A stretch of DNA of 64,000 bases from positions 140,753 through 204,752 of the forward strand of contig DATNBU010000037.1 in assembly GCA_035571835.1 (NCBI GenBank), read 5' to 3'. Of this stretch, positions 1 through 64,000 are shown one piece after another (positions within the stretch are counted from its first letter, which is position 1; every line of letters starts with the position of its first letter). The notes under the pieces are model-generated. The model saw only the letters and a list, made by a program, of their open reading frames with translations. It searched no databases and was not told the DNA's origin. The position numbers were made by a program, and so were the translations under genes. Source of the stretch: Candidatus Limnocylindrales bacterium. GTDB lineage: Bacteria > Desulfobacterota > Binatia > UBA1149 > CAITLU01.

Positions 1-1876
1 AAAGCTCGACGCCCGAACGCAGAACGTGGTCGCCGCAATACGTAAATCTGCAATTTTTGCAGCCGTCGGTCGGATCGAAGTTTCCGTCGTCGCACTGCTC
101 GCCGGCGTTCACGTATCCGTCACCGCAGGAGACGGGCTGGCAGCTTCCCGGGCAGTCGTCGCTCTCTTCGCCGTTGCCGTCGTCGCATGCCTCGGTCCAG
201 ACGTCGCGCTCGCCGTCGCCGCAGCGCGACAGTCCGCAATTGGCAGAACAGGTGTGATTATCGATGAGCTCGAGGCCGTCGCACTCTTCGCCTTCTTCGA
301 CGACTTCGTTACCGCACGACGCAGGCATGCAGTCGGAGTTGCAGCCGTCGCCGTCGATCGCATTGCCGTCGTCGCATTGTTCTCCGATCTCAACGGTGCC
401 GTTGCCGCACCGCAGACCAGCCACCGCAACATGAACTTCGGCTTCCTGAGAGTTCCAGTACCACATGGTCTCCGCCGGCAGAGTGCTCCACGCCACGGTC
501 CAGCGGCCGGCCGAGTCTCCGGCAGCGAATGGTGCAAAATCCTGCCGTTCGTCATGGGAGGCAGCCGGATCGACCGGCGTAGGAGCGGTCCAGCTCAGGC
601 CGTCATCTGCAGAGATCGACGATACGATGTAGGCGGGCGCGCCCCGGCGCCATCCGAGCGAAACGCGCGAAGACCAGACGGCCAGGACGTGTCCTTTGCC
701 ATCGGTCGCCAGCGACGGAGTCAGGTCGTCGCGGTCGTCGTCTTCGACGTAGGCGCCGAGCGGCTGCGGCTCGCCCCAACTCTGACCGTTGTCGCCGGAT
801 CGCGAGAAGTAGATGTCGCTGTCGGTGCCGTACTGCTCACCCGGCAATTCTTCTTCCCATGCCACGAGCCAGGCACCGGAGGCCGTTGTTGCGAGAGACG
901 GTCCTCCGTAGGCAAACCAGTCCGGACGCCGAAGCGGATCGGCGGACCCCGGCGGCGTGATCGGATGGAGAACCCACGGAGACGCGGCGTCCGCGGCGCG
1001 CGCGACTCGAAGAGCGCCGTCATGTTCACCGCGCCACGCAAGGCCCCAACTGCCGTCGGCCCCGCTTGCCGCGACGAGCGGGTGGCGCGATCCGATATCC
1101 TCCGTGAATTCACTGCCGCCTAGAACAACTTCCTCGGACCATACTTCAGCGCCTTCGGTCCACGTTCGACCGTCGTCAAAAGAGTAATAGACGATGATGC
1201 TCGTCTTGCGATTGTTGTGGCAGCATTCGGGTGGCGTGTCGGTCTGGACAAGCTCACTCTTGATCGAGGCCACGATCCAGTTTCCGTTGCCGTCGGAAGC
1301 AACCGCAGCCTGGTGATACTCCGAGTTGCAGTTCCCACACAGGACCGTGCTGATCGCGGTATCGTCGGACCATGTCCTGCCGAAGTCGCTCGATCGACGA
1401 CTGACCAGATGTTCCGCCTGGCCAAGTTCGTAGCCGTCGTCTGTCCTGGCCGATTGCCGGTATAACTCGACTGCGACCGTGGTGCCGGCGCTCGAAACGC
1501 CATCCCATGGCGCCGAGGAGACGATCGCGTCCGCCGGCAATGCGCTGTCCGATGCCGGTGCCCACTGCTGCCCCGCATCGCGCGATGCGTACAGCGAAGA
1601 CACGCCGAGACCGGTGTCGCTGTACCTTCGCACCTGGCGCCAGCGCCGCAGAAGCAGCGCGCCGCTACCGTCGTCCTTGAGGCTGAACAGGCTGGTGTCG
1701 AAGGTTGGCGCTTCAGGAACGTAGCTGCGACCGACGGTGCGCACGTGATTGAAGATCGGCGCATCGACCGACGCGAAAGCAGTGGTGGGATCGGAGCCGG
1801 CGCGTGCGGGCGAGCACGCGGCGATCACCAGGACGGCCGAAAGCGCCAAAAGAAACGATGCGTAACTCCGAAGCAT
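1..1876 (-). CDS. Secreted lipoprotein (partial; C-terminus runs off the window start) with C-terminal Myxococcus-type cysteine-rich DGxCD repeats. It is a paralog of 36270..39488
   Basis: The reverse frame from the ATG at 1876 gives MLRSYASFLLALSAVLVIAACS (lipobox LxxC). The same frame at 60..420 gives CGLSRCGDGERDVWTEACDDGNGEESDDCPGSC..CGDGYVNAGEQCDD repeats. No in-frame stop occurs before position 1. The listed + ORF 26..1123 is its A/V-rich antisense shadow. Confidence 0.6.
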   Translation of the reverse strand, partial: MLRSYASFLLALSAVLVIAACSPARAGSDPTTAFASVDAPIFNHVRTVGRSYVPEAPTFDTSLFSLKDDGSGALLLRRWRQVRRYSDTGLGVSSLYASRDAGQQWAPASDSALPADAIVSSAPWDGVSSAGTTVAVELYRQSARTDDGYELGQAEHLVSRRSSDFGRTWSDDTAISTVLCGNCNSEYHQAAVASDGNGNWIVASIKSELVQTDTPPECCHNNRKTSIIVYYSFDDGRTWTEGAEVWSEEVVLGGSEFTEDIGSRHPLVAASGADGSWGLAWRGEHDGALRVARAADAASPWVLHPITPPGSADPLRRPDWFAYGGPSLATTASGAWLVAWEEELPGEQYGTDSDIYFSRSGDNGQSWGEPQPLGAYVEDDDRDDLTPSLATDGKGHVLAVWSSRVSLGWRRGAPAYIVSSISADDGLSWTAPTPVDPAASHDERQDFAPFAAGDSAGRWTVAWSTLPAETMWYWNSQEAEVHVAVAGLRCGNGTVEIGEQCDDGNAIDGDGCNSDCMPASCGNEVVEEGEECDGLELIDNHTCSANCGLSRCGDGERDVWTEACDDGNGEESDDCPGSCQPVSCGDGYVNAGEQCDDGNFDPTDGCKNCRFTYCGDHVLRSGVEL

Positions 1877-2053
1877 TGCGGAGGCGAATCTATGCTTTCG
1901 GTCACAGTTGCAGCAAACCGGAGTACGGATCGTCCGTGACGGCACGTTACTTTGAACGAACAAAGCTTTCCTGCGAACTGATCGAAGCGAATGATGCAGG
2001 AGTGAGCGCCGTGTTGTGAGGACAGCTCAACTGCAGAGCAAGCTGGCTTCGAA

Positions 2054-4558
2054 CTACTCGCAGCCGACCGGCTCGTTGCTTTCGTCGACGCCGTTCGGAC
2101 GCACGCCGTAGATCGGCAGCGGACATCCGCGCTCGAGTGCACCCAGATCCGGCGCCGCGCCCTGGAAGTGATCGGTGACGCCGGGAAGCACCGTGCCGGC
2201 ATCGACGGCGTTCGATGCAGCGTCGAGAGTCACATCGGCCGGGCTCAGCGTGAGCGTGTACGACGAAGGCGCGGCAAGACCGTTCGCGAAGATCGGCTCG
2301 GCGAGCAGCGTGCCATTCGTTTCCATCCCGCCGGCCTGCATCGCTGCGAAACTCGCGAAGCTCACCAGATCGCCCGGAGGAAGCCGGAAGCGAAACGCTC
2401 CATCGGGATAGTAACCGTCCGAATCGAACAGGCCGCCAACGATGAGCGCGGTCCAGTCCACCGCCCGACCGGGAAGCATCGACGGCCCGATGAAGAGGTT
2501 GTTGCGGACTTCGAAGTTGTGACTGGCCACTTCGGTGTACACGTGCAGCTCTTCGTCAGAAGTCACGAAAGTGTTGTTGTACGCGAGCACGCCGCTCGGA
2601 CCGAACTCCTGGCCGTTCCCGTGAAACTTCATCTGCTCGTCGGCGATGTTGACGACGACGTTGCGCAGCGCATACGCAGGCCCGCCGTAGATCGGCTGGA
2701 AGCTGATGGTCGAAAACGTATTCGTGAAGCGGTTGCGCCACGCACGCACGTTGCCTTCGCCGCCGTCGAGCTCGACGCCGTTGTCGTATGCCGACAGCAC
2801 TTCGTTGCCGTAGAAATCAACGGCGCGCGCGCCCGGCAGCTCGGTCTTCATCGCATCGCCGAAGCCGATGATCTGGTTGTGGCAGACCACGTGGCCATGG
2901 CCCTGCACGTTGATCCCGTCGTCGTTCGCGTTGTCGCCGCCGTTGTCGGTGTAGACCTCGGGCCACACGAGGCGGCCTTCGAGCACGTTGTCGCAGATGT
3001 AGAAGTCGTACTGGACCTCGCGCGTGGCGATGCCGAGCGTCGTGTCGATCGTGTGCACCCTGCGCACGACGTCTTCCACCGCGCCGGCCGTCTGGAAACG
3101 CAGCGCGCGGCTCGCGTTGCGCAGCGTCAGGTTCTCGACGTGCACGTAGCTGCCGTAGACCTCGAGCACGTTGCAGCCGGTACAGCCGCCGCCGTCGAGG
3201 ATGGTTCCGTCGCGGCTGGTGCCGCGGACCACGATCGGATTGTCCGCCGTTCCGCCGAAGTCGAGCACGAAAAGCCCGTTGTACGTGCCGTCGGCGAGCG
3301 TGATGACATCGCCGGCGGTTGCGGCATCGAGTGCCGCCTGAAGCTGCGTCGCATTGCTGACGGCAACGGAGTGCGGCGAGACCGGATCGGCCGGAACCGC
3401 GCGGGTCGTCGCCGTGAGCGTGATCGTGTCGTCGACCGGGCCGTCGGCGTCGACCATGTGAAGCTCGAGCTCGTATTCGGTCGCGGGCCGAAGGTCGAAG
3501 ATGCTGCCGGCAAACTGCTCGACGATGACGTTGTCGTCTCCCGACGGCACGGTCTCTGGCAGCACGCGCAGCAGCGGCAGCGCGTCGTTCCACGTGAGCG
3601 CGCCGGTTTCGCGATAGCGAAGCGAAACGGTCGCGTCGCGGTCCGCGTCGCCCGTGATCGGAAGCTGCACGCCGAGCGCCATCAGCGTGGGCCTGTCGAG
3701 CACTGCGGTTCCCGCGTGAAGCACCGGATCGGGACACGGATAGAACGCTTCGTTGCGTGCATCGAGCCGGTCGATGGTATCTTCGCAAAGCGCGACGAGC
3801 GCCGCCGAATCGAGGCACGACGGGCAGGTGCCCGCGACGAGCAGCCGCGACGTGACGGTGGCGTATTTCGAGCGCGCCTTGTTCTCGCAGCCTTCTTCGT
3901 CAAACGGCGGATCGTGCAGCGTGAGGCCCGACGACGCGGCTTTCTGATGGCACTTGACCACCGACTTCGCGAGCTTGGACAGGGAGAGACTGACGCGTCT
4001 CGTGCACGCGAGCGCATCGCTCGTAGCGGGAACGCTGCCGGCGTCGTCGCCGGACGGATCGAGCGACGCACCGCTGGTCGCGTCGCAGTACACATCGGCG
4101 CCGCGCGCATCGAGAGTGGTTTCGAGCGACGACGCTTCGCCTGACAGCAGCGACGGCACCGTGCTCGACGCGCATCCCGAGCTCGCCTCGAGATCGCCGA
4201 CCGCGCCGTCGAGAGCCGTGAGCGCATCGGCCTCGCACGCCTCTTCGTCGAACGACGACGGGTTGCCGAGGACGACTTCCGAATAGCGCGCGGCAGCGAG
4301 AGCGATATGGCACTTGCCGATCGCGCTCTCGAGCTTCGAGTAGGCGCCTGCCGCCGAATCCGAGCAGCGGCGAACGTCGGAACCGAGCGGCACGCATCCA
4401 CTGTCGTTGCCGCCGAACGGCTCGCCCGGACCAGGGCCGGGTGCAGCCGATGAAACCGCAGCGGCCAAAGAAACCGCAGCACTGAGCGCGAGTGAGAATG
4501 CGGCGAGACGTGCCGCCGGCCAACGTGGTGAAAACATATGCTGGCGCTCCCCCGCCAT
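2054..4558 (-). CDS. Secreted right-handed parallel beta-helix repeat protein (pectin-lyase fold-like) with three N-terminal ~60-aa Cys-containing repeats
   Basis: Signal peptide RLAAFSLALSAAVSLAAAVSSA. Beta-helix region NATQLQAALDAATAGDVITLADGTYNG...NVQGHGHVVCHNQIIGFGD...YGNEVLSAYDNGVELDGG. Repeats KLESAIGKCH.../KLAKSVVKCHQK... Confidence 0.7.
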   Translation of the reverse strand: MAGERQHMFSPRWPAARLAAFSLALSAAVSLAAAVSSAAPGPGPGEPFGGNDSGCVPLGSDVRRCSDSAAGAYSKLESAIGKCHIALAAARYSEVVLGNPSSFDEEACEADALTALDGAVGDLEASSGCASSTVPSLLSGEASSLETTLDARGADVYCDATSGASLDPSGDDAGSVPATSDALACTRRVSLSLSKLAKSVVKCHQKAASSGLTLHDPPFDEEGCENKARSKYATVTSRLLVAGTCPSCLDSAALVALCEDTIDRLDARNEAFYPCPDPVLHAGTAVLDRPTLMALGVQLPITGDADRDATVSLRYRETGALTWNDALPLLRVLPETVPSGDDNVIVEQFAGSIFDLRPATEYELELHMVDADGPVDDTITLTATTRAVPADPVSPHSVAVSNATQLQAALDAATAGDVITLADGTYNGLFVLDFGGTADNPIVVRGTSRDGTILDGGGCTGCNVLEVYGSYVHVENLTLRNASRALRFQTAGAVEDVVRRVHTIDTTLGIATREVQYDFYICDNVLEGRLVWPEVYTDNGGDNANDDGINVQGHGHVVCHNQIIGFGDAMKTELPGARAVDFYGNEVLSAYDNGVELDGGEGNVRAWRNRFTNTFSTISFQPIYGGPAYALRNVVVNIADEQMKFHGNGQEFGPSGVLAYNNTFVTSDEELHVYTEVASHNFEVRNNLFIGPSMLPGRAVDWTALIVGGLFDSDGYYPDGAFRFRLPPGDLVSFASFAAMQAGGMETNGTLLAEPIFANGLAAPSSYTLTLSPADVTLDAASNAVDAGTVLPGVTDHFQGAAPDLGALERGCPLPIYGVRPNGVDESNEPVGCE

Positions 4559-4670
4559 CGCGCGACCCTATCGATCAGCGGCGTACCAGGCAACGGACTT
4601 TCGACGCACTACCGCCGAATGGCGCGGCCGCGCGCACGCAAAGAAAAGCGAAAAGACGTTCAGGGCGGCG

Positions 4671-6026
4671 TTATCCGGCGGTGATCGAGACGTCTTCGGC
4701 GCGGATCGCCGGCACGAGCGCAGAGCCGCTCATCTCCTGGCGCTCGCGCGAGATCGCCGAGATCTTCGTCAGGAGCTCGAAGACGTTTCCCGCGATCAGC
4801 ACTTCGCGCACCGGCCTGCGCTCGCCGCTTCCGACAAGGAACCCGTTCTTGACCACGCCGGAGAAATCGCCGGTCACTGGGTTGGTGCTTCCCGAATAGC
4901 GTCCGACCCAGATCGCGCGCTCGCCGGACGCGACGAGATCGGCCATCGCGGTCTGGCCGGCGTCGACTTCCAGGCGGTGATGCCCGACCATCGGAAGCGA
5001 GCCGACTCCGCCTGCGGCGTTGCCGGTGCTGCGTGCACCGTGGCCGGCGGCAACCGCTTCGTAATGGTTGAACAGGAAGCCTTCGAGCACGCCGGCCGAA
5101 ACAAGAGGGCGGCGAACGATCGGCATTCCTTCGCGGTCGAATGCGCTCGAGTTTGCGCCGCCGGGCAGGCGGCCGTCTTCCCAGATCGTCAGCATCTTTG
5201 CGGCAACGCTCTGGGAAATCTTCGAGGCAAGAGGGCTGCGGCCTTTGCGAACGCTGTCGGCGCACATCGCGCCGATCAACGTCGGCAGCAGGAACTCGGT
5301 GACCGCATCCGGCGACAGCACGATCGGGCCGCGGAAGCTTTCCCCTTTGCCGGCGCCGAGCCCGGCGACGCATTTTTCGACGAAGCGCCGGCACGCCTGC
5401 GTGATCTCGGCATTGAACCCGAGCCAGCGGCGGCTGGTTGCGCTGTCGTAGTCGAAGCTGGCGACATCGTCGCCGTCGACCGCCATGCCGAACGTGCTCG
5501 CGTCGAGCGTGCTGTCGGATTCGCTTGCAGAAATACCTGTTGTCGATGCCAGCGCACGCGCGGAAACCGATGAAGAGACCGAGCCGGAATCAACGCGCAC
5601 GCGCGGGTCGAGCTCGCGAATCCGCGCGAGCATGTCGGCGGCCATCGTGGTGACTTCGGTGCTGCCGAGCTTTTCGACGGCCGCGTCGTAGATGCCGTCG
5701 ACGCGCGTGATCGCAGCCGGCTCGGGCAGATCGAAGAACGGATCGGCCGGATTGACGCGTGCCTGCGCGACGGCTTCGGCCGCGCGCTCGGCCATCAGCG
5801 AGGGCTCGAGATCGTTGGCCGTGACGAAACCCTGCGACGATCCGACGATCACCCGCAGGCCGTAGAGCGTCTCTTCGCCGCTCTGCACCGTGTGGACGGC
5901 GCCGTTTTCGATGTGCGTCTCCGAGTTGCGGCCCCACGCGGCAGCAGCCTCGGCCTTGTCGGCGCCCGCCTTGCGCGCGAGCTCGAGCAGCCGGTGGCAG
6001 AGGTCGAGCAGATTCTGTTCGTTCAC
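4671..6026 (-). CDS. pmbA: PmbA/TldE metalloprotease family protein
   Basis: 451 aa with full-length similarity to the TldE/PmbA family; lies immediately downstream of tldD on the same strand. Confidence 0.85.
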   Translation of the reverse strand: MNEQNLLDLCHRLLELARKAGADKAEAAAAWGRNSETHIENGAVHTVQSGEETLYGLRVIVGSSQGFVTANDLEPSLMAERAAEAVAQARVNPADPFFDLPEPAAITRVDGIYDAAVEKLGSTEVTTMAADMLARIRELDPRVRVDSGSVSSSVSARALASTTGISASESDSTLDASTFGMAVDGDDVASFDYDSATSRRWLGFNAEITQACRRFVEKCVAGLGAGKGESFRGPIVLSPDAVTEFLLPTLIGAMCADSVRKGRSPLASKISQSVAAKMLTIWEDGRLPGGANSSAFDREGMPIVRRPLVSAGVLEGFLFNHYEAVAAGHGARSTGNAAGGVGSLPMVGHHRLEVDAGQTAMADLVASGERAIWVGRYSGSTNPVTGDFSGVVKNGFLVGSGERRPVREVLIAGNVFELLTKISAISRERQEMSGSALVPAIRAEDVSITAG

Positions 6027-6047
6027 GCTGCGTGTTCCTTTTGCGGT

Positions 6048-7481
6048 TTACTGTTCGCCGCCGAGGAGCGCGCGGCAGCGGATGTACGGACCGCCGGCAT
6101 CGACCTTGGCCGGCTGGCCCTTGCCGCAGTAGCCGGCACCGAGATCCCAGCGGAAATCACTCGAGACCGCGTCCACGCTGGCGAGCACGTCGAATGCGAT
6201 TCCGGAAAGCGTCACGCCGCGCAGCAGCTCGGTCTTCTTGCCGTCGCGGATGCGCCACGCTTCCTGCACGCCGAACATGAACTCGCCGGTCGCATCGGCC
6301 TGCCCGTTCCGCGGCCCGTCGAGAAGATATCCGTCCTTGGTCGTCGCGATCATCTCTTCGAGCGACTGCGTGCCGGGCGCGAGGTACGTGTTGCGCATGC
6401 GGATCAGCGGCTGGTCCGAGTATTCCCACGCGCGCGCGTTGCCGGTCGGCTCGACGCCGTAGCGCGCGGCGCTCTCGCGGTTGTGAAGGTACGAGACGAG
6501 GATTCCGTTCTCGATGATTGTCGTGCGGCCGGCGATCACACCTTCGTCGTCCACCGGAATGGTGCCGCCGGCACCGATGTAGTGCTCGGAGACGCCGCTG
6601 TCGCACAGCGTAACCAGATCGCTCGCCACGCGCTGGCCGATCTTGCCGGCCGCAACCGAACCCGCCTGAACGAAGTCGGCTTCGACCGTGTGGCCGATCG
6701 CCTCGTGCACCAGCAGGCCGACGATCGACGGAGCAAGGATCACGGTCGTGCGCCCGCCGTCGGCGTGGCGCGCCGACAGCAGATCCTGTGCGACTTTGGC
6801 CGCGCGTTCGGCGAGAGCTTCGCCGGTCGCGCTGTGGAACAGGCAGTCCCAGCCGCCGGTTGCGCCGACGGCTTCGTTGCCGGTCGAAAGCTGTCCGTCT
6901 TTTTCGGCAACCGCCGATACGCGAAGCTCGGGGCGCACGAGCCGGAACGCCGCGCGCGCTCCGTCGGTCGTCACGATCGCTTTTTCTTCGAAGATTTCGT
7001 TGTAGCTGCAGCTCGCCGAACGGATCGCCGACGATGCGCCGCGAACGCGAGCCTCGAGGCCGGTCGCAAGGCCGATCTTCTCTTCGAGCGTGCGCGCCGT
7101 AATGTCGGCGAGGCCCGGCTGATCGAACACGCCGCGCGCGAGCTGGCAGGCGGGCAAGTTCATGAAGTCGTGCTTGGAGCGCACCGCGCTCGCGATTGCT
7201 CCCGCGCGGGCCGCATCGACCGCACGCCGGATCGCATCGCCATCGATCGACCCGGTCGACGCGAATCCCCATCCGCCATTCTCGAAGACCCGGACACCGA
7301 CGCCTTTGCGATGGCGCGCCTGCGACCGTTCCACCTTGCCCTTGTCGACGCCGACGCTGCGAGAGGTCTTCGCGTGGTAACGAAGCTCTACAAACCCGCT
7401 TTGCGCCGCCGCAATCTCACTCAGAAGCTCTAGAGCATCATTCATGCCGGGGATTCTAACCATGCAAAAAAAGCGATCCAC
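6048..7481 (-). CDS. tldD: TldD metalloprotease
   Basis: HEAIGH zinc motif (LLVHEAIGHTVEADF), 477 aa, TldD family. The true start may be internal (MNDALELL at ~7445). Confidence 0.9.
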   Translation of the reverse strand: MDRFFCMVRIPGMNDALELLSEIAAAQSGFVELRYHAKTSRSVGVDKGKVERSQARHRKGVGVRVFENGGWGFASTGSIDGDAIRRAVDAARAGAIASAVRSKHDFMNLPACQLARGVFDQPGLADITARTLEEKIGLATGLEARVRGASSAIRSASCSYNEIFEEKAIVTTDGARAAFRLVRPELRVSAVAEKDGQLSTGNEAVGATGGWDCLFHSATGEALAERAAKVAQDLLSARHADGGRTTVILAPSIVGLLVHEAIGHTVEADFVQAGSVAAGKIGQRVASDLVTLCDSGVSEHYIGAGGTIPVDDEGVIAGRTTIIENGILVSYLHNRESAARYGVEPTGNARAWEYSDQPLIRMRNTYLAPGTQSLEEMIATTKDGYLLDGPRNGQADATGEFMFGVQEAWRIRDGKKTELLRGVTLSGIAFDVLASVDAVSSDFRWDLGAGYCGKGQPAKVDAGGPYIRCRALLGGEQ

Positions 7482-7600
7482 CGCTCCCGGGAAATGTCCT
7501 TTGCTCGTCCGGGATCTCCTGTGCGGGCCGGAAATGCCCTGTTCGAGCCGTGGGCATCAGGGTAGTTGCCTGCAATTTCGCCCTGGGCTAGCGGTCGCTG

Positions 7601-7855
7601 GTGAGCGACGCGCCCGAGAAGAAGAAAGACGTCAAGGTCCATGTACTGCGATGCCGGTCCGACTCGTGCCGCGCGCTGCTGCCGTTCGAAGAAACCGACG
7701 AGGGTCTCCTGCTCGGAAACATGATCGAAATCGCAACCCGCGAAGGCGATGCGGCGTTCTTTCCTTGTCCGCGCTGCGGTGGCCGCAATCTGGTCGAAGA
7801 AGTCGTGCATGAGGGCAAGAAAAGAACCCGCGTGACGGGCTTCGTTGCATCGTGA
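7601..7855 (+). CDS. Small zinc-ribbon protein (CxxC...CPRC)
   Basis: GTG start; 84 aa with RCRSDSC and PCPRCGG Cys pairs. Its stop overlaps the GTG start of the next ORF (GTGA). Confidence 0.4.
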   Translation: MSDAPEKKKDVKVHVLRCRSDSCRALLPFEETDEGLLLGNMIEIATREGDAAFFPCPRCGGRNLVEEVVHEGKKRTRVTGFVAS

Positions 7856-8427
7856 CGCCTCGGGTGGCGGCTGACTTGCAGCCCGAAGTATTCCGCAAAG
7901 ATCGCTGGCTGCGAGCCAGCGCGTATCATCTTGCCTCGTGGAGCTTTGCTGCGCTCGTCCTCGACGTGCGGCTGCGCTCGGCGGGCGCAACGACGCAGGC
8001 GACCGGCATCGCGGCGTTAGTCGTGATCGTCGGCGCCAGTCTGCTCACGTCGATGACGACCGAGCGGCGAGTCGCAAAAATGTTCGGGCCCGCCGGAGCG
8101 CCGCTGTTCGCCGGAGCCGGCCGCATGTGGCTCGTGGTGTTTGCGACGCTTACGTCGGCCAGCATTGCCATCGCTTCGGCGGGCCGCGTGGAGGCCGTGA
8201 TGACGCTGTGGATGTTCGGCGTGGGAGCAGCGTTCCTGTTCTGGGGAAGAACGATCGGCTTCCGGTGGTATGCGGGCCTCGGCCTCGCGCTGATGGCTGC
8301 GGGCGCCGTCGATTCGTGGATGACCGCCGTCGGCGGACCGGTCGGGCTTCTGCGCCTCTTCGTGCTCGGTTTCGCGCTGCCCGCCGCAGCAATTCTCACC
8401 AATCGCCGCTACCTCTGGCTCCGCTGA
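7852..8427 (+). CDS. Integral membrane protein (multi-TM), hypothetical
   Basis: 191 aa with several hydrophobic helices (AALVVIVGASLLTSM, LVVFATLTSASIAIA, LLRLFVLGFALPAAAIL), translationally coupled to 7601..7855. Confidence 0.5.
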   Translation: MTPRVAADLQPEVFRKDRWLRASAYHLASWSFAALVLDVRLRSAGATTQATGIAALVVIVGASLLTSMTTERRVAKMFGPAGAPLFAGAGRMWLVVFATLTSASIAIASAGRVEAVMTLWMFGVGAAFLFWGRTIGFRWYAGLGLALMAAGAVDSWMTAVGGPVGLLRLFVLGFALPAAAILTNRRYLWLR

Positions 8428-8428
8428 A

Positions 8429-8540
8429 AAATCGGGGACAGACACCGATTACGCGAAATCGGGGACAGACACCGATTAACCGAAATCAGTGTCTGTCCCC
8501 GAATAGTGGAAATCAGTGTCTGTCCCCGATTAACCCCGAT
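8429..8540. repeat. Four copies of a ~25-bp palindromic unit AAATCGGGGACAGACACCGATTA (two direct, then two inverted), followed by GGGACAG hairpins through ~8634
   Basis: Direct reading: aaatcggggacagacaccgattacgcgaaatcggggacagacaccgattaaccgaaatcagtgtctgtccccgaatagtggaaatcagtgtctgtccccgattaa. Each unit has an AATCGG/CCGATT stem. The same unit recurs at 63030..63108. Confidence 0.8.
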
Positions 8541-8639
8541 TAAATAAAAACGGGACAGATCCGGTTTTGGTTTCCGGAGCTGTCCCGTTCTTTGTCGCGG
8601 GTCGGTGCGCGGTGAGTCCGGGGCTGTCCCGGGTTTCGA

Positions 8640-8825
8640 TCAGTGAAGTGTGCGGACGCGGCGGTTGTCGGAGACGACGATGTCCTGGTTGAGGACGCTG
8701 CGGCGGACCGGCACGGGCAGGTTGGTCTCCATGATCCACGTGCCCTGAAGGCGCTTGCCGGAGAAGACCAGCTTCTGGCTGTCCGCCTTGGTCGAAGTCT
8801 CGTTCTTGTTTCTTGAAAGGTTCAT
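8640..8825 (-). CDS. Small hypothetical protein (61 aa)
   Basis: ATG preceded by GAGGAG 7 nt upstream; followed by GGGACAG hairpins at 8549..8634 that may act as terminators. Confidence 0.35.
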   Translation of the reverse strand: MNLSRNKNETSTKADSQKLVFSGKRLQGTWIMETNLPVPVRRSVLNQDIVVSDNRRVRTLH

Positions 8826-9075
8826 GGCTCAGGTCTCCTCGGGTGGCTTGCGTTCAGTCACCGGGAGAGAAGCGATTTTCGTGCCTCTCGGGGGCCCTCC
8901 CCTAACTCATTGAATTCACAGTGATCGCTTCCGCAGCGATGAGGAAGGCCCGAACGCGCCCGAACTGACGTGTACAAACTCGTACGGGTGCCAATCGCGG
9001 CATTTTTCGACTCACGCGAGGGAGCGAAGCGCCAGCCCGGCGACCGCGGACGACCGCGCCCGGCCAGTCGGAACT

Positions 9076-9936
9076 TCAATGACCACGGAACACTGGGCTT
9101 CTTTTTTCAAGGAACGCCGTCATTCCTTCCTGATAGTCGTCGCTCCCGAAACAGTCCGCGACGAGCGTGCCGATTTCTTCCGAAGACAGGAATCCGACCA
9201 GACGCCGCCTCACGGCTAGCCGGACGTAGCGAAGAGCCTTCGGCGCCATCGTCGCGATCTCGGCTGCAAGGCTTCGCGTCTCGGTTTCGAGCTCTCCATG
9301 CGGGAAGCACCGATGCACGAGGCCGAGCTCGAGGGCCTCGCGGCCGCCGATCCGCCGTCCGGTCAGAAGCATGTCGAGCGCACGGGCTTCGCCGATTACC
9401 GCCACCAGCCGCTCAAGCCCATGGTGCGGATACGCAAGCCCGAGCCGGCCAGCGGGAATCGCAAGAAATGAGCGGTCCGACGCGACGCGAAGGTCGCAGC
9501 CGAACGCAATCAGCGATCCGCCGCCGACGCACGGCCCGTCGATCATCGCGACGCTCGGCACCGACAGGCGCGCGAGCGCTTCGAGCGTGCCGGTGCTGCC
9601 TTCGTCGTACTTGCGGGCCAGCTCGGGATCGGAGCGGTATTCGCGGAACTCGGTAATGTCGGCGCCCGAGATGAAGAAGCCGGCCGTGCCGCGGATGACG
9701 ACCAGGCGGACGCCGTCGGTGCCGGCCAGCTCGTTCAGCTTGTCGGGCATGGCCTGCCACATGGCGCGCGTCATCGCGCCGCGGCTTTCCGGACGGTCGA
9801 CGGTCAGCCAGCCGATCGGACCGTCGATTTCAGTGCGCAGGGATTCGGCAGTGGCCACAGCAACAGTTCTCCCAGGGGATTGGCGACGCGTTCCGCCGCC
9901 GCAGCGAGGCTTAACGACCGGCAGTTGCAGGCTCAA
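9076..9936 (-). CDS. Enoyl-CoA hydratase/isomerase (crotonase) family protein
   Basis: Crotonase fold signature IDGPCVGGGSLIAFGCDLRVASD..; the start is probably internal (~9860). Confidence 0.8.
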   Translation of the reverse strand: MSLQLPVVKPRCGGGTRRQSPGRTVAVATAESLRTEIDGPIGWLTVDRPESRGAMTRAMWQAMPDKLNELAGTDGVRLVVIRGTAGFFISGADITEFREYRSDPELARKYDEGSTGTLEALARLSVPSVAMIDGPCVGGGSLIAFGCDLRVASDRSFLAIPAGRLGLAYPHHGLERLVAVIGEARALDMLLTGRRIGGREALELGLVHRCFPHGELETETRSLAAEIATMAPKALRYVRLAVRRRLVGFLSSEEIGTLVADCFGSDDYQEGMTAFLEKRSPVFRGH

Positions 9937-10095
9937 CGTGACCCCGTCGCGTCAGCCCGAGGTCGTGTGCGGGACGGCGAGCGCCCCGCTGTCCTCGGCT
10001 GAGCGGCCGGATGCGCCGGTTGTGGGCGTCGGAATCGGCTGCTAGGACTGCCTGTCCGGCTGACCGGGATGGGCCCGGCAGGGACGAAGGAGACT

Positions 10096-10317
10096 ATGGC
10101 GAAAGACGGGATCGAGGTGAACGGAGAGGTGGTCGAGAGCCTTCCCAATGCATTTTTCCGGGTGAAGCTCGAGAACGACCACACCGTCCTCGCCCACATC
10201 TCGGGCAAGATGCGCAAGTACTACATCCGCATCCTGCCGGGCGACAAGGTCAAGGTGGAGCTGTCGCCGTACGACCTGACGCGCGGTCGCATCACGTGGC
10301 GAGAAAAGAACGTCTGA
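10096..10317 (+). CDS. infA: Translation initiation factor IF-1
   Basis: [69 protein letters not shown]; AGGAG precedes the ATG. Confidence 0.95.
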
Positions 10318-10389
10318 TGACCGTGCTGCCGGCCTCGCGGCCGGCCAGAAAGTAGGCGCAGCGCCGAGCGCGCCGACTTCGCGATGTAC

Positions 10390-10465
10390 TGGGGAGTGGC
10401 CAAATTGGTAAGGCACCTGCCTCTGGAGCAGGGCATTGTAGGTTCGAGTCCTACCTCCCCAGCCA
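10390..10465 (+). tRNA. tRNA-Gln (anticodon CUG)
   Basis: UGGGGAGUGGCCAAAUUGGUAAGGCACCUGCCUCUGGAGCAGGGCAUUGUAGGUUCGAGUCCUACCUCCCCAGCCA. This closely resembles E. coli tRNA-Gln (5' UGGGG, 3' CCCCAGCCA); anticodon loop CUCUGGA. Confidence 0.85.
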
Positions 10466-10538
10466 CTTCTTCCTTCCGCTTCCATGGGCCGGCACGACGG
10501 GAATGTCGCGGTCCGGTCGTCTCTCGCGGGCAACCAGA

Positions 10539-11426
10539 ATGATTTCGACGGATCCGGCACCGAAGACTCCCGCCCCGATTCGCGACGCTGCAACAGTGCT
10601 CGCGCTTCGCGATACCGAAGGCGGTCCGCAGGTCTTCATGGTCCGTCGCGACTCGCGCATGGGATTTCTCGGCGGCGCGCACGTCTTTCCGGGCGGCGCC
10701 GTCGATGCTGCCGACTGCGAGAGCGCGCTTTTTTCGATCACTTCCGGTTTCGATGAGGCCGGTCCTCTCGAGCGGCTGCACGCCGATCCGGTCCGCGCGC
10801 GCGGCCTTCTCGTCGCTGCGGCGCGCGAGCTTTTCGAAGAGTCCGGGATCCTGCTGGCTCGCACTTCTGCCGGCGACTGGATCGATCTGGATGAAGCTGC
10901 TCCGAGAACCGAACGGCTCGCCGCCGGCCGCGCTGCACTGTCGAATCGCGGCGGGGATTTCGGCGGTCTGCTTGCGGCCGAAGAGCTTCGCCTCGACGTA
11001 AGCGGCCTTCGCTTCTTCGCGCACTGGATCACGCCCGATCGCGAGAAGAAGCGCTTCGATACCCGCTTCTTCCTGGTGCGCGCTCCCGAACGTCAGTCCG
11101 CGCGTCACTGCGAGATCGAGTCGTCGGCAGGCGAATGGATCACGCCCGGCGGCGCGCTTGCGAGCTACCATGCACGCGAGATCGAGCTCGTGCCGCCGAC
11201 CATCGCATCGCTCGAACGATTGTCCGAATACGCGAGCGTCGATGCGGCGCTCGCGGCTTTCGCCGTCGCCGACATTCCGTGCATCCTTCCGAAGATCCTT
11301 CTCGGTGAGGAGATCGTGATCCTGTATCCGGGCGACAGCGACTATGAATCAGGAGCGGCGATGGTGCCGGCCGGCCGGCCGGTCAACCGGCTCGTCATGC
11401 TCGACGGTCTCTGGCAACGGCCCTGA
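10539..11426 (+). CDS. NUDIX hydrolase
   Basis: Nudix box GGAVDAADCESALFSITSGFDEA...RELFEESGILL. Confidence 0.8.
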   Translation: MISTDPAPKTPAPIRDAATVLALRDTEGGPQVFMVRRDSRMGFLGGAHVFPGGAVDAADCESALFSITSGFDEAGPLERLHADPVRARGLLVAAARELFEESGILLARTSAGDWIDLDEAAPRTERLAAGRAALSNRGGDFGGLLAAEELRLDVSGLRFFAHWITPDREKKRFDTRFFLVRAPERQSARHCEIESSAGEWITPGGALASYHAREIELVPPTIASLERLSEYASVDAALAAFAVADIPCILPKILLGEEIVILYPGDSDYESGAAMVPAGRPVNRLVMLDGLWQRP

Positions 11427-11435
11427 TTACCGGCG

Positions 11436-12992
11436 ATGCGCATCCGCTGGTCGGAATTCGAAAACATCTTCCGTGAATTCACGGAGCCTGCCGGCGGCGC
11501 GCTGTCGTTCTATCTCGAGGACGAGTCCGGCAACGTCGTGGCCGGGTCGGTATCGGATGACAGGCCGGCGGTCGCGCGACACCGGCTGACGATTGCCGAG
11601 CAGCACATCGCACGCCTCAACGCGTGCGGGAACGCCTCTCCGGAAACGGTGCGGCTTTGCTGGGCCGCGTGCGAGCGCGAGCTCGCGCATCAGCTGACGA
11701 TCGGCGACATGGCGGACGCGACCGCGCGCCTGTGGCGTCAGACCAACGCACTGCTTCGCATGAGCGAAAGCACCAACCTTGCGCTCGAGCCGGGCCCGAT
11801 GCTGAGCCGTGTGCTCGGCGTGCTTGCGCACGCGACCAATCTCGAGCGCGGCTGCGCGCTGGTGCGCGTTGCGGGCGCCACCGATTACACGCTGTTCGGG
11901 TTCGAGCACCCGCGCCAGGTTCCGGCGAGCGCGATCAAGACGCTCGAAAAGCTCGAAGACGATGTGACAATGCTTCCCGGCGAAGGCGATACGCGCGAAG
12001 TCCAGAAGGAGTGCGCGTCGCTTCTCGGCCGCCGCTCGCAGCTCATCGTCGTCCGCATCGCGACCGACAACGCGCGCTACGGATACCTGCTGGTTCCGTT
12101 CTCGGTGACGACGACGGTCAGCTCCGAGGACTTGAAGGTGCTCGGCGCCGCGACGCGCATCGTCGGAATCGCCGTCGAGAATTCGCATACACTGCTTCGC
12201 GAGCGCGAATCGATGCGTCTCGAAGTCGAAAACGAGATGCTCAGCAACCAGGCGCGCGAGATGGAAGAGATGCTTCACGTGGTCTCGCACGACCTGCGTT
12301 CGCCGATGACCGCGATCTACGGATTCATGCACATCGCGCTCGACGAGCTCGACGACCTGCGCACGTCGCTCGAGGATCTGCCCGATCACGAGGTTGCCAC
12401 TCAGGGCACGCGCATCGCCAAGCCGCTCGAAGACGGCATTCGCAGCGTCGAGCGCCTGAACGGAATGGTGCAAAGGCTCCTCGACTTCTCGCGCATCGCG
12501 CGACTCGAGTATCATTTCGAGCCGCTCGAGATGTCGCGGCTCGTCGGCGACGTGGTCGATTCGCTCGGCTTCCATATGCGCGAGAAGGGCATCAAGGTTT
12601 CGGTCGGACCCTTGCCGAACACCGACGGCGACCGTGTCCAGGTCGAAGTGGTGTTTCGAAACCTCGTCGACAACGCCGTCAAGTACATGGGCGACGGCAA
12701 GCCGCGCGAAATCGAGATCGGCAGCCGCGATGAGGCCGGCGAGACCGTCTATTTCGTGCGCGACACAGGCATGGGCATGACCGCAGAGCAGTGCGGAAAG
12801 GCGTTCCTGCCGTTCCGGCGTTTTCGTGCGGACGCGGCTCCCGGCGAAGGCATCGGCCTGTCGTTCGTGCGCAAGATCGTCGAGCGTCATGGCGGCCGCA
12901 TCTGGTGCGAATCGACCGAAGGCGTCGGGACGTCGTTTCAGTTTACGCTCAAGGCCGGAAGGGTCGGACGGGATATCGCTCTGAGCGCGTAG
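11436..12992 (+). CDS. Sensor histidine kinase (GAF-like N-terminus, HisKA, HATPase_c)
   Basis: H-box VVSHDLRSPMTAIYGF; N/G boxes FRNLVDNAVKY, DTGMGMT, GEGIGLSFV. Confidence 0.85.
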   Translation: MRIRWSEFENIFREFTEPAGGALSFYLEDESGNVVAGSVSDDRPAVARHRLTIAEQHIARLNACGNASPETVRLCWAACERELAHQLTIGDMADATARLWRQTNALLRMSESTNLALEPGPMLSRVLGVLAHATNLERGCALVRVAGATDYTLFGFEHPRQVPASAIKTLEKLEDDVTMLPGEGDTREVQKECASLLGRRSQLIVVRIATDNARYGYLLVPFSVTTTVSSEDLKVLGAATRIVGIAVENSHTLLRERESMRLEVENEMLSNQAREMEEMLHVVSHDLRSPMTAIYGFMHIALDELDDLRTSLEDLPDHEVATQGTRIAKPLEDGIRSVERLNGMVQRLLDFSRIARLEYHFEPLEMSRLVGDVVDSLGFHMREKGIKVSVGPLPNTDGDRVQVEVVFRNLVDNAVKYMGDGKPREIEIGSRDEAGETVYFVRDTGMGMTAEQCGKAFLPFRRFRADAAPGEGIGLSFVRKIVERHGGRIWCESTEGVGTSFQFTLKAGRVGRDIALSA

Positions 12993-13053
12993 CTTCGCGA
13001 TTTGCTTGTCGGCGCGGTTCGGGTCGAATGCGGCGGCCGCATCGCGTCGCGCG

Positions 13054-13162
13054 CTGGTTCAGGAGCGCGCGGTTTTCAGAGACGCGCTCATTTCAGAAGC
13101 GTGCCGTGTTTTCAGGAGCACGTCCGATTTTCCGGTGCCGGTTTTCAGGAGATAGAAAAGTG
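13054..13162 (+). repeat. Tandem array of about six ~18-19 bp repeats with core TTTCAG(G/A)AG, immediately upstream of the hemQ-like gene
   Basis: ggttcaggagcgcgcg / gttttcagagacgcgctca / tttcagaagcgtgccgtg / ttttcaggagcacgtccga / ttttccggtgccg / gttttcaggagatagaaaaGTG. The last copy supplies the SD for the GTG start. Confidence 0.7.
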
Positions 13163-13993
13163 CCCGAGTTCGTCGCCGTCGAAGCCCCTCAAACTATCGA
13201 AGGCTGGTACACGCTTCACGACGTCTACACGGTCGACTGGTCACTGTGGCATGCGCTCGATGATCTGGAGCGCGAGCACGTCGGCAGCGAGCTTTCGAGC
13301 TGGCTCGAGGGTCTCGCGGCCTATCCGGAACGCGGCGATTCGAAGCTCTACAGCGTCGTCACGCAGAAAGGCGACCTCATGTTCTGCCACTACCGGAGCA
13401 GCCCGGCTGCGCTCAACGAGATCGAGCTCCAGCTTCGCAAGCTACGCATCTATGAGTTTCTTGCTCCGGCGTACTCGTACCTGTCGGTGATCGAGGTGAG
13501 CCTGTACGAAGTGCAGGCGATGGCGATGCGCCGCCTTTCCGATCGCGGCATTGCGCCGGGGACTCCCGAGCACGACGAAGCCCTGGCCAAGGAAATGGAA
13601 GTGCAGAAGGAGCGCATGAACGAGCGCCTATTCCGCAGGATCCCGCCGCAGCGCTACATCTGCTTCTATCCGATGAACAAGCGTCGCGGCGAGCAGGTCA
13701 ACTGGTATGCGCTGCCGCTCAAGGATCGCCGCGCGATCATGCGCGGTCACGGATCGATCGGCCACAAGTACGCCGACGTCGTCACGCAGGTGATCGGCGG
13801 ATCGACCGGTCTCGACGACTGGGAATGGGGCGTGAGCCTGCACGCCGAGGACCCGCTGTCGTTCAAGAAGCTCATCTACGAAATGCGCTTCGACCCCGCG
13901 AGCTCATGGTTCGCCGAGTTCGGCCCGTTCTATGTCGGCGTTCACATCGCCCCGACCGCCGTCGCCGCCCTGATGGAAGGAAGGCTTGAGTAA
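13160..13993 (+). CDS. Chlorite dismutase / HemQ (coproheme decarboxylase)-family protein
   Basis: GTG start with AGGAG SD; 277 aa; the overall architecture and length fit the Cld/HemQ family (WYTLHDVYTVDW..., C-terminal GPFYVGVHI). Confidence 0.75.
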   Translation: MPEFVAVEAPQTIEGWYTLHDVYTVDWSLWHALDDLEREHVGSELSSWLEGLAAYPERGDSKLYSVVTQKGDLMFCHYRSSPAALNEIELQLRKLRIYEFLAPAYSYLSVIEVSLYEVQAMAMRRLSDRGIAPGTPEHDEALAKEMEVQKERMNERLFRRIPPQRYICFYPMNKRRGEQVNWYALPLKDRRAIMRGHGSIGHKYADVVTQVIGGSTGLDDWEWGVSLHAEDPLSFKKLIYEMRFDPASSWFAEFGPFYVGVHIAPTAVAALMEGRLE

Positions 13994-14106
13994 AAGGGGA
14001 CAGGTACAATTAAAAAAACCGTTTAAAATCGCGGCGGCGTTGCGGCGCATAAAATGCGTGCGCGATTTTCCACGTGATTTTTAAATGTACCTGGTCCCTT
14101 TTTTCA
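13993..14106. repeat. AT-rich nested inverted-repeat element (MITE-like) in the convergent intergenic region; likely a bidirectional terminator
   Basis: Outer arms AAAGGGGACAGGTACA ... TGTACCTGGTCCCTTT; inner arms AAAATCGCG ... CGCGATTTT; T-run follows. Shares the GGGACAGGTAC motif with 61373..61406. Confidence 0.6.
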
Positions 14107-14913
14107 GCGGCGCGCCGCTACGTCTTTCCAGTTTGTCATCAGTGCGCGTGCAGACGCGGTGTGCGTGCCGAGAACCTGCGTGCGGTTCTCGAGCTCGATC
14201 GCCGTGCGCAGCGTCGGGGCATCGATGTTGATTGCGAGAACCTGCTTGGTCGTCGAGACCGCATACTCGGAGTTTGCGCAGATCTCGTCGGCGAGCGCAC
14301 GGCTTGCCGCGAGCAGCCCTTCGGCGGGAACGATGCGGTTTACGAGACCGATACGCAGCGCTTCGTCCGCTTCGATGAGACGTCCCGTAAGGCTCATCTC
14401 GTAAGCGTGACCTGCGCCGACCAGGCGCGGCAGCAGATACGAGACGCCAACGTCGCATCCGGATATCCCCAGCTTTACGAAGGCGACGCTGAAGCGCGCC
14501 GACGGCGCTGCGTAGCGAACGTCGCACGACAGAGCGAGCGCGAGCCCGCCACCGGTCGCAGCGCCGTTGACAGCTGCGATGAACGGCTGCCGAGCCTCGC
14601 GCATGCGCGGCATCAACGACGCGATTCGCTGCTGCACCGCAAGGCCGCCTTCGACCGAATCGAGGCCTTCGGTGATCGGCCACTTGCCGTGTTCCTGCAG
14701 ATCGAGGCCGGCGCAGAAGCCGCGGCCTTCGCCGGTCAGGATGACGACGCGCGCCTCGCGGTTTTTTGCGAGGACGTCGAGGCACGAGTGCAGGTCGTCG
14801 ATGAGGCCGGGCGACATCGCGTTCAGGCGATGCGGTCGCGTGAGCGTCAGTGTGGCGACGCTGCCGTCAAGGTCGAGGCGAAGGTCTTCGGTGCGGACGA
14901 GATCGGTGGGCAT
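14104..14913 (-). CDS. Enoyl-CoA hydratase/isomerase family protein
   Basis: Crotonase signature FCAGLDLQE...AAVNGAATGGGLALALSCDVRYA; start chosen at MPTDLV, which has GGAGG 8 nt upstream. Confidence 0.8.
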   Translation of the reverse strand: MPTDLVRTEDLRLDLDGSVATLTLTRPHRLNAMSPGLIDDLHSCLDVLAKNREARVVILTGEGRGFCAGLDLQEHGKWPITEGLDSVEGGLAVQQRIASLMPRMREARQPFIAAVNGAATGGGLALALSCDVRYAAPSARFSVAFVKLGISGCDVGVSYLLPRLVGAGHAYEMSLTGRLIEADEALRIGLVNRIVPAEGLLAASRALADEICANSEYAVSTTKQVLAINIDAPTLRTAIELENRTQVLGTHTASARALMTNWKDVAARR

Positions 14914-15070
14914 GCGCGGGTCCTCCGGCATCGGCTCAAAGCCGAAGGCCGTCGGCGAGTAAAATCGGCGGCGAAATGCGTGCTGCGGCGCGCTTCCTGC
15001 GCGTCGCCTGCCGGCGAGTGGACATCGGGCGACGAAGTGGCTAGCAGAAGGGCCTTCCACTGCTCGTTCG

Positions 15071-15146
15071 GTCGCATAGCTCAGCTGGTTAGAGCGCTCG
15101 CCTCACATGCGAGAGGTCCCTGGTTCGAATCCAGGTGCGACCACCA
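15071..15146 (+). tRNA. tRNA-Val (anticodon CAC)
   Basis: GGTCGCATAGCTCAGCTGGTTAGAGCGCTCGCCTCACATGCGAGAGGTCCCTGGTTCGAATCCAGGTGCGACCACCA; acceptor GGTCGCA/TGCGACC; anticodon loop CUCACAU; CCA encoded. Confidence 0.9.
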
Positions 15147-15214
15147 TCTTTGATTCCCTGCACGTCCCGCGAAGTCCGAAACACGAATTGTCAAGGGCGA
15201 ATGGCAGATGCCCC

Positions 15215-15349
15215 GCGGCTCGGATGAAGATGCGGGTGAAGCACATTGTTCCGCTGTCAGAGCAGGCGGTCGCCATTCTCGGGGAACTCGCAGTCAGCGC
15301 GGCGTACAACTTCGCCGAGCATCTGCCGGAGCGGCGCAGAATGATGTAA
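15215..15349 (+). pseudogene. Remnant of a P4-type tyrosine integrase (internal ~45-aa fragment only)
   Basis: ARMKMRVKHIVPLSEQAVAILGEL resembles the conserved P4-integrase segment ERMKMRRPHIVPLSxQAL; no N-terminal or catalytic RHRY region is present. Confidence 0.5.
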
Positions 15350-15612
15350 GCGTGGGCGAGCTACCTGAATGGCCTGAAGGCTGGGGCGGTGGTAGTGCCG
15401 CTGTTTCGCAGCGCCTAGAACCGGAACCAAATATCGATCGCTACTTGCGACGAGGGGGCCGTTCCTCCGATGGCGCAGTCCGTGGTTCGGTATGGCCGAC
15501 CGAAGCGCCGCCAACGCAATTGGCGGAAGATGAGGTCGACGATCGTCGTTTCCACTCCGGCCATGCAGACACACGTTGGGCGGTCTTTTCTATTCCGGTC
15601 CAAAACGACTTG

Positions 15613-17151
15613 CTATGGTTCTGCTTCGACATCCGCCTCGTCCTCCTCCAACTTCTGTCGCAACTCATCTAACGCCGCAACCGCCAGCAGTTCTCGTACG
15701 GGGTAAGCGATGGGTAACATTGGGGTCCGCGGGTGGCTGGCCTCACCTGTCGGAAGCTCAACGCGATTCCCCTCCTCGTCCTTTCGGGACAAAACCACCC
15801 CGTCTGACCTCACCATGCTAAACAGGTCGCCATACCGACGAGGTGCAACGCCGAGGAAGGGTCCCAGCACCATGCGGGCCGCTTGAGCATCCACCGCTGA
15901 ATCCTCTCCCGCATGATGGATCGCATCTCCGTGGAGAGGTAGAGCCTCACTTTTCGGATATGGCTCGATATAGACGATTCGCTTCACTCCCGCCGCAACC
16001 GCGTGCCGAGCGCAGTTGTGACACGGGAAGGTGGTCGTGTAGAGGACCGCGTTTCGGACACTCACGCCAACACGCGCCGCCGACAAGAGTGCCTCCATCT
16101 CCGCATGAACGGTTCGTCCATACTCGGTGATGTCCCGTAGCTTTGATTCGGAAAGCACGCGTGTCGCTTTCTCGACATCATCCACCAAGCCCTGTTCCCT
16201 AAGGGCCTCGGCAGCCCTCGCCGCGATTACTCGGAGACGTGCGGTGTTCGAGTCGAACCCAATGGCGAGGTCTCGCATGTCGGGATTGTCCTCAGCGCTA
16301 TACAGCCCGCCGCCGGGACGTGGGACTTCATTGTGCCCAACGCCGATCAGGTCCCCGGTTTCAGCGATGAGAGCAGCTCCGATCTGTCGTGCGAGCGCGC
16401 CCGAACGAATCGATGCTCCGAACGCTGCGTGCATCCCAAATTCGTCGAGCGTGGGGGTGTGGAAAGGGTTGCCGAATACCAAGTCGAGAAAGCGATGGAG
16501 GGCCGCCTGTGTGGACTCGTAGCTGGAAACATCGATGAAGACATCTGAAAGATGGAATGTATCTCGGGTCTGTTGCCCGAACTTTTTGTCCTCCTCTTCG
16601 TCCTCATCACGTCTCAAAAGCTTCTCCGCCTGCTCTTCGGAGAGACCTTGCGAGACTTGGAGATGGCGCTTGCGCAAGTTGCGTGGGGCGAAAGCGCCGA
16701 TCAGATAGAACCCGGGTCCGTAGATTTGACGTAGGGTCCGGACTTCCTCCGGGCGTTTCAGCGAATCAAGAACGTGAACGTGCCGGGGCAGAGTCGGATC
16801 CGGGTCTTCGATGTCCTCCGTCGCCTGTGCGCGGCGCTCTGAGATGTTGAACACGGCTGACAGCACGAGCGCATTGCAGTAACCGGACCGTCGCCGGAGT
16901 TCGTTTCCGGCGGTCATATATGAGTTGACGCGATTGAAGTAGGGGTCGCCTTCGATCGGCACGCCGAGAATCTCGGCGAAATTCGGAAGGTCGTCGCTCA
17001 GTTTTACAGTGTTGACCTCGTACCGCCGAACGGCGAACAGGTCGCGTAGAACCGACGTGACGAAATCGCGGTTGCAGCCAATTGGTGCGACCAGTCCAAT
17101 GATGAGTTCGGAGTTGGCGGTCGCAAAGAGTGAAACCTCAGATGTCCCCAC
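15613..17151 (-). CDS. AvcD/DCD-like anti-phage deoxycytidylate (dCTP/dCMP) deaminase candidate: C-terminal CMP/dCMP-type zinc deaminase domain after a ~300-aa N-terminal domain
   Basis: HAEMEAL...PCHNCARHAVAAGVKRIVYIEPYP is the H[AC]E...PCxxC zinc-binding signature of dCMP/cytidine deaminases. The 512-aa architecture matches described defensive deaminases. Located in the tRNA island. Confidence 0.7.
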   Translation of the reverse strand: MGTSEVSLFATANSELIIGLVAPIGCNRDFVTSVLRDLFAVRRYEVNTVKLSDDLPNFAEILGVPIEGDPYFNRVNSYMTAGNELRRRSGYCNALVLSAVFNISERRAQATEDIEDPDPTLPRHVHVLDSLKRPEEVRTLRQIYGPGFYLIGAFAPRNLRKRHLQVSQGLSEEQAEKLLRRDEDEEEDKKFGQQTRDTFHLSDVFIDVSSYESTQAALHRFLDLVFGNPFHTPTLDEFGMHAAFGASIRSGALARQIGAALIAETGDLIGVGHNEVPRPGGGLYSAEDNPDMRDLAIGFDSNTARLRVIAARAAEALREQGLVDDVEKATRVLSESKLRDITEYGRTVHAEMEALLSAARVGVSVRNAVLYTTTFPCHNCARHAVAAGVKRIVYIEPYPKSEALPLHGDAIHHAGEDSAVDAQAARMVLGPFLGVAPRRYGDLFSMVRSDGVVLSRKDEEGNRVELPTGEASHPRTPMLPIAYPVRELLAVAALDELRQKLEEDEADVEAEP

Positions 17152-17615
17152 GCGCCTCAGACTATAGAGGTTTGACGGCTTCCTGGCAGCTGAGCTGTGC
17201 GTTTCTCACTGAAGTCGCCGTCCGGACCCTTGCAGCGACGATTTGGCTGGGCTGCTTCTCGTGAGGCGAACAGTAACTTGGCTCACTTCGGGAGGACTGC
17301 CCATGCCACGCTCTTCGACAGCGGAAGCGACACAGCAACAATTCCTTTCAGCAATGGGCGAAGAATGGGCAACGCGGGCAGTCACGACGGCGGAGAAGCC
17401 AGCGTCGCGGATGTGCGTGTCGCCTACGACCTGCTCGAACACATCTTGTCCGAAGTATACGAAGGCAAGGGAAAGTCGCTGAAGGTACTCGCGAAAAAGG
17501 TAAACAAGAAGAAGGGGCCGGTAACATAGATGCGCTTGCCTGCTCTCCATATGGCGATCTCGCTAGGCGTGCGTGATCTTAGTCGCTCAATGGAACCAAC
17601 CCACGGACGCCACCA

Positions 17616-18500
17616 ATGAAATACGACAGATTCAATCGGTTCGAAGGGACGAGCTGGGCATTTTGGCAGTTCAATGAGTACGAAACTCAGATCAACAGCG
17701 CGTACTGGTCTGGGGTCGCGGCAGTTTCTCGCGCCAGCTACGAGATTCGGCGTAGTGCACCGCCCGTCAATGCAAGGGTGGTAATGCATGCCACGGGAAC
17801 GGACGCGCAGCGAATCTCGGCTGAGGGTCCCGCTTTTGTTGCGAATCTCGGCGAATTTCTTAAGTGGAACAGAGCCAGCTTCATTTTGGCAGCAACCGGA
17901 GCCTTTGAAACGTACATCTGGCGAGTCGTGTTAACTGCGTTGATGTCGGATCCTGCCGCGTTGCATGGCAAGTCTCGAGCAATCGATGGAGCGACTTGGC
18001 TGAAGTTGGGACTTCGACCGGACTACAGTGACATCAAGAAGCGGGTTACGAAGGATACGTGGTTCCAGCGCTATGCGGCTGTTCGGAATATCTTTGGTGA
18101 AATTCCAGCGCTGAGTAGTCGTGTTCCAGAATTAGATCAGATCAGAATTTTTCGTAACAACGCTGGGCACGCATTTGGGAGGGATTTGACGGTAGAACCA
18201 AATCTCACGGCGCGAACGACGGAACGCATGCGAACTATTGACGACACAAAGTTTAAGGAGTGGCTAGGTGTAATCTCGAAATCCGCAAAGGCCATCGATT
18301 CAGTGCTTGTCAAGAACCATATCGGTGATTTCGAGCCTATGATTCACTTTCACAACTACTATGAATCTCTTGGTACTGTGAAGCCGGGGATTAGCAGCGC
18401 ATTTGCCTCACAGTACAAGTTGGCCTTGGCAAAAACCGAAGGTCACTCTAAGGGCAACGAATATGCCCTGACACTGATTCGCGCTTACCTGAACGCGTAG
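17616..18500 (+). CDS. Hypothetical protein with an HEPN-like Rx4H motif (Abi_2/AbiD/AbiF-like)
   Basis: 294 aa, low GC; ELDQIRIFRNNAGHAFGRDL fits the HEPN R-x4-H motif (Abi_2 consensus lRNxxAH). Confidence 0.45.
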   Translation: MKYDRFNRFEGTSWAFWQFNEYETQINSAYWSGVAAVSRASYEIRRSAPPVNARVVMHATGTDAQRISAEGPAFVANLGEFLKWNRASFILAATGAFETYIWRVVLTALMSDPAALHGKSRAIDGATWLKLGLRPDYSDIKKRVTKDTWFQRYAAVRNIFGEIPALSSRVPELDQIRIFRNNAGHAFGRDLTVEPNLTARTTERMRTIDDTKFKEWLGVISKSAKAIDSVLVKNHIGDFEPMIHFHNYYESLGTVKPGISSAFASQYKLALAKTEGHSKGNEYALTLIRAYLNA

Positions 18501-18520
18501 CGCGCGACGCTACAGTCGCA

Positions 18521-19303
18521 GTGCCAGCCGTTCTCCCCATGCCTAACTTCCTCAAGCGATTACTGCTGAGGCATGTTTTAAAGAAACCCTCTCCGGATGT
18601 CGTCCCACGAAGCGGTGAGGCGGCGCGACAAGTTGACTGTCGTGTCGCGTACATTCGCCGAACAGAGCCTGAGCCGGAGGTTCTTGTCCAATCCGCGGGA
18701 GCGTCGGAAGTTACGGGCCTTCGTCGAGAGGCGGGTCGATTTCAAGTACCCTTGTCTCTCAGCTACGAAGATTTTTCAGCTGGGGATGTCGAGATTATCC
18801 ACTGGTATGGATTGACGAGTTTTCGATACGATGGGCTGTGGCGTTACGTCCTCGAAGGATTGACCGGCTTCGATAGAGCAAGCTTTCTCTACGATCGCGC
18901 ACGGCAGTTGGGGTTCAATCGGAAGCCACTACTTCGGTACAGCCTAACTGAATTGCTAGATACCCTTGTGGAAGCCGCACAACTTCATCCAACCGAGGAA
19001 CACTCCTCCGTATCGTTGCTAGTTCGCCGTTACGGCGAACGATGCATAGAGCACCCAGACTGGGAAACCGTCCGCGGGAGCACACAATTGTTTCTCGATG
19101 CGCTTGTGAGTTCTGATTCTTTGGAGCGGACAGCCACTGGCTATCGAGTGAAGCCTAAAGCGGTTCTTGCCCTGGCGGAGTTTCAAGAAGCCGAGCGACG
19201 TCACCGTGAGAACTTCCGTACGGCTAGAGCGATGACTCGTCTCACGGTCGTGCTCGTTATCATCGGAATTGTTCAGGCATACGTGACTTGGATGAGTCCG
19301 TAG
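18521..19303 (+). CDS. Hypothetical membrane-anchored protein (single C-terminal TM helix)
   Basis: 260 aa beginning 20 nt after the previous gene; C-terminal RLTVVLVIIGIVQAYVTWMSP; no recognisable domain. Confidence 0.45.
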   Translation: MPAVLPMPNFLKRLLLRHVLKKPSPDVVPRSGEAARQVDCRVAYIRRTEPEPEVLVQSAGASEVTGLRREAGRFQVPLSLSYEDFSAGDVEIIHWYGLTSFRYDGLWRYVLEGLTGFDRASFLYDRARQLGFNRKPLLRYSLTELLDTLVEAAQLHPTEEHSSVSLLVRRYGERCIEHPDWETVRGSTQLFLDALVSSDSLERTATGYRVKPKAVLALAEFQEAERRHRENFRTARAMTRLTVVLVIIGIVQAYVTWMSP

Positions 19304-19375
19304 TCCTCGGTGGCCGCGAGTGCTCACAAGTTGAGATGGTGAGAAACTAGAACCTTCAGGGCGTGGGCAAGCGTT

Positions 19376-20764
19376 TCATCTTGGCGCATCGGCCAAGTAC
19401 TGATTCACGTCGGTGAACAGCGTCCGAATGGATTCCAGATGCTCCCGCCGAATGGCTTCGTTCTTCTCGTTAAGTAGCCCCTCCACTGCAGCCCGACCAG
19501 GTCTTTCAGTCTTCGTGCGGACATCGTTCGCAGGTTGGGCAAAGAATCTGTAGTCGGGAAACCGTCGCCGAAGCTCACCGACGAGTTCTGCTTTGTCGGC
19601 GTCGAGGATTCCTACAACCTTCGAATAGCCCAACTCCGCCAGGACAGCGGCGAGGTGTGCCATATTCCCCGCTCCTCCAACGCCCCAACCGAAGAAGTCA
19701 CCACCGAGTTGCAGATTGAGTTCCGTGAGCACGACGTCATAGAAGACCACATCCTCCTGTCCTTCGACGAGGACTACCCGATCGTCGACGAAGAAAATCT
19801 CTCTCGCGTTGAGTCCGAGCAAGTGAGGATTGTTTTTATCGCGAAGAAGTCCGTAGAGATGTCCGGCCGTTTCAACCGACAACTGGGAGACTCGCACTCC
19901 ATCCTCACGGAGGTGCGCACGCGCAATCGCCATGCCGCTTTCGAGTGCCCTGAGATCGATCAGGTAGGGCGAGTGCGTTGCGATGACGATCTGACGGCTC
20001 GCCGCGTACTCGAATATTATGTTTGCCAACCGCCGCTGAAGAGCCGGGTGGAGTGAGAGTTCCGGTTCATCGATTATGATGAGGTCGCCGTCTTTCGAAT
20101 CATAGAGCGCGTCTACGATGTAGAGGAGGCTCACCAACCCCTCACCTAACCCTTCGCTGCTATGTGTGCCGCGCGCGTCTTGAAACTTGAGAAAATAAGT
20201 CCCTTGGTCAGTCTGATCGATAGTCCAGTTAGGGAGGGGTGAAACGAGTTTGGAGAATAACTCGTCGAAACCTCCTCGGTCGCGATTAACGGCGAAGAGT
20301 CGGTGAGTCAGCTCATGGAGGTTGGTAGATCGAGAGGACGGAAGCCCCCCAGCGTGCTGCGCATAGTCAACTCTGCTCCACGTCGCTTTGCTGAAGTACG
20401 GGTCGAAGAACCGGCGAGACGGCAGAACGAGCAGTCTCCGAAGCGTTATGAGGTCGCCCGTGGTCTCTCGCTCAGTTTCGCTCTGCCCACGTCGGAGGCT
20501 TCGAAGCGTAGCTATACCACCATCGCACGAAGCGACGATTTCCACCCTATCTCCGGCAGGCAGGTTTCGACGGCCTTGCGAGAACGAAGGAGGTTCCGCC
20601 ATTCGGATCGCGCGGAAGGCCTCGATGATCGTCGTCTTGCCCGAGTTGTTTGCGCCAAGGACCACAGTCAGTCCGCTGCCGGGTGTTCCTGTGGGCTTGG
20701 CAAGGTTGAGCTGCTGGGCTGTCTGGAACCCCCGCAGCCCGTGAATGCGAATGTAGTCGAGCAT
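19376..20764 (-). CDS. OLD-family ATP-dependent endonuclease (AAA ATPase + TOPRIM), class-1 stand-alone
   Basis: Walker A GANNSGKTT; Walker B LIIIDEPELSLHP; C-terminal TOPRIM-like VVLVEGQEDVVFY...GILDADK. Confidence 0.8.
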   Translation of the reverse strand: MLDYIRIHGLRGFQTAQQLNLAKPTGTPGSGLTVVLGANNSGKTTIIEAFRAIRMAEPPSFSQGRRNLPAGDRVEIVASCDGGIATLRSLRRGQSETERETTGDLITLRRLLVLPSRRFFDPYFSKATWSRVDYAQHAGGLPSSRSTNLHELTHRLFAVNRDRGGFDELFSKLVSPLPNWTIDQTDQGTYFLKFQDARGTHSSEGLGEGLVSLLYIVDALYDSKDGDLIIIDEPELSLHPALQRRLANIIFEYAASRQIVIATHSPYLIDLRALESGMAIARAHLREDGVRVSQLSVETAGHLYGLLRDKNNPHLLGLNAREIFFVDDRVVLVEGQEDVVFYDVVLTELNLQLGGDFFGWGVGGAGNMAHLAAVLAELGYSKVVGILDADKAELVGELRRRFPDYRFFAQPANDVRTKTERPGRAAVEGLLNEKNEAIRREHLESIRTLFTDVNQYLADAPR

Positions 20765-20928
20765 CCTCCTACTTTGAGCGGCGGTCCCGCACCCGGCGAA
20801 CTGCGTTGTGCGGATTGCGAGGAGGTAGCCGCAATCGCAGCGTTGGGAGGTGGGGGCAACTTTGGGGGCACTCGGCGAGGCAGAACTCCGACTCTTGCCG
20901 CGAGGTCAGGTACTTACCGCATCAATGC

Positions 20929-20950
20929 GATTCCAGGTGCGCACCATCTT
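20929..20950 (+). repeat. attR-like imperfect direct repeat of the tRNA-Val 3' end
   Basis: gattccaggtgcgcaccatctt versus tRNA aatccaggtgcgaccaccatctt. Confidence 0.6.
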
Positions 20951-21068
20951 CTAACGGTCTATTCCGGTCACATAGGTTCATTTCATACCGGACACACTAC
21001 CGGCTCGTTGTCGCCAACCGTTCGACCAGATCTTCGATCCTGGCCCGAAGCGCCGAACGCGATGGGAA

Positions 21069-21515
21069 CTAGTGATCTCGCATTGCGGGGAATCCCTGCC
21101 AGACTTCGCTGTTGCGCACCGCAGCCTGGACGTCGGTTGGAAGCACCGTATCGTCGGTACTCTGGACGACGACGACGCGCTCAGCGTCCTTCACATCCTC
21201 CGGGGAGACGACGTGCGGTCGGTAGCCATCGAGGCGGAATCCGTCGACCGCCAGAGCGAACATCATGCGGTACGGTACGGCGGAATAGCTAGCGATAGCC
21301 GCCCGTGCGATGGCGCGCTCAGGAAGGCCGCGCGCCGATGCGAGCCGGTTGAAATAGGCGGCGGACCACACACTCATGGACACCCCGTTCCGGCACACGA
21401 ATACGACTTGCGCCGAGTCGCGTGCCACTTCGATTGGCTGGGCTTTCGTCGCAAAAGCAGCGGAAGCGGCGAGCAGCAACACGACGCCCACGACGAGAAC
21501 AGATTTGGACTTCAT
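21069..21515 (-). CDS. Secreted hypothetical protein
   Basis: Signal peptide MKSKSVLVVGVVLLLAASAAFA; 148 aa. Confidence 0.5.
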   Translation of the reverse strand: MKSKSVLVVGVVLLLAASAAFATKAQPIEVARDSAQVVFVCRNGVSMSVWSAAYFNRLASARGLPERAIARAAIASYSAVPYRMMFALAVDGFRLDGYRPHVVSPEDVKDAERVVVVQSTDDTVLPTDVQAAVRNSEVWQGFPAMRDH

Positions 21516-21770
21516 GGATCTGAAAACGATCGAAGCGGAGAAATCGTTACAAGGCTCGGTACTGGCGCAACTCGGCCGAATGACCGCCCACGCTTGGGAC
21601 TGCGATATAGAACCACTGGAAGCGGCTCGCAGAACGGCAGAGTTAGAAGACGAGCGGTGCCACACACGTGTCGATCTCTAGCGTCGCGAGCGGGACGAGC
21701 AGTGCTGCGCCCGGCGTACTCACGCATTGACCGCGCGAGCACGCAGGGGCCGCCTCGTAGAGCGAGCTAT

Positions 21771-22949
21771 CTACTCGCAATTCTCCGGGTAGAGCTCGCA
21801 GTGCTGAGGATTGCATCGGGACTGGCAATCCGGACCGGTGCAGTCGCGATCGTACAGCAATCCGATGTAGCACCACAGAGTCAGTTCCGTCTGGAGGTAC
21901 CTGAAGCGGAAGTACAGAACCGTGGGCGCTGGCGTGATCTCTTCGCCATCGAGCGGTAGCGGTGTGACCGTGAGGCGCACCCGCCAGTACGTGTCGGTGC
22001 CGGCATCGGTATCTTCCAGACTCGGGAGGCCGCTCGGCGGAATTTTCAGTACGGGCGAATTGGCGTGGGCGGTGAGCCATGGCATCTGTACCGGGCCTCC
22101 CTGCAGCGTCGATGGGAAAAGGATTTCCCACTGGTACGACAGTGCGGCGTTAACCTGCGAACAGACTCGTTCGTCGATAGTCCGGTCGGCATAGAGGAAC
22201 TGACCCTCGATATCGTCGCCCGATCCGTCAAGATCAGCGACAGTCTTGCATCCGCCGGCGCTCGGGGTTTGCATCCCACAATCCGGCCAAAAGCCCTCTT
22301 CCCGCACGAGCTCGTAAAAATCCGTACCCCGATCGATCTCGACGACGATGTCAGGACTGCCGTCGCCGCACAAAAGCGGCAGCGTCGTCGTCGTGGTGGT
22401 CGACGTGGTCGTGCTCGTTGTCGAAGTCGTCGAGGTCGTCGGCGGAGGCGGGAAGCACACGCCGGAGTCGTTGGCATCGACGGCGTAGTCGCCGTTGGTG
22501 TCCGCTCCGTCGATGCAGGTCGGCCGGTTGAAGCACACGTCGCCGGAGCGCTCCTGGCAGTCGGTTGCAGTTCTGATCTTGCAGCGGACCTTGCCGGCGG
22601 CGCTCTGCTCCACACATGGAGCCAGCTCGTCGCTGCCGATTCCGCAAACGGACGTCGCGTACATTTTCTTGAGCAAGCCTTTGCAGGTTTTGTTCAGGCC
22701 TTCCCTTTCGATGGCCAGATTGATCTGCCCGGCGACGCATCGTTTGAACTCGGCGCGCCCCTTCCCGTCGCTGCCATCGTACTGTGCGCAGGGACAGGCC
22801 AGATCGATCCAGCCCCTTGTCGATTCCATCAATCCGCCGTCCAGAAACGTCGGATCGCAAGGCTCGGCTGCGCGCGCCGGAGCGGCAGCGGCAGCGATGA
22901 GGACGAATGCCACAAGGAACGACCGGAAACGGTTGCTGTTCGCTTTCAT
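21771..22949 (-). CDS. Secreted cysteine-rich protein with a Thr/Ser-rich linker
   Basis: Signal peptide FLVAFVLIAAAAAPARA; 30+ Cys; PPPPTTSTTSTTSTTTSTTTTTT linker. Confidence 0.65.
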   Translation of the reverse strand: MKANSNRFRSFLVAFVLIAAAAAPARAAEPCDPTFLDGGLMESTRGWIDLACPCAQYDGSDGKGRAEFKRCVAGQINLAIEREGLNKTCKGLLKKMYATSVCGIGSDELAPCVEQSAAGKVRCKIRTATDCQERSGDVCFNRPTCIDGADTNGDYAVDANDSGVCFPPPPTTSTTSTTSTTTSTTTTTTLPLLCGDGSPDIVVEIDRGTDFYELVREEGFWPDCGMQTPSAGGCKTVADLDGSGDDIEGQFLYADRTIDERVCSQVNAALSYQWEILFPSTLQGGPVQMPWLTAHANSPVLKIPPSGLPSLEDTDAGTDTYWRVRLTVTPLPLDGEEITPAPTVLYFRFRYLQTELTLWCYIGLLYDRDCTGPDCQSRCNPQHCELYPENCE

Positions 22950-23317
22950 GAAACTCTCTCCCCTCGCCGAAACTTCGGCGGTTATTTCGTTGCAGGTTCC
23001 GAGACGACGGCCGGTTCGAGCGTGCCTCGCATGAAGTCGATCAGCTCGGCGGCGGAGCCGAATCTCGTCGCTCGTCCCGAGCTGACGTGCTCGACGCGTC
23101 CGTGTACGGCTTCCGTCTCGAGGAGGTGCACTACGAAGGCCTGCTCGGCACAGAGCCCGGGGCGGCCGGTTCGTCGCGGATCGTTCATGGGTGCAGGCTA
23201 AACTTCGGCCGGCCGGCGAGTCTTCACGAAACCTTCACGTTTGCGTCACGTTGAACCCGCCCCCGTTTCAGCCGCATCGGTCTACGTTGTTGGACTGCCC
23301 GCCCGGCTGGATGGTAA

Positions 23318-26263
23318 GTGGGCGGAATGCCTGAGGCCGATCGCGAAGCACCGCGCATCGACGACACCGCGGAATGCATCTGGCGCGACGGCGAAAAGAT
23401 CGGCGTCCCTCCGAAGGCCTTCCTCGTGTTGCGGCGACTGATGGAACGGCCGGGGCAGCTCGTCACGAAGAGCGACCTGCTGGATACGGTATGGCCGGGC
23501 ACCTTCATCACCGAGACTGTGCTCAACAATGCCGTCGGCCAGCTTCGTCAGGCTCTCGGCGACGACACACGGCGGCCGAGGTTCATCGAGACCGTTCACC
23601 GACGCGGCTTCCGATGGATCGGGCCGTCACAAACTGCCTCCGCGCTGCCACCGGCTGCGATCGGTGACGAGATCGGTGTCGGCTTCGCGGCCGCCGACGA
23701 TTTCGTTGGTCGCGCGGAGACCCTTGCCGAGCTTGCGCGTCATCTTGCGCGCGCGGCCGCGCGTCAGCGCCAGCTCGTTTTCGTGACCGGCGAGCCGGGC
23801 ATCGGAAAGTCCGCTCTGGTCGAAAACTTTCTCCGTGGACTCGCCGCGTCCGATCCTGCGAGCGTCAACGTCGGGCGTGGAGAGTGCATCGAAGCTTACG
23901 GCGTCGGCGACCTGTACCGACCGGTGCGCGATGCGGTCGAGCAGATGCTGCAGCGAAGCGGCCCCGACACGCTGCGGGCGTTTCGCCGGCACGCTCCGAG
24001 CTGGCTGCTTTCGATGCCCGAGCTTTCGAGCGCTGCCGAGCTCGAGGAGCTTCGTCGCGCCGTCATCGGCGCGACCAGCGACAGTGTGCAGCGCGAGCTC
24101 GAACGTGCGCTAGAAGCAGCGAGCACCAGGGCTGTCGTCGTGCTCGTCATCGAAGACCTGCACTGGAGCGATCCTGCGACGGTATCGCTTCTATGGAGCC
24201 TGGCGGCGCGGCGCGAACCCGCGAGGCTGCTGATCGTCGGCACCTACCGGTCCGTCGACGCCATTGCGCAGCAGCACCCGATCATCCGGATGAAGCATGA
24301 GCTGAGCGCGAAGCGGCTATGCGTCGAAATCGCGCTCGAGGGGCTTTCGATCGACGGCGTCACATCCTTTCTCGACCTGCAGTTTTCCGGGCACCAGTTT
24401 CCGGCCGGGCTTGCGATCCCGCTTCACGAACAGAGCGCGGGCAATCCGCTGTTTCTGCTGAACGCTCTCGACGACTTCCGTCAGCGCGGATGGCTACGCG
24501 AAGAGGACGACGTCTGGCGATGCACCGTCGATCTCGACTCGATCGTGGCCTCGGTTCCCGAGAGCACGCGCGAGCTGGTCGGTTTTCGTATCGAGCAGCT
24601 GCCGGCAGCGACACGCATGCTTCTCGAGGCAGCCAGCATCGTCGGAGCGGGATTCGCCGCGCAGGCCGTCGCTGCAGCCGAGGGCGGCACGTGCGCGGAT
24701 GTGGAAACGCAGCTCGAGCCGCTGGCGCGGGCTGGGCAGTTCATCGAGAGCAGCGGCGAGGTCGTCTGGCCAAACGGCATTCGTGGTCGCGAGTATCGAT
24801 TTCGACACGCGCTCTACCGGCAGGTTCTCAGTCGCCACGTCACGCCGGCACGGCGCGCGCTTCTGCACCAGCGCATCGCGAGCGCTCTGGAAAGCGCGTA
24901 TGGCGAGCGCTGCAATGAAATTGCGGGACAGCTCAGTGTGCATTTCGAGCAGGCCGGCGACGCTGTGCGCGCGGCCGAGTACATCGACGTCCTCGCGAAG
25001 CAGGCCTACTCGCGTTCGGCCACCCACGAAGCCGAGGCGATGTACCGGCACGCCGTCGCGTTGCTGAAAAGCGGCCCGATGACTCCGGCGCGGCAGGAAC
25101 GGCTGCTCAAGTCGATGACTGCGCTCGGCATCGCGATGAGCACCGTGCACGGGCTCGGTAGCGCCGAAGCCGCCGAAGTATGGCAGGAAGCGCGCGAGCT
25201 CGGGCGGGCGCTGAACAGGACACCGGAGTACGTGGCGTCGCTCAGCGCGACGATCATGGCCAGGACCTATATGGGACAGGTCCGGGAAGCGCTGGCCATT
25301 GCTCAGGAAAGCCTCCTGCTCGCCGGAAGCGATCAATCGTCCAGTGCCGTCACCGTCGCGCACATGTCGATGGGGCAGAGCCTGCTGTATCTCGGCGAGA
25401 TCGACGCGGCGCTCGTCCATTCCGAGCGCGCTGTCGCATCGATCGATCTCGAAGCGCCCGAAGCGCTCCGCCTTGACGCTTCCGGCTACGATCCGTCGGC
25501 GCCGGCGACGCTTTCGCGAGGATGGTGTCTGGTCCTTGCCGGGCGCCTGCGCGAAGGAAGAGCGTTGACCGAGTCGGCGATCCGCATGGCTCGCGCCAAG
25601 CAGCAACCGTTCTATCTGATCTTCAACGTGAGCATGGCGGGACTGGTCGCGCTGATCCTCCGGGATCCTGCTCGGGCTCACGAGCTGGCGGCCGAGGCGC
25701 TGGCTATTGGCGAAGAAAACTCGCTGCCGTACGGCCGGGAGATGAACCAGATCGTCTGCGGCTGGGCCGACGTTCGCCGCACTCTCGATCCGAAACCGCT
25801 CGGCCGGATGCGCGAGATCCTCGACTCCATTCTCGGGACAGGGACGCTGCAGGTTTCGCGCGGATGCAGCATGTTCGCCGACGCGTGTCTGGCGGCGGGC
25901 CGCATCGACGATGCCTGCGAAGCGAACACTGCGGCGTTCGAAACGCGTGGGGAAGGACGCTTCTACGACGCCGAGTTGTTGCGCCAGCGCGCGGCGATCG
26001 TGCTGGCTCGTTCGAAGCAGGGCGGTTCGAGCTCCGAGCAGGCCGGAGAGCTGCTCGAGCAGGCGATCAACGTGGCGCACTCGCAGGGCGCGAAGCTGTT
26101 CGAGCTGCGCGCTCTCGTCGAGCTTTGCAGACTGCGGTCGAGCGACGGCTGGCGCGATGAGGCGCGCCAGCGACTCGAGGCTGTGATCGGCAGCGTCGAT
26201 GGTGACGACGATGAAATCGACCTGCGGGAGGCGCGTGAGGTGCTCGAAGAAATGAGGCGTTGA
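23318..26263 (+). CDS. Transcriptional regulator: OmpR/CadC-type winged-helix DNA-binding N-terminus fused to a STAND/AAA ATPase and a TPR-like C-terminal region
   Basis: trans_reg_C-like VPPKAFLVLRRLMERPGQLVTKSDLLDTVWPG...RRGFRWIG; Walker A VFVTGEPGIGKSAL; 981 aa. Confidence 0.8.
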   Translation: MGGMPEADREAPRIDDTAECIWRDGEKIGVPPKAFLVLRRLMERPGQLVTKSDLLDTVWPGTFITETVLNNAVGQLRQALGDDTRRPRFIETVHRRGFRWIGPSQTASALPPAAIGDEIGVGFAAADDFVGRAETLAELARHLARAAARQRQLVFVTGEPGIGKSALVENFLRGLAASDPASVNVGRGECIEAYGVGDLYRPVRDAVEQMLQRSGPDTLRAFRRHAPSWLLSMPELSSAAELEELRRAVIGATSDSVQRELERALEAASTRAVVVLVIEDLHWSDPATVSLLWSLAARREPARLLIVGTYRSVDAIAQQHPIIRMKHELSAKRLCVEIALEGLSIDGVTSFLDLQFSGHQFPAGLAIPLHEQSAGNPLFLLNALDDFRQRGWLREEDDVWRCTVDLDSIVASVPESTRELVGFRIEQLPAATRMLLEAASIVGAGFAAQAVAAAEGGTCADVETQLEPLARAGQFIESSGEVVWPNGIRGREYRFRHALYRQVLSRHVTPARRALLHQRIASALESAYGERCNEIAGQLSVHFEQAGDAVRAAEYIDVLAKQAYSRSATHEAEAMYRHAVALLKSGPMTPARQERLLKSMTALGIAMSTVHGLGSAEAAEVWQEARELGRALNRTPEYVASLSATIMARTYMGQVREALAIAQESLLLAGSDQSSSAVTVAHMSMGQSLLYLGEIDAALVHSERAVASIDLEAPEALRLDASGYDPSAPATLSRGWCLVLAGRLREGRALTESAIRMARAKQQPFYLIFNVSMAGLVALILRDPARAHELAAEALAIGEENSLPYGREMNQIVCGWADVRRTLDPKPLGRMREILDSILGTGTLQVSRGCSMFADACLAAGRIDDACEANTAAFETRGEGRFYDAELLRQRAAIVLARSKQGGSSSEQAGELLEQAINVAHSQGAKLFELRALVELCRLRSSDGWRDEARQRLEAVIGSVDGDDDEIDLREAREVLEEMRR

Positions 26264-26539
26264 AATTCCGTCTGAGCCGCGCGCAAGAGCCTCGTCGCCG
26301 TCTCGCAGGGGCGTGTCCGACGCTGGTAATCTGAGTTAGGCAGCGTGGTGCGGCAGTTCCCGCATTCGCGGACGCCAACGCAACTTCACCGCCTGCCTCC
26401 AATTCGTTGATGATTGACGGTGCGGCTAGTATCGGACGCGAACCCCGTGTCGTGGCGATGCTGTCCACAGATCTCTACCATCCTCCGTTCGTCCGCTCCG
26501 CCACCCGCGACCGGCGTTCACGGACTCGTAAAGTAGGGT

Positions 26540-26944
26540 TTGTTTATGGTCGATAGAGAACATCTCCGATTCCCAGCGCGCGATCTGAAGCCGTACATAA
26601 GACACGTATCGATAAGAAAGCTGGAAGTTGGCGTTCCGTATTTCCACATCGCGTACATGGACGAAACGATGCTCGTGCCCGAGCTGACACCGCTAATTTT
26701 TGCCGGACGAAATCTAAGCCCCGACGATCACAATCGACGCCCCGCGCTTTTTTATTTCCAGGATTTTGCGTCCTACTCGGCGGGTATCCGGTATGACACA
26801 TTCCACGGCGGCTCGGACGAAGAGTGCGAGTTCGATCCAGTCTGGAACTGCTATGAGGAACGCGGAGCCACTGTCAGTGGAATCTGCGAGTTCGAGGAGG
26901 CCATCAACTGCCTTCTTCGGTGTTCTCTGCGTCGGAGCGGCTAG
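26540..26944 (+). CDS. Hypothetical protein (low-GC ORF)
   Basis: 134 aa; clearly lower GC than its flanks; no recognisable motif. Confidence 0.35.
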   Translation: MFMVDREHLRFPARDLKPYIRHVSIRKLEVGVPYFHIAYMDETMLVPELTPLIFAGRNLSPDDHNRRPALFYFQDFASYSAGIRYDTFHGGSDEECEFDPVWNCYEERGATVSGICEFEEAINCLLRCSLRRSG

Positions 26945-26998
26945 CGTCGGACCACAATGGTAGTCCGGTGAACGCGCGGAGCGGTGGAACTCCCACCG

Positions 26999-27787
26999 CT
27001 AGCGACCCCGCAGCGCCTCCGACGCGCGCTGCGCACCCTCTAGCCGGCGATTCACCTCATCCCAATTCACGTTCGCGAAGAACGCATCGATGTATTTCGC
27101 TGCAGCTGCACCGTAGTCCATCTGGTAGCTGTGCTCGTACATGTCGAGGACGAGCAGGGGAACGCTCGTCGCCAGAACCTGCGTATGATTGCCGCCCGCG
27201 AAAGTACGCAGTGCGCCGGTGTCGAGCTCATAGCCTAGGATCGCCCAACCGCTGCCGCCGCCGAGCCCCATCGCAGTAACGCGGATCTGCTCCTCCCAGT
27301 GCGCCGTCGTTCCGTAGGCCGCAGCGATTGCCGATTCGATCGCGCCCGACCTTTTGCCGTTGCCGCCGAGATTCGCGAAGTATGCCTCGTGCAGCGTCTT
27401 CGAATTGCGGAACGTGAGCTCTCGGTCGCGAAGCGCCGCGACAATCGGAGGAGGCGTTTCGGCGTTGATCTTCGACAGCTCCTGCTCGATGCGGTTCAGG
27501 TTCTTGACCGCACCACCATAGTTGTTTTCGTGGTGCGACGTGATCATCCGTTCCGAAAGGCCGCTCAGCGAACCTGCGGCGAACGGAAGCGGAGTCACCG
27601 TATTGCTGCCCGTGAGCGCGACAGGTGTGCTCATGTCGTGATCTCCTGAGGTTTGACCTGCATTGGAAGCAAGTGCGTCGATGCACGCCGTTCCCGCGAC
27701 AAGCGCCGCACTTCCGACTGCGATGACGGTAAGCGCCTCCCGGCGCGTGAGCAATGGATCGAATGGCTTGCGGGTGGAGCGGGACAT
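26999..27787 (-). CDS. Fe/Mn-family superoxide dismutase, Tat-exported
   Basis: Tat motif TRREALTVIAVGSAAL; SOD C-terminal signature DMYEHSYQMDYG...NVNWDEVNRR. Confidence 0.75.
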   Translation of the reverse strand: MSRSTRKPFDPLLTRREALTVIAVGSAALVAGTACIDALASNAGQTSGDHDMSTPVALTGSNTVTPLPFAAGSLSGLSERMITSHHENNYGGAVKNLNRIEQELSKINAETPPPIVAALRDRELTFRNSKTLHEAYFANLGGNGKRSGAIESAIAAAYGTTAHWEEQIRVTAMGLGGGSGWAILGYELDTGALRTFAGGNHTQVLATSVPLLVLDMYEHSYQMDYGAAAAKYIDAFFANVNWDEVNRRLEGAQRASEALRGR

Positions 27788-28112
27788 TGCCGCTCAATGC
27801 AGCGCTTTCGCGAAGCAGGCGAGAAACGCATCCAACATATCGCTGCGGCGCGCGAGCCGAGCCTCGTCACTCTGGTGCAGCGCAGTCGGCCCATCGATGT
27901 GCGTCGCCAGTCCGGGTGAGCGAGCTCCCACGGGGTGAAAGATACAGTTGAATCGCGGATCAGGTCAAAGATGATGCAGCTGCACCACTCGGGGCCTCGG
28001 GAGTCATCTCGAAGCGGGCTCATCGGTCGCGAGGGCTGCATGGGATAAACAAGATCTCGCCTCACATGACGCAGTTCATCTCAGTCCAGACGAGAAGTCG
28101 GAGGTAACAAAC

Positions 28113-28424
28113 ATGAAACGAATATCTGCATTACTCGCAATCACATTCGCGTTCGGCCTTGCCTCGTGGACCGCGGCATCGGCCAGAGAGAAAGAGGAGA
28201 CGCTGAAACTGTCGGATGCACCGGCGGCAGTTCAAAAGACCATCAATGAGAAAGCAGCCGGTGCGAAGATAGTCCGCATGGAGAAGGAGCAGGAGCACGG
28301 CAAGACGGTGTACGAAGCCGTTGTTCTGAAAGACGGCAAGGAGACGGGCATCGAGGTTGCAGCCGATGGCACGTACATGAGCTCGCACGACGAGAAAGCC
28401 GAAAGCCAGGGCCGAAAAAAGTAA
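28113..28424 (+). CDS. PepSY-domain secreted protein
   Basis: Signal peptide MKRISALLAITFAFGLASWTAASA; PepSY-like VRMEKEQEHGKTVYEAVVLKDGKETGIEVAADGT. Confidence 0.6.
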   Translation: MKRISALLAITFAFGLASWTAASAREKEETLKLSDAPAAVQKTINEKAAGAKIVRMEKEQEHGKTVYEAVVLKDGKETGIEVAADGTYMSSHDEKAESQGRKK

Positions 28425-28568
28425 CCCTACGCGCTGAACCAACCCGGATCGCCGGTGAGCGAGTTATGCTTGCCGGCGATCGAGCATCGACGGCGCCATC
28501 GTCTTCGACGTTTCGATCGGCAGCACGCCGCCTGGCGTATGCGCAGGACTGGTCGTGTCCACTGGGCG

Positions 28569-28847
28569 CTAGCGCGCCGGGCACCTCGATGCGACGGTCA
28601 TCGTCTTGCTGCTTCCGTCAAAGCGCCGCACGTCGATGCATCGGTGGGCGGAGGCCGACACTCCTGGCTCGAGGCCTTCAGTCAAGGCATACGGCATTTC
28701 CGGCAGTGTTCGGTACACCGAAATGCCGGTTCTCGGATCGACGCGCCACTCCTCCCCGCGATTGGTGCCCGTGTCGGCGTAGCTGTTGAGGCCGGTCGCC
28801 AAGGTCAGTCCGACCAGTGAAATGGTGAATGCGGTTTTACGTGTCAT
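28569..28847 (-). CDS. Small secreted hypothetical protein
   Basis: Internal ATG with GGAG 9 nt upstream; signal peptide MTRKTAFTISLVGLTLATGLNSYA. Confidence 0.4.
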   Translation of the reverse strand: MTRKTAFTISLVGLTLATGLNSYADTGTNRGEEWRVDPRTGISVYRTLPEMPYALTEGLEPGVSASAHRCIDVRRFDGSSKTMTVASRCPAR

Positions 28848-29129
28848 GTATTTTCTCCGGCCCACACAGTTATTAAGAATGTTCGCGCGGCTGTCTCGCA
28901 TCAGAACAACTCTCCGCAGGCTTTGCCTATGAGACGCCAGATCCCGACGCGGGTTACCGCGATCTTGTTTACATTGTCGCCCCCTTCGACGCCGCGTGCC
29001 GCAGGAGCTCACGGTCGTTCGAAACCGGCTATCGGAAGAGTGAACTGTATGACACACCAGTCCCTTCCAGCAGCGTTGTATTGATCTTCCTCTTTGCCAG
29101 GCGCGAATCAGGGTCGTAGAGTAGCGAAG

Positions 29130-30158
29130 ATGAAGACATACCTCCGAGTCACGTCAGGTTTCCTTCTCCTCGCTGTGGGAACCCTGGTTCCTTGTGTTGC
29201 CGCTGCTCAGTGGGAGTGCCCCGAGGTTGCGGCCACGGAAGGCTCCTGCGGGCAGTCGATCTGTCCAGAAGATGGCGTCCAGGCCGCGGACGCACTGGAA
29301 GCACTGAAAGCGGCCGTTGGCTCAGCCTACTGCGCATCGTGTCGCTGCGACGTCGATTCGAACGGCAGCGTCACTGCCAGTGATGCGATCCGGATTCTAC
29401 GGAGCGCTGTCGGCACGGCCGGCGATCTCAATTGTCCTGCGTGTAACTCGCTGACGCTTTACGCGGTCGAGGGTGAGGCGAACAGCGACGACCCGACAAG
29501 CACCGCCGCTAGCCCGACCATTGATGGCTCTGCTCTTCCGCCGCAGTGGTTCAATATTTCTTCCACGCTGCTTCCTGATGGGCGCACGGCAAAGATCGGA
29601 CGGCAGCAGTTGGACCCGCTGACGACACGGCTGCTGCTGCTCGACGAGAACGGCGAACTGGTCTCGAACGTCGTTCTCTTCGAAGGTGTGTATGTGGACG
29701 GACGCCTGGACTGCTCGGCGGGCAGCGATCGCTGCGTGGCTACACCGAGGGCGTTCTCCCAAGAGGAGAGGTTTTTTCTGGCGACGGTATTCGATGTGGA
29801 TGCGGTGGATCATCGCGGCACGGTCATCCTCAAGGGAGTTGTGAGGGAAGGCGAAGGCGATACCGAAATCTCGACCGGCGCGGGACACAACCAGATCGAG
29901 TGCGACGAACGCGGCATTTGCGTGGCAACCTGGATCTTGTCCCGGACGACCGTAGAGGACGAGTACTACTCAAACACAGAGTCGCTCGGCTACTATGCCA
30001 GAGCATTCAACGTTCACACCGGCGAGGTTGGCCCTGAGCTCTTCCTGGCCGACTCCGATCCTGCGGAATTTCGAGCACCATCCGTCGTGACGATCGATGC
30101 CGGTCTCTTCCGCGTCACGTTGCCGACGGGCGAGCTCTTCGATTTTGAGGTCCGCTGA
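29130..30158 (+). CDS. Secreted protein with a dockerin-like Ca-binding repeat
   Basis: Signal peptide MKTYLRVTSGFLLLAVGTLVPCVAAA; motif CRCDVDSNGSVTASDAIRILRSAVG. Confidence 0.6.
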   Translation: MKTYLRVTSGFLLLAVGTLVPCVAAAQWECPEVAATEGSCGQSICPEDGVQAADALEALKAAVGSAYCASCRCDVDSNGSVTASDAIRILRSAVGTAGDLNCPACNSLTLYAVEGEANSDDPTSTAASPTIDGSALPPQWFNISSTLLPDGRTAKIGRQQLDPLTTRLLLLDENGELVSNVVLFEGVYVDGRLDCSAGSDRCVATPRAFSQEERFFLATVFDVDAVDHRGTVILKGVVREGEGDTEISTGAGHNQIECDERGICVATWILSRTTVEDEYYSNTESLGYYARAFNVHTGEVGPELFLADSDPAEFRAPSVVTIDAGLFRVTLPTGELFDFEVR

Positions 30159-30173
30159 CCCAGCGGCTCTGTA

Positions 30174-30590
30174 GTGACTTTTGTCGAACTAGCCGGCACC
30201 TTGCCGAACCGATTTCATGACGCCGAGCTCAGCAGCTTTGAGATGGACTATGCGGCTCGAATCCTGCGCCTGAACCTGGAGGTGTGGATCGGCAGCATGG
30301 ATGAGCCGCCGCCGCGTCGTGAAAGGTATCGCCTCGCGACTGTGACCTGTCGCGACGTCGCTTACTTCGTTGTCGAGCCGCCGGATGCTTCCTGTCCAGG
30401 TTCTGCCACGCCAGGCGGCATCTCGATCGACACCGGCGAAGGAAGTCCCGGGAAGTACCGGCCGACACTGCCGGACGCGCCAGAAGGGACTACCCCGATC
30501 TGGATGTTCGTCATGGACTACAACAGTTTCATCTTTTTCGCGGCAGGTGACTCATCGCTGGAGTGGACCGGCGAAGACCGATTCTACTGA
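30174..30590 (+). CDS. Hypothetical cytoplasmic protein
   Basis: GTG start 16 nt after the upstream stop; 138 aa; no signal peptide. Confidence 0.4.
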   Translation: MTFVELAGTLPNRFHDAELSSFEMDYAARILRLNLEVWIGSMDEPPPRRERYRLATVTCRDVAYFVVEPPDASCPGSATPGGISIDTGEGSPGKYRPTLPDAPEGTTPIWMFVMDYNSFIFFAAGDSSLEWTGEDRFY

Positions 30591-30613
30591 AGTCTGCGGC
30601 ATTCACGTACCGG

Positions 30614-32839
30614 CTACGGCACACATCCGCCCGCACCAGGAACATAAACTCGTTCCGGTGATCCGCCGCAATAAGCCCGCAGCACATTCTGCCGCCGTAA
30701 CAGCGACGGCCCGACGGACGCGCAGAACGCCGATGTCGTAACGGGATGTTCGGGATCGGCCTCTCCGATGTCGGAAATCGGAGACGGAAAACACGAGCGG
30801 TGCTGCATCAGCGTGCAGGTGGAGCACCCGTCGCCGGGGCAGTCTGCCGCCGTTTCGCAGTCTCCGTTGCTCGTGCACGGGACGACGCCGCGGCTGTCCA
30901 TGGTGAGCACTCCGTCGCATCTCTTGTCGATCGGTCCGTTGGCGCACTCGCCGCTGCCGTCTCCGAGATCGGTGCAGACTCCGTCGCTGCACGCGTTCGG
31001 CTTCGGATCCGAGCTGCCACGGTGCGCCGAGCACGTCGACGGCACACAGCTGCTATTGCAATCGGCATTGTTCGAACAAGTCTTCGCGTAGGACGACAAA
31101 CAATGACCGGCCAGACACGGGCCTGTGCTCGGGATGTCGACGCAATCGGTGTTGCTGTCGCACAAAACGTCGTCGCCGGTGCAGCGGCCCTGTCGGCTCG
31201 CGCACTCGGCGTTGGTATTGCACGGCGTAGCCAGGTCGCCGCTGCAGATGAGGCACGGGCAACGAAGATCGGGATGATTGCTGCCGCACGACAGGTTCGA
31301 GTCGAGCTCGGCCTGGTCGGTCGTCTCCGTCGCGCGAACGATGGCCGGGCCCACAGGACAACTGCCCCGCAAGCAGGCGAACGCGACCAGGGAAGTGCTC
31401 AGGCAGTCGAGACTGTAGCCGGATGCACCACGCAAAGCCCCCAGCGGATATCTCGAATTGATGCCATTGACGTCACACGCCGGGCCGGGAACGTCGCTCG
31501 TACCGACGCAGGTCCCGCCACGCTCACCGTCATTCGCAACTTCGTCGAGCATGCAATGACCTGCGCCTTCGCAATCGAGATCGTCCAGGCAGCCGATGGA
31601 GCTGTTCTGGTCGCAGACACCGCCGCAGTAGGCGCAAGGACTTCCGGTAGCTTTCCGGAAATACGGCGACATCAGCCGTTCTTTGACGATTGCGCTCTCA
31701 CCGGTGTCGACGTTGACGGTCCCGCGGACGTCGGCTTCGAAGATCGGCAGCATGCATGCCTCGTATCCGGGCGTCGCCAGCGGCTGAGGGGCGCCGTCGA
31801 AGCAGTTGCAGCTTGCTGCCGCAGTGCAGGTCGAGATGCAGTCGGCGTCGGCGGAGCAGATCGCGCCGGTCTCGCAGCGCGACTCTTCCAGGCAGTGCCC
31901 GTCGCTGCAATCCTCGTTGCTGCTGCAGAGCTTCGAGCGGTCGGTCAGGCAGCGTCTTGCGCACGGTGTCGCATCACAATCTCCGTCGTCGTCGCATGGA
32001 TGACCGCGATAGTGGCCGTCCGCACAGATCCGGCAGTTGTCCGCATCGGTTGCAAGCGGTTTGTCGCAGGTCTGGTGAACGTCGCTCTTGCAGCGGCAGT
32101 TTCCGGCGGAAGGGTCGATGCCGAGAATCTCGCAGACACCGCAACTCCCGTCCTCCTGCGGCGAGCACGCCACTCGCACACGAAGCCTCGATTCGCCGTT
32201 GAGCGTCTGACCATGGGCGGTGCCGTCCCAGCCGAAATCGTAAGCCGTCGCAGTCTTGCAACGCGACGTTTCCTCATCGCAGGTTCCGACCGCGCAGTCC
32301 GCATTGGTAGCGCAGGACGCACCGCGCGCCTCCTGCGTGATCCACTCTACTACGTCGGGGCAGGACGCCGTCGTCAGCGTGGTCGTCGTCAGCGATAGCG
32401 TCGTAGTCGTTACGGATATCGTGGTTGTGGGCGTCGACAGCGTCGTGGTGGGACTCGACAACGTCGTAGTCGTCGTTGAGGTCGTGGTCGTCGTCGGGCA
32501 GCAGCCCAGTGCAGGCCTTTCGCCGACCGCGGCCCACAGGCAGCCGAGCGCATCGCTCGCGAAAACCGAGCCGCTGCCGTCGACGTCGCATGCGCACGGT
32601 TCGCAGAGCTCTGCTCCAGTTGCTGCCTTCAGGATGAAAAGACAGTCGCTTGCGTGAGGAATGACCCTCGCGGCGCCCGCAGCTTCACACCACGGCTCGG
32701 CGGCCCTGGCTGGCAAGGCAGTCACGACAAGTAGTAGGCAGGGTACGATCCAGAACCGGGTCGAGATTGGATTGCTCAAGCATGAGCGGAATATCGCATG
32801 GTCGAGGTCGAAGGAAGCGAAGCAAGTTCTCGCTGTCAT
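30614..32839 (-). CDS. Large secreted cysteine-rich repeat protein with a Thr-rich linker and a dockerin-like motif
   Basis: Signal peptide IVPCLLLVVTALPARA; CACDVDGSGSVFASDALGCLWAAVG; TTTTTSTTTTTLSSPTTTLSTPTTTISVTTTTLSLTTTTLTT; more than 80 Cys. Confidence 0.7.
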   Translation of the reverse strand: MTARTCFASFDLDHAIFRSCLSNPISTRFWIVPCLLLVVTALPARAAEPWCEAAGAARVIPHASDCLFILKAATGAELCEPCACDVDGSGSVFASDALGCLWAAVGERPALGCCPTTTTTSTTTTTLSSPTTTLSTPTTTISVTTTTLSLTTTTLTTASCPDVVEWITQEARGASCATNADCAVGTCDEETSRCKTATAYDFGWDGTAHGQTLNGESRLRVRVACSPQEDGSCGVCEILGIDPSAGNCRCKSDVHQTCDKPLATDADNCRICADGHYRGHPCDDDGDCDATPCARRCLTDRSKLCSSNEDCSDGHCLEESRCETGAICSADADCISTCTAAASCNCFDGAPQPLATPGYEACMLPIFEADVRGTVNVDTGESAIVKERLMSPYFRKATGSPCAYCGGVCDQNSSIGCLDDLDCEGAGHCMLDEVANDGERGGTCVGTSDVPGPACDVNGINSRYPLGALRGASGYSLDCLSTSLVAFACLRGSCPVGPAIVRATETTDQAELDSNLSCGSNHPDLRCPCLICSGDLATPCNTNAECASRQGRCTGDDVLCDSNTDCVDIPSTGPCLAGHCLSSYAKTCSNNADCNSSCVPSTCSAHRGSSDPKPNACSDGVCTDLGDGSGECANGPIDKRCDGVLTMDSRGVVPCTSNGDCETAADCPGDGCSTCTLMQHRSCFPSPISDIGEADPEHPVTTSAFCASVGPSLLRRQNVLRAYCGGSPERVYVPGAGGCVP

Positions 32840-32881
32840 TTCGACTGGCTGTAGCGGCGCCCGCCCGTTACTACACAGCCG

Positions 32882-33520
32882 ATGAACGCAGAAGTCAGAC
32901 GCTTGGTGGCCGCCGCCTTGCTCGCATTCACCACGTCAGCGTTCGCCGGGACAGCGCCGCCTGAACCTGCAGGGGGCACGAATAACATGAAGCGTTTTGG
33001 GGCGGCCGTCCCGGATGCAGACTCCTGGGCGAGTGCAGAGAAGGCCATAGTTCGGCTGGCGCCGTCCGCATTTCCGGATCTCCCCGCGCCTCTCAAGTCT
33101 CACCTCACGCAGATCGGCTGCACCATTCCGCAGTCATTTGCTGACGAACAACCGCACAACGTCATCAAGGGACAATTTCGTCGCCGCGGGCAGACGGACT
33201 GGGCGGTCCTCTGTCATCGCGGCGATACTACGAGCTTGCTCGTATTCTGGGAGGGCGCGCCTGAGAAATCGGAGGAACTGTCGAAGGGCAAGGATGAAGG
33301 CTTCCTTCAAACCACCGACGGAAACGGAACTATCGGCTTCAGTCATCTCATCGCAACAGTTGGCAAGGAAGACATCATGGCCTACTACGAAGGCTTCGGT
33401 GGAGCTCCGCCTCCGGCCCCACTCGATCACGAGGGCATCGACGATGCATTCTACAACAAGGCTTCCGGGATCCATTACTGGCATGATGGGAAGTGGCTTG
33501 GGCTTCAGGGAGCTGATTAG
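32882..33520 (+). CDS. Secreted hypothetical protein
   Basis: Signal peptide MNAEVRRLVAAALLAFTTSAFAGTA; 212 aa. Confidence 0.55.
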   Translation: MNAEVRRLVAAALLAFTTSAFAGTAPPEPAGGTNNMKRFGAAVPDADSWASAEKAIVRLAPSAFPDLPAPLKSHLTQIGCTIPQSFADEQPHNVIKGQFRRRGQTDWAVLCHRGDTTSLLVFWEGAPEKSEELSKGKDEGFLQTTDGNGTIGFSHLIATVGKEDIMAYYEGFGGAPPPAPLDHEGIDDAFYNKASGIHYWHDGKWLGLQGAD

Positions 33521-33526
33521 TTTTCG

Positions 33527-36106
33527 ATGATCGCTTCGTTCCGGATGCGATCTCTCTGGACGCTGCTCGGCCTCGCGTTCCTCTCCACGTCGGACGCTTT
33601 TGCGGCGCTCTCAGAAGACGCACCGATCGTAATCCGCGACCAGACCGCGACGGCGACGACAGACGTCGCGATGCGCACCGATGGAGGCTTCATCGCAGTC
33701 TGGGATCGCGAAGCGGCCAATCATTTCGTCAGGATCGAAGGAAGATGTTTTGCCGCTGACGGATCTCCGGTCGGAGGCGTCTTTCGAATTTCGAAACTCC
33801 GTGGCGGCAATCAGCATTCTCCATCTGTCGCCGTTTCGGGCAACGGACGGTTTCTGGTCGCCTGGTACGGCCAGGATGAGGACGATCCGGCCGCGATCCA
33901 GGCACGCGTAATCGACCAGAATTGTTATGTCGCGGGTCCGTCCTTTGTCCTGCACAATCCCACGCCGCAGAAAAACGAGTTCGCGCCATCCGTCGCACGC
34001 GATCGTGACGGCTTCGCAGTTGCGTGGGCGTCGGACGATGGCGTGCACGTCGTCCGTCTCGACAATGACGGGAACGCGCGCGGCAAGTTCTTCCACCCGG
34101 AAACGGACATTCGCGGCGTCGCAGTCGATGGATTGTCCGCGAGCCGGCTCGTCGTTTCGTGGAGCAGCGTGCACTATCGTTCGTTGACGATCGATTCCGA
34201 AGGCCCGGTTGGACATGTGGACGGTCTGGTTCTCTCGGCCGCGAACCAGGTGATGGAGAACTTCGAAGCGAATAGCGATCGGATTCCGACAACCTACGAC
34301 TACATTGTCGACGGCGAGATGCGCGTCGCCCTTTCGGCGAGCGCGACCGGCAACTTTGCGATTACCTACGACAGCGCGATCCCCCCGTATGTTTACAACG
34401 CGGACGATCACGACGGCGGTTATACCCTCGGCGCAAAGATCGAGCGCTTCAGTTCGAACGTGTCGTCGCTCGGAAGCCTGTTCGTGGATGACGTATACTC
34501 ATCGGGGCGCGTCGCCGACGTTGCGATGACGCCGGGTGGAAATGTGGTCTCGTCAGTCGAAGGCAACGGGCTCGGTCTTCGCGCGATCGATTGTCACGGG
34601 ACGATCCTCGGCGACGCGCTGATCCGCGCTAGCACCGCCGAAGCGACGTCCGTATCCGCCTCGTCGATCGCGATCGGCGAACACGGGGAAGGCGTCGTAG
34701 CGTGGGCGGAGCAGCGGACGGCCACGACTGCGCTCGTTGCCCGGCGCATTCATCTGGATGATGCCTGCGCGCTCTGCGGAGATGCCGACACGAGCGGTTC
34801 CGTGACAGCGATCGATTCGCTCATTGCGCTGCGAACGGCGGTCGGTACGGGAAACTGCGCGCTCGATCGTTGCGATGCCGACGGGTCGCGGGTGATTGGC
34901 TCGCCGGATGCGCTCCTTGTTCTGCGCGCTGCGGTCGACGGAAGGGTGCTGGCTTGCAACCGCGCGCCGCAGATCGACCTGAAGACGAGCTCGCGAATCT
35001 CCGATTCGGGGTTTGAGCCGTCGCTCATATCGGAGCCCGGCGGTGCGCGTCTCGTCTGGTCCGACTATACGGCGGAGGGTGGTCGGGTCGTTGGGCGCCA
35101 TGTGGATTCGGGTCTGGAAGTCGGTCCGTTCGAAGTTCTGGGCGGACCGGATGAAAACCAGTTCGTCAGAAGTCCCAGTGGTTGTTCCGGTAGCAATGGA
35201 CTGGCGATCGCATGGACAGACCAGCTCGCCGAGCTGCCGGTTGGAATAACGCTCGATCGATCCAACGTGCTCGTTTCTCTACCGGGAATTCCACCTCTGA
35301 CTGCAAACCAGCCTCTGCTCGGCTCCCAAGCCGGTGCAGCCATCGCGTGCCTCGCCGATGGCCGGTATGCGGTTTCATGGAGGAGCTACTGCGACGGCGT
35401 CGATCGCCACGGCATTACCAACGCGTTCTTCCGTCCCGACGAGTGCGACGACGGCCCGGCAGACGGCGCGTACGTCCAGTCGTTCGATTCAAACGGGAAT
35501 CCGTTGGGAGCGCCGGCCGCGGTTGCGCTGTTTTCTTCGCCGTACGCCGGATCCGCGGTTGCGGCCTTCGACGGCGATCGATTCGTAGCGATGGCGACTT
35601 CGACCGTCCAGCTACGATCGAGCGAGAACGAATTGTTGAGCGAAGCCAGCGTCCCGGGCGAGGTTCCGTTCGCTGCGATACCGATTCTACAGTGCGCCGG
35701 CAGTCGATGCGCGGAAGTCGGTACCAGCGACAGTGCGCTTCTTATCGATGCCGAGCATTTAAACGATCTTCGAAAGATCGTGCTGCAGTCAACGATGCAG
35801 CTCGGACCGGACCGCGTGATCGAAGCGGCCGATTTTTCGATCGGATGCGACACGGCCGGGTCGTGTGTCGCAACATGGTCCCTTTTCGATCGAACTCTGC
35901 ACTCGGACTACTACGAGACCGACACGCTTGGAGTCTACGCCCGACCGTTCGACCTCGAGTCGGGAGACCTCGGCGAGAGCATCCGTGTACGCAACGGCAC
36001 GTACGGGGATCTCAGTGTGAGAGTGGCCGGCGCGGCGCCGGGAGTATTCCTCGTCGCCGCGGTCGAGAACAACAGCACCACGCTGCACCGGATCGAGCTT
36101 CGTTGA
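33527..36106 (+). CDS. Large secreted protein with tandem dockerin-like repeats
   Basis: Signal peptide MRSLWTLLGLAFLSTSDAFA; CGDADTSGSVTAIDSLIALRTAVG and CDADGSRVIGSPDALLVLRAAVDG. Confidence 0.65.
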   Translation: MIASFRMRSLWTLLGLAFLSTSDAFAALSEDAPIVIRDQTATATTDVAMRTDGGFIAVWDREAANHFVRIEGRCFAADGSPVGGVFRISKLRGGNQHSPSVAVSGNGRFLVAWYGQDEDDPAAIQARVIDQNCYVAGPSFVLHNPTPQKNEFAPSVARDRDGFAVAWASDDGVHVVRLDNDGNARGKFFHPETDIRGVAVDGLSASRLVVSWSSVHYRSLTIDSEGPVGHVDGLVLSAANQVMENFEANSDRIPTTYDYIVDGEMRVALSASATGNFAITYDSAIPPYVYNADDHDGGYTLGAKIERFSSNVSSLGSLFVDDVYSSGRVADVAMTPGGNVVSSVEGNGLGLRAIDCHGTILGDALIRASTAEATSVSASSIAIGEHGEGVVAWAEQRTATTALVARRIHLDDACALCGDADTSGSVTAIDSLIALRTAVGTGNCALDRCDADGSRVIGSPDALLVLRAAVDGRVLACNRAPQIDLKTSSRISDSGFEPSLISEPGGARLVWSDYTAEGGRVVGRHVDSGLEVGPFEVLGGPDENQFVRSPSGCSGSNGLAIAWTDQLAELPVGITLDRSNVLVSLPGIPPLTANQPLLGSQAGAAIACLADGRYAVSWRSYCDGVDRHGITNAFFRPDECDDGPADGAYVQSFDSNGNPLGAPAAVALFSSPYAGSAVAAFDGDRFVAMATSTVQLRSSENELLSEASVPGEVPFAAIPILQCAGSRCAEVGTSDSALLIDAEHLNDLRKIVLQSTMQLGPDRVIEAADFSIGCDTAGSCVATWSLFDRTLHSDYYETDTLGVYARPFDLESGDLGESIRVRNGTYGDLSVRVAGAAPGVFLVAAVENNSTTLHRIELR

Positions 36107-36269
36107 AGCGCGGGGGTGCGGAAGGCTCTAGTGACGCAGACAACATCGTTGGCAGGCCTCCCAACTGAAATCCTACGCCGGGCAAAATTCCTCGTAGCGC
36201 AGAAACGCAAGGTCGTGCACGCTGTCGTTCGAAGCCCCGGGGACGGGCCGGGTCTTCCGAGGGGTCGAA

Positions 36270-39200
36270 ATGACGAAGCACCTTTTCGCGCTGGCCGCGC
36301 TGCTGGTCGCCGCGAGCGCCACCACGTCCGCCGCAAGTCATGTGATGCCGGTCGGGCATCTGTTCGCGGCAAGCGACTATCCAAACCGCTACTCCTGGGA
36401 CTTCTGCACCCTCGGCGACGGAACCGGACTGAAGATCACGACCGATTTTCTGCAGCCTGATCTCGCCGAGCTCCGGCTAGAGCATCGAAGCGCCGGCGGC
36501 GCGCTGATCTCTCCCGCGCTCGTCATCGCAAGCGGACCGATCGCGGAAAGCGAGCTCTACTGTGGCGACAGCGGCGAGGCGATCGTCAAGTATCGTTTCA
36601 GCAACGACTCGTGCACGCGTTACCGCATGGTTTCTTCCGACCACGTGCACGCCGGCGACGAACGCCAGGCCGCGCCGAACGGAACATGCGACGTCAGCCC
36701 TGTGTTCGCGTTCTGGAGCGACGGCTACACGATGGCGTGGGGCGCGTATCATCCCGATGCACACACCGACATCTGGGCACAGGGCTTCGATCGCGACGGA
36801 AGTGAGCGTTACGCCCCGGTCGTACTCAGCGGCGATCCCTCGCGCTGGCACAGCTGGCCGGTGCTCGCGACGGATACCGACGGGAACACGCTGGTTTCGT
36901 GGGCGGAAGGAAAAGACGAACACACCGACATGGTTGCGGCGGCGATCGGAAAGGACGGCGATCCGGGCGCACCTGTCACGTTCTTTGGCGGCGGCTTCGA
37001 CCTCGTCGGCAACGGGCCGACTCGTGCCGCCGCAACCAACATCGGTTCGTACATCGTGTACTGGCCGGCTTCGGCCGCAGAATCGCTGCTCGGCCAGCAC
37101 CTCGTGATCGAAGAGATTGCGCCGCAGCCGACCACCACGTCCACCACGACATCGACCACGCTCGAGAATGACGTCACGCCGATGTTCGGCGACGAGCGAG
37201 GCTGGGGCCATGGAGCCGCAGTGTGGGAAATCGGACCGCAGCTTGCCGGTGACGGGCACGGCGGCTGGATGGCGTCGTGGAGCGGCAGTTCCGAGAATGC
37301 GTGGCCGTTCCGGCCGCAGTTCCGCTACACATCCGTATCGCACGATTCCGGCCGCCGCTGGTCGCGTCCGGTGCCCGTAGGGAGCGATGTCGCGACGATC
37401 GTCAGCGACGGCGCTGGAGAATGGCTGTCGATTGCGGATGCGTACCACTACCAGGACGTCGAGCCGTATCATTCCCACGTGATTGAGATCGGACGTACGC
37501 AGGGCGGCGGATCGTCGTGGTCGGAGACGCGCGCTGTGGCGGACCTTCCTCGCGATCCCGACGAAGACTGCTCGAACTACATCAGTGCGCTGACGCTTGG
37601 CCGCAACCACAGCGACACGCTGCTCGCGGCGTGGACGCAATCCACCGAATGCGACGACTCGGATCGGAGCACGATCCGGTACGACGTGTATGCGATCCGA
37701 TCCACCGACAGCGGCCAGCTCTGGTCAGCGCCGAAGCTGCTCTATACGGACTATGACAACGTTTTCCGTCGGAACATGAGCTTGACCGCGACGGGACAGG
37801 ACGGATGGGTGCTCAACGTGGCGACGGGAACCGCAATCCGCACGAACGACGGAGGAGTGACATGGACCGAACCGGAAGAGTTCGGATTCCAGGACGCCGC
37901 CTGCGACGCGTCCGGCTACTGCGTGTCGGTGAGCGATGGCGGCGACGGTTCTCACGGATGGGATGCTGACATCTTCGCATCCGTCTCCGAGGACGAAGGC
38001 CGCACGTGGAAACCGCTCGCCGCCGTCAACGACGATGCGCTCATCGATCACTCCCCGGACTACTCGCCGCGGATTGCGACCGACGGCAACGGACGCTGGA
38101 CGGTGGTGTGGGTTTCGCACCGCAATCTCGCCGGCAAACTCGGGTTCGATGCGGATCTTCTCGAAGCCGCCTCGACCGACGGCGGCCGCACGTGGAGCGC
38201 TCCCCGAGCCGTCAGCGTCGCCGCACAGAACGACGGATGGACCTTCGATGACTATCCGGTGCTCGCCTACGGCGCCGGCGCATGGATCGCGCTTTGGCAA
38301 AGGCGAACCGTGACGGAAAACTACGAAGCGTTCCGCAGCGACGCGCGCGTCGCGGTAGCCGACGACAACTGCGGCAACGAAATCGTCGACGGCTTCGACG
38401 AATGCGACGACGGCAATACCGTCAACGGCGACGGCTGCGACAACAACTGTTACGTGACCGCCTGCGGCAACGGCATCGTCACCGAAGGCGAGGAGTGCGA
38501 CGACGGAAACCGGCTCGACGATGATGCGTGCGTTGCGGACTGCGTTTCCGCGAGTTGCGGCGACGGCTACGTCGACAGCGAAGTCGAAGAGTGCGACGAC
38601 GGCAACAGCGACGAGAACGATGCCTGTACATCGGCCTGCACCATTGCGCGCTGCGGCGACGGCTTCGTTGCGCGCGGTAGCGAGGAATGCGATGACGGCA
38701 ATACCAGCAGCGAGGACGACTGCCTCGTCACGTGCGAGGTGGCGCGCTGCGGTGATGGTTTCATTCTCGACGGCGTCGAGGAGTGCGACGACGCCAACAG
38801 CAATACCAGTGACGGATGCCCGGCGAACTGCAAGCAAGCACGCTGCGGTGACGGCTTCTTGTGGCTTGGCGTCGAGGCTTGCGACTCGGGTAGCTCCAGC
38901 GGCGCCTGTCCGGCCAACTGCGGCGTGGCCGGATGCGGCGATGCAAACTCCGACGGAGAGCGCACGGCAGGCGACTCGATGTCGATCCTGCTTCACGCGG
39001 TCGGAAGGCCGAACCCCTGTCCGATGGACCAATGCGACGTGGACGGTAACCTGTGGATCAGCTCGCGCGACGCGCTGATGACGCTCGGATTGTCGGTCGG
39101 GATCGCGTACCCGACGCGCTGTGATCTCGGTCCATGGCTTACCGTCCGCCTTCAGGATGCTCGCACGTTCGGAGCGTTGCAGATCCACGTGGACACTTCG

Positions 39201-39488
39201 GCGGCGCCGCTTTGGGTGTTGTCCCACGCGCCGAACAATTCTGCAGCTTGCGAGTCGTTGCTTACCGGCTCTCTCATCGCCGGCCATGTCGGCGACGGCC
39301 AGCTCGACCTCGGCATGATCGCATCCCAGGGATTCTCCGGACCCGTTGATATCGCGCGATGCCGCGTCGAGGTTACCGGCGATGTACGACCCAGCCAGTT
39401 CGCCGTCGAAATACCGGACGTGACCGACGCCGACGGCGCGCCGGTCTACCCGCCGCCGAAAGTGATGCTGAGAGTGATTGCGGAGTAA
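36270..39488 (+). CDS. Secreted BNR/Asp-box repeat protein with about eight C-terminal Myxococcus cysteine-rich DGxCD repeats and dockerin-like motifs
   Basis: Signal peptide; Asp-box motifs STDSGQLWS, TNDGGVTWT, SEDEGRTWK, STDGGRTWS; repeats CGNEIVDGFDECDDGN.../CGNGIVTEGEECDDGN.../CGDGYVDSEVEECDDGN...; CDVDGNLWISSRDALMTLGLSVG. Confidence 0.75.
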   Translation: MTKHLFALAALLVAASATTSAASHVMPVGHLFAASDYPNRYSWDFCTLGDGTGLKITTDFLQPDLAELRLEHRSAGGALISPALVIASGPIAESELYCGDSGEAIVKYRFSNDSCTRYRMVSSDHVHAGDERQAAPNGTCDVSPVFAFWSDGYTMAWGAYHPDAHTDIWAQGFDRDGSERYAPVVLSGDPSRWHSWPVLATDTDGNTLVSWAEGKDEHTDMVAAAIGKDGDPGAPVTFFGGGFDLVGNGPTRAAATNIGSYIVYWPASAAESLLGQHLVIEEIAPQPTTTSTTTSTTLENDVTPMFGDERGWGHGAAVWEIGPQLAGDGHGGWMASWSGSSENAWPFRPQFRYTSVSHDSGRRWSRPVPVGSDVATIVSDGAGEWLSIADAYHYQDVEPYHSHVIEIGRTQGGGSSWSETRAVADLPRDPDEDCSNYISALTLGRNHSDTLLAAWTQSTECDDSDRSTIRYDVYAIRSTDSGQLWSAPKLLYTDYDNVFRRNMSLTATGQDGWVLNVATGTAIRTNDGGVTWTEPEEFGFQDAACDASGYCVSVSDGGDGSHGWDADIFASVSEDEGRTWKPLAAVNDDALIDHSPDYSPRIATDGNGRWTVVWVSHRNLAGKLGFDADLLEAASTDGGRTWSAPRAVSVAAQNDGWTFDDYPVLAYGAGAWIALWQRRTVTENYEAFRSDARVAVADDNCGNEIVDGFDECDDGNTVNGDGCDNNCYVTACGNGIVTEGEECDDGNRLDDDACVADCVSASCGDGYVDSEVEECDDGNSDENDACTSACTIARCGDGFVARGSEECDDGNTSSEDDCLVTCEVARCGDGFILDGVEECDDANSNTSDGCPANCKQARCGDGFLWLGVEACDSGSSSGACPANCGVAGCGDANSDGERTAGDSMSILLHAVGRPNPCPMDQCDVDGNLWISSRDALMTLGLSVGIAYPTRCDLGPWLTVRLQDARTFGALQIHVDTSAAPLWVLSHAPNNSAACESLLTGSLIAGHVGDGQLDLGMIASQGFSGPVDIARCRVEVTGDVRPSQFAVEIPDVTDADGAPVYPPPKVMLRVIAE

Positions 39489-39493
39489 GCCAC

Positions 39494-40267
39494 GTGACCG
39501 AGTACGACCTGCGAGTGTTGCGTCTGATCCTGTTCGCATTCGCGGTTGCCGGAGCGCTCGTGCTGCAGAAACTCTCGCCACACAGCCGCTCGCCGGGCAG
39601 CATCCGTGTCAACGCAGGCCTGTGGCTGGTGAACGTCGCCGTCACCGGTACGATCTGCGGCGCCTGCGTGTGCAGTGCGGCTCGCTGGGCAACCGACAGC
39701 GGGATCGGTCTGTTCAACTGGTACTCGATTCCGGCATGGGCCGTATTTCCGGTCTCCGTCGCGTTTCTCGACCTCGTTTCCTACGGATGGCATCGAGCGA
39801 ATCATGCGATCCCGTTTCTTTGGCGGTGGCATCAGGTGCATCACTCGGACACGGCGTTCAGCGTGTCGACGGCGCTTCGATTTCATCCCGGCGAGCTGGT
39901 GCTGTCGCTTCCGGTGCGGCTGGCGGCGGTTGTCGCTCTCGGCGTTCCCGTGGCTGCGGTGGTGATCTTCGAAGTCGTTTTCACGTTCGCCAATGCGATC
40001 GAACACGGCGACATCGATCTTCCGAGCCGCGTCGAGGCGGCTGGTTCACGCCTGCTCGTCACACCGGCGCTTCACCGATGGCACCACACGACGGACGTGC
40101 ACGAGAGAGACAGTAATTTCGGGACGATCTTCTCGGTATGGGACAGATGGCTGGGCACGTACGCAGCCAACGATTCGGCGACGGCAGTGCGAACGGGTTT
40201 GCCGGGCCTGTCCGGCGTAACGCTCGGCGCGGCGTTGTTCATGCCGCTGCGTCGCACTCCGGGCTGA
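39494..40267 (+). CDS. Fatty acid hydroxylase / sterol desaturase-family membrane protein
   Basis: His boxes HRANH, HQVHHSD, HRWHH; GTG start after the upstream stop. Confidence 0.7.
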   Translation: MTEYDLRVLRLILFAFAVAGALVLQKLSPHSRSPGSIRVNAGLWLVNVAVTGTICGACVCSAARWATDSGIGLFNWYSIPAWAVFPVSVAFLDLVSYGWHRANHAIPFLWRWHQVHHSDTAFSVSTALRFHPGELVLSLPVRLAAVVALGVPVAAVVIFEVVFTFANAIEHGDIDLPSRVEAAGSRLLVTPALHRWHHTTDVHERDSNFGTIFSVWDRWLGTYAANDSATAVRTGLPGLSGVTLGAALFMPLRRTPG

Positions 40268-40286
40268 CCGTCTCGGAGGATCGCGA

Positions 40287-40478
40287 TTACGATCTTTCGC
40301 GCAGAGCCATCTTGACGCCGGCCACGTACGTTACGCACGCTCCGACAATCGAAAAAGCGAAGCCGATCGTAAGGTCGTTGACTCCGGCGATGCAGCTGCG
40401 CGGGATCACGAAGCCGTAGCCGATGACGACGGTTGGAATGACGTAGCCGACAAGCGGCACTATGAGTTTGCCGCTCAC
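40287..40478 (-). CDS. Small membrane protein (63 aa), translationally coupled to the upstream acyltransferase
   Basis: GTG overlaps the upstream TGA (GTGA); GGAGG 6 nt upstream; hydrophobic LIVPLVGYVIPTVVIGYGFVI...FAFSIVGACVTYVAG. Confidence 0.4.
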   Translation of the reverse strand: MSGKLIVPLVGYVIPTVVIGYGFVIPRSCIAGVNDLTIGFAFSIVGACVTYVAGVKMALRERS

Positions 40479-42160
40479 GACTCGCCTCCGGTCTCGCGTG
40501 AAAGATTGCAGCGGCGATCCTCGGTGCCGGTACGAATCCATGTCGTCGTCCGGCCGAGCAGGTGAAAGCCGATGTATCCGCGCACGAGCAGGCGATCGTC
40601 ATCTTCGAGCGCGGCCACGCAGTGATAGGTTCGCCCGCTGGTCGGGTCGTAGATGGTTCCTCCGTCCCAGGTGCCGTCGCCGATCGGACGGAGCCCGCTG
40701 AGAATGTCGATTCCGATCACGGATCGCTCGCGCAGCGCGGGGTCGGGGTTCTGCCTGTCGCTCAGCGTGCAGCCGTTTTCGTCGAACGGAGAACGCAGCC
40801 AGACCACGCGCCCGCACAGCGCCTCTCCGCAGTAGTCCACCTCGACCTGCGCCGCGCCGCCTTCGGCATACCAGCGGCCGACTGGCGACGGCGCGGCAGA
40901 GGCGCCGATGACCGAAACGAGCAGCGCAAGGATCGCCGCCGCAGTTGCCGCGGCAACAACGCGAGGCTGCCTCACCGGACACGCGAGAGGCCGCATCCCG
41001 AACAGGATGCGCAGCGGCTGCAGCGGTTTCACGACGAAGTGATAGACGGCAAAAATCAGCGTGAACGAGGTTGCCAGTATGAGCAGAAACTTCGGAGCGA
41101 TCCCGAGCGGGAGCTGGACGATCCAGTAGCCGGGATAAACGATCGCGGCCTGGTGAAGCACGTAGATGGGGAGCGCAGCCTCCGAGAGGTAGCGGAGCGC
41201 AGGCGTCGAGAACGACAGATGACGACGCGCGAGGCCGAGCAGCGCGACGATGAACGTCCATCCGGCAATTGCGCTTCCGGCCAGCAGGACAGGTGGCGAT
41301 GAGTACAGTCCGACAATTCCGCCGAGCAGAACGAGACACGTGCCCAGACCGACGACGAGCGCGCGCTTCCATTCGTTGTGAAGCAGCGCCTCGATGCGTG
41401 CATCCCAGCCGATCGCGAAGCCGGAACACAGGAACGTCAGGTAGAACGCCACATTGGCCCAGTCGTTGTACAGATTCTGAATTCCCGGCCAGTAAGGCCG
41501 CATCGTGACCTGGATCAGCACCAGCAGCGGCACCGGCAACCAGGCCATCCACGGTCGCAACTCGAAGGTCGGACGTGCGGCCCGCGCCCAGCGTACGAGC
41601 AGCGGGAGCAGAATGACCGTGAACGTGAACAGATAAGCGATGAACCACAGGTGCGCCCACGTGAAGCGATCGAGGTGTGTGAAAAACGTTGGAAAGAACG
41701 TTCCGAACGATTCGTGAAACTCCGGCATGCCCGGCAGACCCGAGGGAATGACCTGCCGGAACCCCGGCTGAAGAGCGTCGGTAACTCTCAACCCGCTGTG
41801 GCTCAGATCCATGCCGCTGCGAAGCTCGAGATACTTGATCCCCGGCATGAACAGCACGATGCCCGTCAGCAACGGAACTCCGATGCGCGCACATCGTTCC
41901 TTGAAAATCTCGAAGCCGCTGCGCGCACCGATGGCCTTGGCAAGCGACCAGCCGGCGAGCACGAAGAACAGCGGCATGTGCCACAGGCTGACGAAGCCGC
42001 AGAACACGACCATCAGGAACGAAAGGTCGCTGTTTCGGATGTGGTAGAACGGCGCAGGGTTGAAGACCATTGCCGTGTGGAACACGACGACGAGCAGGGT
42101 GGCGAGCACACGAAGCCAGTCGATATCGGGACGACGATCGGAAAGCGCAGGGGATGTCAT
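40475..42160 (-). CDS. Acyltransferase family 3 membrane protein fused to a C-terminal DUF2147 domain
   Basis: IDWLRVLATLLVVVFH acyltransferase_3 start motif with ~10 TM helices; C-terminal GRWYAEGGAAQVEVDYCGEALCGRVVWL...GTWDGGTIYDPTSGRTYHC (DUF2147-like); AGGAG SD. Confidence 0.75.
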   Translation of the reverse strand: MTSPALSDRRPDIDWLRVLATLLVVVFHTAMVFNPAPFYHIRNSDLSFLMVVFCGFVSLWHMPLFFVLAGWSLAKAIGARSGFEIFKERCARIGVPLLTGIVLFMPGIKYLELRSGMDLSHSGLRVTDALQPGFRQVIPSGLPGMPEFHESFGTFFPTFFTHLDRFTWAHLWFIAYLFTFTVILLPLLVRWARAARPTFELRPWMAWLPVPLLVLIQVTMRPYWPGIQNLYNDWANVAFYLTFLCSGFAIGWDARIEALLHNEWKRALVVGLGTCLVLLGGIVGLYSSPPVLLAGSAIAGWTFIVALLGLARRHLSFSTPALRYLSEAALPIYVLHQAAIVYPGYWIVQLPLGIAPKFLLILATSFTLIFAVYHFVVKPLQPLRILFGMRPLACPVRQPRVVAAATAAAILALLVSVIGASAAPSPVGRWYAEGGAAQVEVDYCGEALCGRVVWLRSPFDENGCTLSDRQNPDPALRERSVIGIDILSGLRPIGDGTWDGGTIYDPTSGRTYHCVAALEDDDRLLVRGYIGFHLLGRTTTWIRTGTEDRRCNLSRETGGES

Positions 42161-42876
42161 GCGGTTTTCTCCTTGATGAGCGATCGAACGAGAAGCTGAA
42201 CCACCGTCTCGCGGGCGGCAGTCTCGCTGATTTCCGGCGAGCCGGCCGTTGCCGGCGGCAGATCCCAGTGGCGATGAACCGCCCAGAAGACGATGGTTTC
42301 GAGCACGAGGCGCGCTGTGACGCCGACGTCGCCGGGTTTCACGAAATGGCCGCGACGCGCGCGTTCTTCGATGTAGGTTTCGAGAAGGCGCAGGATTCCG
42401 CCGCGTCCGCCTTCGAGCCACAGCGCCGCAATCTCGGGGTAGTCGCGAGCCGAGCTGTCGAGGAGCTTGAGGCGGCGACGGTTGCGCGCAAGCACGTCGT
42501 AAAGATCGAAAAGAATGGTCGAGAACTCTTCGCCGGCGTTTCGCACCTGTCGTCGCGTAAGAGCCGCCATGAGCGACGGCAGCTCGGAGCTCCGCGCGAG
42601 CTCTGTGCGAACGTATGCGAGAGTTTCTTCCGCTTTTGGAGTCGGGAGCGGAAGAGACGGAGGCGCGGACTGCGCTTCCGGATTGTCTATGTAGCGTAGA
42701 GCCGCATCGAACAGGGCCTCCTTGCTCGCGACGTAGAGGTAGAGAGTCCCCTTGGCTACTCCCATGGCGGACGCGACGTCCGCCATCTGCGTACGGCGAT
42801 ATCCCTGCTCGATGAAGACCGCAGCAGCGGCATCCAGGACCTTTTGAAACTTGTCGTCGGGACGGCGGCGAGGCAT
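42157..42876 (-). CDS. TetR family transcriptional regulator
   Basis: HTH FIEQGYRRTQMADVASAMGVAKGTLYLYVASKEALF; stop overlaps the downstream start (ATGA). Confidence 0.8.
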   Translation of the reverse strand: MPRRRPDDKFQKVLDAAAAVFIEQGYRRTQMADVASAMGVAKGTLYLYVASKEALFDAALRYIDNPEAQSAPPSLPLPTPKAEETLAYVRTELARSSELPSLMAALTRRQVRNAGEEFSTILFDLYDVLARNRRRLKLLDSSARDYPEIAALWLEGGRGGILRLLETYIEERARRGHFVKPGDVGVTARLVLETIVFWAVHRHWDLPPATAGSPEISETAARETVVQLLVRSLIKEKTA

Positions 42877-42990
42877 GCCGTCTTGTATAACTGACCGAGT
42901 CAGTCAGTCAAGGGCTTTCGCACGGGTGCCGAGGCCTATCGGCCTGCTCGCGCCCAAGCCCCTGTTTTTATGGACGATGCGTGGCCGCGC

Positions 42991-43983
42991 TCATCGCGCC
43001 GCATCCATCGTGATCCCGCGGCGAAGCTGCTCGTCGCCGTCCTCGAAGTCCGGCGCCGCGAGCCAGAGGCGAAGGAGATGCCTCTTCCGCTCGGGCTCGT
43101 CCCAGTCCTGGTAGGCAGTGCGCTTGTGAAGGATCACCGCGTTCTTCAGCCACTGGACGTCGCCCGGCTGAAACTCCATGTCGAGATAGAGAGAAGCATC
43201 ATTGGCGGTCTGCTCCATCGTCTCGATCGCTGCGGTCTGCGCGGAAGTCATCGCTGGAACGTCAGGCAGCTCCTGTGCGCGCCGGATGTACCACGGGATG
43301 AACGCGGTATTCAGGGCCTCGCCGCGCCTCGAGCAGATCGGCCGCGCGAAGTGCATCGGGGCCGGCATCTGCGGCTCGAAGTAGTGCCAGTGGAAATCCT
43401 CGAACAGCTGCGGGGCGATGTCCGGCCGGCGACGCAGGACTTCGTTGTAGACGGTCACCGAGCTTACGATGCGGCTCTGTCCGCCGGTCCTCGACGTCTT
43501 GAGACAGAGAAGACCGATGATGTCGGCTCCGTCGGTGTGAAAGTCCTGCTCGGCTTTGGTCTTGTAGAGCCGCGTCGACGGATCGTCCGGATCTGCTCCG
43601 GTATCGCGAATGTCGGTCAGCAGCTCGCCGGCAAAATTCTGCGGCACCGGGCTTCCGAGCTCGCGGCCAAGCAGCCAGTAGACTGCCGCAGCTTCGCTCT
43701 CGCTCATTCTGCCGACGGGAAGCCCGCGCACCAGAACGAAGCCGCGTCCGCGATGAAGCACTTCGCGCCATTGTCTCGCGGCATTCGCGAGTGTTCCGAG
43801 CGGAACTGCATTCCGTTCGAGGGATGTCACTTTCGTTCCTGCCGAACGTACGGCTGCGGCAACGCGCAGCGCATCGTCCACTTCGGCGTTACTCAGTTGA
43901 TAAATCCAATCGGCCGTTTTCGACATTTCGCGGCCGGTCCAGGCTGCGGGGTTCTCGAACGGCGAGGGCGTGCTCGATTCCAT
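42991..43983 (-). CDS. TauD/TfdA-family Fe(II)/2-oxoglutarate dioxygenase
   Basis: HTDGAD (HxD) motif; 330 aa; TauD-like overall. Confidence 0.75.
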   Translation of the reverse strand: MESSTPSPFENPAAWTGREMSKTADWIYQLSNAEVDDALRVAAAVRSAGTKVTSLERNAVPLGTLANAARQWREVLHRGRGFVLVRGLPVGRMSESEAAAVYWLLGRELGSPVPQNFAGELLTDIRDTGADPDDPSTRLYKTKAEQDFHTDGADIIGLLCLKTSRTGGQSRIVSSVTVYNEVLRRRPDIAPQLFEDFHWHYFEPQMPAPMHFARPICSRRGEALNTAFIPWYIRRAQELPDVPAMTSAQTAAIETMEQTANDASLYLDMEFQPGDVQWLKNAVILHKRTAYQDWDEPERKRHLLRLWLAAPDFEDGDEQLRRGITMDAAR

Positions 43984-44004
43984 GGAAGGCTCCTCGAAAT
44001 GTGA

Positions 44005-44664
44005 CTACAGACGTGTGGCTACGACCGCGTCCGACGGAACCAGAAACGGTGCGAGGGACCGATGCCAGGCGACTGACCAGCGATCTGCGGCAAGAAAGGG
44101 CAGGAGATCGATCGGCCGGCAACCGCCGACAACCTCCGGTGCCATACGATGAATCGTGGACCACACGCCTGCGATCACGTGCGAGTACCATGAATTGCCG
44201 GTGCCGAGACTGGCGAGACAGAGAAGACCGCCGGGCTTCAGCATCCGGTGCGCCTCGGCGAGTACCGCGGCGATGTCGTCTTCCGAGAGCAGGTCGAAAA
44301 CGAAATTGGAGAGCCAGCGATCGTAATGTCCGCTCGGCTCGTCGACCGGCGGCCCGCCTTCCGACAATGCAACTTCTGCGCGAGCACCAAAACGCGCGAG
44401 CCGGCGGCTCGCGAGCCCGATCATAGTCGGGCTCAGATCGATGCCGCGGTAGGTTGCGGTGGCGGGGAGGCGCTCCGCAAGAAGCGATTCCGCGAAGCGC
44501 CCCGTTCCGCACCCGAACTCGAACACCGCCGACGCTTTCTCGAAGCATCCGTGCGTAACCAGCTCGCGCGTCGTCCTGTCTTCGTAGAACGCCTGCGAGT
44601 CCTGGAACGAACCGATCCGGTCGTACACGCGACGGGCGTCGCGATGCGAAAGCGCCGTGGTCAT
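44005..44664 (-). CDS. Class I SAM-dependent methyltransferase
   Basis: Motif I VFEFGCGTGRF; start at M51 of the listed ORF, 8 nt after the upstream stop. Confidence 0.7.
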   Translation of the reverse strand: MTTALSHRDARRVYDRIGSFQDSQAFYEDRTTRELVTHGCFEKASAVFEFGCGTGRFAESLLAERLPATATYRGIDLSPTMIGLASRRLARFGARAEVALSEGGPPVDEPSGHYDRWLSNFVFDLLSEDDIAAVLAEAHRMLKPGGLLCLASLGTGNSWYSHVIAGVWSTIHRMAPEVVGGCRPIDLLPFLAADRWSVAWHRSLAPFLVPSDAVVATRL

Positions 44665-44671
44665 CTGCCGG

Positions 44672-45178
44672 TCAGCTCGCGCAGCTGCCCTGCGAAAGAC
44701 CGTCCGGCACGCAGCAGCCCGCGGATGTGCCCGTATCGATGTCGTTCGCAGCTGCGGCGCTGCTGGTCTGCCCGAGGAACGAACGCAGGGAAATGTCTGC
44801 GGCCGTCTCGGCATCGCTGTCTTCGATCAATGCGTACATCTCCCACGGAATGCCGTCGGCGTCGCGAATCCAGAACTTGTCGGCTTTGGCATAGCAGCAC
44901 GTGGTCGCGGTCTGCTGAAGAAGGGGAATCTCGGCCTGCTTGACGCGCACCATCTCGGTCGCGACCTGGCCGGTGTCACTGTAGCGGATGCCGAGGTGGC
45001 TCAGCTTGCCGGGCTCGCCTCCGATGTTGAGCGAGAAGATGACCGGCGGGTCGGACAGCTCGAACTTCGCATAGTCGTGGCGAACCTTGGCCGGTTCGAT
45101 GCCGAGAAGCTTGCGGTACTGCTCGACGGCCTGGGGGATATCCTGGACGTAGACGGCGACATGGAAGGTATTGGACAT
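44672..45178 (-). CDS. VOC/glyoxalase-family protein with a vicinal Cys pair (ArsI-like candidate C-As lyase)
   Basis: Glyoxalase-like fold; TATTCCYAKADKFWIRDADGIPWEMYAL; AGGAGG 8 nt before the internal ATG; adjacent to arsR-aqp. Confidence 0.55.
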   Translation of the reverse strand: MSNTFHVAVYVQDIPQAVEQYRKLLGIEPAKVRHDYAKFELSDPPVIFSLNIGGEPGKLSHLGIRYSDTGQVATEMVRVKQAEIPLLQQTATTCCYAKADKFWIRDADGIPWEMYALIEDSDAETAADISLRSFLGQTSSAAAANDIDTGTSAGCCVPDGLSQGSCAS

Positions 45179-45260
45179 GGTGGTTTCCTCCTGGGGATAT
45201 TGCTGGGGGATATTGACGTTCGTCGATATTGCATCGGACATCGAAGTCTGTCAATATCCT

Positions 45261-45650
45261 CGCATGAAGAAAATCAGTCCCTGCTGTCCTCCGGTCCTCC
45301 ACGCGACGCTCAGCCAGAGCGAGGCGGCCGAGCTCGCGACCACGCTCAAGGCGCTGGCCGATCCTGTAAGGCTTCGCATTCTCAGTCTCATCGCCGCGCA
45401 GCCCGACGCCGAGGCATGCGTCTGTCATCTGACCGAGCCGATCGGCTTGTCGCAGCCGACGATGACGCATCACCTGCAGATCCTTCACGGAGCGGGGATT
45501 CTCGAACGCGACAAGCGAGGGGCGTGGGTCTACTACAGGATCGTTGCCGATCGTCTCGAAGAAGTGCGTCGCGCGCTCGCCACGCGCATTCCGAAGCAGT
45601 CCGTCGCGAAACACTCCGCCGCTAAGCGCGCCATCGCGAAGCGCGCATGA
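45261..45650 (+). CDS. arsR: ArsR/SmtB family metalloregulator
   Basis: ALADPVRLRILSLIAAQPDAEACVCHLTEPIGLSQPTMTHHLQIL; N-terminal PCCPP. Confidence 0.85.
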   Translation, partial: RMKKISPCCPPVLHATLSQSEAAELATTLKALADPVRLRILSLIAAQPDAEACVCHLTEPIGLSQPTMTHHLQILHGAGILERDKRGAWVYYRIVADRLEEVRRALATRIPKQSVAKHSAAKRAIAKRA

Positions 45651-46348
45651 CCGATCGTGAGACCCCGTCGCTTGCCCGACGGGTCGCAGCCGAAGGAGTC
45701 GGAACGTGTTTCCTGCTCGCCGCGGTGGTCGGTTCGGGAATCATGGCCGAGCGGCTCTTTCCAGGAAGCGTCGGACTCGCGCTGCTCGCGAATGCGATTG
45801 CGACAGGAGCTGCCCTCGCCGCTCTGATCCTGACGTTCGGGCCCATCTCCGGCGCGCACTTCAATCCCGCCGTGACGTTCTCGTCGGTATTCAATCGCGA
45901 GCTGTCGAGCACGGATCTGCCGTTCTATCTGATCGCGCAGCTCGTCGGAGCTGTCGTCGGAGTGATCCTCGCGAACCTGATGTTCGAGCTCCCGGCAATC
46001 TCTCTTTCGCAGCACGCGCGACACGGCTTCGGACAGATCCTGAGTGAATTGGTCGCAACCTTCGGCCTGCTGACGGTGATTCTTGGCTCTTCGCGGTCCA
46101 GATCGTCCGAGGTCGTGGCGATAGCCGTCGCGGCGTACATCACCGCGGCGTACTGGTTCACGGCGTCGACGTCGTTCGCCAATCCGGCGGTCACCATTGC
46201 CCGCTCGCTCAGCGATACGTTCGCTGGCATCGCGCCGGCGGATGTCGCGGGGTTCGTCGGCGTGCAGATGCTGGGAGCGGCTGCGGCGACACTGCTTTTT
46301 CGGTGGCTTATTTCCGGCATCCCCGTCGTTACTCGCATCGGTGAATAG
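45647..46348 (+). CDS. MIP-family aquaglyceroporin (AqpS-like arsenite channel)
   Basis: Two NPA boxes (HFNPAVT, FANPAVT); start overlaps the arsR stop (ATGA). Confidence 0.85.
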   Translation: MTDRETPSLARRVAAEGVGTCFLLAAVVGSGIMAERLFPGSVGLALLANAIATGAALAALILTFGPISGAHFNPAVTFSSVFNRELSSTDLPFYLIAQLVGAVVGVILANLMFELPAISLSQHARHGFGQILSELVATFGLLTVILGSSRSRSSEVVAIAVAAYITAAYWFTASTSFANPAVTIARSLSDTFAGIAPADVAGFVGVQMLGAAAATLLFRWLISGIPVVTRIGE

Positions 46349-46437
46349 TCTCCGAAGGCGACGTCCCGATGTGTCTCGCACTTTTATGATGTTGGAGTAA
46401 TTGACAACACTGCCACACGGTATCATGCTCCATCTGC

Positions 46438-46734
46438 ATGGTTGCGCGGGCGCTGCTCCGGCGACGGGTGATTGTTGCCGCGGATGCCTTCGTCGATCTG
46501 GTAGTATGGGACGTCCCGAACCCTGTTCCGCCATCCTGGCATGGCTTCAAGTATCGCCTTGCCTATGTCGTAGCTGGCGACTGTGTGCTGAGGTACGACA
46601 ACGAGCGTGGCAAGGGCGACCACAGGCACTTCGGCGCACGAGTGACGCACTATCGATTCTCGTCGCCGGAACGTCTGATGGAAGACTTTCTTGCGGATGT
46701 TGAGAGGTGGAATCGTGAACACCGTCGTTCTTGA
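46438..46734 (+). CDS. Hypothetical protein (conserved-looking RYDNERGKGDHRH motif)
   Basis: 98 aa; start region low in GC; overlaps the start of the next ORF. Confidence 0.4.
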   Translation: MVARALLRRRVIVAADAFVDLVVWDVPNPVPPSWHGFKYRLAYVVAGDCVLRYDNERGKGDHRHFGARVTHYRFSSPERLMEDFLADVERWNREHRRS

Positions 46735-47059
46735 AGTGAGACCGTTGGCCGAAACTCTCGCTGAAGCAGCCCGCGCGATGAAGGAACGACGAGGCGAGAG
46801 GCGAGCGCGCATCTCCTTCGCCTCGCCGGAACTGCTCTGGAAGGTACTCACTGCGAAGAGGTGGGACCTGCTCAGGGCGATGTGTGGTGCTGGTCCGGTT
46901 TCCATTCGCGAAGCCGCGCGACGGGTTGGCCGGGACGTAAAGGCGGTTCACGCCGATGTCACTGCATTGCTCGATGCTGGATTGCTCGATCGGACGGAAG
47001 AAGGCGTCGAGTTCCCATTCCGCGCGGTCAAGGTGGAGTTCGTGCTCGAAGCGGCGTAG
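46691..47059 (+). CDS. Putative winged-helix DNA-binding protein
   Basis: wHTH-like VSIREAARRVGRDVKAVHADVTALLDAGLL; the likely start is an internal GTG (~46718/46730) overlapping the upstream stop. Confidence 0.4.
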   Translation: MRMLRGGIVNTVVLEVRPLAETLAEAARAMKERRGERRARISFASPELLWKVLTAKRWDLLRAMCGAGPVSIREAARRVGRDVKAVHADVTALLDAGLLDRTEEGVEFPFRAVKVEFVLEAA

Positions 47060-47092
47060 TTCGTCCGGCCGTCGGGAATCTATTTGAAGCGA

Positions 47093-48670
47093 TTATTCTC
47101 GCCGCCAGACCAGCCGCTCGATATCGAGCACGAACGAGCCGTCCGTCGGGTCTCTGGATTCCATGCCGTTGCGCAGCGTGACAACGTTCCCGCCGGCGAC
47201 ACGAATCCCGGTTGGCCCCACTGCATCCGCCCGGTGCCTTTCGATCCAGCCTGGAGCTTCGCCGCTGGTGTCCAGACGGTCCATTCTCAGCGTGCGAACG
47301 TCCAGGCGATAGACCGGTGTTTCCCCGAAGCGCCGTTTTCCGCGATATCCGAGCGATCCGATCACGTAGATGAAGTCGCCGACGAGCGTCGCCGTGTGAA
47401 AATCCGTCGGCGGGAATACGGATTCCGGGTAGCCGTAGATCGCTATCGTTCCGTCGCGCTCGTGAACGATCACATCGTTGTAGATGCAGAAATCGTCGTC
47501 GTAGTAGTCCTCGTGTTCGCCGCCGATCTGCACGGCGCGGCCGTCGGGCAGAAGAGTCAGCGACTGGCCGTATCGTTGCGCGCTCCAGACGGCCTCGGGG
47601 CACGGACCGCACGTGTCCTCGAACCCTTGGCGCGCTTCGAACCCCGAGGCTCCGCTGAGGATCATGGATTTCCAGAATGCGATATCCATTCGTTCGGGAT
47701 TGCTCTTTCCGAACGACCGACGAAATCCCGATTTGAACTCATCGGATGAGACCGAAGCGAGCGCGTTTCCCGGTATGTCTGCGACGAATCGGGTAGTCTC
47801 GATTTGCGGAAGACCGAGAACTGCGCGCTGACCAGCATACGTCATCTGCGCTGGGTCGGCGCCGGCGTCGAGAAGCCGCATGACAATGTCGCGCGACGTC
47901 GCCTCCTTGAGCGCCTTGGTGGAGGAGCCTGCGTGGACGTCGGCTCCTGCGGCGAGCAGGATATCGACGCATTCGATGTCGTCGATCTCGACGGCTCGTA
48001 CCAAGGCCGTCGTGCCGCGATCGTCCGTCTGCTCGACGTCCGCGCCGTCTTCGAGCAGCCAGCGCAGCATCTCGGGGTGTCGGCCGTCGACCGCATAACA
48101 CAACGGTGGAGTCCAGAATCCGCCGCTTCCGCCGCGCGCCTCGATGTCCGCGCCATGGTCGCGCAGCAGCTTCGCCTTGGCGATGTCTCCGGTCCGCACT
48201 GCAATCAGCCACGCCGTCCGCGACCAGCAATCCTTCTCCTCGAGCGTGCTGCTGTCCGCGAGAGCCGCTTCGACGTCGGCCAGGGATCCGAGCGCGACAG
48301 CTTCGATGAGCGGTGTCCAGCCGAGTTGGTCCTTGTCCGCTCCCGCGGCCAGCAGCAGCGCGACCGCGTCGAAACGTGCAAGACGCGACAACACAAGCAG
48401 GGCAGTTTCGTTGTACGAGGAGACACCGGAGACGTTGACTCCCTGGTCAACGAGCAGGGTCACCAGCTCGAGCAGGTGCGGGTCGCGGGTGATGTCGCGC
48501 CCATAAATGGCGTCGAGCAGGGCGTCGTGTCCGTGATCGCGTTTGTAGTGAATGTTCGCGCCGGCCCGAATCAGCGCGGAAACCTTCTGCGGGTCGCCTT
48601 CTGCGAGCGCCTTGCGAAGCTCCTCCTGGCTCGGCGGCTCGGGAGGCAGATTGCTGCGGCTGTGAGTCAT
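47093..48670 (-). CDS. Ankyrin-repeat protein with an uncharacterised C-terminal domain
   Basis: Repeated G(A/W)TPL..A...G......LL..GAD modules (GHDALLDAIYG, GWTPLIEAVALG, GTTALVRAVEID). Confidence 0.7.
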   Translation of the reverse strand: MTHSRSNLPPEPPSQEELRKALAEGDPQKVSALIRAGANIHYKRDHGHDALLDAIYGRDITRDPHLLELVTLLVDQGVNVSGVSSYNETALLVLSRLARFDAVALLLAAGADKDQLGWTPLIEAVALGSLADVEAALADSSTLEEKDCWSRTAWLIAVRTGDIAKAKLLRDHGADIEARGGSGGFWTPPLCYAVDGRHPEMLRWLLEDGADVEQTDDRGTTALVRAVEIDDIECVDILLAAGADVHAGSSTKALKEATSRDIVMRLLDAGADPAQMTYAGQRAVLGLPQIETTRFVADIPGNALASVSSDEFKSGFRRSFGKSNPERMDIAFWKSMILSGASGFEARQGFEDTCGPCPEAVWSAQRYGQSLTLLPDGRAVQIGGEHEDYYDDDFCIYNDVIVHERDGTIAIYGYPESVFPPTDFHTATLVGDFIYVIGSLGYRGKRRFGETPVYRLDVRTLRMDRLDTSGEAPGWIERHRADAVGPTGIRVAGGNVVTLRNGMESRDPTDGSFVLDIERLVWRRE

Positions 48671-48793
48671 CGAATGGTCCCTTTCGCACGCGAACCTTGC
48701 AGGCATCTCCGGCGGATTCCACCGCACACCGAGCTACTCGAAACACCTGCTTGACGACGAAGACCCGGACTGACACGTAGCTGAACCCCGACG

Positions 48794-49495
48794 ATGACCG
48801 CATTCCCGGCAAAGGGCTACGGAGACGAATATCCGCAAGCGATTACGATCGACGGCGTGAGAAGCACGCTGCGCTGGGAAACGCGCTGGTCGAGGTACTT
48901 CGAGGATGCGGCGGGACACGGGATGCTGATTCCGCGCTTCATGGACGGTTCCGCGTCCGTTACGGCACGCGAGATCGAGGCCGAATGGCCGGCGTGGTCG
49001 CAACGCGAGCGAGACGACTTCTGCGAGGCGTGCGGCGCGTTGACGGATGTCGAAGAGCTGGCAGGCATCCTGCGATACGTGATGCGCGTGGGAGGGCCCG
49101 ACGAATGGTTCGCGGTGGCGCTCGATGTGGCCAGGATTCTGCCCATGGACGAAGCCTTCGAGCTGCTCGCTGGTGCCTTGTTGACGACTGGCGTCCCAAT
49201 GGCCTGCAACATCACGCAAGGCATAGCGGCTACGAAGCATCCGGATGCTCCCGGCCTGCTGAGCCGGCACCTGGAGCAACTCTGGTCGCAACCGCAGATC
49301 TGGGAGCACGACGACTTCACGAACTGGACCGCGTTCGATGCGACGATGTGTATCGAGGGCCTGCTCGAGCTCGGGGCATCTCCGAGCGACTTTGAATCCA
49401 GAGTGAGACAGCTGTCCGAGCACAGCTGCGCCGGAAACAGGCAGAGCTGTCGTACGTTCCTGACCAGGTATTACCCGTGGCTCAGCCGTACATGA
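48794..49495 (+). CDS. Hypothetical protein
   Basis: 233 aa; divergent from the ankyrin gene; no recognisable motif. Confidence 0.4.
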   Translation: MTAFPAKGYGDEYPQAITIDGVRSTLRWETRWSRYFEDAAGHGMLIPRFMDGSASVTAREIEAEWPAWSQRERDDFCEACGALTDVEELAGILRYVMRVGGPDEWFAVALDVARILPMDEAFELLAGALLTTGVPMACNITQGIAATKHPDAPGLLSRHLEQLWSQPQIWEHDDFTNWTAFDATMCIEGLLELGASPSDFESRVRQLSEHSCAGNRQSCRTFLTRYYPWLSRT

Positions 49496-49955
49496 TGCGC
49501 GTGATCCAGTCGGCAACCAGCGCCGGCTTGGATTCGCCGTCGATCTCGACCGTCATCGTGCGCGTCGTCTGAACCCACGGCTCCTTGAGCTCGGCGCTCG
49601 CGAGCACGCTGCGACAGCGCACGCGACGCCCGACCTTGACCGGGCTCACGAAGCGGACTTTCTCGAAGCCGTAGTTCACGCCCATCACCATTCCGGAATA
49701 GCGGGCGGGATCCTTCGGGATGGATGCGTCGAGCCAGGTCAGCAGCGACAGCGTAAGGAAGCCGTGCGCGATCGTGGTGCCGAACGGCGTCGACTTGGCC
49801 GCTTCGGGATCGACGTGAATGAACTGGTGATCGTTGGTGACTTCGGCGAACTGGTTGATGCGGGACTGGTCGATTTCGAACCAGTCGCCTACTCCCTCTT
49901 CCTTGCCCACCGAGGATTGCCAGACCGCGAATGCCTTCTCTGCGTTGGTGCTCAT
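49482..49955 (-). CDS. MaoC-like (R)-hydratase hot-dog protein
   Basis: FAEVTNDHQFIHVDPEAAKSTPFGTTIAHGFLTLSL. Confidence 0.75.
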   Translation of the reverse strand: MSTNAEKAFAVWQSSVGKEEGVGDWFEIDQSRINQFAEVTNDHQFIHVDPEAAKSTPFGTTIAHGFLTLSLLTWLDASIPKDPARYSGMVMGVNYGFEKVRFVSPVKVGRRVRCRSVLASAELKEPWVQTTRTMTVEIDGESKPALVADWITRIMYG

Positions 49956-50099
49956 GGGACCGGAACCTACAAAAGTCGCCCAGCGCTGTCGACCGCGTCG
50001 CCCGGATCCTTGCCCGGTGCACTTCGAAGATGGCATCGTCTGGAGTAAGCCCGTCCCAGCAGTAATGGTGAGACATCACCGCAATCCGGAGGAGTGCCA

Positions 50100-50408
50100 A
50101 TGAAATACGTGATCAGCTGGTTCGAACGGCCGCAGGGTTCGCCCATCGAATACGAAAACGCCCAGAAGCGAATCCTCGAGGTCTTCGGCCAGTGGAAAGC
50201 GCCGGCCAACTTCAAGATCGATTTCTTCGTCATACGAGTCGGCGAGTGGGGCGGGCACATGCTGGTCGAATGCGACGATCCTGTCGCCATCCATAAGTTC
50301 TGCTCGATGCTTCCGGCGTTCGTATTCGAGGCGCGACCCGTCATCACGATCGAGGAAGCCGTGCGCGGCGAGCGCGAAGTCATCGCGTGGCGCGACGCAT
50401 TGAACTAA
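50100..50408 (+). CDS. DUF3303-family protein
   Basis: MKYVISWFERPQGS... is typical of the DUF3303 family. Confidence 0.55.
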   Translation: MKYVISWFERPQGSPIEYENAQKRILEVFGQWKAPANFKIDFFVIRVGEWGGHMLVECDDPVAIHKFCSMLPAFVFEARPVITIEEAVRGEREVIAWRDALN

Positions 50409-50436
50409 GTCAGCTTAATTCGTCGCCACTTCGCTT

Positions 50437-51054
50437 TTGGAACAAACGCGCCGTGACGAGGAGCAACTTGTGATGGGCCCATCGATACGACGTGCGGCGC
50501 CGGAAGAAATGCCGCGGGCAATCGCCGCAATCACGGCAGCATTCCTTACGGACCCGATTGCGCGATTCGCCTGGCCTTCTCCGTATGCTCATCTCGAAGC
50601 AATGCCGCTCGCTGCGCGAGAGTTTGCCGGCGCCAGTTTCGAGCACGGCGCGGCGTATGTGTCTTCCGACTTTTGCGGCACGGCTCTGTGGTTGCCTCCC
50701 GGCGTGGAGCCGAATGGAGAGGCGCTCGAGAAGATCTTCCGCGACACGGCGATGCCCGAGCATCTGGACGATCTGCTCGGCACATTCGAAAAGATGGAAC
50801 ACGCACATCCCGACGAAGCGCACTGGTACCTGCCGCTGATCGGCGTCGAACCTAACGCACAGGGAAAAGGGATCGGAGCGGAGCTGATGCGCTACGCTGT
50901 GGCGCGCTGCGATCAGGAAAAAGCACTGGCCTACCTGGAATCGTCGAACCCGCGCAACATCGCCCTCTATCGGCGCTTTGGTTTCGAAGAGATCGGCGAG
51001 CTCCAGGTCGGCGCGGGGCCGCTGGTTACGCCAATGCTCCGGCGACCGCGCTGA
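50437..51054 (+). CDS. GNAT family N-acetyltransferase
   Basis: Acetyl-CoA-binding segment IGVEPNAQGKGIGAELMRYAV...SNPRNIALYRRFGFEE. Confidence 0.75.
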   Translation: MEQTRRDEEQLVMGPSIRRAAPEEMPRAIAAITAAFLTDPIARFAWPSPYAHLEAMPLAAREFAGASFEHGAAYVSSDFCGTALWLPPGVEPNGEALEKIFRDTAMPEHLDDLLGTFEKMEHAHPDEAHWYLPLIGVEPNAQGKGIGAELMRYAVARCDQEKALAYLESSNPRNIALYRRFGFEEIGELQVGAGPLVTPMLRRPR

Positions 51055-51121
51055 GGAGAAGCCTAAACGCGCATTGAAGCCACTCGCGTGATCAGCGAGA
51101 GACTCGTGCCAGACCTGGAAA

Positions 51122-52501
51122 ATGCCGACGACGTCACATCCGCAATCCGGCCCGCCGCCGTCGTCAGCGCCCGAAGCGTGGGAACCGCTGCTGCGCTTTG
51201 CGCGGTTCGCCGGCCGCCCGATCGAGCTCTTTCTCCGGATCGAGGCCGCGAGCGGGATCCTGCTTTTCGCAGCGGCGGCCGTTGCGCTCGCGTGGGCGAA
51301 CTCTCCGTGGTCGGAGAGCTACCAGTGGTTCTGGCATGTGCCGCTCGGGATTCGAGTGGGTGCCTTTTCGTTCGAGCGCACGCTCGAGTGGTTCGTCAAC
51401 GACGGCCTGATGGTGATCTTCTTCTTCGTCGTCGGGATGGAGATACGCCGCGAGATGGATCACGGCGAGCTGTCGGAGTGGCGGAGGGCTGCGCTTCCCA
51501 CGGCCGCCGCGCTCGGCGGCATGATCGTTCCTGCAGGGCTGTATCTGGTCGTCGCCGGTGTTCCCGAAACGAGGTCGGGTTGGGGCGTGCCGATGGCGAC
51601 CGACATCGCGTTTGCCGTGGGCGTGCTGACGCTGCTTGGATCGCGCGCTCCGGCCTCGCTGCGTGTGCTGCTGCTGGCGCTCGCGGTCATCGATGACCTC
51701 GGGGCTATCCTCGTCATCGCGCTGTTCTATTCGTCCGGCATCGAGGCTGCGGGACTCGTCGTCGCGTTGTTCGGTTTTGGCGGGATCCTCGCGATGCAGC
51801 GATTCGGCGTGCGGATGAAGCTGGCGTACGTCGTGCCCGCCGTCGTGGCGTGGGCGGGCATCTACGCAGCCGGAATCCATCCGACGATCGCCGGCGTCAT
51901 CGTCGGGCTTCTCACGCCGGTGCGCGCGTGGCTCGGACCCGACGGTTTCATTGCACGGGTCCGCGAGGAGCTCGAGCTTCTGGATCCATCCGTCGATGTG
52001 GAGTCCAGGAAGGCGGGCCTCTTCGTCGGCCTGCGCAATGTTGCCGTCGCGCGACGCGAAGCCGTCTCACCCGCCGACAGCCTGATCGAGATGCTTCATC
52101 CGTGGGTAGCGTTCGGCATCATGCCGGTGTTCGCGCTCGCCAATGCAGGGGTCGCGTTCTCCGGGCTCGCACTGGGCGGCTCGTCGCTGCGCGTGGCGAT
52201 GGGGAGCGCAGCCGGCCTCGTCGTGGGCAAACCGCTCGGAATTCTTTTCGCGTGCTGGCTGGCGCTTCGCTTTCGCATCGGAACGCTGCCGGAAGGAATC
52301 ACGTTCCGGCACCTCGTCGTGCTCGGTTTCGTCGCCGGCATCGGGTTCACGATGGCGCTGTTCATCGCGCAGCTCGCATTTACCGACGCAGCGCTTCTCG
52401 ACGCAGCCAAGCTGGGCGTGCTGATCGCAAGTGCGGGTGCGGCGATTTTTGGCCTCGTTGCGGGCACACGACTCCTCGCGCCGCCGTCCGCGATGCGCTA
52501 G
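51122..52501 (+). CDS. nhaA: Na+/H+ antiporter NhaA
   Basis: 459 aa polytopic protein; full-length NhaA-like (ILLFAAAAVALAWANSP, VIDDLGAILVIALFY). Confidence 0.9.
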   Translation: MPTTSHPQSGPPPSSAPEAWEPLLRFARFAGRPIELFLRIEAASGILLFAAAAVALAWANSPWSESYQWFWHVPLGIRVGAFSFERTLEWFVNDGLMVIFFFVVGMEIRREMDHGELSEWRRAALPTAAALGGMIVPAGLYLVVAGVPETRSGWGVPMATDIAFAVGVLTLLGSRAPASLRVLLLALAVIDDLGAILVIALFYSSGIEAAGLVVALFGFGGILAMQRFGVRMKLAYVVPAVVAWAGIYAAGIHPTIAGVIVGLLTPVRAWLGPDGFIARVREELELLDPSVDVESRKAGLFVGLRNVAVARREAVSPADSLIEMLHPWVAFGIMPVFALANAGVAFSGLALGGSSLRVAMGSAAGLVVGKPLGILFACWLALRFRIGTLPEGITFRHLVVLGFVAGIGFTMALFIAQLAFTDAALLDAAKLGVLIASAGAAIFGLVAGTRLLAPPSAMR

Positions 52502-52514
52502 CTTCCGCCCGCCG

Positions 52515-53393
52515 ATGGCCATCCCTGCCGACAAACTCCCGCTTGCCGACCTGCGCCGGAAGTACGTCGACGAAGGCCGCGCGCTGCCGCAGGACATCGA
52601 GGCCGCTCTTCGCGTCGATACGCGCGGCGCTGCCAAGGCGATTCTCGCCGCGGTCGACAAGCGCCGGCGCGCCAATCGTGCCGAGGGCCAGCGCCTGCGT
52701 CATCTGTTTCGCTTCGAGCAGGAGATCTGGTCGACAGGCATCACGCGCATCGCCGGAGTCGATGAAGCGGGCATGTCGCCGCTCGCGGGGCCGGTCGTTG
52801 CCGGTGCGGTGATTCTTCCGGTCGGCTGGCGTCATGCGGGCGTCGACGATTCGAAGAAGCTTACCGCCGAGGAGCGGACGCATCTTGCCGTGCAGATAAG
52901 GGCCAACGCGGTTGCGTGGGGCGTCGGCATCGTCTCGCCCGAAGAGATCGACCGCATCAACATCTATCGCGCCGGCCTGCTGGCGATGAAACGTGCGGTC
53001 GAAGCACTCGGGCCTGCTCCCGAGCATCTTCTGATCGACGCACGCAAGCTCGCCGACGTCGCGATTCCGCAGAAGTCGATCATCCACGGCGACGAGCTCA
53101 GCTTTTCGATCGCCGCGGCCAGCATCATCGCGAAGACCACGCGTGACGGGATCATGATCGGCTACGATCAGGAACATCCCGGCTACGGTTTCGCGCGCCA
53201 CAAGGGCTATCCGGTTCCCGAGCACTACGCCGCGCTCGACAGGCTCGGCGCCTGCGCGATCCACCGTCGATCGTTCGGACCGGTGCGAAAGGCACTCGGC
53301 CTCGATCCGGTGCAGATCGAGATGTTCGGAATGTCCGAGATGCTCGAGGACGAAGCCGCGCTCGCGGATCCAGACGTTACGAGCGAAGCGTAG
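52515..53393 (+). CDS. rnhB: Ribonuclease HII
   Basis: IAGVDEAGMSPLAGPVVAGAVIL...DDSKKL. Confidence 0.9.
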   Translation: MAIPADKLPLADLRRKYVDEGRALPQDIEAALRVDTRGAAKAILAAVDKRRRANRAEGQRLRHLFRFEQEIWSTGITRIAGVDEAGMSPLAGPVVAGAVILPVGWRHAGVDDSKKLTAEERTHLAVQIRANAVAWGVGIVSPEEIDRINIYRAGLLAMKRAVEALGPAPEHLLIDARKLADVAIPQKSIIHGDELSFSIAAASIIAKTTRDGIMIGYDQEHPGYGFARHKGYPVPEHYAALDRLGACAIHRRSFGPVRKALGLDPVQIEMFGMSEMLEDEAALADPDVTSEA

Positions 53394-53847
53394 CCGTCAG
53401 CCGCCGCGGCTCGCGCAGCAGGTCGAGCGCGTCGACGATGCTCGTGCAGACAACGTCCGCGCCGCCGAGCGTCTCTACCGAAGCACCCTCACGCTGCACC
53501 ACGACAATGCCGAGCGCGGCCTCGGCGAGCATCCGTCGGTCGTTGCGGCCGTTGCCGATCGCGACCACGTTCTCGCGCCCGAGCGACGTGACGTAGTCGA
53601 GCTTGGCGGCATCCTGGCCGGTGGGCGGCGCGATGATCAGCTTTGCGGGCAGCCCCGCCAGGTTTTCGGCCGCGAGCCCGAACGTATCGGCCGTGATGAC
53701 GTGGACGGTGAGGTCGGCCGCGAGTGCCCGGAGGGCGTCGGCTACGCCTGCGAGCAGATGGCCGTCGAGCGCAAGCGTTCCGTTGTAGTCGAGCACGAGG
53801 TGTGAGAGTTCGAGGCGGCGGTAGCCCGGAATGTCGACGGTGATCAT
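53377..53847 (-). CDS. HAD-superfamily hydrolase
   Basis: Motif I LVLDYNGTLA; later AIGNGRNDRRML (motif IV-like). Confidence 0.6.
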   Translation of the reverse strand: MITVDIPGYRRLELSHLVLDYNGTLALDGHLLAGVADALRALAADLTVHVITADTFGLAAENLAGLPAKLIIAPPTGQDAAKLDYVTSLGRENVVAIGNGRNDRRMLAEAALGIVVVQREGASVETLGGADVVCTSIVDALDLLREPRRLTATLRS

Positions 53848-53912
53848 GTCCGCATGTCTATCGACCTCGACGGGTACCGCAACACCGAGGGACGCTCGAG
53901 GATGAACGCGCA

Positions 53913-54299
53913 ATGAGTCGATTTCTTCTGATCTGTCTCGGCGGAGCGGCCGGTACCGGGGCGCGCTACCTGCTCTCGGCCTGGGCCCTCGAGTTTTTCG
54001 GCCCCGTCTTTCCGTTCGGGACACTGGCCGTCAATCTCATCGGCTCGTTTCTTCTGTCCGTCGTGATGTACGCCGGCATCGACGCTGCCGTTCTGTCGCC
54101 GACGATGCGTCTCGCGCTCGGAACCGGCGTGATGGGCGGCTTTACGACCTACTCGACGTTCAACTTCGAAACGATGAAGTACGTCCAGGACGGCGCGTGG
54201 GGTTCTGCGGCGCTCTACGTGACGGTCACGGTCGTCGCCTGCTTTCTCGCGGGCATCGCCGGCTGGGCGACGGCCCGGTCCGTGCTCGGTACGTACTGA
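53913..54299 (+). CDS. crcB: Fluoride ion channel CrcB/FluC
   Basis: 128 aa; GTLAVNLIGSFLLS, GGFTTYSTFNFE. Confidence 0.85.
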   Translation: MSRFLLICLGGAAGTGARYLLSAWALEFFGPVFPFGTLAVNLIGSFLLSVVMYAGIDAAVLSPTMRLALGTGVMGGFTTYSTFNFETMKYVQDGAWGSAALYVTVTVVACFLAGIAGWATARSVLGTY

Positions 54300-54323
54300 G
54301 CGCTCGAGCACGCCACGCTTCGC

Positions 54324-54980
54324 TCAACGCGTAGCTTCGACGATGTGGCCCCACACGGAAAGGTAGCGGGCTTTCGGCGGAAAGCTCCGAAACTCGAAGC
54401 GCGAAAACCCCGCGCGGTTAAAGGCGTCCGCGAGCTCGGGCGCCGTATAGAGATTCGAAGCCCACCAGCGACCGATCAGCATTCGTGTCAGCGGATTTCG
54501 CCGCGTCATGAACAGTACCAGCGTGCCGCCGTCGTTGAGCCTCGCGCGCAATCCGGTAAGCGCAGCGGCGATCGTATCGCGCGGCACGTACTCGAGCATC
54601 GATGCGGAGACGATCAGATCGTAGTCGCACCAGTCGTCAGGCAATGCGCCAAGCTCGAGCACGTTGGCTTCGGCCAGCTCGATGTCGCGCATGCCGCGCC
54701 TGCGCATGTTTTCGCAAAGGGCATCGAGCATCGCCGGCGTCAGGTCGAAAGCGTGAAACGCGGCGGGCGTGCAGCCACGCCGGTCGAGCGCACCGCGAAG
54801 TGCGAGCGTCAGCGCGCCGGTGCCGCATCCGGCATCGAGAATGCGGAGGTCTGGGCGCACGAGCGCCGAATGCTCGAAGAACGCCCGCAGTCCCTGCGGA
54901 TACCGCATCGCACGGATGAAGCGGGAGTAGGCTTTCTGCCGGCCGGTAAAGAACTCTCGCGCGTCGGCTGTGACGCTCAC
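54324..54980 (-). CDS. Class I SAM-dependent methyltransferase
   Basis: Motif I ILDAGCGTGALT; its GTG start overlaps the TGA of the extended ArsM-like ORF (GTGA). Confidence 0.7.
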   Translation of the reverse strand: MSVTADAREFFTGRQKAYSRFIRAMRYPQGLRAFFEHSALVRPDLRILDAGCGTGALTLALRGALDRRGCTPAAFHAFDLTPAMLDALCENMRRRGMRDIELAEANVLELGALPDDWCDYDLIVSASMLEYVPRDTIAAALTGLRARLNDGGTLVLFMTRRNPLTRMLIGRWWASNLYTAPELADAFNRAGFSRFEFRSFPPKARYLSVWGHIVEATR

Positions 54981-55732
54981 GAATCAGCCTTCGGTTTGCG
55001 CGCCGTGAAGAGCCCGCCCTGCGTCGACGGTGAAGTTCGATAGCCCGTCCAGCCGTGAAACGTGGCTTCGCAGAATCCGGCGTCGCTGAGCATTTTCAGG
55101 AGCGACCGCTCCCAGATTGCGCCTGCAATTCAAGCGGACCAGGCGCCTTTCTGCGAGACCTCTTCTGGAGTGACACCGTCTTCGAGCAGCATGTCGGCCA
55201 TCTGGATGCGGCCGCCGGGGCGCAGCACGCGGAACGCTTCGGCGAGCACTTTCGGCTTGTCGAGACAGAGGTTGAAGACGCCGTTGGAAACCACCACGTC
55301 GACGGATGCGTCGTCGAGCGAAAGGTCGTCGATCTCACCGATGCGGAACTCGACGTTCGCGGAGCCGGCCGCGCGCGCGTTGCGCCGGGCCTTCTCGACC
55401 ATCTCCACTCCGAAATCGATGCCGATCACGCGGCCTTCCGGCGCGACGCGGCGCGCGGCAAGGATGCTGTCGAGTCCGGCGCCCGAGCCGAGATCGAGAA
55501 CGATCTCTCCGTTTCTCAGCGGCTGGAGGGCGATTGGGTTTCCTACGCCGGCGAAGGACTCGACGACGGACCGCGGCAGGGCGTCGATCCCCGTGGCATC
55601 GTAGCCGAGCCGCTTCGCACTCTCCGCGCCGACGAGGAACGACTCTTCGCGTTCGGGCGACAGCGCGACCATTGCGAAGCGCTCGCGGATTTCCGCTTTC
55701 AGCCGCGAAGAGTCTTCTCTTTCGTCGTCCAC
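54977..55732 (-). CDS. ArsM-like arsenite S-adenosylmethyltransferase with an in-frame TGA (candidate selenocysteine) at the conserved GC(I/V)AGA cysteine. The listed ORF 55130..55732 is its N-terminal part
   Basis: VLDLGSGAGLD motif I; VDVVVSNGVFNLCLDKPKVLAEAFRVLRPGGR; then ...QKGAWSA-TGA-IAGAIWERSLLKMLSDAGFCEATFHGWTGY continues in the same frame for 50 codons to a TGA that overlaps the next gene's GTG. Confidence 0.5.
55100..55117 (-). other. Candidate bacterial SECIS-like hairpin downstream of the in-frame UGA
   Basis: mRNA UGA-auugcaggcgcaaucu-GGGAGC-GGUC-GCUCCU; 6-7 bp stem with a GGUC apical loop; GU lies 24-25 nt after UGA. Confidence 0.35.
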
Positions 55733-55733
55733 G

Positions 55734-56267
55734 ATGTGTTCATTACGCCGGGACCAGGCTCAAGACGAGCCGGCTTACAGACGATCATCGGAGTCTGCCC
55801 CCACGCGTGGAACAGTCGAGATTTCACGCAAGTCATTGACCGGCAGGCCGCGTTGTTGGACCCTTGCCGCCGTGGCCGTGGCCGTGGCCGTGGCCGTGGC
55901 CGTGGCCGTGGCTCTCGATACACTTGCGTACGCGCGGCGGCTCCGCGAGGCTGGTTTCAGCGAGCAGCAGGCCGAAGGTCAGGCCCAGGCGCTCGCCGCT
56001 GCCATGACCGATACCCTTGCGACCAAGCAGGATCTTCGCGAACTCGACGTACGCTTCGACGCACGGTTTACGGGAATCGAGACTCGTTTCGATGAGCAGG
56101 AAAAGCGGATGGCTATTCGGTTCGACGAGCACGAAAAACGGATCGAGATGCGTTTCGCGGAGCAGTCAGCACGCTTCGATGCCCGCCTTGCCGATCTCGA
56201 ACGTCGCATCACGCTTCGAATGCTGGCCGGAATTGGCGCGGTCTCGGCGCTGGTCAAACTTCTCTGA
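55734..56267 (+). CDS. DUF1640-family coiled-coil protein with a C-terminal TM helix; N-terminal (Ala-Val)7 encoded by a hexanucleotide repeat
   Basis: LDTLAYARRLREAGFSEQQAEGQAQALAAAMTDTLATKQDLRELDVRFDARF matches the DUF1640 pattern. The real start is probably one of the in-frame GTGs within 55869..55910, not the listed upstream start. Confidence 0.55.
   Translation: MCSLRRDQAQDEPAYRRSSESAPTRGTVEISRKSLTGRPRCWTLAAVAVAVAVAVAVAVALDTLAYARRLREAGFSEQQAEGQAQALAAAMTDTLATKQDLRELDVRFDARFTGIETRFDEQEKRMAIRFDEHEKRIEMRFAEQSARFDARLADLERRITLRMLAGIGAVSALVKLL
55869..55910 (+). repeat. Microsatellite (GCCGTG)x7
   Basis: gccgtggccgtggccgtggccgtggccgtggccgtggccgtg. In frame it encodes (AV)7; on the opposite strand it gives (HG)n. 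Confidence 0.9.
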
Positions 56268-56296
56268 TTCAAGGGGCGGGGAAAGCCCGCAAAGGC

Positions 56297-56752
56297 TCAG
56301 CCGCCGTTCGATCCGACGAGGATCGCCCGCGCTTCGCTGGCGTCGTGCGACTGCCGGAGCGCTGCGGTCTTGTCCTGGTCGCGAAGGACCCGCGCGATCT
56401 GCGAGACCGCGGTCAGAAGCTCGGCGCTCGGCTCGTCGGGTGCGATGATCGCGCATACGAGGTCGACCGGTCGCGCGTCGTTCGACTCGAAACCGATCGG
56501 CGACAGCAGCCGAAGGAAGACTGCGTGCGTCTTCGCGAGCCGGTGCAGCCTGGCGTGCGGCAGAGCGATTCCCCCGCCGACTCCCGTCGACCCGAGCGCC
56601 TCGCGTGCGAGCAGCGCTCCCTCGACGACGTCGCTCGGCATGCCTGCCTCGGACGCCAGCAGACTTGCCGCGTGCGCGATGGCACGCGGCTTGTCGGTCA
56701 GGGTGAGGTCGAGGGACACGGAATCGGGGGTCAGCACTTGTTCAAGATTCAT
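56297..56752 (-). CDS. PTS EIIA-type-2 (PtsN/EIIA-Ntr-like) regulatory protein
   Basis: GIALPHAR active-site motif; 151 aa. Confidence 0.7.
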   Translation of the reverse strand: MNLEQVLTPDSVSLDLTLTDKPRAIAHAASLLASEAGMPSDVVEGALLAREALGSTGVGGGIALPHARLHRLAKTHAVFLRLLSPIGFESNDARPVDLVCAIIAPDEPSAELLTAVSQIARVLRDQDKTAALRQSHDASEARAILVGSNGG

Positions 56753-56896
56753 TCCCTGCAGCTCCGTACGGAATTTCTACCACACAGCTCGAAGGCATGC
56801 GCGATTGCCGGCTGTTGTTTCTGCGAATCTTTGTCGGGTCTTGGCCTCGCGCCGGCGATCCGGCACTCTCTGGCGCTGGATGAGGCCCGCTGAGCG

Positions 56897-58222
56897 ATGA
56901 ACGCCGACCTTCGCGCAAAGACCATTTCGGCCGATGAGGCCGCCGAGCTCGTAAAATCGGGAGACTGGGTCGACTTCGGTGCCGGCCTGTCCCAGCCCGA
57001 CCTGTTCGATGAAGCTCTCGCACGTCGCAAGGACGCGCTGCGTGGCGTTCGAATTCGAGCCTGCGTCACAATGTCGCCGCGGGCGGTTCTCGAATCGGAC
57101 CCGACCGGCGAACATTTCCTGTGGTTCAACTGGCACTTCTCCGGCCACGACCGGGGCAGCAATACGGGTGGCCGGTGCAACTACATCCCGATGAATTTCG
57201 GCGAGGCGCCCGACTACTATCGCCGTTTCCTCGACCCCGTCGACGTGGCCTGCATCAAGACCACTGCGATCGACGAGGACGGGTGGTTCAACTACGCAGC
57301 CACCAACGCGAACACCGACGCCATCCTCGAGCGCGCGAAGGTCATCATCGTCGAGACCTCGACTGCGATGCCGCACGTCCGGAGCGACGGTGGAAGAATC
57401 CATCTCCGTGACGTCCACTACGTGATCGACGGCGGCGAGAACCCGCTTCCCGAGCTCGCCAACCCGCCGGTCACCGAAGTGGACCACCGCGTGGCCACCC
57501 TCATCGCCGAGCAGATCGACGACGGCGCCTGCCTGCAGATCGGCATCGGCGGCATGCCGAACGCCGTCTGCCTGTTGCTGAAGGATGCCGGCCTCGAGGA
57601 TCTCGGCATTCATACCGAGATGTTCGTCGACGGCATGGTGGATCTCATCGAGTCGGGCGTCGCCAACGGCGCGCGCAAACAGATGAACAAGGGCGAGGCC
57701 GTCTTCACTTTTGCCGGCGGCTCGCGCCATTCGTACGATTTCCTCGACCGAAACCCGTCGGTTCGAAGCTGCCCTGTCGACTATACGAACCTTCCCGACC
57801 AGATCGCGCGCAACGACCGCGTGGTCTCGATCAACAACACCACGCAGATCGACCTGCAGGGCCAGGCCGCCTCCGAATCCGACGGCCACCGCCACCTGAC
57901 CGGCACCGGAGGCCAGCTCCAGTTCGTCCGCGGTGCCTACGCCTCCAAAGGCGGAAAATCTTTCCTGTGCCTCGCATCCACCTACGAACGCCACGGCGTC
58001 AGGAGAAGCCGCATCGTCACCGCGCTGACCCCCGGCAACATCGTCACAACCCCGCGCACCGACGTCATGCACGTCGTAACCGAATACGGCAGCGTCTGCC
58101 TCAAAGGAAAGTCCGTCGCCGAACGCGCCACAGCGCTGATCGCCCTGGCCCACCCCGACTACAGAGAAGAACTGGAACGCGAAGCCAGACAGCAAGGCAT
58201 GATCCCGAAGCACTTCTTCTGA
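56897..58222 (+). CDS. Acetyl-CoA hydrolase/transferase family protein (4-hydroxybutyrate/butyryl-CoA transferase-like)
   Basis: 441 aa; full-length family similarity (IGIGGMPNAV, GGQLQFVRGA). Confidence 0.8.
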   Translation: MNADLRAKTISADEAAELVKSGDWVDFGAGLSQPDLFDEALARRKDALRGVRIRACVTMSPRAVLESDPTGEHFLWFNWHFSGHDRGSNTGGRCNYIPMNFGEAPDYYRRFLDPVDVACIKTTAIDEDGWFNYAATNANTDAILERAKVIIVETSTAMPHVRSDGGRIHLRDVHYVIDGGENPLPELANPPVTEVDHRVATLIAEQIDDGACLQIGIGGMPNAVCLLLKDAGLEDLGIHTEMFVDGMVDLIESGVANGARKQMNKGEAVFTFAGGSRHSYDFLDRNPSVRSCPVDYTNLPDQIARNDRVVSINNTTQIDLQGQAASESDGHRHLTGTGGQLQFVRGAYASKGGKSFLCLASTYERHGVRRSRIVTALTPGNIVTTPRTDVMHVVTEYGSVCLKGKSVAERATALIALAHPDYREELEREARQQGMIPKHFF

Positions 58223-59240
58223 AAGGCTCTTCGCGGGTTTCCACGTCGTTCTCCGCAAGGACGCGACCGCCCACGGACATGCGCCTTTCGCGACAAGTGC
58301 GAACATTCCCCGGGGAATGTTCGTGCAGCCATGTACAGTCGCGATTCGCTGCGCCCGCCCGGAGTGATTTCAAGCGCGAGCAAGCTACGCCCTTAAGCGG
58401 ATGACCAAAGCGCGCACAAAGAGACCGCCCGCACCATTTTCGTGAATCGTGACTGACCGTCGCCCTATGCGCGGACTTCGTAGAAGGGTCCAGATGCAAG
58501 GCAGATTCCGGCGAAGAGAGGGAGTCGTACTTCCCGTACGTCGACCAAACGCAGCCGGAATCGAACGCAGCAGATGGGCCCTTATACGAAGTCCGCCCAG
58601 CGATCGTGGCACTGACATAGCCGGTCGGCGATTGAGCGAAACGGCCGCAAGAAACACAAACCCCGGCAGCGCTTCCATCTCGAGAGACGGCCCGCCGGTG
58701 AGAGCGGGACTGCCGGGGTTCGGTGGTGTTTGGGTCCCCTTGAGGGGCGACCCAGCGATGTGCTGGAGCGCGTTTCCTCCTAAGAGGACACCACCTCACA
58801 GGTCACCTTGAACGAATAGATCACTGGATCACCTCCTTTGTTTTCGGCGGGGGACAATGAGCGGTCCCGAGCACCGCTGCCTCAGAGGAAGACCGCCGGT
58901 GTCCCCCCTGGGCCCCGGCCACCGACCGAAGTCGGCGATGAGGCCTGTGTACGCCTCGGCCAGGCGATCGCTGAACAGGCGGTCAAATTACGCTCGCGCC
59001 TGACGGTTGTCGAGACACGGAAGTGCAAATCTGCTGGTGTTTTTCCGCAAAAGCGGGTGACCGTGCGGTACTGCTTCGACGCCTGTTCGAACTCTGAACG
59101 CGTCGCGTCGCAAGACACGGCGAGCGCCGCCAACAAACATTCTTGCATTCCCACTGCAACACCCATTAGGTTGCGATCGGGAATCGGGGAGAGAGGCGCA
59201 CGTTTCGCGTGCGCGGTTCCGAAGCCTCCAAGGAAAGCTT

Positions 59241-61358
59241 ATGAAAAATCGACTTCGTCATCTCGCCATCGTTGCGTTCGCTGCGCTCGTGTCGTCGAGC
59301 GTTGCGTCGGCCCAGTGCCCGGACTGTTCCGTCAAGGGCGGTGGCAGCCCGAAGACCGACTGTCACGTCGAGCTCGCAAACGACGTGCTGCACGTGAACT
59401 ACCCGTTCTATCCGAAGAAGAGCAAGGAAGTGCGCTGCTTCGACGGCGATGCGTGCGACCTCGACGGCATCGCGAACAACTCGTGCACGTTCGACGTCGA
59501 CCTCTGCCTGCACAACGCGGATCCGTCCCTGCCCGACTGCGTACCGGCGACCGTTACGGCCGTTACGGTAAGCGACGTCGAGGATTTCCCGGAGCTCACG
59601 AGCCTGCAGACTGCCGCAAATGGCCTGCTTCCCGCCAGCACCAACGTCTGCACGACCGGTCAGACCGTCACTGTCCCGCTCGAAGGTCCGGACGACAACG
59701 GCGTCTACACGGCGACCAAATTCTCCATGAAAATCGGCACCGAAGGCGGCAAGGACAAGGACAAATACAAGTTCCTGTGCGTGCCGCGCGGCTGGCCGAG
59801 CCACGGCTACGACAATGCGAATACGCGCGCGACGCCGCTCGACACCGGCATCGACTCGACGAACGTTTCGACGCTCGTCGAGAAGTGGACGTTCAATACG
59901 CCGGGCGACAACCCTGCGGTCAGCTCGACGGTGACGGTCGGCTCGACGATGGTCTACACGACCGCCTGGGACAGCAAGGTCTACGCGCTCGACAAGAAGA
60001 ACGGCGAGATCAAGTGGACGTTCAATACCCACGCCACCCACGGCGGCATCACCAAGGGAATTCAAAGCTCGCTTACGCTCACGCCCGAAGGCCGCGTGCT
60101 TGTGGCCGACAGCAACGGACAGCTCTACTGCCTCGACGGAAAGAAAGGCACGCAGGTCTGGCACGCCGACGCGGCGACTGCGGATCCGAACGCCGCACAC
60201 GCGTGGGCAAGCCCGCTGGTCGCCAACGGCATGGTGCTGATGGGAATCGCATCGCACAACGACGCGCCGTGTACGCGCGGTACGCTGATCGCGTACGACC
60301 TCAACACAGGTGTGGAGAAATGGCGCCAGCACACCGTTCCGGAGCGCATCTGCTACGACGACACGACCAACGAGTGCAGCGCGAACAGCGATTGCGTCGC
60401 CGCTGCGGCAGGCTCGCCTTGCCTGATCGGAGACTGCGACAGCAACCCGGAAATCTCGTGCACCACGAACGCGGATTGCCCGAGCACGTTCCTTACGGGC
60501 GGTCAGTGCATTGCAGCCGGATCACCGACGGGAGAGTGCTGGCTCGAGCGATCGATCTCGTGCACGGCCGACGCCGATTGTCCGGCGTGCGTCCCGGGGG
60601 TCGGCGGTGGAGTAACGGCGACGCCGGCGGCTTCGGCCGACGGAACCTCCATCTACATGGCGAGCGTCGGCTGCCTGTCGCGGCCGTCGATCGGCAACTC
60701 CGACAGCATCTTCAAGCTCGACGCCGCAACCGGCGACATCGTGTGGGCTTACCGGACCGAGTCGATCGAGCAGTTCCAGTCGTTCGAGGGCGGACCGACC
60801 TACCACGATTACGGATTCCTCAACGGGCCGATCCTCACCGACAACGGCACGCCGCTGGCCGTGGCCGGTGGAAAGGACGGAGCGATCTACGCAGTGAACC
60901 AGGAAACCGGCGCGCTCGAATGGTCGAACGTCATTTCGGCGCCACCGACGTTCGCCGGATTCGGACTCTTCAACGGCGCGGACGCGTACGACGCGGAGAC
61001 CGATCAGTTCTTTGCAGCGCTCGACGGCAGCACGACGTACGCGACGTCGAACGACCACCTGATCTCCTTCAATGGGGCAGACGGAACGACCGGCTGGTCA
61101 GAGCTTCCGGGCTCGTCGAACGCGAGCTGGAGCAGTCTCACGCTCGCGAACGACGTTCTCTATGCGGGAACCAATGCCCATTCGCGGCTCGACGCGTACA
61201 ACAAGGCGACGGGCGCGTTCATCGCATCGCTGAACGTCCCGTCCGGACAGGTCTACGGCGGAGCGGCGGTCGAAAACGGCGTGATCTACATTCCCTTCGG
61301 GAACATCATCAGCGGCGACGGCGGCGTGATCGCCTACCAGTTGCCGACGGCGCCGTAG
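59241..61358 (+). CDS. Secreted PQQ-repeat beta-propeller protein with an inserted Cys-rich domain
   Basis: Signal peptide MKNRLRHLAIVAFAALVSSSVASA; repeated VYALDKKNGEIKWTF / LYCLDGKKGTQVWH / LIAYDLNTGVEKWR / IFKLDAATGDIVWAY / IYAVNQETGALEWS; AAGGAAAG SD. Confidence 0.8.
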   Translation: MKNRLRHLAIVAFAALVSSSVASAQCPDCSVKGGGSPKTDCHVELANDVLHVNYPFYPKKSKEVRCFDGDACDLDGIANNSCTFDVDLCLHNADPSLPDCVPATVTAVTVSDVEDFPELTSLQTAANGLLPASTNVCTTGQTVTVPLEGPDDNGVYTATKFSMKIGTEGGKDKDKYKFLCVPRGWPSHGYDNANTRATPLDTGIDSTNVSTLVEKWTFNTPGDNPAVSSTVTVGSTMVYTTAWDSKVYALDKKNGEIKWTFNTHATHGGITKGIQSSLTLTPEGRVLVADSNGQLYCLDGKKGTQVWHADAATADPNAAHAWASPLVANGMVLMGIASHNDAPCTRGTLIAYDLNTGVEKWRQHTVPERICYDDTTNECSANSDCVAAAAGSPCLIGDCDSNPEISCTTNADCPSTFLTGGQCIAAGSPTGECWLERSISCTADADCPACVPGVGGGVTATPAASADGTSIYMASVGCLSRPSIGNSDSIFKLDAATGDIVWAYRTESIEQFQSFEGGPTYHDYGFLNGPILTDNGTPLAVAGGKDGAIYAVNQETGALEWSNVISAPPTFAGFGLFNGADAYDAETDQFFAALDGSTTYATSNDHLISFNGADGTTGWSELPGSSNASWSSLTLANDVLYAGTNAHSRLDAYNKATGAFIASLNVPSGQVYGGAAVENGVIYIPFGNIISGDGGVIAYQLPTAP

Positions 61359-61415
61359 GCATTCGACAATCCGGGACAGGTACGAATTGTAGTTCGTACC
61401 TGTCCCATCTCGGGA

Positions 61416-61449
61416 CGGCGGCGGATTTTCGAATCCGCCGCCGTTTTTT
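61416..61449 (+). terminator. Rho-independent terminator
   Basis: GGCGGCGGATTTTCGAATCCGCCGCC followed by GTTTTTTT; preceded by a GGGACAGGTACGAA/TTCGTACCTGTCCC hairpin (61373..61406). Confidence 0.8.
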
Positions 61450-61470
61450 TGCGAATGGAGCTGGAGCGAC

Positions 61471-62931
61471 TTACTGCCGGAGCGCCGGCTCGTATCCCCA
61501 CGGCAGATTGACCTGCTTCGACTCGAGATACGCGCGCAGGCCTTCGGGTCCGAGCTCGCGACCGATCCCGGACGACTTGAAGCCGCCGAACGGCGAGCCG
61601 AACTCCATCATGAAACCGTTGACGGTGTAGACGCCGGTGCGCACGCGGCGCGCGACGTCGAGCCCGCGGTCCACGTCGGCGGTCCATACGGATCCCGCGA
61701 GCCCGTATTCCGAGTCGTTGGCGATCGCGACCGCGTCCTTCTCGTCGTCGAACGGGATCAGCACGAGCACTGGTCCGAAGATCTCCTCGCGCGCGACGCG
61801 CATCGAATTGTTGACGCCGGTCATCAGCGTCGGCTCCACGTACCAGCCTTTGTCCATCGACGACGGGCGGCCGCCGCCGACCGCAACCTTGGCGCCTTCG
61901 CCGCGACCGATCGCGATGTAGCCTTCGACGCGCTCGCGCTGCCGGCTCGAAACCAGCGGCCCGCACTCGGTCGACGGATCCATCGGATCGCCGACGCGCA
62001 TCGCGCCGACTGCCGCCGAAAGGCGCTCGGCGACTTCGTCGTAGCGCGAGCGCGGCGCGAGAATGCGCGTCTGCCCGACGCACGCCTGGCCGTTGTTCAT
62101 GATCGCGCCGCCCATCAGGCCCGGGATCGCCATGTCGAGGTCGGCGTCCTCCATGACGATGCAGGCCGACTTTCCGCCGAGCTCGAGCGTGACGCGCTTC
62201 AGGTTCTGGCCGCAGATCGATGCGATGTGCCGTCCGGCGGCGGTCGAACCCGTGAACGAAACCTTGTCAACGCCGGGATGCCGCACGAGGTATTCGCCGA
62301 CCTCACGCCCGGTCTGGACGATGCTGACGACGCCTTCCGGAATGCCGGCCTGCGTGCAGGCCTCGGCAAGGATGTACGCGTCGAGCGGAGTCTCGGGCGC
62401 CGGTTTGACGACGATCGTGCAGCCGGCGGCCAGTGCCGGCGCGAGCTTGAGCATGATCGTGAACAGCGGGACGTTCCACGGCACGATCGCCGCGACCACG
62501 CCGACCGGCTCGTGGCGCACCACGCACGGTCCCATCATTCCCTGGCGCGTCTCTTCGAATGCGAACTCGCGCGCGAGCCCGGTGAAGTAGTCGAGCACCA
62601 TGTTGGCGGCCATCGCCTGGCCGAGGTTCGAAAAGCTGATCGGCGAGCCCATCTCGCGCGTGATCGTCTCGGCGATCTCCTCGCTGCGCCCCTGGAGGAT
62701 GGCCGAGAGCTGGGCCATGTGGGCCGCGCGCTCGGCGGCCGGCATGCGCGGCCACGGGCCGTCGTCGAACGCGTGGCGTGCGGCCGCGACGGCCGCATCC
62801 ACGTCGGCCTCGCGGGCCTCGGGAACCCGGGCGATGGCTTCCTCGGTATGCGGCGAGATCACGTCGATGGTCGCGCCGGAAGAGGGAGCCTGCCACTGGC
62901 CGCCGATGTAGAGCTTGTCCTGGGTCTGCAT
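61471..62931 (-). CDS. NAD(P)+ aldehyde dehydrogenase
   Basis: ELGGKSA, GQACVGQTRILAPRS (catalytic Cys), GSTAAG motifs. Confidence 0.9.
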   Translation of the reverse strand: MQTQDKLYIGGQWQAPSSGATIDVISPHTEEAIARVPEAREADVDAAVAAARHAFDDGPWPRMPAAERAAHMAQLSAILQGRSEEIAETITREMGSPISFSNLGQAMAANMVLDYFTGLAREFAFEETRQGMMGPCVVRHEPVGVVAAIVPWNVPLFTIMLKLAPALAAGCTIVVKPAPETPLDAYILAEACTQAGIPEGVVSIVQTGREVGEYLVRHPGVDKVSFTGSTAAGRHIASICGQNLKRVTLELGGKSACIVMEDADLDMAIPGLMGGAIMNNGQACVGQTRILAPRSRYDEVAERLSAAVGAMRVGDPMDPSTECGPLVSSRQRERVEGYIAIGRGEGAKVAVGGGRPSSMDKGWYVEPTLMTGVNNSMRVAREEIFGPVLVLIPFDDEKDAVAIANDSEYGLAGSVWTADVDRGLDVARRVRTGVYTVNGFMMEFGSPFGGFKSSGIGRELGPEGLRAYLESKQVNLPWGYEPALRQ

Positions 62932-63029
62932 GATCGAGCTGTTCTCCCGCAAATGAAGTGGTTCGGACCGCCCGTGTGTAGCCCGGAGGGCCGTCCGGCG
63001 GAAATCCAAACGATCGTTTGTCTCGCCGG

Positions 63030-63108
63030 AAATCGGGGACAGACACCGATTTCCCGAAACCCGGGACAGACACCGATTTCCCGAATTCGGGGTCTGACCC
63101 CGATTTCC
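63030..63108. repeat. Three direct copies of a ~27-bp unit A(A/T)(A/T)(T/C)CGGGGACAGACACCGATTTCCCG, the same unit as at 8429..8540
   Basis: aaatcggggacagacaccgatttcccgaaacccgggacagacaccgatttcccgaattcggggtctgaccccgatttcc. Confidence 0.8.
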
Positions 63109-63121
63109 TCAAAACCGCGAG

Positions 63122-64000
63122 CTAGACCGCGACCGCGCTCTTTTCCGTCAGATCGCGAACCCGCTGGCCGAGAATCCACGCGAGATTGCGGAACAGCTTG
63201 GCGCCGGTGCCCGGGAAGCGGCGACGAACGCGCTCGAGATCGGCCGACGAAAGCCGCAGGATTTCGGTGCCCGTTTCGGCAACCACGTCCGCCGAGCGCG
63301 GCTTGGTGTCGATCAGCGCGACCTCGCCGAACAGGTCGCCGGACTTCATTTTCGACAGCAGTTTTTCGCGGCCGCCTTCGGTGACGCTCGCGCGCAGCGC
63401 GCCGCTCAGCACCAGGTACATGCTGCCGTCGCTCTCTTCGCCGCGCTGGATCACGTGCTGTCCCGGCTCGAACGTCTCGATCGTGCCGAGCATGATCACC
63501 TTGCGCGCTTCCCACTTCGTGAAGTCACGAAGCAGCGCCGTCGCCGTGATGTCGCCTTCGAGCTTGAGCCCGACGATGTTCCACGCGGTCACGAGCCGCG
63601 TTGAGACCATGAGGATCGGCGTCATGGTGAGCTCGGTGACGATGGCGAGCAGCATCGTTACCGCGGAAAGGCCGCCGAAGTAGGCGGTCGGCACGAAGTT
63701 CGAGAACACCAGAATCGCGAAGCCGGCCGCGAGCGCGAGCGACGTCGACAGGATCGATTTCCCCTCGGCATGAAGGGTCGCGAACATCGCCTTTTCCTGG
63801 TCGTGGTGCCGGTCGAGCTCGGCGCTGTAGCGCGCCATGTAGTGCACCGTGTCGTCGACGGCGATGCCGATGGCGATCGCCGCGATCATGCACGTGCCGA
63901 CGTTCAGAGGAATGCCGAACACACCCATGATCCCGAAAATGACGGCGATCGGCACCAGGTTCGGGATCAGCGAAAGCAGGCCGGCGCGGATCGACATGAA
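63122..64000 (-). CDS. C-terminal part of an RND/MMPL-superfamily transporter fused to a cyclic-nucleotide-binding domain (gene continues beyond the window end)
   Basis: TM helices SIRAGLLSLIPNLVPIAVIFGIMGVFGIPLNVGTCMIAAIAIGIAVDDTVHY; C-terminal cNMP-binding GDLFGEVALID...RSADVVA. Confidence 0.65.
   Translation of the reverse strand, partial: FMSIRAGLLSLIPNLVPIAVIFGIMGVFGIPLNVGTCMIAAIAIGIAVDDTVHYMARYSAELDRHHDQEKAMFATLHAEGKSILSTSLALAAGFAILVFSNFVPTAYFGGLSAVTMLLAIVTELTMTPILMVSTRLVTAWNIVGLKLEGDITATALLRDFTKWEARKVIMLGTIETFEPGQHVIQRGEESDGSMYLVLSGALRASVTEGGREKLLSKMKSGDLFGEVALIDTKPRSADVVAETGTEILRLSSADLERVRRRFPGTGAKLFRNLAWILGQRVRDLTEKSAVAV

What the first reader, a model, noticed from the sequence alone, without database searches (positions are those of the whole stretch)
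8429..8634. Cluster of GGGACAG-core palindromic repeats (two direct + two inverted ~25-bp units, then two further hairpins)
AAATCGGGGACAGACACCGATTA occurs twice in direct orientation, and its reverse complement (AAATCAGTGTCTGTCCCCGA) occurs twice, all with 1-5 nt spacers. Each unit is itself a hairpin (AATCGG/CCGATT stem). It is followed by CGGGACAGATCCGG...CCGGAGCTGTCCCG and CCGGGGCTGTCCCGGG hairpins. This is not a CRISPR array: there are no spacers and the units are palindromic. The array lies in the convergent gap between a membrane protein gene and a small minus-strand ORF.
Basis: seen in the sequence. Interest (0 to 1): 0.55.

Follow-up and report, generated by a model that had tools for sequence, protein, structure and literature searches.

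The report
Dispersed REP-like palindromic repeat cluster
The repeat cluster is one copy of a short palindromic "selfish" DNA repeat family of the REP/REPIN kind. The family is scattered at gene ends across related genomes and is probably copied by a REP-associated tyrosine transposase, so this is a new family of a known kind of element.

Summary
Window 8429-8536 holds four 27-nt units, two forward and two imperfectly inverted, followed by two more GGGACAG hairpins.

- **Dispersal:** The 19-mer TCGGGGACAGACACYGATT recurs at 63030-63110 in the window. It also occurs at 67 or more loci on 25 large contigs (about 4.06 Mb) of one soil metagenome, and on 27 contigs of a Planctomycetaceae MAG.
- **Basic unit and placement:** The basic unit is an inverted doublet about 50 nt long. 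Arms multiply in 27-nt steps. Copies lie mostly just past gene 3' ends. They have no target-site duplication.
- **Copies inside genes:** Some copies sit in frame inside real genes (holB, mnmA, comEC).
- **Transposase link:** A RAYT-like Y1 transposase clade (best solved-structure match E. coli TnpA-REP) is flanked by GG(G)ACAGAC / GTCTGTCC(C) inverted repeats in all four genomes examined.
- **Insertion polymorphism:** The orthologous gap in close relatives is empty (58 nt) or holds other repeats.

No RAYT lies in the window, so the link to a transposase in this organism is inferred. This is a new member of a known kind, of moderate interest. The more unusual points are the cross-phylum sharing of the arm and its stop-free coding capacity.

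The parts
8429..8482 (+). Two forward arms (L1 8429-8455, L2 8456-8482) of the type A repeat, AAATCGGGGACAGACACCGATT plus a 4-nt spacer
   Evidence: The arms are identical to those found at 67 or more metagenome loci.
8483..8536 (+). Two inverted arms (R1 8483-8509, R2 8510-8536), AAATCAGTGTCTGTCCCCGA(A/T)T. L1 pairs with R2 and L2 with R1 in a nested long hairpin
   Evidence: inverted repeat I1, 48 nt, 83% complementary; folds.
8522..8541 (+). Terminal partial duplication, CCCCGATTAA x2. The same kind of short tail repeat is seen next to many family members
   Evidence: similar tails (for example L053, L048, L013, L029).
8551..8587 (.). Diverged doublet (type C): CGGGACAGATCCGG, 9-nt loop, CCGGAGCTGTCCCG. 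It is followed by TTTTTATTT on the minus strand, so it is the likely terminator of the 61-aa ORF, and by a weak TTCTTT on the plus strand
   Evidence: (I5). The terminator scan did not list it because its loop limit is 8 nt.
8618..8633 (+). Solo type C arm and small hairpin, CCGGGGCTGTCCCGGG
   Evidence: direct repeat D4, 93% identical to 8573-8587.
7852..8427 (+). Upstream gene: 191-aa predicted membrane protein with no Pfam family. Its TGA stop lies one base before the array
8640..8825 (-). Convergent 61-aa ORF with no Pfam family; also called as a gene in the public assemblies
63030..63110 (+). Second type A locus: three 27-nt units in a forward, forward, inverted (>><) arrangement. The third unit is a mutated R arm, TCGGGGTCTGACCCCGA. 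It lies between the aldehyde dehydrogenase gene and a cNMP-binding/MMPL-type protein gene
61373..61406 (.). Type D doublet, GGGACAGGTACGAA-TTGTAG-TTCGTACCTGTCCC, 14 nt after the stop of the PQQ-repeat protein gene and just before a canonical terminator
   Evidence: relatives at L053, L072, L096 and L103.
13997..14011 (+). Solo type D arm, GGGACAGGTACAATT, just after a gene end

Best explanation
The cluster is a BIME-like pile-up of REP/REPIN-type elements.

**What it is (shown).**
- The basic element is an inverted doublet of about 50 nt, (G/A)AAATC-GGGGACAGACACCGATTTC..GAAATCGGTGTCTGTCCCC-GATTT(C/T).
- It can fold as one long hairpin or as two small hairpins, each with an AAATCGG/CCGATTT stem.
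- The window copy is a four-arm version (two forward, two inverted). It looks either like one doublet nested in the centre of another or like 27-nt arm duplications.
- Next to it sit a diverged doublet and a solo arm of the same GGGACAG superfamily.

**How it probably spreads (inferred).**
- The elements are non-autonomous.
- They are copied as single-stranded DNA hairpins by a REP-associated tyrosine (HUH/Y1) transposase that recognises the GGGACAGAC-containing hairpin.
- They insert without a target-site duplication.
- They survive mainly where they do little harm: just past stop codons and, because the element has no stop codon in any frame, sometimes in frame inside genes.

**Likely side effects at this site (inferred).** The very stable hairpin starts one base after the stop of the membrane-protein gene. 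By analogy with E. coli REPs it could protect or attenuate that mRNA's 3' end. The type C hairpin probably terminates the convergent small ORF.
For: **Dispersal**
- The exact 19-mer occurs on 27 contigs of one Planctomycetaceae MAG, and also in Planctomycetota, Acidobacteriota and Desulfocapsa MAGs.
- It occurs in 107 or more metagenome stretches, 67 of them on 25 Ga0134124 contigs totalling about 4.06 Mb.

**Architecture** (> forward arm, < inverted arm)
- Counts: >< 81; >>< 8; ><< 5; >><< 1, the same as the window; <> only 1.

**Gene context**
- Tandem 30, convergent 18, divergent 6.
- Many copies lie 0-20 nt from a stop codon.

**No target-site duplication**
- None was found at any boundary in 134 elements.

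**Hairpin support**
- 93% of cells are paired and 10 of 25 pairs show double-sided changes; 0 of 500 shuffles match this.
- Fold z-scores run from -9.4 to -12.

**Transposase**
- The only Y1_Tnp ORF in 140 loci is L031:5284-5901.
- It is flanked by GGGGACAGACGCGAATT...AATTCGCCTCAGTCCCC repeats, which carry the same ACAGAC / CTCAGT asymmetry as that MAG's dispersed copies.
- Its best solved-structure match is 4ER8, TnpA-REP.
- NCBIfam 'REP-associated tyrosine transposase' scores 65-73 bits, below the 80-bit cut-off.
- Three further homologues (58-76% identity) in other genomes are flanked by GG(G)ACAGAC on one side and GTCTGTCC(C) on the other.

**Insertion polymorphism**
- The orthologous gap is 58 nt with no GGGACAG in L151/L152.
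- It is 109 nt in L147 and 152 nt in L149, both with unrelated repeats, against 212 nt in the window.
Against: - **No transposase in this organism's sequence.** No Y1/RAYT gene lies in the 64-kb window or in about 600 kb of type A loci. The transposase for the window's own subfamily is therefore unidentified.
- **Sister subfamilies only.** The RAYT-flanking repeats share the core and the asymmetry with the window arms, but they belong to sister subfamilies (GCGAATT or CTACGAATT in place of ACCGATT).
- **Below the family cut-off.** The RAYT clade scores below NCBIfam's curated cut-off.
- **No classical tag.** The family lacks the GTAG/CGTC tags of the described REP superfamilies (PMC3733652).
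- **Limited view of this genome.** Only 64 kb of the window organism was read, holding two type A loci plus three related hairpins.
- **Covariation has another explanation.** Among copies of a mobile family it can arise from shared descent rather than from selection for structure.
Confidence: 0.75

Rival explanations
1. The element is a host cis-acting element (transcription terminator, mRNA 3'-end stabiliser, or an array of protein-binding sites) whose copies are kept by selection for that function rather than spread by transposition.
For: - Copies concentrate within 0-20 nt of gene 3' ends and are scarce between divergent genes.
- The hairpins are very stable.
- The type C hairpin is followed by a T-run on the minus strand.
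- Each arm is a small inverted repeat, AATCGG-N9-CCGATT, of the kind a dimeric protein could bind.
Against: - The four-arm array has no T-run after it.
- Copies also lie in frame inside holB, mnmA, comEC and transporter genes, where a terminator would be harmful.
- Near-identical 19-25-nt arms at over 100 loci and across phyla fit copying better than convergent selection.
- The orthologous site is empty in a close relative that keeps both genes.
- A matching transposase clade carries the same core in its flanks.
- This reading does not exclude secondary use of mobile copies.
Confidence: 0.12
2. The element is a miniature inverted-repeat transposable element (MITE) derived from a DDE-type insertion sequence, moved by cut-and-paste.
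For: It is a short, non-coding, dispersed element with inverted ends.
Against: - No target-site duplication of 2-6 nt appears at any tested boundary in 134 copies.
- The element is palindromic along its whole length rather than only at its termini.
- Solo arms and arm multiples are common.
- The only transposase found next to related repeats is a Y1/HUH enzyme.
Confidence: 0.04
3. The feature is a purely local tandem or inverted duplication, or a degenerate CRISPR-like array, with no wider family.
For: The regular 27-nt period within the locus.
Against: - The same arms occur at a second window locus and at more than 100 loci elsewhere.
- Spacers are only 4 nt, and the arms are inverted.
- There is no Rfam or CRISPR-like match.
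Confidence: 0.01

Closest known systems
REP / BIME elements and REPINs with their RAYT transposases (E. coli, Pseudomonas; Bertels & Rainey 2011 PMC3116915; Di Nocera 2013 PMC3733652; Bertels 2017 PMC5581495)
   Same: - Short imperfect palindromes in many dispersed copies.
- The inverted doublet is the commonest unit.
- Copies cluster in mixed orientation.
- They favour tandem and convergent gaps close to stop codons.
- There is no target-site duplication.
- A Y1 transposase gene is flanked by inverted copies of related repeats.
- Occasional copies lie in frame inside genes, as reported for Opitutus terrae, Thauera and Rickettsia conorii (PMC3733652).
   Different: - There is no GTAG or CGTC tag.
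- The conserved core is GGGACAGAC.
- Each arm is itself a small hairpin, so arms multiply in 27-nt steps.
- The hosts are uncultured soil and peat bacteria (probably Binatia-like, Planctomycetaceae and others), not Gammaproteobacteria.
- The same 19-25-nt arm is shared across phyla.
- The associated transposases are about 195-235 aa and fall below the NCBIfam RAYT cut-off.
Rickettsia palindromic elements (RPE)
   Same: Family members insert in frame into genes that appear functional, and they are open in all frames.
   Different: - RPEs are 100-150 bp and have no known transposase.
- The window's own copies are extragenic.
- The sequences are unrelated.
IS200/IS605 elements and their palindrome-associated derivatives
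   Same: The Y1/HUH transposase family, hairpin ends, and no target-site duplication.
   Different: The dispersed units carry no transposase or TnpB gene, are only about 50 nt long, and the associated enzyme is closer to TnpA-REP than to IS200 TnpA.

Membership tests
REP / BIME | Short (about 20-40 nt) imperfect palindromic unit | tested here: met
   The arms are 23 nt with a 6-7 bp internal stem; doublets are about 50 nt.
REP / BIME | Many dispersed copies in one genome, mostly extragenic | tested here: inconclusive
   - Only 64 kb of the window organism was read: two type A loci plus three related hairpins.
- The feature is met in the nearest available data: 67 or more loci on 25 Ga0134124 contigs, and 27 contigs of one MAG.
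REP / BIME | Preference for tandem and convergent gaps near gene 3' ends | tested here: met
   Tandem 30, convergent 18, divergent 6 (using a crude gene caller). All five window sites lie just past gene ends.
REP / BIME | Clusters of units in both orientations | tested here: met
   Cluster forms (> forward, < inverted): >><<, >><, ><<, >>>><<.
GTAG / CGTC REP superfamilies (Di Nocera 2013) | Unpaired GTAG or CGTC tag at one end of the stem-loop | tested here: not met
   - The outer flank consensus is (G/A)AAATC on both sides.
- CGTC appears only in the loop of the Planctomycetaceae subtype, not in the window type.
REPIN-RAYT system | The inverted doublet is the predominant unit | tested here: met
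   81 of 126 clusters are >< (forward then inverted); only 1 is <>.
REPIN-RAYT system | A RAYT gene flanked by the same repeats in the same genome | tested here: inconclusive
   - Met for sister subfamilies in four other genomes.
- No Y1 gene lies in the window or in about 600 kb of type A loci.
- The rest of the window's genome could not be read.
REPIN-RAYT system | Single-copy, vertically inherited RAYT | not tested
   This needs complete genomes and phylogenies. L142 shows two adjacent paralogues.
MITE (DDE-derived) | Target-site duplication flanking the terminal inverted repeats | tested here: not met
   There is no excess of 2-6 nt direct repeats at any boundary offset in 134 elements.
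CRISPR array | Direct repeats separated by unique spacers of similar length | tested here: not met
   Spacers are 4 nt, half of the units are inverted, and there is no Rfam hit.
Intrinsic terminator | G+C-rich stem-loop followed by a T-run | tested here: inconclusive
   - The four-arm array has no T-run.
- The hairpin at 8551-8587 has TTTTTATTT after it on the minus strand, but the scan did not list it because its loop is 9 nt.
- No transcript data are available.

The most novel reading that the evidence does not exclude
The GGGACAG-core palindromes may be the non-autonomous partners of a large, uncharacterised RAYT clade: more than 7,700 homologues, with named ones in Planctomycetes and Hydrogenedentes. 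On this reading the clade has spread, with nearly the same 19-25-nt arm, across unrelated phyla (a Binatia-like lineage, Planctomycetaceae, Acidobacteriota, Desulfobacterota). That would imply horizontal movement of a REPIN-RAYT system, which current work treats as mostly vertically inherited. The element would also be built to be stop-free in all six frames, which lets it colonise essential genes in frame.
Probability: 0.3. Interest if true: 0.6.

Novelty: new member of a known kind. Interest (0 to 1): 0.4.

Why it matters
- **For annotation.** The finding explains an odd intergenic array, and several other GGGACAG hairpins in this window, as mobile palindromic repeats. They are not a regulatory locus, a small-RNA gene or a CRISPR remnant.
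- **For REP biology.**
  - It adds a well-populated REP/REPIN-type family, and a candidate transposase clade, from uncultured soil and peat bacteria. REP biology has so far been worked out mostly in Gammaproteobacteria.
  - Two features bear on open questions about how these elements persist and whether they move between lineages: near-identical arms shared across phyla, and stop-free in-frame copies inside genes such as holB, mnmA and comEC.
- **For metagenomics.** The repeats are practical markers for binning and for spotting assembly breaks in these metagenomes.

Tried and rejected
- **Rfam.** The gathering search of the whole window found only two tRNAs. The permissive search of 8300-8950 gave only sub-threshold microRNA-type hairpin matches. 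No known RNA family fits.
- **Viral contigs.** The 19-mer gave 0 hits, so the motif was not found in the viral collection.
- **Literature string search.** GGGGACAGACACC matched only an unrelated paper.
- **Genes lying between two nearby copies.** L037, L092 and L107 were checked for a transposase. They are ordinary genes: by eye an Ogt-like methyltransferase, a deoxyhypusine-synthase-like protein and a CBS-domain protein (not Pfam-tested).
- **Stop-codon creation.** I tested whether a T precedes GAAATC so that the element creates TGA stops. There is no T preference at that position, so closeness to stops is a matter of position only.
- **Tail duplications.** A simple test for one-sided 10-mer tail duplication in type A gave 7 of 81 on each side, so there is no asymmetry. 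The impression that tails are right-sided in the Planctomycetaceae subtype was not quantified.
- **Source contig.** Mapping through L001 puts the window's end past the end of the 202,909-nt contig, so the window probably comes from another assembly of the same organism. I did not walk the contig to look for a RAYT, because the chance of success per look-up was low.

Full report
**1. The observation**

Reading 8200-8900 and the repeat finder confirm four units in register at exactly 27-nt spacing.
- Two are forward, AAATCGGGGACAGACACCGATT (8429 and 8456).
- Two are inverted, AAATCAGTGTCTGTCCCCGA(A/T)T (8483 and 8510).
- The inverted units are imperfect reverse complements, with A where G is expected.

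Together they form 48-nt arms that are 83% complementary. After them come three features.
- A 10-nt tail duplication, CCCCGATTAA x2.
- A hairpin at 8551-8587 (CGGGACAGATCCGG / CCGGAGCTGTCCCG), followed by TTTTTATTT on the minus strand.
- A small hairpin at 8618-8633.

The motif is far above chance: 9 hits against 0.48 expected, and 0 of 100 shuffles reach that. GGGACAG itself occurs 23 times against 6.9 expected. The gap folds much better than shuffled sequence, with z = -9.4 as DNA and -9.6 and -12.0 as RNA.

The array starts one base after the TGA of a 191-aa membrane-protein ORF (7852-8427). It faces a 61-aa minus-strand ORF (8640-8825). Public assemblies also call both as genes. The array is identical in a second assembly and lies in a third that differs at 2 of 18,427 bases.

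**2. The motif in the rest of the window**

- A second locus at 63030-63110 has three 27-nt units in a forward, forward, inverted arrangement. It lies between an aldehyde dehydrogenase gene and a cNMP-binding/MMPL-type protein gene.
- A related doublet, GGGACAGGTACGAA..TTCGTACCTGTCCC, lies at 61373-61406, just after a PQQ-repeat protein gene and before a canonical terminator.
- A solo arm of that type lies at 13997-14011.
- All of these sites are just past gene 3' ends.
- No Rfam family matches.

**3. Dispersal elsewhere**

The 19-mer TCGGGGACAGACACYGATT was scanned in three collections.
- **Species-representative genomes.**
  - Of 31 loci, 27 lie on different contigs of one MAG, 'uncultured Planctomycetaceae binchicken_co3_550'.
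  - Others lie in Planctomycetota, Acidobacteriota and Desulfocapsa MAGs, with partner arms or extended matches. One single-arm hit in a Polaromonas MAG may be chance.
- **JGI metagenomes.**
  - Of these, 67 lie on 25 contigs of Ga0134124, which I summed to about 4.06 Mb.
- **Viral contigs.** None.

Two subtypes are visible.
- **Type A** (Ga0134124, and identical in kind to the window) is a nearly perfect palindrome: GAAATCGGGGACAGACACCGATTTC-CG-GAAATCGGTGTCTGTCCCCGATTTC.
- **Type B** (the Planctomycetaceae MAG and peat metagenomes) has arms GGGGACAGACACCGATT and AATCGGTCTCAGTCCCC around a 6-nt loop. This gives two conserved mismatches in the hairpin, A.A and C.C.

**4. Anatomy of the family**

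- **Cluster forms (> forward arm, < inverted arm).** Among 126 clusters: >< 81; solo arms 22; >>< 8; ><< 5; >><< 1, the window's form; >>>><< 1; <<<<<< 1; <> only 1.
  - The inverted doublet is therefore the base unit.
  - Extra arms are added in 27-nt steps.
- **Boundaries.** The conserved boundary is (G/A)AAATC outside GGGG on both sides. The palindrome usually runs 5-7 nt beyond GGGG.
- **No target-site duplication.** None appears at any tested boundary in 134 elements.
- **Hairpin support.** In 38 type B copies the long hairpin is 93% paired, and 10 of 25 pairs show double-sided changes (for example C-G 22 against U-A 15). No shuffle in 500 reaches these values. Shared descent of copies can inflate this measure.

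**5. Gene context**

With a crude GC3-based gene caller on about 600 kb of type A loci, clusters are tandem 30, convergent 18, divergent 6, apparently intragenic 17 and at a locus edge 16. Many lie 0-20 nt from a stop codon. This matches the pattern reported for REPs (PMC3733652).

Some copies really are inside genes and in frame.
- **Type B**
  - In holB, the DNA_pol3_delta2 domain spans the insert.
  - In mnmA, the HUP domain is split into two stretches.
  - An MFS transporter domain spans two inserts.
  - kdtA and flhF carry in-frame copies that lie outside the best Pfam domain match.
- **Type A**
  - In comEC, a six-arm, 54-residue insert splits the Competence domain.
  - An HTTM-domain protein also carries a copy.

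By direct reading, the consensus element has no stop codon in any of the six frames. In-frame REPs are already known in Opitutus terrae, Thauera and Rickettsia conorii (PMC3733652). The window's own copies are extragenic.

**6. Transposase link**

I searched all ORFs of 140 loci plus the window with two Y1 transposase sequences that I recalled from memory (IS200 TnpA and E. coli YafM).
- **A single hit.** It was L031:5284-5901 in the Planctomycetaceae MAG.
- **What the protein is.**
  - Pfam calls it Y1_Tnp, E = 8.5e-11.
  - Its best solved-structure match is 4ER8, TnpA-REP, E = 1e-4.
  - NCBIfam's 'REP-associated tyrosine transposase' matches four clade members at 65-73 bits, below the 80-bit cut-off.
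- **Its flanks.** The gene is flanked by GGGGACAGACGCGAATT...AATTCGCCTCAGTCCCC repeats. These keep the same ACAGAC / CTCAGT asymmetry as the MAG's dispersed copies.
- **Size of the clade.** It has more than 7,700 homologues. The named ones are from Planctomycetes and Hydrogenedentes.
- **Three further contexts.**
  - L141 (76% identity) has several GGGGACAGAC..TCTGTCCCC palindromes on both sides.
  - L143 has CAGGGACAGACTACGAATT shortly upstream and TCTGTCCCTGAATT directly after the gene.
  - L142 has AAAGGACAGACTACGAATT upstream and TCTGTCCCTTTATTT directly after the gene, followed by a short tail duplication.
- **Against chance.** By my estimate a 9-mer should appear in such flanks about 0.005 times per locus, so four of four is not chance.
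- **What was not found.** No Y1 gene lies in the window or in the sampled type A loci, even using a profile built from 120 clade members. The link for the window's own subfamily is inferred.

**7. Insertion polymorphism**

TldD homologues place the window organism near MAGs named Candidatus Binatia (83% and 69% identity) and one named 'Limnocylindrales' (84%). The phylum is therefore probable, not certain.

Three syntenic relatives keep the same gene order (TldD, an 84-aa ORF, the membrane protein, a 60-87-aa ORF, then enoyl-CoA hydratase). The gap that holds the array differs in each.

| Locus | TldD identity | Gap | Content |
|---|---|---|---|
| L151/L152 | 84% | 58 nt | One plain hairpin, no GGGACAG |
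| L147 | 90% | 109 nt | Other short repeats |
| L149 | 89% | 152 nt | A different array of AAGTCGG-ATSGG-CCGACTT units, roughly 23-26-nt period |
| Window | - | 212 nt | The GGGACAG array |

None of the relatives' 9.4-kb syntenic regions contains a REP-type GGGACAG arm. So the array is a lineage-specific gain at a site that repeatedly collects palindromic repeats.

**8. Interpretation**

- **Shown**
  - A dispersed, doublet-based palindromic family without target-site duplications and with a 3'-end bias.
  - Arm multiplication, and polymorphic occupancy of the orthologous site.
  - A RAYT-like clade whose flanks carry the family's core.
- **Inferred**
  - Copying occurs as single-stranded hairpins by such a transposase in the window organism.
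  - The origin of the four-arm form is a nested insertion or 27-nt slippage.
  - There may be an effect on the upstream mRNA, since E. coli REPs close to stop codons can affect mRNA stability and translation (from general knowledge, not tested here).
- **Rejected or unlikely**
  - The DDE-MITE, purely local duplication and CRISPR readings fail direct tests.
  - A purely host-functional terminator reading fits the 3' bias but not the in-frame copies, the empty orthologous site or the cross-genome identity.

**9. Novelty**

This is a new family of a known kind. Four points are less ordinary:
- the absence of the GTAG/CGTC tags;
- the arm-within-arm design that gives the 27-nt period;
- the stop-free coding capacity;

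Noticed in passing
window 58466-58601: A second dispersed repeat of about 135 nt with 30-nt terminal inverted repeats (58468-58497 and 58570-58599). It lies between the CoA-transferase and PQQ-protein genes. Six Ga0134124 loci (L073, L107, L109, L096, L065, L086) hold copies at 84-93% identity. It could be a MITE or a structured RNA. There is no Rfam hit at gathering threshold.
   Followed up: partly
L149 2808-2960 (orthologue of the window gap 8428-8639): A close relative fills the same gap with a different tandem array of small hairpins, AAGTCGG-ATSGG-CCGACTT, spaced roughly 23-26 nt apart. The stem resembles the window arm's AAATCGG/CCGATTT, but the loop lacks GGGACAG.
   Followed up: partly
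L008 146-1366, L029 6555-8000, L032 5431-6981, L042 3-2195, L033 1635-3017: Family members lie in frame inside holB, mnmA, kdtA, comEC (six arms, 54 residues) and an MFS transporter. They encode peptides such as ENRGQTPISQTKSVSVPDF or KSGTDTDF..KSVSVPDF. The element is stop-free in all six frames.
   Followed up: yes
L013, L029, L031, L007, L023, L025 right-hand flanks; window 8522-8541: Short tandem duplications of 7-14 nt of the element's terminal bases, for example AGTCCCCGATTTCC x3 and AATCGTC x3. They translate to SPRFSSPRFSS-type runs when inside genes. Their origin is unexplained; they could be slippage or footprints of truncated arms.
   Followed up: partly
L142 3001-3708 and 4459-5163: Two adjacent Y1_Tnp (RAYT-like) genes sit on one 455-kb contig. 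A GGGACAGACAC...GTGTCAGTCCCC palindrome lies nearby at 5952-6011.
   Followed up: no
window 16000-20000: G+C drops to 0.54-0.58 against about 0.63-0.66 elsewhere. This may be an acquired island; I did not examine it.
   Followed up: no
window 36270-39488 and 1-410: A 1072-aa protein carries myxo-type cysteine-rich acidic repeats (TIGR02232) with a 96-nt period. An inverted paralogous repeat block lies at the window's start.
   Followed up: no
window versus L001 (ERZ27256655 k141_2050732): Mapping through L001 puts the window's end about 1.8 kb past the end of that 202,909-nt contig. The window was therefore probably cut from another assembly of the same organism. L001 differs at 2 of 18,427 bases.
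   Followed up: partly

Follow-up and report, generated by a model that had tools for sequence, protein, structure and literature searches.

Shine-Dalgarno-like repeats in the hemQ leader of a Binatia-like bacterium probably derive from tandem amplification of the ribosome-binding segment

A Shine-Dalgarno (SD)-like sequence lying far from the start codon is exemplified by the STAB-SD of Bacillus thuringiensis cry3Aa (Agaisse & Lereclus 1996, cited in PMC12970973); this is a single 16S-pairing element in the leader of a Firmicute gene, with a shown effect on half-life. Iterons and the operators of response regulators are short direct repeats in front of a gene, and intergenic minisatellite-like tandem duplications form head-to-tail arrays of same-strand units. 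The leaders regulated by CsrA/RsmA, among them those of pgaA and glgC, carry several GGA sites. CsrA recognizes such GGA motifs in leaders (PMC4894983).

The leader of hemQ described here, which lies in a 64-kb stretch of DNA analyzed as a whole (hereafter the window), shares features with all of these systems. Like the STAB-SD of cry3Aa, its units R1 and R4 (Table 1) are SD-like leader sequences far from the start that could pair with 16S rRNA; however, the hemQ array has two intact and three decayed upstream copies, belongs to an uncultured Binatia-like bacterium and is not conserved. As in CsrA/RsmA-regulated leaders, there are several GGA motifs, one of them over the SD and one in a hairpin loop, but the array keeps only three GGA motifs, is not conserved, and would owe the likeness to duplication of an SD rather than to convergence. 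With iterons and response-regulator operators it has in common short direct repeats in front of a gene, whereas it is irregular and off phase, sits downstream of a promoter-like block, and is accompanied neither by a nearby cognate regulator nor by conservation among orthologues. The resemblance to minisatellite-like duplications extends to the head-to-tail arrangement on one strand, the period of 14-19 nt, the divergence of copies by point mutation, a length difference from the nearest relative that is a whole number of units, and an independent 23-nt duplication in the same spacer of the related locus L165. The difference is that the duplicated unit of hemQ happens to include the SD, which makes the array look like a series of ribosome-binding sites. 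We propose that the segment bearing the hemQ ribosome-binding site was probably amplified in tandem in this lineage, and that the array is now in decay rather than being a regulatory device.

The two genes that flank the array, those of the kinase and of hemQ, stand between a NUDIX gene and an enoyl-CoA hydratase gene, an order common to the loci L161-L166. No response-regulator gene stands beside the kinase, whose surroundings consist of the NUDIX protein and, past hemQ, the enoyl-CoA hydratase. The protein identical to HemQ is named "hydrogen peroxide-dependent heme synthase" at NCBI, where it is assigned to Candidatus Limnocylindrales. The best genome match of HemQ is a Candidatus Binatia MAG (80%), and the protein puts the window in a Binatia-like lineage. 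The gap of 167 nt that the original prediction gave for the kinase-hemQ interval was confirmed, the sequence reading as quoted. Further downstream lies a tRNA-Val gene (15070-15146). After it come a short ORF that resembles an integrase remnant (15107-15349) and, on the minus strand, a gene for a 512-aa protein with deaminase domains (15613-17151; dCMP_cyt_deam_1, MafB19-deam), and AT-richer DNA is visible near 17950-18300. In L163, an intact phage-type integrase gene lies just past the enoyl-CoA hydratase gene, at the position of the tRNA-Val segment in the window. The region 15070-18300 of the window is probably a genomic island at tRNA-Val.

Table 1. Features of the kinase-hemQ interval; energies are those of the duplex with the anti-SD sequence.
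Feature	Coordinates	Strand	Sequence	Remarks
Histidine kinase gene (518 aa), orphan	11436..12992	+		Pfam HisKA 5.5e-10, HATPase_c 1.6e-23
Kinase-hemQ spacer	between kinase stop (ends 12992) and hemQ GTG (13160)	+		167 nt
Non-repeat conserved block, putative promoter	12996..13046	+		2 differences/54 nt vs L163
R1	13056-13072	+	GGTTCAGGAGCGCGCGG	CAGGAG intact; -6.6 kcal/mol; missing in L163
R2	13073-13090	+	TTTTCAGAGACGCGCTCA	SD decayed (CAGAGA); -2.9 kcal/mol, at background; missing in L163
R3	13091-13108	+	TTTCAGAAGCGTGCCGTG	SD decayed (CAGAAG); -1.1 kcal/mol; missing in L163
R4	13109-13127	+	TTTTCAGGAGCACGTCCGA	CAGGAG intact; -6.6 kcal/mol; missing in L163
R5	13128-13141	+	TTTTCCGGTGCCGG	truncated, SD decayed; -3.0 kcal/mol; missing in L163
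R6	13142-13159	+	TTTTCAGGAGATAGAAAA	hemQ ribosome-binding site; -7.4 kcal/mol; GTG directly 3'
hemQ / chdC, coproheme decarboxylase, chlorite-dismutase family, 277 aa, GTG start	13160..13993	+		Pfam Chlor_dismutase 7.8e-57

Analysis of the spacer revealed six head-to-tail units on the same strand at 13056-13159, each of 14-19 nt and organized around a TTTTCAG core. From core to core the spacings are 17, 17, 19, 19 and 14 nt; the six units of the original prediction are thus present, but the period is irregular and not a constant ~18 bp. Its description of the gap as almost entirely repetitive holds in part: the array occupies only 104 of the 167 nt, and the first ~54 nt at the 5' end form a separate, non-repeat block. 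Pairwise identity among the units is only 50-70%, and because the copies have diverged to this degree the array is not detected by Tandem Repeats Finder run on the spacer; a repeat-family search of the spacer does recover the array families. The copies are also too diverged for further slippage, so the array is not a phase-variable tract.

The clustering of the units is not due to chance. TTTCAG occurs 18 times on the plus strand of the window, with four of these occurrences lying within 70 nt at the array, and three of the five matches to TTTCAGRRG in the window fall in the array. When all hexamers were scanned with weighting for rarity, an equally extreme cluster was obtained in none of 100 dinucleotide shuffles; without the weighting the test does not discriminate, since GC-rich hexamers are common and form clusters in 110 of 200 shuffles. 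A degenerate tandem array in the hemQ leader, as originally claimed, is therefore real. No further copies of it were found in the 64-kb window or in the fetched loci. A lone TTTCAGGAG at 55094 is isolated and has no start codon after it in the stretch read. Among other repeats of the window, a perfect GCCGTG hexamer repeat of 7.3 copies lies at 55869-55912, and a cluster of CTGGGGATATTG-type repeats at 45131-45226 is among the most extreme rare-hexamer clusters. A CRISPR was considered and dropped, the repeat period being too short.

Comparison with relatives confined the array to a single genome. L161 and L162, other assemblies of the same protein and genome, have a spacer identical to that of the window, which rules out an assembly artefact; the samples are possibly not independent, and the three copies of the array may have been drawn from a single population. 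The nearest relative, L163 (GCA_034680565.1), has the same gene order, a HemQ 96% identical and a kinase 99% identical, and differs from the window at 17-21% of four-fold sites. Its spacer measures 80 nt against 167 nt and contains the same conserved block followed by one unit only, GTTTCCAGGAGAACAAGAA, directly in front of GTG. Alignment of the window with L163 leaves a single 87-nt gap that matches R1-R5, and the core spacings sum to 86. A single unit, GTTTTTCAGGAGTAGATGAA, is also present in L165 (HemQ 83%). R6 is 75-76% identical to the single copies of L163 and L165 and is orthologous to both. The spacers of L164 and P0005 (HemQ 86%) are 40 and 39 nt long and have no array, that of L166 (HemQ 84%) is 0 nt, and L081, L082, L001, L168, L169 and L170 (HemQ 80-83%) possess other spacer sequences in which no array was found, its absence from the upstream regions of L168-L170 being read by eye. 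When the 220 nt in front of hemQ were scanned by pattern in 167 loci, L161 and L162 had more than one unit and none of the remaining 165 did. The kinase-hemQ pair, by contrast, is kept in relatives without the repeats. The original prediction had named the absence of the array from orthologous loci as one half of what would refute it, and these loci turn out to be without the array even at 96% identity in HemQ and 99% in the kinase. Judged by the loci compared, the array is private to this genome.

Other changes were observed in the same spacer. In L165, a separate tandem duplication of 23 nt (2.7 copies, 92% matches) covers the kinase stop codon at L165:2401-2461, so that the spacer is duplication-prone in another lineage too, and the spacers of L168 and L169 carry REP-like insertions. 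The dispersed REP-like palindrome GAAATCGGGGACAGACACCGATT forms tandem and inverted intergenic clusters with a 27-nt period, and gave nine matches at ≤3 mismatches against 0.59 expected. Its sites lie at 8429-8543, 63029-63117 and 55787-55802 (minus strand) of the window, at L168:1200-1460 and at L169:220-370. GGGACAG units related to GAAATCGGGGACAGACACCGATT fill the kinase-hemQ spacer of relatives.

The non-repeat block at the 5' end of the spacer is clearly constrained when set against L163, since its divergence (Table 1) is far below the 17-21% at four-fold sites (P=0.0014). Both differences are transitions, and the predicted base pairs are kept as G.U wobbles. In addition, TCGGGTCGAAT from the block recurs in L081, L001 and L170, located 26-43 nt from the start codon. 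The block contains a -35-like TTGCTT (13002-13007) and a -10-like TCGAAT (13024-13029) separated by a 16-nt spacer, and is also predicted to form an imperfect hairpin. It may be a promoter, perhaps a non-canonical one of the form TTGCTT-16-TCGAAT, or else an RNA hairpin; as a sigma-70 scan does not call the block, the promoter is one that we infer from these elements. Transcription would start in the block or read through from the kinase gene, and the array would therefore be transcribed within the hemQ leader either way. The sigma-70 scan of the array itself found nothing, and a sigma-54 promoter was dropped for want of a GG-N10-GC match.

The position of the block also bears on a reading at the DNA level, in which the TTTTCAG direct repeats would be an iteron-like operator bound by the partner of the kinase or by another transcription factor. 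A rare heptamer that is directly repeated five to six times beside a histidine kinase gene would suit such an operator. However, the repeats are situated downstream of the promoter-like block and not over it, and their spacings correspond to 1.62, 1.62, 1.81, 1.81 and 1.33 helical turns, off the phase of ~10.5 or 21 bp, so that successive sites would fall on different faces of the helix. There is no response-regulator gene adjoining the kinase, relatives without the repeats still have the kinase paired with hemQ, and the array motif is not a marker of other intergenic regions in the 64-kb window. An operator is therefore very unlikely, and with off-phase spacing, no flanking response regulator and orthologues devoid of the array, the iteron-like regulator sites that were first suggested find no support.

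Duplex energies, computed against an assumed canonical 16S tail, divide the units into two sets. The background mean is -2.8 kcal/mol, and R2, R3 and R5 lie at about this value; by anti-SD pairing only R1, R4 and R6 are SD-like. Of the six SD-like repeats first described, three are thus retained and the other three are at background. Set against random 18-mers, even -6.6 kcal/mol falls only at the 5th percentile, the window being GC-rich. The GGAG of R6 ends 8 nt 5' of the hemQ GTG, and the position of the hemQ start (V/M-P-E-F...) is conserved among orthologues, which bears out the assignment of the last copy as the ribosome-binding site of the GTG start. When the leader is folded from the putative start site, R6 has the highest predicted accessibility of the six units (0.79); in the fold of a kinase read-through transcript its accessibility is 0.58, second to that of R1 (0.67). 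The mean unpaired probability of R4 is only 0.43-0.45. No ATG, GTG or TTG is found 5-10 nt after R1 or R4, the only in-frame candidate being an ATT located 8 nt after R4.

Readings that involve translation of the spacer were dropped. Upstream ORFs were rejected, as the upstream SDs are not followed by start codons, and so was a coding spacer, as the units are in different codon phases and all orthologues start with V/M-P-E-F. In the frame of hemQ no stop codon interrupts the spacer, and the open frame reaches back into the 3' part of the kinase gene (12791-13993, a mechanical ORF of 400 aa); the last triplet of R3 is an in-frame GTG (13106). Because the orthologues start at V/M-P-E-F, we argue that this long open frame would be an accident of high GC content and not an N-terminal extension.

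The pairing retained by R1 and R4 brings up the possibility that the leader docks 30S subunits. These units would load ribosomes or keep them on stand-by, would reduce initiation at R6 by acting as decoys, or would form a 5' stabilizer of the STAB-SD type that protects the mRNA against 5'-end-dependent decay. Their pairing energy is near that of the true ribosome-binding site (-6.6 versus -7.4 kcal/mol), no ATG, GTG or TTG follows them at initiation distance, and R1 sits in a hairpin loop ~20 nt from the predicted 5' end, where a STAB-SD would act. The cry3Aa leader (Agaisse & Lereclus 1996, via PMC12970973) gives a precedent of SD-like stabilizers far from the start codon. By contrast, the array is missing in the relative with 96% identity and in all other orthologues, three of the five upstream units have no SD, and the retention of the SD in the others is close to the neutral expectation. 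Energies such as those of R1 and R4 also lie only at the 5th percentile of random 18-mers, as noted above, and the 5' end of the leader is itself a predicted one. We regard docking of this kind as unlikely. The ribosome stand-by or stacking device of the original prediction likewise gained no support from an array that is absent in relatives, has no SD in half of its units and has a substitution pattern compatible with neutral decay.

A young functional device acting in cis is decidedly unlikely in our estimate. In it, a series of U-rich and SD-like modules, two of which could still bind the 16S tail, would recruit, hold or redirect 30S subunits, or else protect the 5' end in the manner of STAB-SD. 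If it were true, such a device would retune HemQ output in one lineage, as a regulatory novelty born from duplication of a ribosome-binding site. All readings of the array as a functional device, when combined, hold a real but clearly minor share of the probability.

The CAGGAG of R1 is located in the loop of an 8-bp GC hairpin with arms at 13048-13055 and 13064-13071. This feature invites comparison with CsrA/RsmA-type regulation, in which the array would be a platform for a protein that represses hemQ translation via the GGA motifs of R1, R4 and R6. The three CAGGAG motifs are 53 and 33 nt apart, and the last of them is the SD; CsrA is a known binder of GGA motifs in leaders (PMC4894983). 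On the other hand, the motif is simply the SD of hemQ, R2, R3 and R5 have lost GGA, relatives do not share the array, it has no RNA family match, and no csrA was detected in the 64-kb window by tblastn with the E. coli and B. subtilis CsrA sequences as queries. We consider a CsrA platform highly improbable.

The same hairpin is one of two mutually exclusive structures (13048-13071 and 13062-13089) that might form an attenuator or terminator, in which GC hairpins and short U-runs would modulate read-through from the kinase gene or from a leader promoter. The 8-bp perfect GC stem is followed by GUUUUC, and the alternative 7-bp stem by AUUUC. These U-runs are only 3-4 nt long, whereas a terminator needs a U-tract of at least 5, and scanning for terminators returned no site within the array. 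The predicted fold of the leader is not more stable than those of shuffles (z = 0.25) and gives no special structure. An Rfam search at a permissive E-value returned nothing in 12993-13160, neither a leader nor a riboswitch, and one chance-level match (E = 2.8) inside the kinase gene. Together with the absence of the array in relatives, these results make an attenuator extremely improbable.

The comparison with L163 suggests how a decaying amplification could have arisen. We propose that the amplified unit had ~18 nt, composed of a T-run, then CAGGAG and then a GC-rich tail. The tails of R1-R4 (CGCGCGG, CGCGCTCA, CGTGCCGTG and CACGTCCGA) resemble CGCGCCCGCCA, which precedes the single unit of L163, so that the duplicated unit would span the SD plus its upstream flank. 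Slipped-strand or unequal-exchange duplication would have inserted five extra units (86-87 nt) between the promoter-like block and the start codon, so that the hemQ leader would have grown from ~35 nt to ~120 nt, and the copies would afterwards have drifted by point mutation. R6 alone would now work as the ribosome-binding site and the five upstream units would be relics, three of which have lost complementarity to the 16S tail, while R1 and R4 could still pair without a usable start. The upstream units might transiently dock 30S subunits, and nothing indicates selection for such docking. The array, its absence from relatives, the 87-nt indel, the anti-SD energies and the neutral-like substitution pattern are observed, while we infer the mechanism of duplication, the transcription start and the lack of function. 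Any effect of the array would be at most mild, exerted in cis on the hemQ mRNA through an action of R1 and R4 on its translation or stability.

The substitution pattern among the units is compatible with neutral-like decay. R1-R5 carry 16 substitutions, spread as uniform decay predicts; when these are placed at random, 37% of trials yield a 7-column block conserved to the degree of TTTTCAG. GGAG is kept in two of the five upstream units, against 2.15 expected. The TTTTCAG core has 3 substitutions in 34 positions versus 13 in 50 elsewhere (one-sided p = 0.043), a nominal value that carries a bias, as the core served to anchor the alignment of the units. The sample behind all of these comparisons is small, and its alignment has the same anchor.

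The units differ from their consensus by about 19% (95% CI 11-31%), and four-fold sites have diverged by about 9-10% per lineage since the split from L163. The divergence of the units is above that of the lineage, so the array may predate the split. An origin at about the time of the split and an older array later deleted in L163 would both fit these values. R1 and R6 share TTCAGGAG, and recombination between them through this sequence may have produced a deletion in L163. An older array would have persisted for some time, which would leave room for weak selection.

As a private decaying duplication, the row of SD-like motifs should not be annotated as a regulatory element, and the main value of the finding is in this sense negative: what catches the eye as a series of ribosome-binding sites is probably a decaying tandem duplication in one lineage. 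The kinase-hemQ spacer of this Binatia-like clade appears as a hotspot of structural change, in which tandem duplications and REP-like insertions occur. The locus would also be a clean natural example of how a 5' leader becomes longer, and acquires spare 30S-binding motifs, when a ribosome-binding segment is duplicated; such motifs may serve as raw material for the evolution of stand-by sites, decoys or STAB-SD-type stabilizers.

What the first reader, a model, noticed from the sequence alone, without database searches (positions are those of the whole stretch)
15071..20950. tRNA-Val-anchored defence island with decayed integrase and an attR-like repeat
Immediately 3' of tRNA-Val lies a ~5.8 kb segment of visibly lower GC. 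It ends at GATTCCAGGTGCGCACCATCTT (20929..20950), an imperfect copy of the tRNA 3' end (AATCCAGGTGCGACCACCATCTT). Just after the tRNA, only a ~45-aa internal fragment of a P4-type integrase survives (ARMKMRVKHIVPLSEQAVAILGEL). This points to an old, now-fixed integration. The cargo is all defence-like: a dCMP-deaminase-domain protein, an OLD-family nuclease and two unknown genes.
Basis: partly seen in the sequence, partly recalled or inferred. Interest (0 to 1): 0.7.

Follow-up and report, generated by a model that had tools for sequence, protein, structure and literature searches.

The report
Decayed tRNA-Val defence island
A 5.8-kb piece of foreign DNA carrying anti-phage genes once inserted into a tRNA-Val gene of an uncultured soil bacterium (Candidatus Binatia) and has since lost its integrase; this is an ordinary example of a well-known kind of island, and it also carries two uncharacterised genes.

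Summary
tRNA-Val(CAC) lies at 15070-15146. Its last 25 nt (15126-15150) recur at 20928-20950 with one mismatch and a 2-nt deletion. No Markov shuffle of the downstream 20 kb reaches that score (0 of 300; fitted p about 8.5e-4). The enclosed DNA has GC 0.569, against 0.637 +/- 0.013 for other 5.8-kb windows, and GC3 of 0.53-0.66 against 0.74-0.82 in the flanking genes.

A relative (L004) has an intact 414-aa P4-type integrase right after the same tRNA. The window keeps only two pieces of it (aa 257-291 and 373-414), with a premature stop. Related integrases in viral contigs bound 11-kb elements with the same kind of short, slightly defective copy of the tRNA 3' end.

The cargo is:
- a bona fide anti-phage dCTP deaminase;
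- a stand-alone ATPase-TOPRIM nuclease of the OLD family;
- a 294-aa HEPN protein from an unannotated family seen in defence or mobile islands elsewhere;
- a 254-aa winged-helix protein with a hydrophobic tail, from a large unannotated family found on mobile elements.

No empty site could be found, because the right-flank gene order is not conserved in the available relatives.

Verdict: a real, immobilised tRNA-integrated defence island, and a new member of a known kind.

The parts
15070..15146 (+). tRNA-Val (anticodon CAC), intact; the integration target
   Evidence: ARAGORN; Rfam tRNA, 72.5 bits. The sequence is identical in relatives L003 and L004.
15126..15150 (+). attL-side copy of the attachment core: the tRNA 3' end from the T-loop through CCA, plus TCTT
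   Evidence: Local alignment to 20928-20950; sequence read.
15185..15415 (+). Remnant of a P4-type tyrosine integrase. Two in-frame pieces are joined at 15289/15290. They match aa 257-291 (74% identity) and aa 373-414 (86% identity) of the intact 414-aa integrase of L004. A TAA stop lies at 15347-15349.
   Evidence: tblastn of the L004 integrase against the window; DNA block alignment. The L004 integrase has Arm-DNA-bind_3 + Phage_int_M + Phage_integrase domains.
15613..17151 (-). Anti-phage dCTP deaminase (512 aa): N-terminal kinase-like domain plus C-terminal zinc deaminase domain
   Evidence: PADLOC dCTPase, E 3.5e-149. NCBIfam NF041025 equivalog, 430 bits against a cut-off of 400. Pfam dCMP_cyt_deam_1. 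HAE at 349, PCHNC at 376, PIGC at 23-26.
17365..17529 (+). Small 54-aa ORF called upstream of the 294-aa gene; no known family; it may not be a real gene
   Evidence: Gene calls on the source contig. No Pfam or PHROG hit. No similarity to the DUF4145 gene that precedes homologues of the 294-aa gene elsewhere.
17616..18500 (+). 294-aa HEPN-domain protein of an unannotated family; candidate RNase-type defence or abortive-infection effector
18539..19303 (+). 254-aa protein: N-terminal beta domain, winged-helix domain, and a long C-terminal helix ending in a hydrophobic segment (residues 235-253). It belongs to a large unannotated family found on mobile elements.
19376..20764 (-). 462-aa OLD-family ATPase-TOPRIM nuclease, stand-alone (Class 1-like)
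   Evidence: Pfam AAA_21, AAA_15 and AAA_23, plus OLD-like_TOPRIM at 19.8 bits, below its 23.2-bit cut-off. PADLOC Old 6e-20, and ATPase-only hits to AriA and PtuA. PDB: GajA 1e-9 and T. scotoductus OLD (6p74) 3e-8. Walker A GANNSGKT at 37, Walker B LIIIDEPE at 228, TOPRIM EGQED at 334 and DAD at 388.
20928..20950 (+). attR-like partial copy of the tRNA-Val 3' end (one mismatch, 2-nt deletion); right boundary of the island
   Evidence: Elements with related integrases show the same geometry in L039 and L040.

Best explanation
A mobile element with a P4-type tyrosine integrase recombined its attachment site with the 3' end of tRNA-Val(CAC). This rebuilt the tRNA at the left junction and left a partial copy of about 25 nt of the tRNA 3' end at the right junction (20928-20950). 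The integrase gene next to the tRNA was later destroyed by two deletions and a stop codon. The distal repeat also differs by one substitution and a 2-nt deletion. The 5.8-kb segment can therefore no longer excise and is now a resident defence island.

It carries four independently transcribed units:
- a dCTP deaminase, which should deplete dCTP on infection;
- a stand-alone OLD-family ATPase-TOPRIM nuclease, which should cut DNA;
- a HEPN protein, probably an RNase-type effector;
- a winged-helix protein with a hydrophobic tail, of unknown role.

Shown here: the tRNA, the repeat and its significance, the composition break, the integrase deletions relative to an intact orthologue, and family assignment of the deaminase and of the OLD domains and motifs. 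Inferred: the integration event itself, immobility, and all biochemical activities and anti-phage roles in this organism.
For: - **tRNA and repeat.** tRNA. The repeat scores 34 against a next-best 22 in the window, 0 of 300 shuffles reach it, and p is about 8.5e-4. It lies in an intergenic gap.
- **Composition.** GC is 0.569 against 0.637 +/- 0.013. GC3 returns to host level (0.74-0.76) in the two genes just right of the repeat.
- **Integrase.** L004 has an intact 414-aa integrase starting 163 nt after an identical tRNA-Val. The window retains the tRNA trailer and two pieces of that gene at 82-85% DNA identity. It lacks 893 nt and 249 nt of it.
- **Comparators.** Integrases 51-57% identical to L004's sit about 165 nt after tRNA-Ala in L039 and L040. 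Their 11-kb elements end in a 23-25-nt copy of the tRNA 3' end, running from the T-arm to just past CCA, with a 1-nt deletion.
- **Variable site.** Relatives carry different content at this tRNA.
- **Cargo.** (deaminase and OLD; HEPN protein).
Against: - **No unoccupied site was found.** An exact junction pattern gave 0 hits. A metagenome scan with the 392-aa right-flank protein gave 0. Exact copies of both flanking proteins occur only in the same two samples, both with the island. Homologues of the 392-aa protein sit in unrelated neighbourhoods without a tRNA.
- **The right flank is not conserved in relatives**, so the true right boundary could lie further out.
- **Cargo GC3 is heterogeneous** (0.53-0.66), which would fit piecemeal acquisition.
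- **The imperfection of the distal repeat** could be an original difference between attP and attB rather than decay.
Confidence: 0.85

Rival explanations
1. The variable region is larger or composite. On this view, 20928-20950 marks the end of only one of several elements stacked at tRNA-Val. The genes to its right (148 aa, 392 aa, perhaps more) would be older, compositionally ameliorated island material.
For: - The right flank is not syntenic in any relative.
- The 392-aa protein has only four detectable homologues, and the two whose contexts were examined lie in unrelated neighbourhoods.
- Tandem stacking does occur with this integrase group: L038 has a perfect 47-nt tRNA copy immediately before its integrase, 8.2 kb after the tRNA.
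Against: - GC3 of the 148-aa and 392-aa genes (0.74, 0.76) is close to that of core genes (0.78-0.82) and far from the cargo.
- No second copy of the tRNA 3' end exists anywhere in the 64-kb window; the next best score is 22.
- The available relatives are only 79-88% identical in the neighbouring hydratase protein, so loss of gene order is expected anyway.
Confidence: 0.2
2. The integrase remnant and the present cargo do not belong to one element. On this view, the integrase has been resident at this tRNA since before the window and L004 lineages split. The cargo downstream of it has been exchanged since then, either by recombination between related elements or by successive insertions and deletions.
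For: - The remnant and trailer are about as diverged from L004 (82-85% DNA identity) as the adjacent core hydratase region (79%).
- L004 carries different sequence directly after its integrase.
- Cargo GC3 is heterogeneous, and the closest homologues of the 294-aa gene sit in other island types.
Against: - Only about 430 nt of L004 cargo are available for comparison.
- Equal divergence is also expected if related elements were acquired independently.
- The repeat still bounds exactly the low-GC block.
Confidence: 0.3
3. There was no site-specific integration. On this view, the repeat is a coincidence, and the low-GC genes arrived by homologous recombination or other means in an ordinary variable region next to a tRNA.
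For: No empty site or excision product was observed. The repeat is short and gapped.
Against: - 0 of 300 shuffles reach the score, and p is about 8.5e-4.
- The repeat covers exactly the portion of the tRNA that related integrases duplicate.
- It lies at the composition break in an intergenic gap.
- Integrase remains lie where an integrase is expected.
Confidence: 0.04

Closest known systems
[quoted passage not shown]
   Same: The island sits next to a tRNA gene, is associated with a phage-type integrase, and packs several unrelated defence genes together. Content at the same site differs between relatives. That paper reports 18 of 41 hotspots within tRNA loci, and 'integrase-only' islands without other mobility genes.
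   Different: Here the integrase is reduced to two short pieces, so the island is no longer mobile. The host is an uncultured Candidatus Binatia bacterium. Unoccupied sites could not be documented.
P4-type integrase elements and small phage-satellite-like elements integrated at tRNA 3' ends (here L039 and L040 from IMG/VR)
   Same: Same integrase architecture (Arm-DNA-bind_3, Phage_int_M, Phage_integrase). The integrase sits about 165 nt downstream of the tRNA on the same strand. A distal direct repeat of 23-25 nt covers the T-arm to the 3' end and contains a small deletion.
   Different: L039 and L040 target tRNA-Ala(CGC) and encode capsid, prohead protease and portal. The window's island has no structural or replication genes, so the type of its ancestral element is unknown.
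Anti-phage dCTP deaminase (Tal et al., bioRxiv 10.1101/2021.04.26.441389)
   Same: Kinase-like N-terminal domain plus zinc-dependent deaminase C-terminal domain in one polypeptide. It passes the NCBIfam equivalog cut-off, and the zinc-binding motifs are intact.
   Different: It is 512 aa rather than the 576 aa of the studied protein, comes from a distant phylum, and its activity is untested.
Class 1 OLD family nucleases (P2 Old; Thermus scotoductus OLD, PDB 6p74; PMC7049728, PMC10568477, PMC12392090)
   Same: N-terminal ABC-type ATPase and C-terminal TOPRIM domain in one protein. There is no UvrD-like helicase, reverse transcriptase or separate TOPRIM partner next to it. The catalytic motifs are present.
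   Different: It is shorter (462 aa, against 528 aa for the 6p74 chain). The Pfam OLD-like TOPRIM score is below the curated cut-off (19.8 against 23.2 bits). It is embedded among other defence genes, whereas the review describes Class 1 genes as typically not next to other candidate defence genes.
HEPN-domain toxins and abortive-infection proteins (HepT toxins, AbiA HEPN domain, RnlA/LsoA)
   Same: The 294-aa protein has an invariant Rx4H motif. Its helical-bundle fold matches HEPN domains best. Homologues lie in defence or mobile islands.
   Different: No match to any Pfam HEPN family at E<=10. It is about twice the size of a minimal HEPN domain. No conserved antitoxin or partner gene is present.

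Membership tests
tRNA-integrated genomic island made by a P4-type tyrosine integrase | Lies directly 3' of an intact tRNA gene | tested here: met
   tRNA-Val(CAC) lies at 15070-15146. The low-GC block starts within about 500 nt of it.
tRNA-integrated genomic island made by a P4-type tyrosine integrase | Direct repeat of the tRNA 3' end at the distal boundary | tested here: met
   15126-15150 against 20928-20950: 22 matched positions, one mismatch and a 2-nt gap. 0 of 300 shuffles reach the score.
tRNA-integrated genomic island made by a P4-type tyrosine integrase | Integrase gene adjacent to the tRNA | tested here: inconclusive
   Only a remnant is present: 77 of 414 codons, interrupted by a stop codon. 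The intact orthologue in L004 occupies the same position. A functional integrase is absent.
tRNA-integrated genomic island made by a P4-type tyrosine integrase | Composition differs from the host genome | tested here: met
   GC is 0.569, which is 5 sd below other windows. GC3 is 0.53-0.66 against 0.74-0.82.
tRNA-integrated genomic island made by a P4-type tyrosine integrase | Unoccupied site in related genomes | tested here: inconclusive
   Relatives carry different content at the same tRNA. No relative that shares the right flank was found.
Anti-phage dCTP deaminase | N-terminal kinase-like domain and C-terminal cytosine deaminase domain, >350 aa (definition) | tested here: met
   The NCBIfam NF041025 equivalog covers residues 15-447 at 430 bits (cut-off 400). 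PADLOC E 3.5e-149. Length 512 aa.
Anti-phage dCTP deaminase | Zinc-binding deaminase active site and kinase nucleotide-binding motif intact | tested here: met
   HAE at 349, PCHNC at 376, and a Gly-Cys pair in PIGC at 23-26. The paper mutated C370/C401 and G29/C30. Correspondence of the N-terminal Gly-Cys is by position only.
Anti-phage dCTP deaminase | Depletes dCTP during phage infection | not testable with these tools
   Needs expression, phage challenge and nucleotide measurement.
OLD family nuclease, Class 1 | N-terminal ABC ATPase plus C-terminal TOPRIM domain in one protein | tested here: met
   Pfam AAA_21/AAA_15/AAA_23 over residues 1-270 and OLD-like_TOPRIM over 328-390 (19.8 bits, below the 23.2 cut-off). 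The alignment to GajA and to 6p74 spans both parts. Walker A, Walker B, EGQED and DAD motifs are present.
OLD family nuclease, Class 1 | Single gene without helicase, retron or DUF4435 partner (class definitions) | tested here: met
   The neighbours are the convergent 254-aa gene and, across the repeat, the 148-aa gene. No UvrD, RT or other TOPRIM protein is in the island, and there is no retron ncRNA.
Gabija (Class 2 OLD, GajA + GajB) | UvrD-like helicase gene GajB adjacent to the OLD gene | tested here: not met
   No helicase domain is found in any island ORF.
PARIS (AriA + AriB) | Separate TOPRIM/DUF4435 effector AriB next to an ATPase-only AriA | tested here: not met
   The AriA hits cover only the ATPase region. 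The TOPRIM domain is fused in the same protein, and no AriB-like gene is present.
HEPN superfamily (294-aa protein) | Conserved Rx4-6H motif | tested here: met
   R180-N-x-x-G-H185 is invariant in 20 aligned homologues down to 23% identity.
HEPN superfamily (294-aa protein) | HEPN helical-bundle fold | tested here: met
RiboL-PSP-HEPN (the label UniRef gives some homologues) | Match to the Pfam family model | tested here: not met
   The window protein has no Pfam hit at E<=10, and the 20 family members have none at E<=0.1 apart from one weak HepT-like_2 hit. The label was seen only as a source name.

The most novel reading that the evidence does not exclude
The 294-aa HEPN protein, the 254-aa winged-helix protein with a hydrophobic tail, or both, are previously undescribed anti-phage or anti-plasmid genes. 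Both families are absent from Pfam, NCBIfam and PADLOC. Both recur in defence islands, integrase-bearing islands or conjugative plasmids. In this island they sit in tandem, 38 nt apart, and could act as a sensor/effector pair. Elsewhere the two families do not co-occur, so independent single-gene functions are more likely than an obligate pair.
Probability: 0.25. Interest if true: 0.5.

Novelty: new member of a known kind. Interest (0 to 1): 0.3.

Why it matters
This is a clean, fully dissected example of how a mobile defence island becomes a permanent part of a chromosome. The integrase was lost through two deletions, and the distal attachment repeat is now imperfect. The host belongs to a poorly studied, uncultured lineage (Candidatus Binatia). 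It also shows that the nucleotide-depletion and OLD-nuclease defences known from model bacteria reach this lineage on the same kind of vehicle. The practical value lies in the two unannotated families it brings to attention: a HEPN family of about 24 known members, and a winged-helix family with a hydrophobic tail that has more than 600 cluster representatives. Their genomic company makes both reasonable candidates for experimental defence screens.

Tried and rejected
**Empty-site searches, all negative**
- An exact 24-nt predicted junction (tRNA 3' end fused to the sequence right of the repeat) gave 0 hits in metagenome contigs.
- A metagenome scan with the 392-aa right-flank protein gave 0 relatives.
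- Exact-sequence look-ups of the 148-aa protein and the hydratase returned only the source contig and one Logan sample, both with the island.
- Contexts of the two nearest homologues of the 392-aa protein lack a tRNA and lack the window's gene order.
- Proteins encoded downstream of tRNA-Val in L003 and L005 have no counterparts near the island in the window.

**Hypotheses rejected**
- *The 54-aa ORF upstream of the 294-aa gene is a remnant of the DUF4145 gene that precedes homologues elsewhere.* There is no similarity.
- *The 294-aa and 254-aa genes form an obligate pair.* A profile of the 254-aa family finds nothing in 12 loci that hold homologues of the 294-aa gene.
- *The 254-aa protein is an orphan.* The word-indexed search suggested this, but the exhaustive HMMER search overturned it.
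- *The OLD-like gene belongs to Gabija, PARIS or a retron.* The partner genes and the ncRNA are absent.

**Other dead ends**
- A viral-contig scan with the 254-aa family alignment failed for lack of a conserved stretch.
- A phage-genome tblastn with the 254-aa protein found nothing.
- The assembly break inside the tRNA in SRR6185369 was considered as a sign of strain heterogeneity. It was set aside because the same contig runs uninterrupted through the distal repeat, and tRNA genes commonly break metagenome assemblies.

Full report
**Source and setting**

The window is part of a 203-kb metagenome contig (ENA ERZ27256655, k141_2050732). A 6.8-kb Logan contig from SRR6185369 is identical over window 15089-21924. 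The closest genomes by the neighbouring enoyl-CoA hydratase (79-88% protein identity) are mostly labelled Candidatus Binatia.

**Check of the observation**

*tRNA and repeat.*
- ARAGORN and Rfam both find tRNA-Val(CAC) at 15070-15146 on the + strand.
- Its 3' end plus four bases (15126-15150, CGAATCCAGGTGCGACCACCATCTT) recurs at 20928-20950 as CGATTCCAGGTGCGCACCATCTT. The copy differs by one mismatch and a 2-nt deletion.
- Using the 3' half of the tRNA plus 14 nt as the query, this match scores 34. The next best in the whole window, on both strands, scores 22.
- None of 300 Markov shuffles of the 20 kb downstream reach 34 (mean 22.2, sd 2.1). A Gumbel fit gives about 8.5e-4. The tRNA-Gln control scores 21.
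- The distal copy lies in the 304-nt gap between two genes.

*Composition.*
- The enclosed DNA has GC 0.569. The 187 other 5.8-kb windows have 0.637 +/- 0.013, with a minimum of 0.611.
- GC3 is 0.53-0.66 for the four enclosed genes. It is 0.74-0.82 for the genes on both sides, including the two immediately right of the repeat.

**The integrase**

Relative L004 (2.9-kb contig, hydratase 85% identical) has an identical tRNA-Val. An intact 414-aa integrase starts 163 nt after it, with Arm-DNA-bind_3, Phage_int_M and Phage_integrase domains. This is the P4-type architecture.

The window aligns to L004 as follows:
- through the tRNA and 43 nt of trailer;
- it then lacks 893 nt, covering the integrase start to about aa 256;
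- it keeps 100 nt;
- it then lacks 249 nt;
- it keeps a further 110 nt, running almost to the end of the integrase gene.

At protein level the window retains aa 257-291 (74% identity) and aa 373-414 (86% identity). A TAA stop replaces a Gln codon at 15347-15349.

L003 also has integrase debris beside this tRNA. L005 has none; there the tRNA is followed by glyoxalase-like, APH-kinase, DUF6285 and histidine-kinase genes. The content at this tRNA therefore varies between relatives.

**Comparators for the repeat**

Integrases 51-57% identical to L004's occur in three IMG/VR contigs beside tRNA-Ala(CGC).
- In L039 and L040 the integrase starts about 165 nt after the tRNA. About 11 kb downstream there is a 23-25-nt copy of the tRNA 3' end, from the T-arm to just past CCA, carrying a 1-nt deletion. 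These elements encode capsid, prohead protease and portal.
- L038 has a perfect 47-nt copy directly before its integrase, 8.2 kb after the tRNA. This indicates tandem elements.

The window's repeat therefore has the position, length and slight imperfection seen at the ends of real elements that use this integrase group.

**Cargo**

1. *15613-17151 (-), 512 aa: anti-phage dCTP deaminase.*
   - PADLOC E 3.5e-149. NCBIfam equivalog NF041025 scores 430 bits against a cut-off of 400. Pfam dCMP_cyt_deam_1.
   - It has HAE and PCHNC zinc motifs and an N-terminal Gly-Cys motif.
   - This matches the two-domain definition and the mutated positions in Tal et al..

2. *19376-20764 (-), 462 aa: OLD-family nuclease.*
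   - It combines an ABC-type ATPase with a TOPRIM domain. Walker A, Walker B, EGQED and DAD motifs are present.
   - It aligns best to GajA and to the T. scotoductus Class 1 OLD.
   - No helicase, reverse transcriptase, separate TOPRIM protein or retron RNA is nearby. By the published context-based scheme it is Class 1-like. The Pfam TOPRIM score is below its cut-off.

3. *17616-18500 (+), 294 aa: HEPN protein.*
   - There is no hit in Pfam, NCBIfam, PADLOC or PHROGs.
   - It has 24 homologues and an invariant RxxRNxxGHxFGR block, which contains the HEPN Rx4H motif.
   - Homologues lie beside a Lamassu system in P. aeruginosa, in a P4-integrase island in P. hamedanensis, and beside DUF4145, MqsRA and a ubiquitin-like module in soil metagenome contigs. 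No neighbour is conserved.

4. *18539-19303 (+), 254 aa: winged-helix protein with a hydrophobic tail.*
   - It looked like an orphan in the indexed search. The exhaustive search found 642 cluster representatives, all 'hypothetical' where named.
   - On plasmids its neighbours vary: Mrr-type nuclease, DUF4268, partition genes, integrases and IS elements.
   - The family is absent from loci that hold homologues of the 294-aa gene.

**What could not be shown**

No unoccupied site was found, because the right flank is not conserved in the available relatives. The right boundary therefore rests on three things:
- the repeat;
- the return of GC3 to host values;
- the absence of any second tRNA copy in the window.

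Whether the integrase remnant and the present cargo arrived together is open. The remnant is about as diverged from L004 as the neighbouring core gene. That fits an old resident integrase with cargo turnover. It also fits independent acquisition of related elements.

**Verdict**

The phenomenon is well known: integrase-associated defence islands at tRNA hotspots, including 'integrase-only' islands, are documented at scale in E. coli. It is a new member of a known kind. The only parts with discovery potential are the two unannotated gene families.

Noticed in passing
L038 166-241, 8441-8487 and 8664-9860: An IMG/VR contig has tRNA-Ala(CGC), then 8.2 kb of DNA, then a perfect 47-nt copy of the tRNA 3' part immediately before a P4-type integrase. 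This looks like two elements stacked in tandem at one tRNA.
   Followed up: partly
L039 1642-13014; L040 50-11171: These 11-kb units are bounded by tRNA-Ala and a 23-25-nt partial copy with a 1-nt deletion. They encode an integrase, HK97-type capsid, prohead protease, portal and a tape-measure-like protein. They are very small for a phage and may be capsid-encoding satellites.
   Followed up: partly
window 18539-19303; P0030-P0178; plasmid loci L030-L037: The family of the 254-aa protein is large (642 representatives at E<=1e-3) but has no Pfam, NCBIfam or PADLOC model. It occurs on conjugative plasmids of Klebsiella, Salmonella, Burkholderia and Shewanella, often near partition genes or nucleases.
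   Followed up: partly
L016-L018 (P. aeruginosa) 8001-8888 and 11335-15643: The homologue of the 294-aa HEPN gene lies a few kb from a Lamassu-type cluster (LmuB_C, MC3, CTD7 domains). It has unannotated 248-aa and 174-aa genes on either side.
   Followed up: no
L010-L014: In soil metagenome contigs, the 70%-identical homologue of the 294-aa gene is always preceded by a DUF4145 gene. It is near an MqsR/MqsA pair and a Multi_ubiq/ThiF/BubE module, so this is another defence-island-like neighbourhood.
   Followed up: no
P0001 versus L003-L006: Taxonomic labels disagree. NCBI names the MAG holding the identical 294-aa protein 'Candidatus Limnocylindrales'. The nearest genomes by the adjacent hydratase are mostly 'Candidatus Binatia', with one labelled 'uncultured Myxococcales'.
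   Followed up: no
L024 end (about window 15097) and L002 start (window 15089): The Logan assembly of SRR6185369 breaks inside tRNA-Val but runs uninterrupted through the distal repeat at 20928-20950. The break is probably caused by tRNA sequence shared between species rather than by island polymorphism.
   Followed up: partly
L003 (reverse complement) about 1777-4339; window 56303-57379: Downstream of tRNA-Val, L003 has an N-terminal integrase fragment, what looks by eye like a C-terminal piece of a different recombinase, and a gene whose product is 51-57% identical to one encoded 35 kb away in the window.
   Followed up: no
window 26250-27000 and 27750-29250: Further patches of lower GC (0.56-0.58) lie to the right of the large regulator gene. 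One of them is near a superoxide-dismutase-like gene. They were not examined for mobile-element signatures.
   Followed up: no
window 21771-22949 (-): The 392-aa right-flank protein has a long Thr/Ser run, no Pfam domain, and only four detectable homologues in 5.8 billion sequences. It is a lineage-restricted protein of unknown role.
   Followed up: partly
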